From contig CAIIXF020000001.1 in the NCBI GenBank assembly GCA_903813345.2, positions 16,678,001 through 16,742,000 on the forward strand: a stretch of 64,000 bases of DNA, given 5' to 3'. A model generated the notes under the pieces. It ran no database searches. It was not told the DNA's origin and worked only from the letters and a program-made list of their open reading frames with translations. Source of the stretch: Owenia fusiformis (Eukaryota). Shown here in pieces: positions 1 through 64,000 of the stretch. Made by a program: the position numbers and the translations under genes. How positions within the stretch are numbered: position 1 is the first letter of the stretch; the number at the start of each line of letters is the position of its first letter.

Positions 1-60
1 GCCCAGCGAATTAAAGTGCCCAGCGAATTATTTAATATTTCTGTCGTGCTTTATTTACAG

Positions 61-3000
61 AGTTGGCACGTAAAGTAACCGAAATGAAGGCAAAGAAGAG
101 GGAGCAGAAACAACGACAGATAGATGAACAGAGACGGCAGAGACACGAGAGAGGTAGGATCATTTCTAAAGAATGATATCTTGTTATGTCGTGCAACTTC
201 TATGGGAAGAATGGGAACAAAGTGATATGTATGGGATCACTTCTAAAACATGGGGACAAGTTGATAGGTTGACTTCTAAATAAATTATGGGGACATCAGT
301 ATTGCTGACTACAAGGAATGGGGTGTTAAAATGGTACAGATACCACAGTGGCTAAACATTGTTTTTATATACATTGGCTTGATCTATCAGCTGTTGCAGA
401 GAGACAACAAAAAGAGCAAATGAAACAATTGAAGATACAAGAAAAGCTGAAGAGGCAAGAGGCACTAAGGTTGGAGAGAGAAATGAGAGCTCATCAACTT
501 TTAGAGGTATGTGACTTTTATTAACAAGAGCATTTGTAACTAACATATCAGAACTTAGTTTTACTTTTGATTCCCATGAAGAGCATTGCCTTGTAGAGAG
601 TGCAAATATTTTTACCATTTTCAAAATCCGATTTAGTTTTGGTAAGAATTCAGTAACCTTGACCTATTACTTATAGTTAGTATTGTATAATTTTTTCATA
701 AGCTTCCCCCATATTAATCCAGTGGATAATGCTAGAAATGTTTTAAAATGTGTGCTTTATATGTAGAGGCTTGTAGTTAATATGACAATGTATCAAGAAT
801 GTATAATATACAAACATGTAATGTGCTTTAAGTAGTGTGTAGAATATGGCCCTAGATCAGTCATTGCAACACTTCATCCCATCATTTGCTGATGTAGAAT
901 TTATTAAATCACATAAAACTTTGGCCCATCGAGTTCATTTTGCAATATGCAAGAGCAGTAATATTTACAAGGCGAGAACAAACTTCAGATGATAAAATAT
1001 ACTCATTTTATCCTCATTTTTGCATTGATTACACAAGTGTAACTTAATGTATTTTAGATTCAGTCCCATCACTTATGGTACTCCCCTCGTATTAGACAAA
1101 ATTATTACACAAATGAGTTAAGTTGAAAATTAAAAGCTTTTCACTTTTACATGAATTTGGGGCTACCAAATGTTTAATCTTAAAAAACATTTTAGCCACG
1201 GTGTTGGGTTCTGTTTTAACATTGCTTTTTATATTGTACTTACATAGTCAACTAACAACTTAAATCTTTAAGGTTTTGTAGTTGGGGATATAAAAACAAT
1301 GAGTAACATTTGCTTAATCGTTTATTATGATCATCTTTGAAGCTGAATTTTATGTACTGGTACATTCTTTGGTGTATGTCATCTCGAACACGGGCATCCA
1401 TCCGTTACAATCATCTGACAGTGGAAAAGGATAATTCTCAACTGAACCAAATGAAACATAATACAAGGGATTTTTGACTTTTGTTACAAGGGGGGGGGTC
1501 AGTGTTTGAATTTGTTAAACATACAGGCTTTTTGTATAGATTCAACTTCAAACCAAGGTGTATTGTAGGATGAAAATACCTCTTTTGTTTGCTTAATAGA
1601 GATCAACTTCTCTGAGACATTTCTCTAAACAGAGTGTAACCAATTGGATGGATGCGTTGTATTGTCCATTATAATCGTCCCCATTTTTTGTGCTGGAATT
1701 TTGCTTTGGATTTATTTGGTTGTATTTTTCTTTGCTCTGTCCTCCTGCTTACGCTGCATGCTGCATGTGTAGAAGCGACGTCTCAAGAAAGAGTTGATAG
1801 AGAGAGCAAAAGAAGAGGATATGATGAAAAAAATGAAGGTGGGTATTTGTATTGTATTGCTGTACAGCCTGGCGATAGTGTTATTTATTCAATGTTGGAA
1901 CCCTCGGGGAGGGGGGATAGTATAGGACACTGAAACATCAGTACATGAACAACATTTTTTCTATCACAATTTCTCTTGAATATATCATCAACATTAAAAC
2001 TCCTTTCCAATCCAGTAGTCAGTCTGGTGCACAGATTCAGGAAAATATGGCCAAATACTTTATCGTTCCATGTAAATGCAAATAGAGGTGTCACCTGCTG
2101 AAGGGGCATTTTTAAGACTGTGAGACACTTCTACAATTCTATATAACAACAAAGTAGTTCTTTATTTAACTGATATTAATCTATGCACCATGTATATTTC
2201 ACATGTACAAACTGTAACCTCTCATCTTATATTTTAAACCACTGTAGTTGCTTTGTAGAAAAAGGCTATGGAATAATACAACATTTTTGTAATTGTAGTG
2301 CTTATCATTTCTTCGACGTTATATGTGTTATACATTATGTTTACTTGTGCCAGCTATACACATTTGAACCACATATTATTCATCTGTGACACAAATGTGA
2401 TATTAATGTGTTACATTGGACATTGATGTGTGACACATGTAATATTAAAGTGTAACATTTTTACTTACCTGTAACACACATAATATTAACACGAAACATA
2501 CATGTGACACATGAAGTATTTATGTGTAACACATGATATTTACCTGGGACACATGTGACATTAAAGTGTAACGCATGATATTTACATGTGACACACATGA
2601 TATTAAAGTGTAACACACGTAATATTTACCTGTGACTTGTGTATATGGCATGTTATGATCTGGTTTCAGGAGAGGGAAGTCAAGCGACAACAAGCAATGA
2701 TGCTCAAAGAACAGGTATTACTATAATCAGTGTATGATTTTATTTTGCATTCGACTTGCTTAAAATATCACTTGTCATGCTTAATTGATGCAATTAGTGA
2801 TTTTTATGTCACCACCAGAAGTGGTGACATATTGTTATGGTCTCCAACTTTTGTAGACAGTGTTCGGTACTTGGTGTTCCGTGTTTGCCACTTGGCATTT
2901 AACATTTGTAACAAAGGGCAGGTGGTGACATTTTGCATTTTAATGCCTTGTCTCTTTTTATACAATAAAAATGCTGATTAGAACAATATTTGGTTCCTCT

Positions 3001-6000
3001 CTATTTCATCAATTTTCTGCAATTAAGTTCATGACCTTGTGATATTTTGGCCACAGTTTAAAGAACTATTCTTGCATGTGTATGTAAAAGTTAAACATCC
3101 ATGATTGATTGATTGATTGATTATAAGATTTTCAATGATGGTGTTTTTGAGTTATTGACTAGTGACTCAACTATTTGCCACTGGAACTTACAGTATAAAT
3201 ACTATCTTCTGGCTAAGTACTGCACCTTTGATGCTTTGAAGCATGCTCACATTTGATGTCTGAGCTTTCTGCAAGAGAATCCAAGCATATTTTTAATCTG
3301 CTGAAAATTCTAATGAGCTTTGTCATAACTCTTAACTTGATTGATGCGAGTTGACACAAAATAGAATAATTTAAATTCACGGGAACATTCATTGATCCAA
3401 GAAATTCAAGGGATAAAGAGTTAAATATGTTAGAAAACGAAAACTTCGCATGTTTGAAAATATTGTTATATGTGCCCATGTTATTTTCAAAATAAAGCAT
3501 GAAAACATGGGTGTGTTTCCTTCTTTTACTGGAAAGCATCATTGTAGCATCCAGTGTAAGGTAAATTGGAAATGAAGGTAGTCTAATGTTTTGAGATACT
3601 ACACCCCCAAAATGCAATCTGACCAAATGGACTGACTAGTCCGGTGGCAAATTTTGGTGTCGAAAGGTTTCGGTGCCGGAACGGTGTCGAAATGGTGCCG
3701 GAACAGCGCCGAATGTTTTCGATGCCAAACGGCGCCAAATTATATTGGCTGTGTAGGAGAACAAATATAGTTTGAATGTTTTTTCATAAAATATCATTCT
3801 TTTTTGAGTTGGCATTGACCCCTTACCAGATTTACCAAAACAGGAGTGAAAGGATACTTTCCTGAAAAAGTGGGGAAATACAAACATGTCTTTATAGTTT
3901 ATTTTGAAAATAATGTGGGATAGTATAGCCATATGTCAGATTAAGAAAATAACTGGAAAACAAATCAACTTGAAGTAAGAAGGTCATGGGATGAAAGTGC
4001 TATTTAACTTGATTAAGATTCACCCAATGATAACAATTTTGTAAATGTGCCCTCCTTATATAAGACATGTGTGCTATAGCGTTGTTTTGTGATTTTCTTG
4101 CTGTATGCTGCTCAGGAACGCGAGCGGCGCAAGCACATGATGGTCATGGTAGGACTGGTAAGTTCTCGTATATATGGTAGTCTTCATTGCAGTTATAACA
4201 ACATGTAGCACATGCAATATCATCATTTATCACACGCTAAATGAGAATTATGCCATCTGATTGGTCATATACTATATGTTGCATCAAAACCTCCCTTTAG
4301 CACCCTTGTACATGTAATAATATGAGATAAAAGAAATATGAGGGTCATGGGTTAATATAAGTCACTGATTTTCTGCAAGTTATATCTCCACTTGCCCTAT
4401 TTAGGGGAATAGTTCAGAAATATTGAATAGTAAGTTTTTGTTCATGACTAATTAATTCACAAATGCTTGGACATGGGTAATTGAAATGGTTAAGAGCCTG
4501 ATTAACTGTACCACCTGAACATATGGGTTTTTAACTTTTTATCACCAACGAATTATTTTTGTGAAGTTCAAATAAGATATTTTCCTGATAATTTTTCTGT
4601 ACACAAAACAAGCAAGAAATATTTTATGTTCATGATGATAATTCATGTTAAAGACTGATGCTTAATAATTGAGGATATCGAGGTTCAGTATTATTCAATT
4701 GGCACCAATTATTGAGCTGATATCTTTAATAATGTGACCTGCATGAATCCTTTGTAGGGTTAACCCTTGCATGTCTGGCTGAATCCTCTCGCCAGTGTTC
4801 AATGTTTCCTCACATGGGCAGATTAGGAGGAGGTTAAGGGTTAAACTTTCTAAAGATGGACCAAAACAAATCTTAATACTATTACCAATTCTCAGATATG
4901 CCCTCCTCGTCCTTTATCTTAATCTATTATTAACTAATTGTCCTGATAATCCTTCATATCAGTTGGGGAATCACCTATTTTAACTATTTTCTTAATAACG
5001 TCCCTCGTCTGTTGGTGATTGGTCAATGAATAACATAGAAAAAACATTGAAAGTGAGGAATATCAATCGATACCAACTGGTTTTAAAATTGGTTCCAATA
5101 AACATGAAAAGGACCACTGGTCATTCTAGAGAGGAAAAAATTTCAACTGGTCATCTGTGAGAAGATACAATTGTCTGACTAAGCAAAAATTCAGTTAACT
5201 GTCAAACTAAGCTTGTTCATAGTTGGACTAAGCTTACTGTTCAATCGGCAGACAACTAAGCTTGCTCATCGTTGGACTAAGCTTACTGTTCAACTGGCAA
5301 ACAACCAAGCTTGCTCATCGTTGGACTAAGCTTACTGTTCAACTGGCAAACAACCAAGCTTGCTCATCATCGGACTAAGCTTACTGTTCAACTGGCAAAC
5401 AACCAAGTTTGCTCATCGTTGGACTTAGCTTACTGTTCAACTCACAGACAACCAAGCTTGCTCATCGTTGGACTAAGCTTACTGTTCAACTCGCAGACAA
5501 CAAAGCTTGCTCATCGTTGGACTAAGCTTACTGTTCAACTGGCAGACAACTAAGCTTGCTCATCGTTGGACTAAGCTTACTGTTCAACTGGCAGACAACC
5601 AAGCTTGCTCATCGTTGGACTAAGCTTACTGTTCAACTGGCAGACAACTAAGCTTGCTCATAGTTGGACTAAGCTTACTGTTCAACTGGCAGACAACTAA
5701 GCTTGCTCATCGTTGGACTACACTTACTGTTCAGCTGGCAGACAACTAAGCTTGCTCATCGTTGGACTAAGCTTACTGTTCAACTGGCAGACAACTAAGC
5801 TTGCTCATCGTTGGACTAAGCTTACTGTTCAACTGGTAGACAACTAAGCTTGCTCATCGTTGGACTAAGCTTACTGTTCAACTGGCAGACAACTAAGCTT
5901 GCTCATCGTTGGTCCAAGCTTACTGTTCAACTGGCAGATAACTAAGCTTGCTCATCGTTGGACTAAGCTTACTGTTCAACTGGCAGACAACTAAGCTTGC

Positions 6001-9000
6001 TCATCGTTGGACTAAGCTTACTGTTCAACTGGCAGACAACTAAGCTTGCTCATCGTTGGACCAAGCTTACTGTTCAACTGGCAGACAACTAAGCTTGCTC
6101 ATCGTTGGACTAAGCTTACTGTTCAACTGGCAGACAACTAAGCTTGCTCATCGTTGGACTAAGCTTACTGTTCAACTGGCAGACAACTAAGCTTGTTCAT
6201 CGTAGGACTAAGCTTACTGTTCAACTGGCAGACAACTAAGCTTGCTCATCGTTGGACTACGCTTAGTGTTCAACTGGCAGACAACCAAGCTTGCTCATCA
6301 TTGGACTAAGCTTACTGTTCAACTGGCAGACAACTAAGCTTGCTCATCATTGGACTAAGCTTACTGTTCAACTGGCAGACAACTAAGCTTGCTCATCGTT
6401 GGACTAAGCTTGCTGTTCAACTGGCAGACAACTAAGCTTGCTCATCGTTGGACTAAGCTTACTGTTCAACTGGCAGACAACTAAGATTGCTCAACTGTCA
6501 GACTTTATATTATCAAGTTTATACCTCAAATGGATAACCAGTAATTGATACTTTTGGTTTTCCTTGTTATTACTTGTTTTTTCTCAACACCAGTAAATTG
6601 TGCAGGCTTCAACCAGGGCTCCTTCCCTATAACATGGTAAAGCCTTATCTAATCTGCTTTAGCATTCTCTTATAATCATCACCATTTACATGTTTTTTAA
6701 TTGATTTAAAGTTAAGTATTGGTTCAAGTATTGGTTTAACCATTGTTAGGCTTGTCTAGATGTTTTTTATGTCACCACCAGAAATGGTGACATATTGTTT
6801 TAGTCTTCAACTTTTTTATGGACAGTGTTTAGTGTTTGACACATGGTAATCGGCATTTGGTGTCTGTAACAAATGGCAGGTGGTGATATTTTGCATTTTA
6901 ATGCCTTGTTAGTGCTTAATGTTATTATAAATACTCATGAGGTAGTGCAGATGTTGTTTGCTTCTGTTATATCAGTGATCCTCATAACATTAAAGCAATC
7001 GGCATGGAAAAATTAAATATGATGTCACACCCAGTTTTGAATACCCATGTAATATGGAGTATAATGATACTTGGAAGGATTTTAGTCAAAATTGATGTTC
7101 TCAATATTTGACGTTTCTACCAGTAGAATTGTATTTCATGTAATATCTTGATGAAAATATAACACACTCTAATCATTCATCTCAGGAATTTTGGGAGAAC
7201 ATGATGAATATCATTATATTACATGAAAAATGCTCTGCTCTTTGCTTAGAGCCAGCTTGGTTGTTCGAAGATCACCACTGTTCATCTGCTCAGCTTATTT
7301 GCTTACAGTCATTGTTGTGGCATCATCGTGTCTGTATGTATGGATGTCTTTTGATCAACTGATATGTGTCTATAAATTGTTACAGGAGCGGGAACGTAGA
7401 AGACAACATCTGTTGCTGGTGAAGGCTCTGGAGGCCAGGAAGAAACAAGAGGTTAGTGTGTTCATCTATATTGTACATAACATACTGTATTGAGAATTCT
7501 AAAGGGTAAAGGGTATCAGGCAAATGCTGGATCCTTTCAAATTGGAATATGATGAGAATAAGTCCAATTTTCAGGATGTGTCTCATTTTTCTAAAAAAAA
7601 AATGATTTGATTGGAAAATTTATAGTTTCTTATAACTTATCTTTTACTTATATGTTTATAAATCATTTTATTTAGCCTACAATTTACCTCATTGTATTTT
7701 GTATACTCCCATTCCTCATCATATGATTCTGTAATGTAATGTAAATAATTGCCAGTCCATTATTTGTCCAAAATATTCTCAGACTAATCATTTCTTAGCA
7801 AGTAAACATTCAAAAAATCTCTTTCTTTAATCTTTGTCTCTCTTGCAAAAACTACATTAATGTTGTATACTTCATTCATCTTGTAGGATCGTGAGAAGCA
7901 GAAGGAGGAGAAGCGTATGGAAAAGCAGATCTGTAGGGAGAAAAAGATGGAGCAGAGACGTATGGAGATCCAAATGGCACATGAAATGAAGAAACCAATC
8001 GATGATCTCCAGCTTAAAGATCTTAAGGTATCTTGTATAACTATTTAATACACATATTGTGGCATATAAAAGAGTTCATCGAGGAATCATACATGTAAAT
8101 GCAGCATTTGAAAAACCTCGAAGCGAAACTCAGTTTGCATGGCCTAATCTGTTTTACATACAAAATATGAACAGATGGAATTTTCTGTGGATGTGGGATT
8201 GTCATTATGTAACGCACCTAATTGGTATAATTCATTCATTTAATCATCTTTTCCAAAACAGAATAACATGTGCTAAGGAACAGGATTCTCTGGTCGCATA
8301 GAAAATTAAAATCTAAAAATATTTAAGTTATCAGTCAAATTAATGAAAATGTAAGGACCCAGGCTTCATATGTTTCTTTTGATTTCAGCCATTGCCAAGT
8401 TTTGATCGTATCCCAGGAGTGAAGCTTGCTGGGAAGGCATTCTCCAATTGCCTCATGGTTGTTGAGTTCATGCACAATTTCTCTGCAGCCCTTGGATTAT
8501 GTAAGTTCACACATTTGTTATTATCGATGTCACCACCACAAATTGTTATGGTCTCCAATTTTTGTGTGGATGGTGTTTGGTGTTCAGTGATTGGTGTTCG
8601 GCGTTCAGCGTCTGTAAGAAATAGTAGATGGTGACATTTTGAATGTTAATGCCTGGTACACTATGCATTGATAATCCATAGGGAGTGGTGTGGATTGCCA
8701 AATATACAAGTGGGTTGCAATATTTCAAAACATTAAAGTGATTTTTGTCCATAATACTGGTCAATGATACATGAGTGAGATAAGTTCATGATTTTGTATT
8801 AGTTATGTACTCATGTACAGCATCTTACCATAAGTAAATAATTCTTTCCATCCGCCGTGTCCTTTGACTTTCATTGTTCATTGCTTGTTTTGTAACATTC
8901 AATGAATAAGTTATACGGTATTCGACATAAACTAGAAAAAGGATGTAACAATAACAACATCACCATGCACTAAAATTTCAGCTGGACGCACCATTCCATC

Positions 9001-12000
9001 TCTCAACAGCCTCCAGCAAGGCTTGCTCGCTATCAATGATGATGATGTTGCGGAGGTTGTCTCCTTAGTAATGCATCTACTAGGTATAGCTATAGATGAC
9101 CCAGGTGTTCCGAATCCGAAAGAGGTGAGGGATTTGAATGTAAAGTAAAGTAAAAAGTACCACTTGGGGCCCTGCTTTGATACATGTTTATCAGAATTTG
9201 TATGAGAGATGTAACCAATAAATAATATACTTTGACTTGCGTAACTATTTACTCGTAGATTATTATTTTCAAGTATGTATATTTATCATCACTATAAATC
9301 ATAATCAACATAGCATTTTGAATTGAGATTATTTTCTTATTTCATAGGGAATGACAGCTCTTGGTCAGAAAATTGGTGATGTCATATTAGATGAAGAAAA
9401 TCTATCTGAAATTCTACGCATTTTCATAAAATGTCGCCTGGGAAAACTGGCTCCTTTAGCCGAGTTGTTGAAGACAACACCCTTTCAGGCATTGAGCCCA
9501 ACCAGCCAATCAGATATCTTAGGATTCCTATGTGATGAGTTGCTAAGCAACCAAAATGTTCAAGATGCTATTGAGAATTCTATCGAGGCTATGTCAACTA
9601 TGAGGAAGGATAAATGGATTGTGGAAGGAAAGCTTAGAAAGTATGTCAGCTTTATACTTAATGATAATATAGTATCATTACATGACGAGGAATCAAACAT
9701 TTCAAAGTATCACCTTGAATTATTAAATACTATATTTTATAATTAATATATTAAATGCTTTGTCTAAATTCAATTACCATAATACTTTCTTGCATCAAAC
9801 TTTGGATGGAAATTGAAAGTCTGAAATCTCTCAAGCAATGTTTATATCAATTGAAATAAAGATTATCTAGAATCCTCTAAATCTCTGATAGAAGCTTTGA
9901 CCTGTATTATCATTTTCTGCAGATTGAAAACTGTGCAAGGTAGGCGGTTCAACAAGCCAGAGAACAAGGTCAGCGAAAGCTCCATTAATGAAGACAGTTC
10001 TCATGTGGCGACACCTGGTGGGAGTAAACGTGGCAGCGATGATGAGGATGATCAGGAAAGTGGAAATGAGAGTGACATGGGAGGCAATGAGGGAGTCAAC
10101 CAATCAGATGGAGAGGTATGTACGAGTATATATAAATAACAGGGAAGTTGCAATATATTTGAAATACATGTATTCAGGGTAATGTAAAATCTCTCCACCC
10201 TAAAAATAAGAGATTTAAGGATGCTTCCCCTCCCATTAGAAAGGCAAAATCTGGTGCGATTCTACGTAAATCCTGAATGTAAAATTGTAAATCTTATTTT
10301 GGGATTTTTTTCAGGAGGATAACACAGCGACAGCTGAAGATCTTGAGACAAAATTAGAGAAACTGAACAAGCAGCACAGTCAGTTTAGAACCAAAGTCTT
10401 CAATGCCAGTCATAGGTTACGGGGTTTAACATTTGGACAGGATCGTTTTAAGCGCCATTATTGGGTATTGCCTCATTGTGGTGGTATATTTGTCGAGGGG
10501 GCAGAATCTGCAGAAGTGGGAAGTGATACTGATGAATCCAATAATGAATCTGTGAAAACAGACAATATTGTAAAATCGGAAATTAACAAGGAAATAGGTA
10601 ATTCCATTAAACAGGAACCTGGGAATGATGTGAAAATAGACACAGCTATAAAGAAAGAGGTTGATAGTATAAAGGAAGAGAACCAGCCGATTATTCCAGC
10701 AAATTCAGACAATTTATTTAATCATTCGAGTAACTTGGCTAAACTACAGCATATGGTGAATGGTGATATTCCACACTTAAGTCCAAAAATGGAAAAGATT
10801 AAAGAAAATGGACCATTAAATCTGGACAAAGCAGCAATTGACAAATCTCAGAACAATACAAATTCACATGCAGTGAATGGTTTCCCTGTAACTGAGAGTA
10901 TATGTAAGGATGAGCAGTCGCCTTATCATATATCCAAAACAGATAAAGATCAGAGAAATCAGAAACTTTGCTCACTCAATAAATCCAAAGAAAATGATAG
11001 TGACAGTAAGGAAATCCAGGGTGAAAATGGAAGTTCACAAAATGGCACTCCGCAGAAGTCTGAATCAAACTTTATGAACATTGATTCACTGATCCAGAAA
11101 GATTCTCAACAAAACATTTTTGGCAGCAGTTTTATGTCCCCCGATCTCAAAGCTGACCAAACGACAGCTGGACAAATGTTGAAAAATCTAGCCACAAGTC
11201 AGTCAAATCAAAGCTCATGGTTTAGTATTTTACCCAGAATGCCCTGTGATGATAAATCCATAACAACAGGGTCTCTTGGTGTGAATAATACATCGACACC
11301 AAAAGACACCCCTGCAGATAAAACTGTAAAATCTGAACCTCTCATATCTCCATATTTACCTCCCACCCCATACAGTGCGTATCTCCCAAGTCCATCATTT
11401 GCTTCAATGCATATGGCGCAATACAACTCAAATAGCAACTTCAGTATGGGAGAGAACAGTAATAACTCATCTTTCCCGTGTATGCCACTTGATCTCAGCA
11501 TGCCATCCATTTCTGCCCCAGAGACCCCTGATAAAAACAATGTCAATAAAGAGACCCCTGAGAAGCAACAACAGCACAATGCTTCTAGTTTCTTAGATCA
11601 ATCAGGTCTACAAGAGGAAAAGGCTAGACAGTCAGAAGATATGACATCTATCAGTGTACTACAACATGAAAAGCCACAGACTATTCCAATAGGTAGGGAA
11701 CATCTTTAAATAAAACATTCTGAGACATACAATATTAATGTAGGCCTTTACTAGAAAGCCCATAGGAATATGTGATATCCATTGTGCCTGAATCTCTTTA
11801 TTTCTACAGGAATAGAGCTGATTGTGAATACCTTAAAATTGCAAGAATCTCTAATGTGAATTTTTTAGTTTATTTAAGACATAAGTTCACTCAAGAATTG
11901 TTTTAAAATGGAAGTGTTTGACATTCATGTGTATATACCGGACTATTGAGGTATCAGTCAATCCAAATGCAACGTTTGAATGAGGTGTATAACGGATATT

Positions 12001-15000
12001 ATTATTCCAGAACACCAGCATGGATGGTGGCGTATAGCAGACCCCAATCAGCTAAAGGCTGTTCAAAGGTGCATACATCCACGTGGAATACGAGAGAAAA
12101 TTCTGCAGAAAAATATCCAGAAGTACCAAGAGTATGCATATAGTTCCTGTATTACTGCCTCCTCAGAAGGTATGTTGAAATAATCTATTTTGCTTTGATT
12201 ATGTGTTCAATATTTAAAAATATTGGGGTTTTCTAACCAAGGATTTCAAGTCTGTTCTCAAGAGTCACACATGTTCAATGTCTGTGTTCGTACTATGACA
12301 AAAATGGAAAACTTGCATGTTATTTATATATTTACATAATAATATTTATAATCTTAATGTAACAATTACTTCTCATCATCATACTTCATTTATTTTTTAT
12401 TTTATTTATTTTTTTATTTATATTTGTAAAATAATTTGTGTCATGCTTTTTGTAGCCAGTTAGTCATTTTGCAGTCAGATTTGAAGATCAAAAATGTATG
12501 ATATACATGTATATTGAAGGGCATGGCTTCTCATTTCATATTATTTTAACTTTATCAATACTCTTTTTAGTAACTGATCTTAAGATAACAGATATGGACC
12601 GTGAAATATCCCAGAGTGCAACACGTGCCCCTATGCCAGACGGGAAGGATGCAATACATCAGGACATAAAGTTTGACGCAGAGAAATCAGTATTTGAAGA
12701 TATAGAAGATCTTGAAGAAAGAATTTTTACTGCCAGCCTACAAGTAAAAGTAAGTAAAGCAGTGTAATTGAGTATCACCCATCTGTGTACTTCAAGAAAT
12801 TAGGAGGGTATTGGAATAATCATCTCTGAGTGAAAAATCTGTTGAATATTTCTTTTGAGGAGATTGTTAATTAAGAAATATAAACCGAAAAGCAAGGGTA
12901 ATATTGTCGAATACACCCCGCAGGCCTAGGCACAAACGTTTTTTGTTCGAAAGCTTTTGTGCCTAGCCCTAAGGGGTGTATTCGACGATATTACCCCTAC
13001 TCTGAGGTCTATATTATGATTCGAACATGAAAACTCACCAAAATGTTCCGATGGTCCGCCATTACTACAACCCACCGTTATGACGTCACACATTACACGT
13101 ATTACCAGGGGTATTGATCGTGAATATACCCCGGGTGAAATGTTGACTGTTTACAGTTTATAGAAGGCGTGAATACAGTCATGTTCGAATTTCGAATCAT
13201 ACCTTCAGAAAAATATTTTCAGTGTTTATATATTCCCTTGGAATGATCCATCTACTGCTAATTGAAATGTTTTGCAATTCATGTGGATGTTTTTTCAGGG
13301 TTGGAAACTACCTCCAAGGGTCACAGATGAGGAGAAGCTGATACTGGTGCCAAGTGAGAAAGCTCTCAATAGTGAGATTGAACAACACCCACTTGATCAT
13401 GGCAGGGAGCGCCTCTTGGGCCTGGAAGAGAACATAGAACGAAGATACCTCAAGCCACCATTTACTAAAGCGTATGTATCCTATTAATTTTAAAATATGT
13501 GCCTAATAGGATTTCTTCAGGTTACTCTAAGTGGGAATTATACTTCAGAAAAAACATTTTGCCTGTTTCTATACAATTAGAGTATCACTAACATTTACAG
13601 TACAATTGATCTCACCTACATTTACCTTGTGTTACAGTACAACAATTGATCTCTTCTACTTTTACCCTCTTTTACATTAGAACAATTGACCTCATCTGCA
13701 TTTGCCTTGTTTTGCAGTACAACAATTGACCTCATCTACATTTTACATTTACCTTGTTTTGCAGTACAACAATTGACCTCATCTACATTTTACATTTACC
13801 GTGTTTTACAGTACAACAATTGACCTCATCTACATTTTACATTTACCTTGCTTTACAGTACAACAATTGACCTTATCTACATTTTACATTTACCTTGTTT
13901 TACAGTACAACAATTGACCTCATCTACATTTTACATTTACCTTGCTTTACAGTACAACAATTGAGCTCATCTACATTTTATATTTACCTTGTTTTACAGT
14001 ATAACAATTGACCTCAGCTACATTTTACATTTACCTTGTTTTACAGAACAACAATTGACCTCATCTACATTTTACATTTACCTTGTTTTACAGAACAACA
14101 ATTGACCTCATCTACATTTTACATTTACCTTGTTTTACAGTACAACAATTGACCTCATCTACATTTTACATTTACCTTGCTTTACAGTACAACAATTGAC
14201 CTCATCTACATTTTATATTTACCTTGTTTTACAGTACAACAATTGACCTCACAAACATGCAGACAAATCACAGAGCGGAGAAACGGTTAGAAAAGGAACG
14301 TGAACGTGAAGAGAATCATGAAAATACTGAAAGCAATGATGGCAACCCTGAACAAAACAGTGCAAAACTCAAAGACATTCCAAATGCTCTGATTGGTTGG
14401 CGGAATTCTGTTGCCAAGGCTATGAATCCTTCCCAGTTATACATATGTTTCCAGCAACTAAATAAGTCAATAGCATGGGAGAAGTCCATTATGAAAGTGG
14501 TAAGTACATGTTATTCTATGTAGCTATGGCCCTGCATTGGACATCTTGTACAGTTAGTTTCCATACCATTTTAACACTTAATCTTTTACACAGTGCACTA
14601 ACAGAACTTTCAGCAATATCAGTATTACCAATAGATATATTACCGATTAAAGGAATCAATATTTTCTGAAATTCTTTGTTTTTTAGTTATGCCAGATCTG
14701 CTTACGTGACAACAATGAGGCAGAGCTGCTGCTGTGTGACAACTGTGATAAAGGTTACCATACCTACTGTTTTAAGGTATGCACTGTTATGTAGTCTTGC
14801 TGCTAATCTCCCCTGTTGCCTGTTTCTGTACATAGAGTTTTTAAAAGAAGAGTGTGTGTATTTATGAACAAAGTCATGTCCAGTGTGACAAAAAATGAAA
14901 ATTACATTTTAGTATCTTTGAAAATAACTAACTTTTCAACCTCTATCATAGAGACATCAAGAGTAGTGAATTTAGTAATTAGAAAATCAAATGCAAAAGT

Positions 15001-18000
15001 TAATTTAACAAGTTTGAAGTCTTACATGGAATAACTTAAAATTATGCTGGAATCCAGTTATGGATTGAATGATCTTAAGAAGATGTAAGAAGATGTGTTC
15101 AATGTGTTCAAAGTTATGGTGTACTTATAACAACATAGAGGTTGAGAGATATTACATTTACTATCTAAGATACATGTAGGCTCTCTATAAAATCACTTAG
15201 TTGCACACTATACACAGAAAAACTCAATAATATTCTATCAGGATTCAGAATCACACTACCCTACCACGTGACCACATTTTAAAATGATACAGGGTACGGT
15301 TAAGTTGCAAATGGAGCGGGAATTCTCTATCTTTGTCCATTGGGCTTTTCTGGTAATAATACGTTGCAAACTGCTCGATGAATCTATACAATGTATAGTA
15401 GAACACTTAGAATATGTGTAAAATCTAGTATACATTCAGAACTATGGAAATAAACAAACGTCCTCCATTTGCAACTTCCCTGTAGCCTGTACTTCTTTTA
15501 AAGGAATACAGGATACAGTATGGGGGTATAGTAGTGTGAGAATGGGGATAGTTTTCCAAAATTAGCAGGTTGCATTTCTTTGTCACCATATACATTTTAT
15601 GTCAACAGTATAGCTCAACTCATGGATTCATGACAATTTCTTAAAAAAAACATCTGTTGTTGAAGAGAAATTGCTGTGAAATCGAAAAAGTAAAAGACCG
15701 ATATAATTTGGTTCCGATTTGAATTTAAATCAAATTGAATTATAAGTTGCGAATTTTTTACATAAGTAAATGAATATGTATCATATATATGTACAAGTAT
15801 CATGTATTTCTACCTTGGACTTCATTTCCAGTTTCAGTTCAAAATTAAAAATAAATTTCCGTAAATTATTCCTCGCCTGTCTCATGGCTGACTTCGCCCA
15901 TGATTAACCGTATATCTGAATTTGTTATTTCAGCCTAAGATGTCCAGCATCCCTGACGGGGACTGGTACTGCTTTGAATGTATAACAACAGCCTCTGGTA
16001 GACCCCATTGTGTAGTTTGTGGAAAGACAGCTGGCCGCATGGCTGATTGTGATAACTGTCCACGTGCATTCCATATAGACTGCCTTGTTCCACCCCTTCC
16101 CAGGGTCCCCAGGAAGTGGTCCTGTGCTACGTGCGTCTCTGATAAGGTATGTCAGGGCCCATGCATTTTCAGAATTTATTCAAGGTTCCTTTTTGGAACA
16201 ATTGTAATTTACAATTCTTAAGAAGAACATTGTGTACTTATAAAAAAACATTGCCTACTCTCAAAGCAGACTTGCGACCAAATTGTAAATTATGAGAGTT
16301 TCAATAATGACCCCATAATAACAAATTCAAGTAAATGTGCAGTCATTCATTCTGGTATACATTGCCATTGAGTTGATAAGTGTCCATTATTTGATTATAC
16401 AGTGTAAACCTAGTGGGCGTCGTGGTCGCAAGCCTAAGGCACTGAAAGATCTAGAACGTTCCACAGATGACACAACAGATGATGCTGACAAATGCTCCAC
16501 ACCATCTAGTGCAACAAGTAGCAAACAAAATGGAACTGATGACTTCACCAACTGCAGGTAACCTTTTGATTTTTTCATCACCATTTATGAAAAGAAATCA
16601 AACACTTTGTCATTTCTACTCAAAAGAAGTACAGAATAAATCGTTAGACCTTTTCATTTTTATGCATATTTTGCATTGTTAATGCCTTTTTGATAGAAGC
16701 GATTGATTATTGAAAATACAGTATTTACTTTTTTTGTTCCAAAACTATATAGTCCTACAACTTGAGTTCAAAGGTGTTTGTTGTAAGTCTCAAACTTGAT
16801 TTTAAAAAATACACATATACCAAATGTCCTATGAAATATTCCAGGCTTATCCTATCTGAACTCGAAAGGCATGATGAAGCATGGCCATTCCTGCTCCCAG
16901 TGAACTTCAAGCAGTTTCCACAATATAAGAAGGTGATCAAACAGCCAATGGATTTCCAAACTATAAGGAATAAACTCAGGGACTCACAGTAAGTGATTTT
17001 TGTACATTGAATGTTTTGGTTTGGTCAAATTTTGTATTTGAGCACCTTGTCTCAGCTCTTTATAACATCTTCATGTGAACACTTAGAGCTCAGCAGTGTT
17101 CACTTTTGACATGCGAGTTTCAATGTGTATTCATTGTAAAATTATTAATTATTTTCTTATTATTTTCAATTATTATCCAATTACTCAGATGCGAGTAGGT
17201 AGTTACCAGTTTCGCCACCAGGTGGCTGATTCGGTGGAATTAACATGGCAGGGTATTACAAAATTCCCTTTAACTTGAATATGGATCAGTTTTAGGGGTT
17301 CACTTTTCATATTACCTTTATGTATCTGATAGTTATACAAATTAAAATATGTCCAGTAAAAGAAAATATTATCTACCCAACACAAGAAAAGATATTTCAC
17401 TTTTTGTGGTTTTACAACATGGGGTCTATGGGGAATCTCCCCAACCTAGAAGTCACATTTTCAAAGAATATAAATTTTCAAAGTTGATAAACTCTTTTCA
17501 AAACCACATTTCTAAATGTAATTTTACATGTAGATTCCAAATATGACATCAGTTTGACTTGAATTTTTAATGACGTAAATCAAGATTATTTCTACTCACA
17601 TCTGGGATATTATGTCAGTAAGAGACTATACAACTCACCTCTTATGGGATGTAGATATCACATAAAAATGTATGTACCTGTTCATACACAACAGGTTGGC
17701 ACAAACCCTGAGGCCATCTATCTTTTAGGGCTTGTTCTCTCATCTGAAGTTTTTTTCCATTAGATCTTTTAAAATTGATACAAACTTATGGCCAACTCTG
17801 TACATGCATGATGTTCATGACCTATACTATATTGCAAGAATTGACTTCCAGGTATGACAGTGTTGAGGAATTTCATGATGACGTCTATCTAGTATTTGAC
17901 AACTGTAAGACTTTCAACGAAGATGACTCCGAAGTGGGAGACGCTGGTCACATTATGAGAAGATATTTTACAAAACGTTGGAAGGACATCACTGAAGACA

Positions 18001-18008
18001 GCGATTAA
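61..18008 (+). CDS. BAZ2B: Bromodomain adjacent to zinc finger domain protein 2 (BAZ2A/B, toutatis-like), 5'-truncated by the window edge
   Basis: Phase-consistent GT-AG exons: 61-153, 391-506, 1773-1838, 2670-2714, 4116-4157, 7386-7451, 7887-8027, 8389-8500, 8982-9124, 9348-9640, 9923-10115, 10315-11692, 12011-12169, 12571-12749, 13299-13471, 14235-14499, 14687-14776, 15934-16146, 16403-16557, 16845-16988, 17852-18008. They encode a coiled coil, a DDT domain ([15 protein letters not shown]), WHIM motifs ([20 protein letters not shown]), IAWEKSIM, two PHD fingers (CQIC..CDNC..H..C..WYCFEC; CVVC..CDNC..H..C..WSCATC) and a C-terminal bromodomain ([21 protein letters not shown]). Confidence 0.93.
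2385..2640. repeat. Degenerate tandem repeat (~40-45 bp unit, GTGACACATG..ATATTAAAGTGTAAC..ATATTTACCT)
   Basis: About 6 imperfect copies visible just upstream of the 2670 exon. Confidence 0.7.
2806..2950 (+). mobile_element. Short HINE/DINE-1-like (Helentron-associated) element, family A
   Basis: 5' ATGTCACCACC..GTGGTGACAT hairpin, 3' GGTGGTGACAT subterminal inverted repeat followed by GCATTTTAATGC stem-loop, T-rich flanks. Confidence 0.65.
4764..4840. mobile_element. Possible 77-bp piggyBac-type remnant
   Basis: TTAA|CCCTT ... AAGGG|TTAA; only a 5-bp terminal inverted match. Confidence 0.3.
5207..6495. repeat. 49-bp minisatellite, ~26 near-identical copies, in a BAZ2 intron
   Basis: Unit CTAAGCTTGCTCATCGTTGGACTAAGCTTACTGTTCAACTGGCAGACAA with two AAGCTT per unit and no spacers. 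Confidence 0.97.
6768..6909 (+). mobile_element. HINE-like family A copy
   Basis: Same termini as 2806-2950. Confidence 0.65.
8527..8656 (+). mobile_element. HINE-like family A copy
   Basis: ATGTCACCACC ... GGTGACATTTTGAATGTTAATGCC. Confidence 0.6.
12872..13200 (+). mobile_element. Unclassified interspersed repeat with internal palindrome
   Basis: Inverted homolog at 31930-32290; internal hairpin GGGTAATATTGTCGAATACACCCC ... GGGGTGTATTCGACGATATTACCC. Confidence 0.75.
13590..14250 (+). repeat. 47-bp tandem array (~15 units) overlapping a BAZ2 3' splice site
   Basis: Unit CATCTACATTTTACATTTACCTTGTTTTACAG|TACAACAATTGACCT; the last unit provides the real acceptor at 14234/14235. Confidence 0.95.
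15252..15538. mobile_element. Degenerate MITE-like inverted-repeat element
   Basis: CACACTAC ... GTAGTGTG ends with internal AAGTTGCAAATGGAG / CTCCATTTGCAACTT inverted pair. Confidence 0.5.
17184..17606. mobile_element. ~420-bp MITE (TIR CCCAGATGCGAGTAG)
   Basis: Terminal inverted repeats; inverted homolog of 62848-63277 and of the split copy 51096-57783. Confidence 0.85.
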
Positions 18009-19444
18009 TACAATATTGGCCAGCAGTTCACATTATATGGATTCAACAAGAGAATATGTAACAAAACAAATTTTTAATGTAAAGTAATATTGGGTTGTCT
18101 CTAGAAAGCCCAAGGTAACATTTACGAGTATTGTGCCTGTGGAGTTCATTCTTTGGACAGAATTTGTATTTCCATAAACAATTTTTCGCATCGGGTAATG
18201 ATGCCCTCAAAAAGCAGGGCTATTTAGGATAAACTGAGGACTGAAGAAAGGTATTTATATTATGGAGGATCCATGTTTAAAGTTATTTATGAATGGTGAT
18301 CTTGTTGATCATCATACAGTAGACAGTGATATGCTCTCTACCTGTTATTTATGCTAACCTTTGCCAAATTCTTAGATTTTCATTCAACCACACATGGGGA
18401 TGGAAGCCCCACTATCTCTTGTATTTTATATTTTTATTTTCCGGGAGTTTTCATGATAATTAATTCTAAAATATGTGAGAAATGTACTCGTTTATCCAAT
18501 GAAAGTATTTTTACCTGTCGTGTACAACTTATTGATGCAAAAAGTACAATATTTTATCTTGCTCAAATGAATTTTGTTTAATACTGAGTCGTGTATACAA
18601 TGTATGTCAAATCATGAAATCATATGAGTTACCTAACATAGAAATGAAGGTAAAGAAAATAGGTGTTCACACATTTTGATCTCATTTGTCACGTTGCGCA
18701 ATGCAATGACAATATGTTACATAGATCAAGAAAAAACGATTTAATCAATGCCTCAGCATTACATATTGTTGTACGTTTGCTGATAGATTTTCAGTTGAAT
18801 TTTTAAACTCTTATTCATGTTTTAGAATTTTTGTGTATAGGAATCAATGATGGTCAGTTGGACATAATTTGACTTGAATCATTTGATATGATCTTTATAT
18901 TATACTTTATATATATATATATTTATATGTCATTAACAAAGTAGCTCAGATAAAGCTTGTTGAAATGTACATTAGATAGATTTTAATTTATTGTTATTTA
19001 ACTGTATACAGTGTTTTGAAAGCCAATTGGATTGGAGGAGTTGATTGTTGAAATCATCTCAAAAAGAGATATACAGTATAGCTGTTTAGAAAACTTTTAA
19101 ACTAACTTTAGTATTAGGTAAAGTCTGTAATTGCACTGTAGTTTTACTCAGTATTTCCAGTCAGTTTGACAAAGATTAACATTTCCTGTAGTCTCCACAG
19201 TTGCTTCTTATGTGTTTATATGAAGTCAATGATTGCATAATGAAGTCTATTCTACAGCCCTTAGATTTTACAACTAGTTGGGTTATCCATCCAATTTAAA
19301 GGAATAAGAAATTAGAAATTAATTTGAATGTTATCTAGAGGCTGTCAGTGTCTAGGTGTACTCCCCATTTTATTTAACAAATTTTTATTGGGTAAAAATA
19401 ACTATTCACATTCGTTAGATTATACTTTTCACTAATTCTCTGAG

Positions 19445-19780
19445 ATAATTCGTCGCATGAGAATAACTTTGTACTATCTCACATTTTTACGGAACTGAGA
19501 AATCAAGGTTTGAAAGTTTAGAGGTCTGTATCTTACTTAGTATTGCTATGTGAAACTTGATTTTTTGTATGTCACCTGGTCTCACCCTAGAGATATCTTA
19601 TATGAAATATCATACCTTGAAACAATTTACAAGATCCTTTTTTAAAACTATGGAAATGGAGTTGATACAATTTCCCGCCGGAATAACAGCTTATTTCTAA
19701 TTTCAAATTGTCATATCTGATATCAACTGTTTCAACCAATCAACTCTCTAAGAATTGGTCATGTGACTTGCAAAACTTAT
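19445..19780. repeat. Dispersed repeat, inverted partner of 22330-22600
   Basis: 19447-19475 and 19685-19778 are reverse complements of 22564-22594 and 22333-22426. Confidence 0.75.
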
Positions 19781-20866
19781 AACAAAAATTATATATATAA
19801 AATTAAATATTAAAACAAAGTATGCCAATATGCATGTTATTGTATCTAGAATGAAAAATAATGTTTTGCTTTGTAAAAAGGTCTTCAAAAACCAAAGAAT
19901 ATTATTTAATAAAATAAAGAAAATTCAATTTATAAAACTTTAAAATCAATTTCTCAAATAAGTACAATTATTTCTTAATTTTGGAATCTCAGGACACCCT
20001 TCAAAAAGAATTTATTGCCTTTGAAACTAAGGCAGAAGTACAATGCATTGAAACCAATGATGCCAATACGGTCCCCCACATATTTCCCTCGGTATAAACC
20101 CTGTAGCCTAAACCTCCCAGCACATTACAATGTAGCCCCTAAGGGCCGGTCCGCTGGTCATTATCAGGTTATTTTTGATACAGACCAGTTGATTTTTTCA
20201 CTGGGTATAGGAGAATAACATTGCAACTGGTCCGTAATTCCATTTTGACCAGCAGGTTTCAGATCCTTAGGGCCTAAGACATAACCAATTTTTATTACAT
20301 GCACATGGAAGAAATTTGAAAATAGAAAAATAAATTCTAATTCATTTTAGATTAATGAAAGTGATGAAACCTCGATTTAGGTAATCACATTTTGTTCATT
20401 GGGATGCAGCTATCATTATCCATTCATTTTCTGTTGTTTGCTACTACTCTGTGGAGTACAATTGGGAATTGAAGCAATTGTAGAAGTGGAGACTAAGAGT
20501 GGCTCTTTGTAAAGAAATTGAACCAATTTGTTACTTTTCCAAAATAAAATGTAGATGATCTAAAAACAATGATCCCAAAAATGAAAAAAGAAAGGACAAA
20601 TCTGAAAAACATACTAGTAATAAAATAACTAAAAAGATCCCAGATGTTCAGTGAAAAGCGCAAAGCAAATCATAGGTGAAGAGAAAATAAAATAAGTGTT
20701 TTAAGGGACTATACTAACATAAGGATAACTCCTTATTGATATAGTGTATGGTCAGTAAAAGTTAAAGCTAGTTTAAATAGATTTAGCTTTTTTCCACAAA
20801 CTATAAAACATCATTTTGAAAGAGATTTCAATAGTATACAGACAGTGATTGCCTCTGAGCAATGTA

Positions 20867-21773
20867 CAGTGTGTCTCAAAAAAAATGTTACACTTACAAA
20901 AAGTTCAATATCTTTCATGATTTTGACTTTATCCCTAAAATATACTTAGATACCAAAATACCAGCCTTTCCCGAATAAATCCACTCCATCAGATTTAAAA
21001 TCCGTCCATGATTGGCTGCACAGGACAGATTTTATAGACGCATGTGAAATCTGATTTGCGCCAACTTCTCAGTGGTTGGACATGTGTTGATCAATTCTTT
21101 TTTGGTGTGAATGCTGTGGACAGTGATATCTTGATATGATCAATGATCCAGTTGTTTCTTTCCTGGATAGAAATGCAACATGTCATTGTCAAAGGTTCAA
21201 TTTGGTTACATTTGCTGGCAACAGGATGGTACAAGGGCCTGTGGCAGATCGTTTGGTAGAACTCTTTGGAAATCAGAAAGTAGCATTGAATTACCCAATT
21301 GATTGGCACCCAGGGTCATCCCACTTTAGACCCTTGCTTTTCAAAGGGCCTCTGAAAGCGCTTTACAGCATCACAAACTAAATCCTCAGATTTGCTTTCA
21401 CATTCAACATGTTGAGGGGACCACATGTTTATGTGGATAGACCAAATGATCATATGTAAGAAAAAGAGGAAAATTACAGAATGACTCGCAAAGGTCAAAC
21501 TTCTGCTCAGAAGAAAGTTAAATGTTAAAGAAACTGTTCCTCTTTTGTCATATGGTCCATCCAATCACTTAGAACTTGGCGCAAGTCAGATTTTACTTTG
21601 GGACACTAAAAGCTGTCCTGTGGAACCAATCAAGGACAGATTTTGAATCTGATAGTGTCAAATTATTTGAGAAAGATTTGTCTGTTGGTATTCAAAGTAA
21701 TTTAATGGGAAAAGTCAAAATTATGAAAGATATTGAACTTTTTGTAAGTGTAACATTTTTTTGAGACACTCTG
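20867..21773. mobile_element. Tc1/mariner-type non-autonomous element
   Basis: TA|CAGTGTGTCTCAAAAAAAATGTTACAC ... GTGTAACATTTTTTTGAGACACTCTG|TA, with imperfect inverted repeats extending ~190 bp. Confidence 0.88.
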
Positions 21774-22329
21774 TAGTGCAAAATATGACAGTTGCTATTT
21801 GTTTTGATTACTATATCTAGTATATAACCTATTATTATGTACTCTATTTGAAGAAACAAATAAGTAGTCTTTCATTTTCAACATTTAATGATGACAGCTT
21901 TCTATATGCATTTCTATTGCATTTGGCCATTCAAACCCCTATAAGACCTGGTAGCAAGGAAGATAAAGGGTACTTTTGACTGCTCACATGATCTAATTAT
22001 CTGGTCATTTGTACTTTTCATCTTCCCTGGTAGCGAGGATTTAGGTTTTCGAGGAAATTAATAATTCTATTTCATATCATGTGGCCATGAATAATCCAAT
22101 GAGCATCCATAATACAAAGAGTAATTGAGGGCATATAATTTGAATATGCATGGGATTACACATACTGTATCATTTTATTTTTTTGATCTACTTGTAATAG
22201 CTCTAAAACTAAAACATGAAAGGCCAGGCATGCCAACTGGCATGGTATTGTGTTACAAAACATTATTTCATTCTAGATACAATAACATGCATATTGGCAT
22301 ACTTCGTTTTAATACAAGATTGTTATAAC

Positions 22330-22600
22330 TCCAAGTTTTGTAAGTCACATGACCAATTCTTAGACAGTTGATTGGTTGAAACAGTTGATATCAGATATGA
22401 CAATTTGAAATTAGAAATAAGCTGTTTGTCTGGAGATGGTACAATTTCACACTGAATTCTAGCTTAATGAGAGGGAATTGAGATGGGGCATGTATCTGAG
22501 ATGAAAGCCTGTGTTTCAAATAGTAAAATTCCATGTCTATCTCAATTTTTTTGAAAATGGCAGTTAGTACAAAGTTATTCTCACGCGACGAATTCTAGAG
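22330..22600. repeat. Dispersed repeat, inverted partner of 19445-19780
   Basis: Reverse-complement match blocks as described for 19445-19780. Confidence 0.75.
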
Positions 22601-23932
22601 TTAGAATTCTTTGTATTTTGTTTGGTTTTGTAAGAAATTTAGTGCAATAAGTATATAATCAGCTGAAAATTATTCATTTGTCTTGCAAGGAAATATAATA
22701 TTAGAACACAAATGAATTGTTCTGATGCTGTTCCACCATCAACAAATTATTTACAGCCTCATTGTGTTGGTAACCATGGCAACCATGCACGAATATAATG
22801 TCTCATTAAAAATCCAATGTTTGTCTCATCACTCAGTATTTCGTTAACAGCACTGGATATTGTATTTGATATTGAATAAACAGAAATGCATTCAATTATA
22901 GAATATTGTTTTTTGTTTCTTTCTTGCTCAATGTCAAAACTTAATTCGCAAGGGCCAAAAGAGAAATATCAATCAAAGGGCAGCAAAAAAAGTTGAAATA
23001 CTGGAGAATGTAAAACTTCAAAAATTGTCATTTTCAAAATAACAATCATTGTTTGTCATACACATGATACAATGATTTCTACCTTTTTATCTTTATGCAA
23101 TGTGAATTATTTAACAATCATTTTGAAGAAACTTCAATTCTTCATGAATTTGGAAATACAGTGTAAATGTATATTTAGCCTTCAGGAATCAAAGGTAATG
23201 GATTGTCATGTTTATTGAAAAGATTGTTTTCTACATTTCACACTCTGCTTTCAGTCTGTATTTGCGTCCAATGTTGACAAAAGAATTATTGTTCAACTCA
23301 ATCTATACATTTACTAAGATGATATACCAGTACAGTAGTTGCTAACTCCTTTCCGAGGAATACATGCAAGATTTTTGTTCCAATGCTCTGCTATCGTTAT
23401 CAACAATGAATGATATACATCGAATATATCCATATCATCCTATGCCATGCAACAGTAATGTGTAATGCTATACAAAAAATTGACTCCCATGTTGTATTAC
23501 TTACTATAGCGTATGTACCCCTGTAGCACCCAGGTTTGCAAGATGAACCACCAGTCTCATGGGTTCTTTTTTAATTGATCCATCATAGTTACATCTTGAA
23601 AATGGTAAATTTTCTGGAGCAAGGGGATACCCTATACCTCCCGAAAAGTTGTTTTTCATTAGAATTGCTCATGCAAATTGAAAGTGCCTAAGTGACATGT
23701 TATGAAAAGAATTTCTAAAAGAAAGGGGACACCCCTCATTAATTTTCAGTTGTCGAATTGGCTCATATTCACATCACGGGCTTTCAAGAAATCCCATGTA
23801 CATATCCATTGAAAATGTCTTAAATGTAAGTGTCATGTTTTTACACTGTAGTTTCAAATTATGAAATATGTGCCAGAAATGTTTAGAATTTTCAATTTGC
23901 CATTAAAAAATTTAAAAATCATCTGACAAGAA

Positions 23933-25400
23933 CACGCCCGGTGATCGTGAATATGGGACGGAGGGGGGGAGCAGGCAATTTCTGCTAGGAAATTCAACAA
24001 ATCTGGAAGATTTATTTTTTCAAGAAAAAGTTTACTATTGAATTGCTAAATGGATAGGCGCACGGTATGGTAGAATATGTTAGGTTTTCTGGGATTTTTT
24101 CTGAAACGATACGCATCTAAGGTATGAGATCTATTAAAAAAGGCGCAAGGCCATCAACAGGCACAAATCAACGTTTTTGCTATAAATCAAGCAACAATGG
24201 TCTGGACGACCTGTAATAAATACTTGTAAGGCCATAAGAAGTCGATCCTCTGTTTTGCGTCCCCTTGCTTGCACGATTTTGAGTAAATCAGAAAAAACAA
24301 ACACATCCAAATAGCAATCACAAGGGTCTGAAAGTACCATCGCATTTCATTCAATCAGAATCAGATGAAATGGCGGATAAATTGATGTGCGTCAAAATTG
24401 ACAGTGTTATAATTATTTGACATACATTGTGTATTTTCTTATTTTTTACCCTTGAAAAATAGCCATGTTTTTATATATTGTATAAAATGTATAAATATGT
24501 GTTTGTAATCACTGCAAATTGGGATGTCATCCTTTTTTATGCCCCTAAAATGTATATATTCCTCAGCAAACAAGTTTGTGTTTTTTCTTTAGTTTGTGTT
24601 TGTTTTCCTTGTACCCTTACATGATTTGGATTTTGCCAGGACGCAAAACAAAGAATCTACTTCTTATGGCCTAAGTGATGTTATCATAACTAAATTAATG
24701 TCATTGCTGAATTTATAAAATAAGTTTCCATATATGAAATAAAAAATAATCGAAAATAATGAATTTGGGACGGAGGGGGGGAGGGGATGGAGGGGGGGAG
24801 CAATATGTATATAAGACATGATTAGAGATGTTTCGCGACTTTAAGTCCTTTTACTCCAAATGTCCCCATTTTTCAGTCTCCAGGGGTATATCATCCAGTT
24901 TCTTACTAAGTTAATGAGTTCATTTTTCAAATACAAGAATTCGTGTGAAGTTGTTTCACTTTATAGAATTATTACTCCCCCCTCCGTCCCCTCCCCCCCC
25001 CCCCTCCGTCCCATTTTAATTATTTTCGATTATTTTTTATTTTACGTATGGAAACTTATTTTATAAATTCAGCAATGACATTAATTTAGTTATGATAACA
25101 TCACTTACAAGTATTTATTACAGGTCGTGTAGTCCATTGTTGCTTGATTTATAGCAAAAACGTTGATTTGTGCCTGTTGATGGCCTTGCGCCTTTTTTAA
25201 TAGATTTCATACCTTAGATGCGTATCGTTTCAGAAAAAATCCCAGAAAACCTAACATATTCTACCATACCGTGCGCCTATCCATTTAGCAATTCAATAGT
25301 AAACTTTTTCTTGAAAAAATAAATCTTCCAGATTTGTTGAATTTCCTAGCAGAAATTGCCTGCTCCCCCCTCCGTCCCATATTCACGATCACCGGGCGTG
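23933..25400. mobile_element. Foldback-like non-autonomous DNA transposon with ~420-bp TIRs and 4-bp TSD
   Basis: AGAA|CACGCCCGGTGATCGTGAATATGGGACGG ... CCGTCCCATATTCACGATCACCGGGCGTG|AGAA; near-perfect arms, left arm interrupted at 24230-24671. Confidence 0.9.
24230..24671. mobile_element. PIF/Harbinger-type (Tourist-like) MITE nested in the foldback arm
   Basis: TAA|GGCCATAAGAAGT ... ACTTCTTATGGCC|TAA; the opposite arm shows the uninterrupted site. Confidence 0.88.
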
Positions 25401-26499
25401 AGAACCCCTGTACCCCCAATTTGGCTCATTTCACTCGTGCATTCGCTCATACTCTTCACTGACACTATAACTTCACTTGCTCAGATACCACCAAATCCTG
25501 TTGTGAGCCCTGAGAGGTGAAACATATCTTATCATCTTTTTCTTAAAATTCCACTTAGCGGAATCAATTGGTGAATGATCTTGCGTTTTCATACTAAAGT
25601 TTGTTTTTGAGTTTTTTCTTATAGTTTTATATATTTAAAGTTATTTAAGAGACAGGGCCCTTTTTCTAAAGCCCTTTTTAGAAAAATAATTGAGATTACA
25701 GAGGATACCTGTTATTTCTGCTTTTTAACACAATTTTAATAGAAAATTCCAATTCCAAACTCCTTATCTCAATATAATTCACCACTGGGGAATGGGAATT
25801 GAGCAACCAAACTTGGCACAAAGTTAGATCCTAAGATAAACTCTAATCTTAGGGCTTTGATTTTTTGTGACATCTTATATTTGCCTAGCAACCACATAGC
25901 AACTGCCTAAAATAACATATTTTACAATATAAATCCACTTAACATATGCTAGGATGCTATACTACCATTACAAAAAAGTATTCTTATCTTAAAATACAAC
26001 AATTTTACCATATTTACTGAAGTGACATCACCATGTTGCATAGCAACAACATGGCAACAGGTTACAATGCCCATTTTGACATTTGCAGACCATATATCTA
26101 TTATATGTTCACTGCTTTTGGATCTCTTCCACATTATTTCTTAACATATAGCAAATGTATTGATGCAGTTATGTCTGACCATTTTCCCTAACAACGGCTT
26201 GAAATAAAGGTTAAATTTGCCTAGCAACGACCAAGCAACATCATAAAATAGCAATGTTTCTCATAAGAATTTCACTATATATCCACTATATGACTTAAAG
26301 AAAATCAATATATATGTCTTTTGTGATTTATAAAGCTTTATAGTTGCTCACTTAAAAATCTTTAGTCTCTTGTGTAAAGCATGATGGGACATTTCTTGTC
26401 TTACGTGTATCAAATTGCAATTCATGTTTCAGTTCTGATTCATCACATTGATACTTGATACATTTTCAGCATTGATACCCCTAAGATAATACTCTATTT

Positions 26500-27260
26500 T
26501 GGTGAATTGCTTCGATTTCCTTTACAGGTGCATAGTTCGATGCAGTAGAATGCGCCATGGCATTACCAGTTCCCTTTGCAGTCACATTTGGTGCAGTCAC
26601 ATTTAATTATGACTTTACATGCTATGGAAGCTTGGGCAATATTGTCCATCTGGGCACCCACAATCCTGATGGGCTCCTAAACCATCCCCATATGCTTGGT
26701 GAAGGAAAACCTGGATCCACTATATACCACTGCCCCCATGTGCTTCTTGTCAAAAGAACACCTGTAAGATCATTACATAAGTTCCATTGCTTGAAAACTG
26801 TCACCTTGCTCTGATGGTAAAATCCAGACATGGTATCAGTTCCAGTAAGGATGTGGAACATTGGCGGCACACATGATCTTTGTGGTCCTAGTGCTCAAGC
26901 AAATTCATAAATTGGAATGTAGTGTTAGTTTTGAAAATGCTACATATAGATCTCAATCTGTAGCTCAGAGGCACATGCTATTAGGCTATCACAACATTAC
27001 TGTCCACTGATTGTCCACTGATCTTATCATAAATGTCCTGCAACCTTTTCCGACACCATGAGACACATCCAAAAACATATGTGTATCTGCCTCTCCCTGG
27101 GAGCAGGGACTATTATGGCATAATTAGCAGGATTACTGATGCACTCTCCTTCGATGGTTGAGACAAAGACTCTATCGTCTGCCATAATATGTCTTGTAAC
27201 AATTGCTAGTAGTGCAAAGAACTCTATCTTGTTGTCATTGTTTCTGAGAAATCCTATCCT
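26500..27260 (-). pseudogene. Decayed Academ-like transposase 3' fragment (left arm)
   Basis: Frameshifted EADTHMF.., FHILTGTDTMSGF, ..WGW..LWVPRWT motifs; inverted copy of 27575-28350. Confidence 0.7.
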
Positions 27261-27574
27261 AACACCAAACTACCAAGCAATATTGGCAAGACTTTATTGA
27301 AAGATAGAGCTCTTTGCACAATTCCTAAATCCTTCAGCATCTCAAGTGGTAAAACTTGAAACTTTGAAATTAATGACTTGTATGTTTCAGCAAATCCCAG
27401 ATAGGATTTTAAGCTTTTTACAAGTATAACCTTGACTTAACGATTTAATCAGTAGTGTCTTAATTTAAAATCTATATACTAGTATTTTGAACACATCCTG
27501 CTGGGATACATAAACTCCATATACTGGGTTCAGTAGAATATTACTATCCAAATGTGGAAAATTAACAATGGCAT

Positions 27575-28350
27575 AGATACATATATGTTTTTGCATGTGT
27601 CTCATGGTGTCGGAAAAGGTTGCAGGACATTTATGATAAGATCAGTGGACAGTAATGTTATTGTGATAGCCTTAGCCTGTGCCTCTGAGCTACAGATTGA
27701 GGTCTATGTAGCATTTTCAAAATGCAAAACGTATCGCTACATTCCAGTTCATGAGATTGCTAGAGCACTAGGACCACAAAGATCATGTGCGTTGCCAATG
27801 TTCCATGCCCATACTGGAACTGATACCATGTGACGTCTGGATTTTACCATCAGAGCAAGGTGACAGTTTTCAAGCAATGGAACTTATGTAATGATCTAGC
27901 AGGTGTCCTTTTGACTCTAGTAGATCGCCCATCAACCGTAACAACAACAGAAGTTATGGGCACAATTGAGAGGTTCATTATCCTGGTTTACCAGCCTGCA
28001 AACAGTGAGACAAATCTCAATACCATGCGCAAGCACATGTTCACTCATGACAGATCGATCCCGATAGATTACCTCCAACAAGCGATGCAGCACTCTATAA
28101 TGTCATGCTCCAAGGAGCACATGTATGGGGGCAATGGCATATAGTGGATCCAGTTCTTCCTTCAACAAACCTATGGGGATGGTTTAGGAGCACATCAGGA
28201 TTGTGTGTACCCAGATGGACAATACTGTCGCCAGCATCCATAATTAAAGGGAACTGCAAATGGAACTGCAAATGCCATGGTGCATTCTACTGCACCAAAA
28301 ACTATGCAATTGCAAAGGAAATTGTAGCAATTAACCCAAATAGAGTATTA
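27575..28350 (+). pseudogene. Decayed Academ-like transposase 3' fragment (right arm)
   Basis: DT.MFLHV..IRSVDSNVIVIA..YIPVHEIA..ALPMFHAHTGTDT..IERFIILVY..WGW..Cys-rich tail, with frameshifts. Confidence 0.75.
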
Positions 28351-28562
28351 TCTTAGGGGTATTAATGCTGAAAATGTAACAAGGATAAATATGATGAATA
28401 TATTGTGTTTACTTTATCTCAGAACTGAAACATGAATTGCAGGACTTTTGCAGTTTGATAAACATAAGACAAGAAATGTCCCATCATGCTTTACACAAGA
28501 GACTACAGGTTTTTGAGTGTGCAGCAACAAAGCTTTATCAATTAAAAGACATACATATTACA

Positions 28563-28768
28563 CAGTGATCTCCCCAGCATTAAAGCAAGTGGACGCAGCA
28601 CCCACCTGAGATTTTGAAAATAGGCTCGCACCCACCTGAAAATCCATTTGCACCCACTTGAAAATGAGAAAAGTCATGAAAAATTGGCATATTTTGACCA
28701 ATTTTTATCTGAATTGTGATAATGAGAATTTTGCACCCACCTGAGAAAAAATCCTGGGGAGATCACTG
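28563..28768. mobile_element. 206-bp MITE with 5-bp TSD (hAT-like CAG ends)
   Basis: TTACA|CAGTGATCTCCCCAG ... CTGGGGAGATCACTG|TTACA; internal GCACCCACCTGA repeats; absent from the opposite Academ arm. Confidence 0.85.
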
Positions 28769-30347
28769 TTACATAATAGTGGATATATACATGTAGTGAG
28801 ATTTTTATGAGAAACATTGCTATTTTAAGCTGTTGCTAGGTCATTGCTAGGCAAATTTAAGCATTGTTTTAAGCCGTTGCTAGGAAGTTGTTAGGGAAAA
28901 TGGTCAGGCATAACTGCATCATTTATGCTTAAATACAATTTCTGTATGTTAAGAAATAATGTGGAAGGGATCCAAAAGCATACAAGTGAGCATATAATAG
29001 GAACATGGTGTGCAAATGTCAAAATGGGCATTGTAACCTGTTGCCATGTTGTTGCTATGCAACATGGTGATGTCACTTCTGTAAATATGTTTGAATTATT
29101 GTATTTTAGGATAAGAAGACTTTTTGTAACGGTCTTATAGCATCCTAGCATATATTAAGTGGATTTATATTGTAAAATGTGCTATTTTAGATGGTTGCTA
29201 TGTGGTTGCTAGGCAAATGTATGATTTCACAAAAGATCAAACCCCTCAGATTAGAGCTTATCTTAGGCTCCAACTTTGTGCCAAGTTTGGTTGCTCAACT
29301 TCCATTCTCCATTGGTGAATTAAAGTGAGATAAAGAGTTTGAAATTTGAATTTTCTGTTCACATTGTGTTAAAAAGCAGTAATAATGGGTATCCTCTGTA
29401 ATCTCAAATATTTTTCTAAAAAGGGCTTTAGAAAAAGGGCCCTGTCTCTAAAATGTCTTGAAATACATGGAACAATAAGAAAAAATTCCAAAACGAACTT
29501 TAGTATGAAAACGCAAGGTCCCTATGGGGGCCTTGCACCAATTGATTCCACTAACTCAAAACAATATGGTCATAAACCAATTTAAATAGAAATTATGAAT
29601 TCAAAAAATGGTACAATGCACACCTCCCTCCTCACGCAATTCTGGCTACGGGAAGCGAACTTCAACCCCATCTACGATTTCCAAGGTGGTTCTAACATTA
29701 AACTGAAACCTTTGAATCAAGATGCTCCACCCCTGCAGAAGGGTATCAAAACGATGACTCTGTCATATCTTGGAATAGAATAAAGATTTAGTGTTCCCAG
29801 GTCATAATAAGCATTTAAGGCTAGTGAGCAGTGGATCCATGGTTTTCAAGCAGCAACTTAATGGCTGAATGGTGCTGATTGAAGTTTGTGAAGTATATTT
29901 GGTTGTTATGTGTATATAATCAATAACGAAAGTGAAACTAAATTGGAAATCACATGGTGTAATTTAAGCCATGTGCTTTTGTTTACTAACATAAATCCGA
30001 CATGTTGATTGGTTCACCGTTTAAAGGATGCCGGAAGTAAGCGAAAAGCGCCATCTGTAAGGCGCGAAAGTGTTTGATAACCACAAGTGTGCTTGTGCAT
30101 GTGCTTTAATAATTTCAAGTTATTAGAGAATAATTTCACACAATCGTGCATCATATTTGGATTATTCTGGTACCGACTGTGCTCTACAAGCGTCAGGCGA
30201 ACGGATTTCAATGCACGTTCGTGAGTAGTTGAGAGGAATTCACACTTTGCGGTTGCAACTTCATCTCAACTTCGAACATTTCAATTTCATGTCAGAATCG
30301 TCTGTAGGCTTTAGAAGCAGTGCAGAAATCAATCTCAGATCTGGATG

Positions 30348-30686
30348 CTACAAACCCAGTGACTGGCTAAATAATTCAAAATGTAAGTATGTCAGAAGAT
30401 GTACACTTATTTTCACTTTGATTTCTTGTGGAAACTGGGATAACTCTAGTTCAACGTCGTTAAACTCAATAACGGCGTTCTTTATTATTAGGAATTTTTT
30501 GGGGCCGTTATCAATAACGGCGTTCTTTATTATTAGGAATTTTTTGGGGCCGTTATTGAGTTTAACCTCCTTACTATTCTTTCCTTTGATGCAAGTTCTG
30601 AATCCATCGAAACCATTTTTCCGCGATAACGTGCAACTGATACTTGACAATAATATAAAAACACATAACATCAAGCGATTTAACAC
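30348..30686 (-). pseudogene. Fragment of an unknown signal-peptide-bearing ORF family (homolog of 57862-58065 and 63356-63559)
   Basis: Hydrophobic N-terminus followed by GFD..TCIK.KNS.EVKLNNGPKKFLI.KNAVIEFNDVEL; exact 45-bp internal duplication; in-frame stops downstream. Confidence 0.45.
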
Positions 30687-31745
30687 AATATTTTTGTGTT
30701 AAATGTTCATTTATACGAGTAAAATGAGGCTACACTTACCAATCTCTAAAGTGACATTCCGCATGTCTGTCATTGTGTCTGTTCGTCTGAGTGTCCCGGA
30801 TCGTAAAATTAAACTACCAGCGAAACGAAATTGTTGTCAAATAGATTGATAATTATTATCGCGATTACTCGGGATAAAAAGATCAATTTTGAGGATAACA
30901 GGTATCTTTGATTAATTTATATAGCGCGTGTATACACGCAAAACAGTTATTAATTGCAAACCCACTGTTCGTTAATGCAGTGCCGTGATGACGGTTAATT
31001 CCTGAAATGATTTGCAATTTCGATGTTACCGAAACTGACCGACATTTTCGTCATTTCCAAACCTGTCTCCAATATTTTTGTAATTATGCATCAATAGGGT
31101 CTAAGGGGGATACGGGACGGGGTGTATGTGTTTATAAGGTATGTATGCATGTTTGAATCACATTCTTTGTGTAATATTGCCATGTTTTCAGGGTTTAATT
31201 TGTTCCGCTTGTCGAAACCTGCTGAACGATTAAATTAACGCATCAAAGGCAAAATGGTCATGGAGGTTAGACCTAGCCAGGCCATAACACATGTCAGATA
31301 AGAAACGAGGCCCGGGCTAGGTCTAATGTTGTTGGACTAGGATAACTCATGCATAAGCTTAGTCTATTTCTTACCTCAATCAGAAATGTTTATGTTACTT
31401 CCCTTGTAGAGGAATATGGTGTCTCCCATAATTGAAAATAACGATTTATTACGGGGCTCGTTACGGGCACCGTACAGTCAAGTATTGGGATCGAAAATTA
31501 CGGGCCTTGTAATTACAAGCCCTTACGAGGTTCGAAAATTACAAGCAATGACGAGACTCGTAATGAGTCCCGTACGAGGTTGTACAGCCAGGCCCCGTTG
31601 ACTCTTCGAGCTCCTTATGGGCTTGTATGAGGTCCAATGTAATTTGCCTGCGTACTCGGAAATAATTCGGTAGCCAGTTTGTCTAGATTAAATATGCAAC
31701 TCTATGATGTTTAATAGGTTTGCTGCTGTGAGTTCTCTACTTGGA

Positions 31746-48345
<16,600 letters not shown>

Positions 48346-49875
48346 AGCATGACCTTGTTTATTGTAGCTGGAGTCTACAATCCTATGTTATGAACAACAG
48401 ATTCGGTGTTTTTAAATTGCATTCAAATAAATAGATAATTGGGGACTAAATGTTTGATGCAGAACTAATTAGAAGTGTTTAATGAACATTTTCATCACTA
48501 TAATACTACATTTGTATAGTTTAATGAGCAGTAGTATAGCCATGACAACTACAGCCAATAGAGACCTTTTAACAAAAATATTGTATTTCACAAATCTTGA
48601 AATGGAAATGTCTTTCTTATTGCATAATGAATAGGACAATTTACAATATATTTGGGAAATGGTCCCTGACCTGTTCAACTTTTCCCATCAAGGCCAAAGA
48701 AATAGAAGTCAAATAAGACCTTTGATGATTGTTTGATTTAAAATTAGATCTAGTGATAGGGCATCTTTCATAACTTAATAAAGAAATCCTAAGACATAAT
48801 AATCCAATAAAAGTAAATTTGAAAATATTATATATAATATGCTTATAAGCCTACTTAATTTTACTTTAAATCTCAGGAATATAATTTGCAGATCACTAAG
48901 ACAGTCCAGACATTGATTGAGCCAAAAGTGTATTATTATATATTTTTTTATATACAGTAGTCAGTAGTTACTTTATTTTTATATTTCTATAGCCTATAGA
49001 CATGATAGATAGAACTGTATGTATTTGCTTATTTTAAAACAAAATACATTTTTTGGTGAAGAGAAGACCATTTGTACTTGCGTCTCATGGATCTTACTAA
49101 AATATTGCAGAATTTTTGTTATTTTGTGACAAAAAGTTCATGATTCATATTTGTTTTAAATTTCAAGATATGAGCACCAAAGATCAAAAGAAATTGAAGA
49201 TGTTATAATATTGTTGCATTCTGTCAGAGTTTAAAAGTTGTAGCCATACTGAATGTGATATACTGTATCAATTCAAATATAAGACACCTTAGTTGTACCA
49301 TATTTGTAATCTGTAAGGTTATATATGTTGAACTGATATTCAAAACAGTAGTTTATGAATAAAAAAAATAGTTTGTCATTTTATTATTTTATTTACAGAG
49401 AATTAAAGTGGAAAATATAGTGTATCAAAACTCTATCTGTACTTAGAGCTACTCTTGAGTCTTGAAATATGAGGGAGGGGCAATCCTGAACATTTGAACA
49501 TGTGTCAAGGGTAGAAGGGGGAGGGTTGAAAAATAGTGAAGGTGTAAGAGCGAAAGAAGGGGAGTAGAAAAGGAGTCAAGTATTCGGTATCATAGTAACA
49601 GTTTAGCATTCACATCACCATGTTTCGCTTTCATTTCCAAAATTCATCCCAATAGGACAAAAACTTCCCAAAAACAAACGGGGAATCTCTAACCTTTCAT
49701 ATGAGCCTATAAATGAAATTTGCCAAGTTAATGACTTGAGATTGGCATCTAAACCTGTGATCTCTTGAAATATTTAGTCCTAATTGTTGCTGTAATGACC
49801 CGAAGGTATTTCTGAGGAAACACAGAGTGCAGTGTGGTAAGCCACATTCAAGGGGTGAAAGAATGCTAAATGCAA

Positions 49876-49948
49876 TGCCCCGTGTGGAAATCAAACCTAG
49901 AACTCTTCAATCCAAAGCCTGATCGTCTACCAACTGAGCTATCAAAGC
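49876..49948 (-). pseudogene. tRNA-derived pseudogene or SINE head
   Basis: 73 nt with A-box TAGCTCAGTTGG and degenerate B-box GGTTTGATTTCC; acceptor and anticodon stems are poorly paired. Confidence 0.65.
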
Positions 49949-50800
49949 TTTGGCGAAGAAGCTGTGCTGTAGTACCATATCTAGTATCAACTTTCTATCC
50001 ATGGCATTTACAAGAATAGTTCAGATGTGATGACCAATTAACGTTTTGATTAATCTTGCGAATTGTCAAAACCTTTGCCAGAGCAATCAATAAGATATTT
50101 TAAGTTATACATATATGCAAAATACATCCAAATACATGTAGTTCTCAGGGTTTCCCAATAGGCATAACTTCATGTAATTCAGCTATAAACACATGTTGGA
50201 AGCTGAAACTTAAGATGTGACCACTGCAGTGATATATTGAAGGCCTACACCAAAATTGGAGTTTGACCTTGGAATGACATACAATTATTCCAGAATTGAC
50301 CTTCACACACATTGATAATATCTGAGACCATCATAAAATATGAACACCATAATTGTATATTTTACAGGAAGCCATATACATGTTTCTAAGTATTTGTGTT
50401 TAAAAGAAAACTGATTGGAATAACTATTTTCCTTTACCTAAACAAATAGTGACCGAAATTACCCGAGTCTCTAGCTTGCATAGAGATAGCTTTGGATCCA
50501 AGTCAACCTAAACAGTACGACTTAAACGATTCAACACCCGTGTATTACTACACAAAACGAAATCAATAATAAAGTTTCCCGGGAGTAAGATTTTCTACCT
50601 GGAAAAAACATTTTGGTACTATTTCTTTTTGCAATCTAGCAAGTTATACACATTGAATATTAAGAAAAAACAGTATTGAATGAAAAATTTGTACATTTAA
50701 AGAATTTTGTTTAGTTTATTGATAATCAAAACCTTCAAATCATGTAAATATTAGGATTCGAAAATGTGGTTCTCGCTGAATTGAAGGTCGACAATCGTAA

Positions 50801-50929
<129 letters not shown>

Positions 50930-51717
50930 TGAGCTGTTTTCGTAAAATGACCGGTTAAAACGTTAAATCACTTACATTAGGACTTTGAAATGATGCCAAG
51001 ATTTCAAGATGTTGATGATTTTCACGTTTCTTTACAATCAACATAGAAAATGGGTCAGTTGAGGTCAGTCAAAATGTCGATATCTGTATCAATAACCCAG
51101 ATGCGAGTAGAAATAATCTTGATTTACGTCATTAAAAATTCAAAATTCAGTCAAACTAATATCATATTTGAAATCTTCATGTAAAATTACATCTAGAAAT
51201 GTGGTTTTAAAAAGTGTTTATCAACTTTGAAAAATTAATTTTCTTTGAAAATGTGACTTCTAGCTCGGGGAGATTCCCCATAGACCCCATGCTATAAAAT
51301 CACAAAAAATGAAATATCTTTTATTTTAGTGGACAGATAATATTTTGCTTTACTGGACATATCTTCATTAGTATAAGTATCAGACGCATAAGGGTTATAT
51401 GAAAATTGAGCCACTTAAATTGATAACATTCAAGTTTAACCCTCTCTTTACGGGACCCCCTATTTTCGTTAAATATTTTACGATGGAAAGACCTCATTTC
51501 ATGATATTGATTGTCGGGCACAAAAGGGTTAACATCCGTCAACTATTTACAAAACTGAACAAAATATTCAGTTTTTCTTACCTGGACTAAGTTTTCAAGT
51601 GTTAATGCATTGGTATCGTGTAAATTTATGTTTTTGTTGGAGAACATTTTCAAACCGTTGAATTTTAAAAATGGCAGTTCTCGCGCGAAATCGCGCGTGA
51701 TCTCCATACAAGCAGAA

Positions 51718-54700
51718 ATGGCGTCTCAACGACCAGTGAGAGGCTCTGCAATACGGGCTCGTGAGCTCTTCCAGAGAGGGTTTGGGGAAGATGGGGACGA
51801 TGATGTTATGTCCGAAAATGAGGAGGATGGTATGGATGAAGATATGTTGGAAGATGATGAGTAAGTTGGGTAAAATTCGTGACTGAATAGAGATCGTAAT
51901 TTTTTTTAGTTTTTGAAAAATTAATTCTACGAATGATTATTTAATTATCGCCACTAAAATTGTTTCTTTTCATTTGAATGAACACCCCAGTAAATCTATG
52001 TGGTGTTTTAAATATAAAACATGCATCATGTCTTTCTATAAAGGCGCTTAGACACTAAAACCCATTGTAGTAACATACTTCCGTATTTGCCGAGTGGGCG
52101 ATAATAGAGTAGTCTAATTCGTAATATTTTCAATCATCATCTTTTTCCAGAAATACGCTGAATAATTGTGATTATTGCATTCTGTTATCGTTTCATATAG
52201 CTGGGGAATGAAGTTTCATGTAATGTTAAGTCTAGAATACACCTTCATGTTAATGATAACAGTCAAGAAATAGCTCAGTTTTCACTTTGATTTTCAACAG
52301 TGTATGAATACATGTAAGTCATGACCATGCTTATTTAGATCAATTTATTTTTCAATCATGAGATAGAAACAGAATGATAGTGCTCCCTATTAATTTTCAA
52401 CTCTTTTAGGTCAGATGATGGTGTAGATATTGGAGATCAGCAGCCCCAGCAACGGAGACATCGTGGAAGGAATCCCAATATACAAGTGCCTGTAGAAGTC
52501 GGTGCAGGAGATGCTCCAGCCCAGAATGGCCAGGTAATATATGGATATGATAACAATGATATTGAGCCTTTCAGGGTTCGATTCGCTCCAAGAAGACCAC
52601 CTGGTGTGCAGCTTGGAAGGCTGACAAGAAATGGAATATTACAATATGTTACCCCCCTTGCAATTTTCTCCCTCTTTTTCAACCAGGACATCCTCCAGAC
52701 CATTGTGGATAATACGAATACCTATGCTAGGCTTAATATTGCTAACCTTCCAACTTATGGCGACCAACAAGGAGAGTGGTTACCTACAACGGTTGATGAA
52801 ATAAGACAGTTTCTGGCCTGCCTCATATATATGGGCTTTGTAGACGTTGCCACAATTTCACGTTATTGGTCAACCCAAGCCCTGTACAATGGGCTTTGGG
52901 CAAGACGCTTCCTCAGTAGAGACAGATTTACATCTATTCTTGCCATGCTGCATATTTCTGATCCATTAAATGAGCCAGCATTAGCTGAGGATAAGCTCAG
53001 AAAAGTTCGAAACCTCATATCCCATGTACAGAATGTCTGCGTAGAGCTCTACCAGCCAGGAGAGAACATTTCCATCGACGAACGCATGGTAAAGTCAAAG
53101 CACAAGAGTGGGATAAGGCAATTTAACAAGGACAAGCCTTGTCGCTTTGGGTTTAAAGTCTTTGTTCTGGCAGAAAGTGACACAGGATTTACCTGTAGGT
53201 TTAAGGTTTATACTGGGAAAGCAAACACACCTATAGGGGACAATGGACTTGCCTATGATGCTGTAGTTAGTCTTATGGATGGACTCCTGAACCAAGGGTA
53301 TCGAGTGTTTTATGACAACTGGTATTCTAGTATCCCCTTGGCGGATTACCTTGCAGACAATGACACTGTGTGTTGTGGGACCATCCGTGACAATCGCCGT
53401 GGTATCCCGGAGGGGCTGAAACAGCAATGGCGAGGTGTCCAGAGAGGTAGCAATGTTGCTGTTCCCCATTCCACTGGTTATTTGTTGACTTTTTGTTTCC
53501 AAATTCATATTTTCTGTGTATTTGATGATTGCAATAATTCCTGTCTTCCTAATTTCTGTTACAATTTTTCTTAGCTTTTATTTAAATATAAAAGCAATTG
53601 TTCCACTTTGCCTTGAAATGCTGAACAATACAGGGACTTTTTTACATATCATCTTAAAATAGATGCCAGGAATTACAGTAATCATCTGATCATATGTTGT
53701 TTCAAATTAATTAATTCATATTTCTATTTAGTTTTCAGATACAACTATGAGACCCTACGACTGACACTAGGTTTCAGATTCATGTTAGCTAATTTTATTA
53801 AAATTAAACTAAGTTGTTATCTTATTTACTAAAAAAAATTCTAATTTTATTTATTCTTTTGTAGAAGCTGTTGACACAATTCTCCCTACTACTTAGATCA
53901 TTAAACATGTTAAATGTAAAAAATACATCACGCATTTCAGTGTGGATCATAAAAATCAATATATTTAATAAAACAGTATAAATAAAATTTATCAAATCAA
54001 TCAATAATTCATCAATATAATAACATACATGAAGTTCATAGAGTATTTGTAGTCAAAGGCCCTTTAACAATATACTGATAAAGCTGAATACTTTCTGATA
54101 TAAACTGAGATCTTCATATTTTTCAGGCAACATGAGGTATGTCAGGGAGGACAAAAAGCTTTTTGTTCAGTGGCGTGACAATAAGACAGTGACAGTACTT
54201 TCAACACTAGGGAATGCCTCTACTTCTGACCATGTGAAGTAAGTCTTGCCATTATATCCACCATGCAATATCACAAACTATATGTTGTATACAAGCTCTG
54301 AAAAAAGAATTTTGCATTTATCCTTTTAAGTATAGATGGCATCTATGCTATCCATGCTTGACTCACTTTGAAATGTGAAAGACACTGACAGTGACCATTG
54401 ACAATGTAAATTAATGTATTCGGTGAATTGAATAGTTTCCCATAAACTAACACCAGCTGTTGGTGGTGTATTTTGATTGAAATGATAAAAATCATGAGCA
54501 GGCAACATTTAGGAAACAAAAAGGAAAGCAACAAACAATAAAACAAACCATAGAATAGAAATCTATTAAAACTAAACTTGTAAACTAATTATTCTGATGT
54601 ATTATTTTTGCTTATAGTCGTACAGTGAAAGTCAATGGAGAGTGGCGCAGGCACATTGTCCGTCGGCCTAGTGTTGTCCGCATGTACAATGAAGGAATGG

Positions 54701-56008
54701 GTGGGGTCGACAAATCTGATCAGCTGATAGGATTGTAAGTACTATTTTCTCATGTTTTATTCTTTAAAGGCAGAATCTGATCTAAAGGGGTGACAAAATT
54801 ACAAGCAACATGTATAATTGACCTACCAATCTATTCCCTACAATATCAAATACAATATCTCCCAAAACATTCACAATATGTTATAAATTGGTGAAGTTAT
54901 TAATGATTCAAAGTGCAAAAATGAGTGAAAAATGTTTAAAATTCTCCCAAATAATAAGAATGGTGACCATTCTTATAGAAAAATAATACATTATGTAAAA
55001 ATCTTTAGTTTTCCTGGAATAAAGTATGCACTTTTGTGATTTTTAGAAAATAGATATGACAAGGAATGACATGAGCCAAAAATATTCTAAAATTGAAACA
55101 ATATTTTGTTTAGCCTGCTCGCTATATCTGATTCTCTCTTTAAGGTAACATGTTTAACATGTTTTACCCCTCAGAATTAAAGCTCCTGTTTTGTTCATGT
55201 GCTACTTATATATATCATCTTTAACATTTGGTTTTAGAAATCGGTGTAGTATCGATGGAGTATAAACTTAGGTTCAATTTGGTTTGCATATTTTCAGGTA
55301 CAACATCATAAGGAGAAGTCTGAAGTGGTGGAAAGTGTTTTTCTTCCATATGGTAGATACATCAGTGGTTAACTCATTCATTATATTCCAAGAGCTGCAG
55401 CATAAATTCCCAGATGTCCCTGAGCTTCAACGACCATCTTGTAAGTTTTCTCCATGTTAAATACATGTATTGATAAAACCTCTAAGCCTTTTAACAGTAT
55501 GATAGAAAATTTCTTTTATTAGATTTTGGGTCATTTGATTTAGTTTCATCTTACTATGAAGTGCGAAGGAAAGTCCATTTATAGTGTGTTTGGGTATCAG
55601 GTGTTTCTTCCCAGGTGGTTAGGCACACCAAAGTTGGTATTTTGATAGGTGTCTAGTAGGAAACTTAAATTTTTATTGCAGCAAACACCAATTATTTTTG
55701 TAATTGAAAGAAAATTTTATAACATTCCAGGCTACGGTCAGCTTGAGTTTAGAGAGGAGTTGGTGAGACAATTTGCCCATATAGAGCTGAATGAGGAGGT
55801 ACCAAGACCCCGTTGTCTAGCTCCTAGAGTTGACCCAAGTCCCCATTTGCCAGTCCACAGTGGCATGTCACGAAACTGTCGCCTGTGCTACGCAAATAAC
55901 AAAGTTGAAAGAAAATCCCAGTGGACGTGTAGCAATAGAAACTGTAGAGGCAACTTGTGCCTGAATTCAACTAGAAACTGTTTTTATAACTACCATATTA
56001 ATCATTAA
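51718..56008 (+). CDS. piggyBac DDD transposase (PGBD4-like), 6 exons, 609 aa, uninterrupted
   Basis: Exons 51718-51860, 52410-53446, 54127-54238, 54618-54734, 55298-55440, 55731-56008 (1830 nt, all GT-AG, phases match). Acidic N-terminus, SIDE, YDNWYSS, W.DNK.V, YN..MGGVDKSDQ, KWWK.FF, C-terminal Cys-rich domain. Confidence 0.93.
54768..55139. mobile_element. Kolobok-like MITE remnant inside transposase intron 4
   Basis: TTAA|AGGCAGAATCTGATCTA ... TATATCTGATTCTCTCT|TTAA (imperfect TIR). Confidence 0.55.
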
Positions 56009-56599
56009 TATAATATGTAAACATATGTTATCAGAAAGCCATGTTACCAGAGAACCTTTAGCTATTATTGTATGCATGATAAGGCAAACAAAATGTTCAT
56101 TTATTCATTCAATGTCTCTGTAAAACAATGTATGCACACTATATAGCGTATAGTGCATTCATGTATCTTATTGTTTCTCGTATCGTGACAATGTATCATG
56201 ATACACATCATATTGTGGCATACTGTATCATACTGTATCATGATAACACTAACTGACACTTACATAAAGCAACATACCCATAGAAACAGTTTTCTGTGAT
56301 CTTCTTGTTATGGCGTGAACACTGTTGATTACAATTTACATATTGTGGAGGTTATCAGTTATGTTGTTATCTATAGATTACAAACGGGAAAATATGTGAG
56401 ATTTTTTATCGATTTTTTAAGCTTTACCCCTAAATAGGCTTAAACAATCAGGACATTAACATTTACTTAAATTGCTAACAATTTTATATAAATGAGATAC
56501 ATATGTACATGTATTGTAGTTCATGTTCTAAAGTTTGATATGGTACCAATAAGACAACTGTCGATAAGAAATTGAGTAAATAACATTGTTATTTGTGAT

Positions 56600-57640
56600 G
56601 TAAAGATTTGGTAATTTTATCGATTTTTGAAGCTTCACCTGTAAATGACTGGTGATGACATCACCTAATTAGCATAATTTATGTATAGTCTATGTAAATA
56701 AGATGTTCTCATGTTCTTAGCTTTCATATGGTACCAAGACGGTTTATTAAATAATGAGGAAGTCAAGCCACACATTTATTTGTAACAAGTGATTACCTTT
56801 CATGGTCATTTTTGCTCCGAAATGCACAATCATCAGCTTTTGCGATATTTTGCATAAATTCAGTAATTTTCAAAAAGCTCCTTTATCATTGCTTTTTGGA
56901 GTTGTAATTCAGGAAATATATCATTGGAAAGCTTGGAACTCATAGAAAATAGATTAAAAGTATTGTAGATATTGAAGTAAGGTATTAGTCCAAGAAAAAT
57001 TTCATAGCACCATTGATCATGAGATTTTTGAGATTTTTTTGAGATTCTTACGAGATTTTCCTTTTTTCGTTGAATTGTGACATCATGATGACGTCATCTC
57101 ATTTACATAATTTATTCAATTATATGTAAATAGGATAGTGTATGCTTTTGGGTTTAATTTGATACCCCAATTGTAATGATTGCTTGGATAATATGGAAAT
57201 AACAGTATTTTATTTGTGATATTAGTTCTTATCTCTTATGGTCATTTTTGCTCCAGAATGCACATTATCAGATTTCGCGATAGATTACAATATTTCGTGT
57301 AAAACCAGAAATTTTCGAAAAGATCTCAATTCGTCATTTTTTGGAGTTGTAATTCAGGAAATATATCATCTGAAAGCTTGGAACCCCTAGAAAACAGATT
57401 TAAATTATTTTTGTGCTATTGTTGTAAGGTATTTTCAAGATAAATCTCATAGCACAATTGATCATGATATTTTGAAGATTTTTGTTTTTTTTGATGACCT
57501 ATGACGTCATGATGACGTCATCTAATTTGCATAATTGATTAAATTATATGTAAATTGGATAGTATATGCTCCAAGGTTTAATTTGATACCCCAATTGTAA
57601 TGATTGGATGGATACTTTGGAAATTACAGTATATTTCGTA
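56600..57640. repeat. piggyBac right-end subterminal direct repeats (~430-bp period)
   Basis: GATGAC(G/A)TCA motif followed by A(C/T)TT.CATAATT-like sequence at 56654, 57087 and 57511; 56800-57190 is similar to 57235-57610. Confidence 0.85.
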
Positions 57641-57861
57641 ATTTTGTGCACAATTATTGATAAAATGCCCAAAAACCCTCAGTAATGAAGGAGTTAAGGG
57701 AACTTTCTCATATACCTGCCATGTTAATTGACCCGAATCAGCCACCTGGTGGTGAAACTGGTAACTACCTACTCGCATTTGGGTAATTACAATAGTGAGA
57801 TTGTCTTAAAGTAGCATATTTGTATCTTTAGAATAACAACAACAGCCTTGATATCTAACGT

Positions 57862-58065
57862 TTAGCATAAACCAGGCTTCCTTAGTTCAACGTCGTTAAA
57901 CTCAATAACGGCGTTCTTTACTATTAGGAATTTTTTCTTGGGGCCATTATTGAGTTTAACCTCCATGCTATTCTTTTCTTTGATGCAAGTTGTGGATCTA
58001 TCGAAACCACTTTTTCTCGCTAATATGACACTGATACTTAACAATAATATAAAACCACATTTCAT
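57862..58065 (-). pseudogene. Truncated homolog of the 30348-30686 ORF
   Basis: Shared peptide and upstream DNA; similarity ends abruptly after EFNDVEL. Confidence 0.45.
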
Positions 58066-59945
58066 CAGGCGATTTCACATAATATTATTGTGTTAAATGT
58101 TCATTTTTAATCGTAAAATGAGTCTTATTCTTACCAATTTATGAGACGAATATTTCAACCGGCAATGTCTGTCTGTGCGTCGCCAAAGTAAACTTGGTCA
58201 GCGAAACGAAATTGTTCTTCAATATTGATATTTATTATAACCATCCAGTATGACCAAGGGCGTTACAATACCCGGGAATTTATCGGTTCGTGCAGTACTT
58301 GTTTGTGATAGCGCCATCTGCAGGTCACTGTGGTTATAGCCTAAAGTAATACGGGGTAGGATATCGGGAATTCGGTGCAGTTTCTATCCGTCGATTACGC
58401 TATGAATTGAAGCAAGTGTGACCACTTTATCCACTTAAACAATTTGATAATTGATCAAATCTTTAAACAAAAACGATAAACACGTCATACACTTCCTATC
58501 TCCTTAGAAATTAGCATGTATTTATCGGATTGTGTTTTCGGACGATGCTCGACCCAGACCACTAGGGAAATCCTTATGCTAATTAGTATGACGTCATATT
58601 TTCCTGGGGAATCCTAGATTTCAAAGCCTCGGTCTTTTATTCAATTGTGTCAAATGTAAACGTTCTTTTGCAGGCAGAAAATTGACAGATTAGCTTTTAA
58701 CTTTCAGCTTTGATGTTTAAATATTCTATATTTCTACCAGACTTCTTCCTGAATATCATATAATGTTATAACTTGATTTTGGACGATTGCCTGATTGATC
58801 CTTTCTGAAATTTTGATTGTGATCAGGCATGATTGATTGGCAAGAAAAATAATTCCTATTGTTTTCCAGCGAAGTATAAATGTTACAGCATAAATTATAA
58901 TAAGTGGGAAGTAGAATAAAGGATGGACGGGGCTGGTGGCCCTACCAGCCCCCCCCCCCGGGCCAGCCCCACCAATTCACAAGCATACACATACTAGACA
59001 AACACACCCAGGCTCCAGGCCGTGATGGAAATATAAAACTATTTAGGGCACAAAATGGTATTTAATAGACCGATATGTAGTGAATCCGCCATGTATTGAA
59101 GGTAAAACAATCTGCATTAATGTTACTTCTATCAATACATGGATTGTGCCATGGAAAACTTTGGGGAGTAGTCGGCCATTTTGAAAAATGGCCACCATTT
59201 CTATGTGTGTTATTTTACATTTTTATTATAACTCATAAAGTAATAGAGCGATTTTGTTCATATTTGATATGCGAATACTCGTAAGGATTGCATACTGTCT
59301 CATGACATTTTGAGTAGTAAGCGGCCATTTTAAAAAATGGCCACCATTGGCAATCTTTTAAGAATTTTATATGTGGCTACTTAAAAGCATATTACTTCTG
59401 ATGACAACTTGGCTTGGTGATCAACCATTTTGAAAATGGTGGCCTTTCTTATGGGTGTTATTTTATGATATTTGCTATATATTTTGTATGTAAAAATGCC
59501 AGCCATTTCTGTTCGATGGGATTCGCTACGCTTTGGCGTTGCCGTTGTTCTGGTTAAAATGAGTGTTGTATCTTTTATTAAGTGATCTAATCATTTTAGA
59601 GGTATCTCATTATTCATTCATAAATATATTTATGATTGTTTACATCTCATGCCATGGAAGATTTAAATATTAACAGCACTCCCTATATACTGATTACTGA
59701 CCCCCATAGAATATAGAAATTAAGCAGGGAGTAGTACAGAATCACAAGTTACTTGTGCTTATACACTTATTATGCCACTATGTACCCTCCTAAAAGGTTG
59801 TGTGAAAATATTTGGTTATGGTCCTGAGAAAGTATCTCTTTATAGTCAAATAATTTTCAGTGTCCCAAACAAAAATTCAAAAGAAAATATGATTCTTTCT
59901 TCTATTAATTATGTATTTTAATTTTCCATTTCCACTTTATTTCAG

Positions 59946-60097
59946 GTGAAAAAACAAAACTGCAGACGAAGCCAAAATCTCGGAGAAGCAAATCCAAGCA
60001 CCAAGATGTGGAGGGTGTATTCAAAACTATAGACACAGATATGGGCCAGTGGTCAGAGACATCTATTATCAAAAGCTCTGATGAAGGCAGTAGCTAG
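59946..60097 (+). other. HELLS: Duplicate of the HELLS terminal coding exon
   Basis: Same sequence as 48194-48345, including the acceptor and 3' UTR. Confidence 0.9.
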
Positions 60098-61627
60098 AGC
60101 ATGACCTTGTTTATTGTAGCTGGAGTCTACAATCCTATGTTATGAACAACAGATTCGGTGTTTTTAAATTGCATTCAAATAAATAGATAATTGGGGACTA
60201 AATGTTTGATGCAGAACTAATTAGAAGTGTTTAATGAACATTTTCATCACTATAATACTACATTTGTATAGTTTAATGAGCAGTAGTATAGCCATGACAA
60301 CTACAGCCAATAGAGACCTTTTAACAAAAATATTGTATTTCACAAATCTTGAAATGGAAATGTCTTTCTTATTGCATAATGAATAGGACAATTTACAATA
60401 TATTTGGGAAATGGTCCCTGACCTGTTCAACTTTTCCCATCAAGGCCAAAGAAATAGAAGTCAAATAAGACCTTTGATGATTGTTTGATTTAAAATTAGA
60501 TCTAGTGATAGGGCATCTTTCATAACTTAATAAAGAAATCCTAAGACATAATAATCCAATAAAAGTAAATTTGAAAATATTATATATAATATGCTTATAA
60601 GCCTACTTAATTTTACTTTAAATCTCAGGAATATAATTTGCAGATCACTAAGACAGTCCAGACATTGATTGAGCCAAAAGTGTATTATTATATATTTTTT
60701 TATATACAGTAGTCAGTAGTTACTTTATTTTTATATTTCTATAGCCTATAGACATGATAGATAGAACTGTATGTATTTGCTTATTTTAAAACAAAATACA
60801 TTTTTTGGTGAAGAGAAGACCATTTGTACTTGCGTCTCATGGATCTTACTAAAATATTGCAGAATTTTTGTTATTTTGTGACAAAAAGTTCATGATTCAT
60901 ATTTGTTTTAAATTTCAAGATATGAGCACCAAAGATCAAAAGAAATTGAAGATGTTATAATATTGTTGCATTCTGTCAGAGTTTAAAAGTTGTAGCCATA
61001 CTGAATGTGATATACTGTATCAATTCAAATATAAGACACCTTAGTTGTACCATATTTGTAATCTGTAAGGTTATATATGTTGAACTGATATTCAAAACAG
61101 TAGTTTATGAATAAAAAAAATAGTTTGTCATTTTATTATTTTATTTACAGAGAATTAAAGTGGAAAATATAGTGTATCAAAACTCTATCTGTACTTAGAG
61201 CTACTCTTGAGTCTTGAAATATGAGGGAGGGGCAATCCTGAACATTTGAACATGTGTCAAGGGTAGAAGGGGGAGGGTTGAAAAATAGTGAAGGTGTAAG
61301 AGCGAAAGAAGGGGAGTAGAAAAGGAGTCAAGTATTCGGTATCATAGTAACAGTTTAGCATTCACATCACCATGTTTCGCTTTCATTTCCAAAATTCATC
61401 CCAATAGGACAAAAACTTCCCAAAAACAAACGGGGAATCTCTAACCTTTCATATGAGCCTATAAATGAAATTTGCCAAGTTAATGACTTGAGATTGGCAT
61501 CTAAACCTGTGATCTCTTGAAATATTTAGTCCTAATTGTTGCTGTAATGACCCGAAGGTATTTCTGAGGAAACACAGAGTGCAGTGTGGTAAGCCACATT
61601 CAAGGGGTGAAAGAATGCTAAATGCAA

Positions 61628-61700
61628 TGCCCCGTGTGGAAATCAAACCTAGAACTCTTCAATCCAAAGCCTGATCGTCTACCAACTGAGCTATCAAAGC
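61628..61700 (-). pseudogene. tRNA-derived pseudogene or SINE head (duplicate)
   Basis: Copy of 49876-49948. Confidence 0.65.
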
Positions 61701-62552
61701 TTTGGCGAAGAAGCTGTGCTGTAGTACCATATCTAGTATCAACTTTCTATCCATGGCATTTACAAGAATAGTTCAGATGTGATGACCAATTAACGTTTTG
61801 ATTAATCTTGCGAATTGTCAAAACCTTTGCCAGAGCAATCAATAAGATATTTTAAGTTATACATATATGCAAAATACATCCAAATACATGTAGTTCTCAG
61901 GGTTTCCCAATAGGCATAACTTCATGTAATTCAGCTATAAACACATGTTGGAAGCTGAAACTTAAGATGTGACCACTGCAGTGATATATTGAAGGCCTAC
62001 ACCAAAATTGGAGTTTGACCTTGGAATGACATACAATTATTCCAGAATTGACCTTCACACACATTGATAATATCTGAGACCATCATAAAATATGAACACC
62101 ATAATTGTATATTTTACAGGAAGCCATATACATGTTTCTAAGTATTTGTGTTTAAAAGAAAACTGATTGGAATAACTATTTTCCTTTACCTAAACAAATA
62201 GTGACCGAAATTACCCGAGTCTCTAGCTTGCATAGAGATAGCTTTGGATCCAAGTCAACCTAAACAGTACGACTTAAACGATTCAACACCCGTGTATTAC
62301 TACACAAAACGAAATCAATAATAAAGTTTCCCGGGAGTAAGATTTTCTACCTGGAAAAAACATTTTGGTACTATTTCTTTTTGCAATCTAGCAAGTTATA
62401 CACATTGAATATTAAGAAAAAACAGTATTGAATGAAAAATTTGTACATTTAAAGAATTTTGTTTAGTTTATTGATAATCAAAACCTTCAAATCATGTAAA
62501 TATTAGGATTCGAAAATGTGGTTCTCGCTGAATTGAAGGTCGACAATCGTAA

Positions 62553-62681
<129 letters not shown>

Positions 62682-62847
62682 TGAGCTGTTTTCGTAAAAT
62701 GACCGGTTAAAACGTTAAATCACTTACATTAGGACTTTGAAATGATGCCAAGATTTCAAGATGTTGATGATTTTCACGTTTCTTTACAATCAACATAGAA
62801 AATGGGTCAGTTGAGGTCAGTCAAAATGTCGATATCTGTATCAATAA

Positions 62848-63277
62848 CCCAGATGCGAGTAGAAATAATCTTGATTTACGTCATTAAAAATTCAAAATTC
62901 AGTCAAACTAATATCATATTTGAAATCTTCATGTAAAATTACATCTAGAAATGTGGTTTTAAAAAGTGTTTATCAACTTTGAAAAATTAATTTTCTTTGA
63001 AAATGTGACTTCTAGCTCGGGGAGATTCCCCATAGACCCCATGCTATAAAATCACAAAAAATGAAATATCTTTTATTTTAGTGGACAGATAATATTTTGC
63101 TTTACTGGACATATCTTCATTAGTATAAGTATCAGACGCATAAGGGTTATATGAAAATTGAGCCACTTAAATTGATAACATTCAAGTTTAAGGGAACTTT
63201 CTCATATACCTGCCATGTTAATTGACCCGAATCAGCCACCTGGTGGTGAAACTGGTAACTACCTACTCGCATTTGGG
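62848..63277. mobile_element. Intact 430-bp MITE containing the empty piggyBac site
   Basis: TAA|CCCAGATGCGAGTAG ... CTACTCGCATTTGGG|TAA. Confidence 0.88.
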
Positions 63278-63355
63278 TAATTACAATAGTGAGATTGTCT
63301 TAAAGTAGCATATTTGTATCTTTAGAATAACAACAACAGCCTTGATATCTAACGT

Positions 63356-63559
63356 TTAGCATAAACCAGGCTTCCTTAGTTCAACGTCGTTAAACTCAAT
63401 AACGGCGTTCTTTACTATTAGGAATTTTTTCTTGGGGCCATTATTGAGTTTAACCTCCATGCTATTCTTTTCTTTGATGCAAGTTGTGGATCTATCGAAA
63501 CCACTTTTTCTCGCTAATATGACACTGATACTTAACAATAATATAAAACCACATTTCAT
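63356..63559 (-). pseudogene. Duplicate of the 57862-58065 fragment
   Basis: Identical translation. Confidence 0.45.
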
Positions 63560-64000
63560 CAGGCGATTTCACATAATATTATTGTGTTAAATGTTCATTT
63601 TTAATCGTAAAATGAGTCTTATTCTTACCAATTTATGAGACGAATATTTCAACCGGCAATGTCTGTCTGTGCGTCGCCAAAGTAAACTTGGTCAGCGAAA
63701 CGAAATTGTTCTTCAATATTGATATTTATTATAACCATCCAGTATGACCAAGGGCGTTACAATACCCGGGAATTTATCGGTTCGTGCAGTACTTGTTTGT
63801 GATAGCGCCATCTGCAGGTCACTGTGGTTATAGCCTAAAGTAATACGGGGTAGGATATCGGGAATTCGGTGCAGTTTCTATCCGTCGATTACGCTATGAA
63901 TTGAAGCAAGTGTGACCACTTTATCCACTTAAACAATTTGATAATTGATCAAATCTTTAAACAAAAACGATAAACACGTCATACACTTCCTATCTCCTTA

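Follow-up and report, generated by a model that had tools for sequence, protein, structure and literature searches.

The window, a 64,000-nt stretch of DNA, contains at 51440-57693 a unit that probably represents a cut-and-paste transposon of the piggyBac superfamily from Owenia fusiformis (or a very close relative), in which the transposase gene has gained five introns and the spliced mRNA would encode a DDD transposase. The product of a neighbouring gene is 99% identical to a protein of Owenia fusiformis. According to the proposed mechanism, the gene would have acquired five spliceosomal GT-AG introns that are absent from the sampled relatives, and the spliced mRNA would be translated into a DDD transposase of 609 aa (or 639 aa) ending in a Cys-rich domain. 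This enzyme would bind the ends of the element, excise it precisely and reinsert it at TTAA. A bolder proposal, that this is an actively transposing piggyBac lineage and that all five introns entered its transposase domain while it was mobile, is advanced tentatively, at somewhat less than even confidence. The anatomy of the element, with the exons as predicted, and of its surroundings is as follows.

47404-51439, unstranded: left flank, 100% identical to 59156-63191 (4,036 bp)
51436-51439, unstranded: left TTAA target-site duplication (sequence and match to the empty site)
51440-51453, plus strand: left terminal inverted repeat (TIR), imperfect, starting CCCTCTC, 9/14 matches to the reverse complement of 57680-57693
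51440-51717, plus strand: 5' non-coding region, 278 nt
51718-51860, plus strand: exon 1, acidic non-conserved N-terminus, the least certain exon
51861-52409, plus strand: intron 1, 549 nt, phase 2, GTAAGT...AG
52410-53446, plus strand: exon 2, coding for most of the transposase domain, D271 and D350 included (PF13843 and PDB matches)
53447-54126, plus strand: intron 2, 680 nt, phase 1, GTAGCA...AG
54127-54238, plus strand: exon 3
54239-54617, plus strand: intron 3, 379 nt, phase 2, GTAAGT...AG
54618-54734, plus strand: exon 4, third catalytic Asp (D462) in the motif GVDKSDQ (PF13843 match)
54735-55297, plus strand: intron 4, 563 nt, phase 2, GTAAGT...AG
54764-55143, unstranded: nested high-copy repeat in intron 4, with TTAA on either side and AG...CT termini
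55298-55440, plus strand: exon 5
55441-55730, plus strand: intron 5, 290 nt, phase 1, GTAAGT...AG
55731-56008, plus strand: exon 6, Cys-rich C-terminus, coding to 56005, stop codon 56006-56008
56009-57693, plus strand: 3' non-coding region, 1,685 nt, in which a ~430-nt unit is repeated in tandem ~2.5 times with divergence
57680-57693, minus strand: right TIR, end reading ...GGAG instead of ...GGG
57694-57697, unstranded: right TTAA target-site duplication (sequence and match to the empty site)
57694-58506, unstranded: right flank, 100% identical to 63188-64000 (813 bp, the match being limited by the end of the window)
63188-63191, unstranded: empty site, a single TTAA at which both element flanks recur exactly

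The gene model was obtained from 24 combinations of GT donors and AG acceptors near the frame breaks, with an open frame of more than 560 aa as the threshold. A single combination (1/24) gave such a frame, comprising six exons and 609 aa, and the joined coding sequence stays open over its 1,827 nt, free of stops and frameshifts. Each of the five introns is GT-AG, four with the full GTAAGT donor, and their G+C content is 27-31% compared with 45% for the coding sequence. Read-through of introns 1 to 5 meets a stop after 1, 42, 1, 1 and 6 codons, respectively. Since the N-terminus is not conserved, only the ATG, the GTAAGT donor and the reading frame support exon 1; use of an alternative in-frame ATG at 51628 would give a protein of 639 aa.

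Exon 2 matches PF13843 (DDE_Tnp_1_7) with an E value of 1.2e-62 and 212.7 bits (cut-off 22.4) over positions 1-249 of the 349 in the profile, and exon 4 matches positions 286-319 (E 8e-4, below the cut-off alone). Exon 2 also matches the solved structures of piggyBat (9c0f, E 5e-28) and Trichoplusia ni piggyBac (6x67, E 7.5e-23), while a PDB search with the 38-aa exon 4 gave no match. D271, D350 and D462 are kept in 25, 26 and 25 of 26 aligned rows, respectively, and the column of D465 is conserved in 25-26 of 26. In the alignment with piggyBat 9c0f, D271 and D350 fall opposite its SxDE and DNxY motifs, and the three catalytic residues are presumably equivalent to D268, D346 and D447 of the T. 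ni enzyme. The C-terminal Cys/His pattern aligns with that of 24 homologues, and the C-terminal exon had no match to PF13842 in Pfam, even at E 10, or to a solved CRD in the PDB. These sequence comparisons support assignment of the element to the piggyBac superfamily with an intact-looking transposase. An earlier, sequence-only reading of this DNA had described six GT-AG exons joining into an uninterrupted 609-aa transposase with all three catalytic Asp motifs, inside a TTAA-flanked unit of 6,254 bp, and each of these features was borne out; for the C-terminal Cys-rich domain that it also named, the Cys/His pattern is conserved but PF13842 gave no match.

The TTAA-bounded unit lies in one copy of an abundant 440-bp MITE, a TTAA within which was the insertion target, such that the sequence flanking the element is itself very high-copy; the element is visible once in the window. 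In fixed register the TIRs match at 9/14 positions (p ~0.004-0.006), a value equalled by 0.6% of random TTAA pairs, and in a local alignment of the 200-nt element ends the best score was not above that of shuffled sequences. The weak TIRs and the GGAG right end could impair mobility.

Presence and absence of the element are precise. Exact copies of the 32 nt bordering the element on the left and of the 32 nt on the right lie at 63160-63191 and 63188-63219, respectively, the two matches overlapping in one TTAA (63188-63191); two such matches were found in 0/100 shuffles. The filled and the empty site are arranged in tandem and their flanks show no differences in 4,849 bp, suggesting a young or polymorphic insertion or excision. 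The precise empty site reported earlier is present as a single TTAA, with the qualification that the flanks around it are a tandem copy of 100% identity and that it may be a misplaced other allele.

That the filled and empty sites are two alleles of one heterozygous locus, placed in tandem by the assembler, is a serious possibility, falling just short of an even chance. The copies are exactly identical over 4,036 and 813 bp and directly adjacent, with a period of 11,752 (5,494 when the element and one TTAA are subtracted), and their left boundary (47404/59156) falls within a tandem array of ~150 bp, to the left of which similarity ends sharply (149/200 mismatches). Against this, the window has no N gap, which counts because false duplications usually adjoin gaps or contig ends, and a real, very recent 5.5-kb tandem duplication would look alike. 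Read joints that skip 6258 mostly derive from other copies of the high-copy MITE and are not locus-specific. The two-allele arrangement is compatible with a mobile, intron-bearing piggyBac element, the empty site then being an insertion polymorphism. It would also make the 100% flank identity weaker for dating, and that identity could be a product of consensus polishing should the tandem duplicate have arisen in the assembly.

In three RNA runs carrying the same species label (tissue not stated), read depth over the element is 0-11, with reads in both orientations. Exons 3, 5 and 6 lie in bins with 1-11 reads of the same orientation, and bins that fall entirely within introns 2 and 3 have about zero in that orientation; the greater part of exon 2 is likewise empty of such reads, and intron 1 is covered about equally to exon 1. 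There is no exon-exon joint of the element among the 15 joints listed; any splice joint of low support would be among the 198 others. At position 51645, 25/25 RNA reads and a contig of the DNA run X1 differ from the base in the window, and thus the transcribed sequence may be another copy or allele. In X1 the word depth is equal in exons and introns (~185-235), and one contig of 1,904 nt reaches from within the 5' non-coding region through exon 1, intron 1 and exon 2 into the first part of intron 2; a version lacking the introns is therefore not evident. Over the 5,288 nt covered by X1 contigs, nine positions differ from the window. The stretch is present in 20 runs from six studies, 18 of which contain at least half of its words, and none of the runs listed is recorded as an RNA run.

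The very low RNA depth, lack of clear exon enrichment and mixed orientation, together with the difference at 51645 and the weak TIRs, would fit a genuine piggyBac element that is now a dead or silenced copy, with an ORF that is not expressed as spliced mRNA and any recent movement brought about in trans by another copy. This explanation is considered unlikely. The coding sequence is free of stops and frameshifts throughout, all of the conserved catalytic and Cys residues checked are retained, and the RNA comes from just three runs of unstated tissue, whereas transposases are often germline-restricted. For the element as an intron-bearing transposon, removal of the introns in vivo is predicted from the exon structure; the protein of this copy is presumed to be active, and this copy rather than another is presumed to have driven the move.

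The joined protein aligns with full-length single-ORF homologues in one HSP, from residues ~84-106 to 606-608. At junctions 394, 431, 470 and 518 there is no indel relative to 25 homologues, and conserved motifs are rebuilt across the joints. The exons are therefore collinear with the uninterrupted genes of relatives: at these four positions the related loci are contiguous in 68/68, 66/67, 66/66 and 60/60 informative cases, and no intron was found at any of the four testable positions in the 60-68 informative loci, suggesting that the intron gains are lineage-specific. The nearest relatives are single-ORF piggyBac elements on metagenome contigs and 'PGBD4-like' proteins of cnidarian, sponge, tick and fish origin, with 41-53% identity over the transposase. 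Like the Owenia element, the related units are TTAA-flanked, and their TIRs start CTCTT..., resembling CTCTTTAC inside its left end; unlike it, with its five introns, they are intronless at the four testable positions. Both ends were recognised in eight of 44 full-length loci, six of which are complete units of 3.05-4.06 kb, the other two being doubtful pairings of ~7 kb. The Owenia element is about twice the size of these nearest complete relatives.

Among 1.84 billion representatives, no sequence has at least 50% identity over the whole of exon 2 (best 49%; one 186-aa fragment reaches 52%), and searches of the protein collections gave no match above 53% identity to the spliced product. The plain exon-2 ORF of Owenia is also missing from these collections, and their silence therefore says nothing about splicing. 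Short homologues were considered as exon-2 equivalents of intron-bearing relatives and rejected, as their sequences continue across the intron positions.

These comparisons also bear on whether the five intervals might be insertions or decay in a dead ORF, with the 609-aa protein an artefact of the GT and AG dinucleotides chosen. No junction read is among the 15 joints listed, a nested repeat is present in intron 4, and exon 1 is of limited reliability. This account is nevertheless very improbable: all four junctions in conserved sequence lack indels against the 25 homologues and rebuild conserved motifs, one HSP covers them all, just one of the 24 combinations is open, four of five donors have the full GTAAGT consensus, G+C differs sharply between exons and introns, and the nested repeat covers no more than 380 nt of intron 4, which is 563 nt long.

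The nested repeat has a read depth of 1e5-8e5, compared with ~200 over the remaining element, and loose ends at 54764 and 55143. By the rule for Kolobok quoted in PMC9587614, its TTAA flanks and AG...CT termini make it Kolobok-like. The 3' non-coding region (56009-57693) has no ORF of at least 110 aa, and each of its ~430-nt tandem units bears a TGACGTCA-type palindrome. These units were detected by a repeat search and BLAST and were not reported by TRF because they are too diverged. A search of Rfam with 50500-58500 gave 0 matches.

The piggyBac element of T. ni (IFP2) and piggyBat of Myotis are ~2.5-kb elements with a single uninterrupted ORF and good CCC...GGG TIRs. Intron-bearing transposase genes are found in other superfamilies, as in the P element, Tol2 and Ac. 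The Owenia element belongs to the same transposase fold family as IFP2 and piggyBat, also targets TTAA, has the DDD triad and shows a Cys/His pattern at the C-terminus where theirs is Cys-rich, and differs from them in its six predicted exons, its length of 6.25 kb, its 9/14 TIR match and its GGAG right end.

A close parallel is Pokey of Daphnia, a mobile piggyBac element with a size of 4.5-9.8 kb, for which RT-PCR has confirmed one GT-AG intron (PMC3849761, PMC3575242). According to these, Pokey also inserts at TTAA, is well above 2.5 kb (canonically ~4.5 kb, up to 9.8 kb), has imperfect ITRs of 12 or 16 bp, as the TIRs of the Owenia element are likewise imperfect, and has internal repeated non-coding sequence and a DDD transposase, with a zinc-finger-like motif. 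By contrast, its one intron is short (68-84 bp, compared with five of 290-680 nt), its site is a specific one in 28S rDNA rather than in a MITE, and its repeats are in the 5' rather than the 3' non-coding region, Pokey being compared here by its published description. Neither large size nor an intron is therefore unprecedented in a mobile piggyBac element, and the background given in the sequence-only reading (~2.5 kb, single-exon, with multi-intron structure mainly associated with domesticated genes) was overstated. Its description of a recently mobile, intron-rich, oversized lineage holds for the TTAA presence/absence and for the size relative to relatives, and is more guarded for splicing, which is deduced from the gene model in the face of RNA depth of 0-11 and no splice joint among the 15 listed.

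PGBD5 of chordates is a domesticated gene, single-copy and syntenic, whose transposase domain is split by several long canonical introns and which has no TIR or TSD and has lost three of four conserved Asp (PMC3902484). Both it and the Owenia element are multi-intron, and only the latter shows a TSD and an empty site and keeps the DDD triad intact. That the Owenia gene is a domesticated, immobile piggyBac-derived host gene of this type, which would explain the multi-intron structure and would suit the low apparent copy number, is scarcely credible: domesticated genes are expected to occupy a fixed single-copy locus without TIR or TSD, and here there are a TTAA duplication with a precise empty site, an intact catalytic triad in place of the loss seen in PGBD5 (PMC3902484), and non-coding ends of its own (278 and 1,685 nt) inside the TTAA borders.

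In the P element, splicing confines activity to the germline (Laski et al. 1986, via a citing paper). The TLEWI Tc1-like elements of bivalves also have an intron-bearing transposase, lack TIRs and are argued to be domesticated (bioRxiv 10.1101/656579). The P element, Tol2, Ac and TLEWI belong to other superfamilies and resemble the Owenia element in that transposase mRNA would depend on host splicing; unlike TLEWI, the Owenia element retains its TSD and ends. Full-text searches of the literature turned up neither a mobile piggyBac with several introns nor a paper about piggyBac in Owenia, and Repbase, Dfam and paper supplements (e.g. the element lists of PMC5381638) may contain such families. 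Five introns within the transposase domain of a mobile piggyBac element appear to be new.

A TTAA-bounded, presence/absence-polymorphic element with five predicted introns, an intact DDD triad and a Cys-rich domain would be a counter-example to the intronless mobile piggyBac, for which one verified earlier exception was found, the single short intron of Pokey (PMC3849761, PMC3575242). If the lineage is as proposed, an intron-rich structure can come before domestication. Whether PGBD5 acquired its introns before or after immobilisation has been left open (PMC3902484), and intron gain by a still-mobile element would answer that question of order. It would also undercut introns as a criterion of domestication, as which they serve (PMC5381638). 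Host splicing might gate transposition by tissue, by analogy with the P element, and retention of intron 2 would truncate the protein 42 codons into the intron, without D462 and the Cys-rich domain, giving a possible repressor. The introns might also protect the element from HUSH surveillance, which reportedly targets intronless invaders (PMC8770142). Use as a tool enzyme is speculative, given the imperfect ends and putative activity. The Owenia element would provide a system in which to study how cut-and-paste transposons acquire introns and whether splicing controls their activity, and the intron gains could be dated by comparing more oweniid genomes.

A piggyBac-type element of 6,254 bp is directly adjoined on both sides by TTAA, as the sequence-only reading had described. 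The 32 nt at its left border have an exact second occurrence at 63160-63191 and the 32 nt at its right border at 63188-63219; the two repeats share one TTAA, and two such matches were obtained in 0 of 100 shuffles. The target-site duplication is no longer than TTAA, as the next bases outward differ. Such a filled and empty pair with a single shared TTAA is the signature of piggyBac-type insertion or precise excision.

Features of the element and its surroundings
60-18005, + strand: BAZ2B-like chromatin gene, 3' two-thirds (residues 819-2189)
51440-57693: piggyBac element, 6,254 bp
51436-51439 (left) and 57694-57697 (right): TTAA target-site duplication
51718-51860: exon 1, predicted
52410-53446: exon 2, predicted
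54127-54238: exon 3, predicted
54618-54734: exon 4, predicted
55298-55440: exon 5, predicted
55731-56005: exon 6, predicted
56006-56008: stop codon
54764-55143: high-copy 372-bp repeat in intron 4, TTAA-flanked, termini AG...CT, roughly 14-bp imperfect TIR
51091-51439 with 57694-57788 (split by the element), 62843-63282, and 17179-17611 (- strand): MITE, about 440 bp

The element is inserted at an internal TTAA of a MITE copy, which shares about 86% identity with the uninterrupted one at 17179-17611. The MITE carries a TAA-like 3-bp duplication and has CCCAGATGCGAGTAG as its TIR, and we take it to be Harbinger/Tourist-like. In X1, a DNA read run compared with the window, its word depth reaches about 1e6, that of the element about 200, and it is abundant in RNA reads in both orientations; the 'skips 6258' reads are not locus-specific, since they come mainly from other MITE copies.

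The element lies >33 kb downstream of the BAZ2B-like gene, the largest exon of which is 99% identical to an NCBI O. fusiformis protein. Most of its exons are 95-100% identical to that protein, with matches of only 76-88% at 12501-12758, 16400-16621 and 16816-16989, and the precomputed Pfam domains of the matched protein are WHIM1, WSD and then PHD/bromodomain. Its introns hold tandem arrays at 5205-6493 (period about 49 nt, about 26 units, 93-95% alike) and 13600-14251 (period about 47 nt). Inverted repeats at 25580-27088/27575-29517 (arms about 1.5 kb, 77-86% identity, about 490 nt apart) and 23933-24230/25104-25400 (298 nt, 98% identity) could represent nested transposons or structures of the foldback type.

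The element is a genuine transposon of the piggyBac superfamily. Exon 2 on its own hits Pfam PF13843 (DDE_Tnp_1_7) at E 1.2e-62 over profile positions 1-249 of 349, and positions 286-319 of that profile are matched by exon 4. Solved transposase structures matched by exon 2 are those of piggyBat (PDB 9c0f; E 5e-28) and T. ni piggyBac (PDB 6x67; E 7.5e-23). Three catalytic Asp motifs and a Cys-rich C-terminal domain had been claimed: D271, D350 and D462 fall in columns kept in 25-26 of 26 alignment rows and the C-terminal Cys/His pattern aligns with that of homologues, but PF13842 did not match the C-terminus.

Every GT and AG around the five breaks was listed, and only one of the 24 combinations gave an open frame >560 aa, which recovers the six GT-AG exons and 609-aa predicted product read earlier. 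A start at the alternative in-frame ATG (51628) would lengthen it by 30 residues. Just 5' of the ATG of the 609-aa frame, at 51678-51700, is CTCGCGCGAAATCGCGCG, whose opposite strand includes TTTCGCGC, which resembles an E2F site; the stretch may belong to the promoter of the transposase gene. The predicted introns are 549, 680, 379, 563 and 290 nt long (phases 2, 1, 2, 2, 1), four of the five donors are GTAAGT, G+C is 27-31% in the introns against 45% in the CDS, and translation into the unspliced introns would reach a stop after 1, 42, 1, 1 and 6 codons, respectively. The element thus comprises 278 nt of 5' non-coding sequence, 1,830 nt of CDS with stop, 2,461 nt of introns and 1,685 nt of 3' non-coding sequence. 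The latter has no ORF of at least 110 aa and includes, at 56640-57636, about 2.5 diverged tandem units (77-88%) of about 430 nt, which belong to the element because their depth is that of its remainder. Each carries a TGATGACGTCAT-type palindrome with a TGACGTCA core, which we take to be a CRE/ATF-like site. The intron 4 repeat looks like a non-autonomous Kolobok-type sequence by the rule of a TTAA duplication with 5'-RR...YY-3' ends (PMC9587614). A 'goes back 62' RNA joint was seen in its other copies.

Sequence evidence that the five predicted introns are real is strong. BLASTP aligned the joined protein with full-length relatives in one segment that begins at about residues 84-106 and ends at 606-608 (for example, query 93-607 with 13-525 of the 525 residues of P0048, 45% identity, 10 gaps), and the junctions at residues 394, 431, 470 and 518 are indel-free in the 26-row alignment, with conserved motifs restored across each; the first junction is less certain because it lies within the unconserved acidic N-terminus. 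No intron-less form is evident in X1, as word depth is alike in introns and exons (about 185-235) and one contig of 1,904 nt, starting in the 5' non-coding region, covers exon 1, intron 1 and exon 2 and reaches into intron 2.

In three runs of raw RNA reads, of about 1.7-1.9 billion letters each, depth across the element was 0-11, and no exon-exon joint was among the 15 joints listed (198 further joints lay outside these). With the first mate on minus, bins with exons 3, 5 and 6 reached depth 1-11 in all three runs and bins entirely within introns 2 and 3 only 0-0.6. In this orientation exon 2 was mostly without reads. The exon to intron contrast leans towards splicing; against it stand the near-equal coverage of intron 1 and exon 1 and the lack of reads over most of exon 2.

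The predicted introns are gains in the lineage of the Owenia element, as its relatives are contiguous at the four junction positions compared. Eighty related loci were retrieved by a peptide pattern confined to one exon, and this sampling is therefore blind to introns. The four positions were contiguous in 68/68, 66/67, 66/66 and 60/60 informative loci, the one split locus having a 20-nt gap and not an intron; 58 of the 80 loci gave a single segment across all four, and short database homologues continue across the junctions. By these comparisons the five-intron gene is derived. The lineage is isolated in sequence, the best identity of exon 2 being 53% among 5.8 billion clusters and, among 1.84 billion representatives, 49% over the whole query (52% for one 186-aa fragment). 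Both ends were recognisable in 8 of 44 full-length relative loci: six give units of 3.05-4.06 kb with TIRs starting CTCTT..., and the remaining two, paired at about 7 kb, are doubtful.

There is evidence of a very recent move. Filled and empty flanks are 100% identical over 4,036 bp on the left (47404-51439 and 59156-63191) and 813 bp on the right (57694-58506 and 63188-64000, reaching the window end). The arrangement (47404-64000) is tandem with 0 differences and a period of 11,752, or, leaving the element out, a unit of 5,494 bp; the window has no Ns, and similarity breaks off sharply at 47404/59156, which falls in a roughly 150-bp tandem array (46877-47596). At roughly even odds, this is a very young 5.5-kb duplication, one copy of which gained or lost the element, or a heterozygous insertion whose two alleles the assembler placed one after the other; the perfect flank identity may then be a product of polishing. 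The empty site noted earlier is exact, but may be the other allele. Under either reading the insertion is young or polymorphic, which upholds the proposed recent mobility. The stretch is present in 20 runs from 6 studies, with at least half its words in 18. Over 5,288 nt, X1 contigs show 9 differences from the window, and the window copy departs from X1 at 51645, at 55310 and at about 10 further places in the element; its base at 51645 is absent from 25/25 covering RNA reads, and 12/13 differ from it at 55310 (exon 5, synonymous). These differences reflect either consensus errors in the assembly or a predominance of other copies or alleles in those samples.

The imperfect ends are a weakness of the mobility reading. 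In fixed register, 9 of 14 terminal positions match (binomial p 0.004), and 0.6% of random pairs of TTAA taken from the window do at least as well; when the 200-nt ends were aligned locally without a fixed register, the result did not rise above shuffles. The right end is ...GGAG; that of piggyBac elements is usually ...GGG. Mobility is not thereby excluded, because the ITRs of Pokey, a piggyBac-superfamily transposon of Daphnia, are also imperfect (PMC3849761, PMC3575242).

The same papers describe a canonical Pokey of about 4.5 kb, with copies up to 9.8 kb, and one RT-PCR-confirmed GT-AG intron of 68-84 bp, whereas the Owenia element has five predicted introns of 290-680 nt. The view that introns occur mainly in domesticated genes agrees with the intron passages of PMC5381638, which concern the domesticated genes PGBD5, PGM and TPB2, but mobile Pokey is an exception. 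The literature search found nothing on piggyBac in Owenia and no multi-intron mobile piggyBac; Repbase, Dfam and paper supplements, outside that search, may hold such families. Owenia has a genuine piggyBac transposon with a derived five-intron transposase gene, its splicing being predicted.
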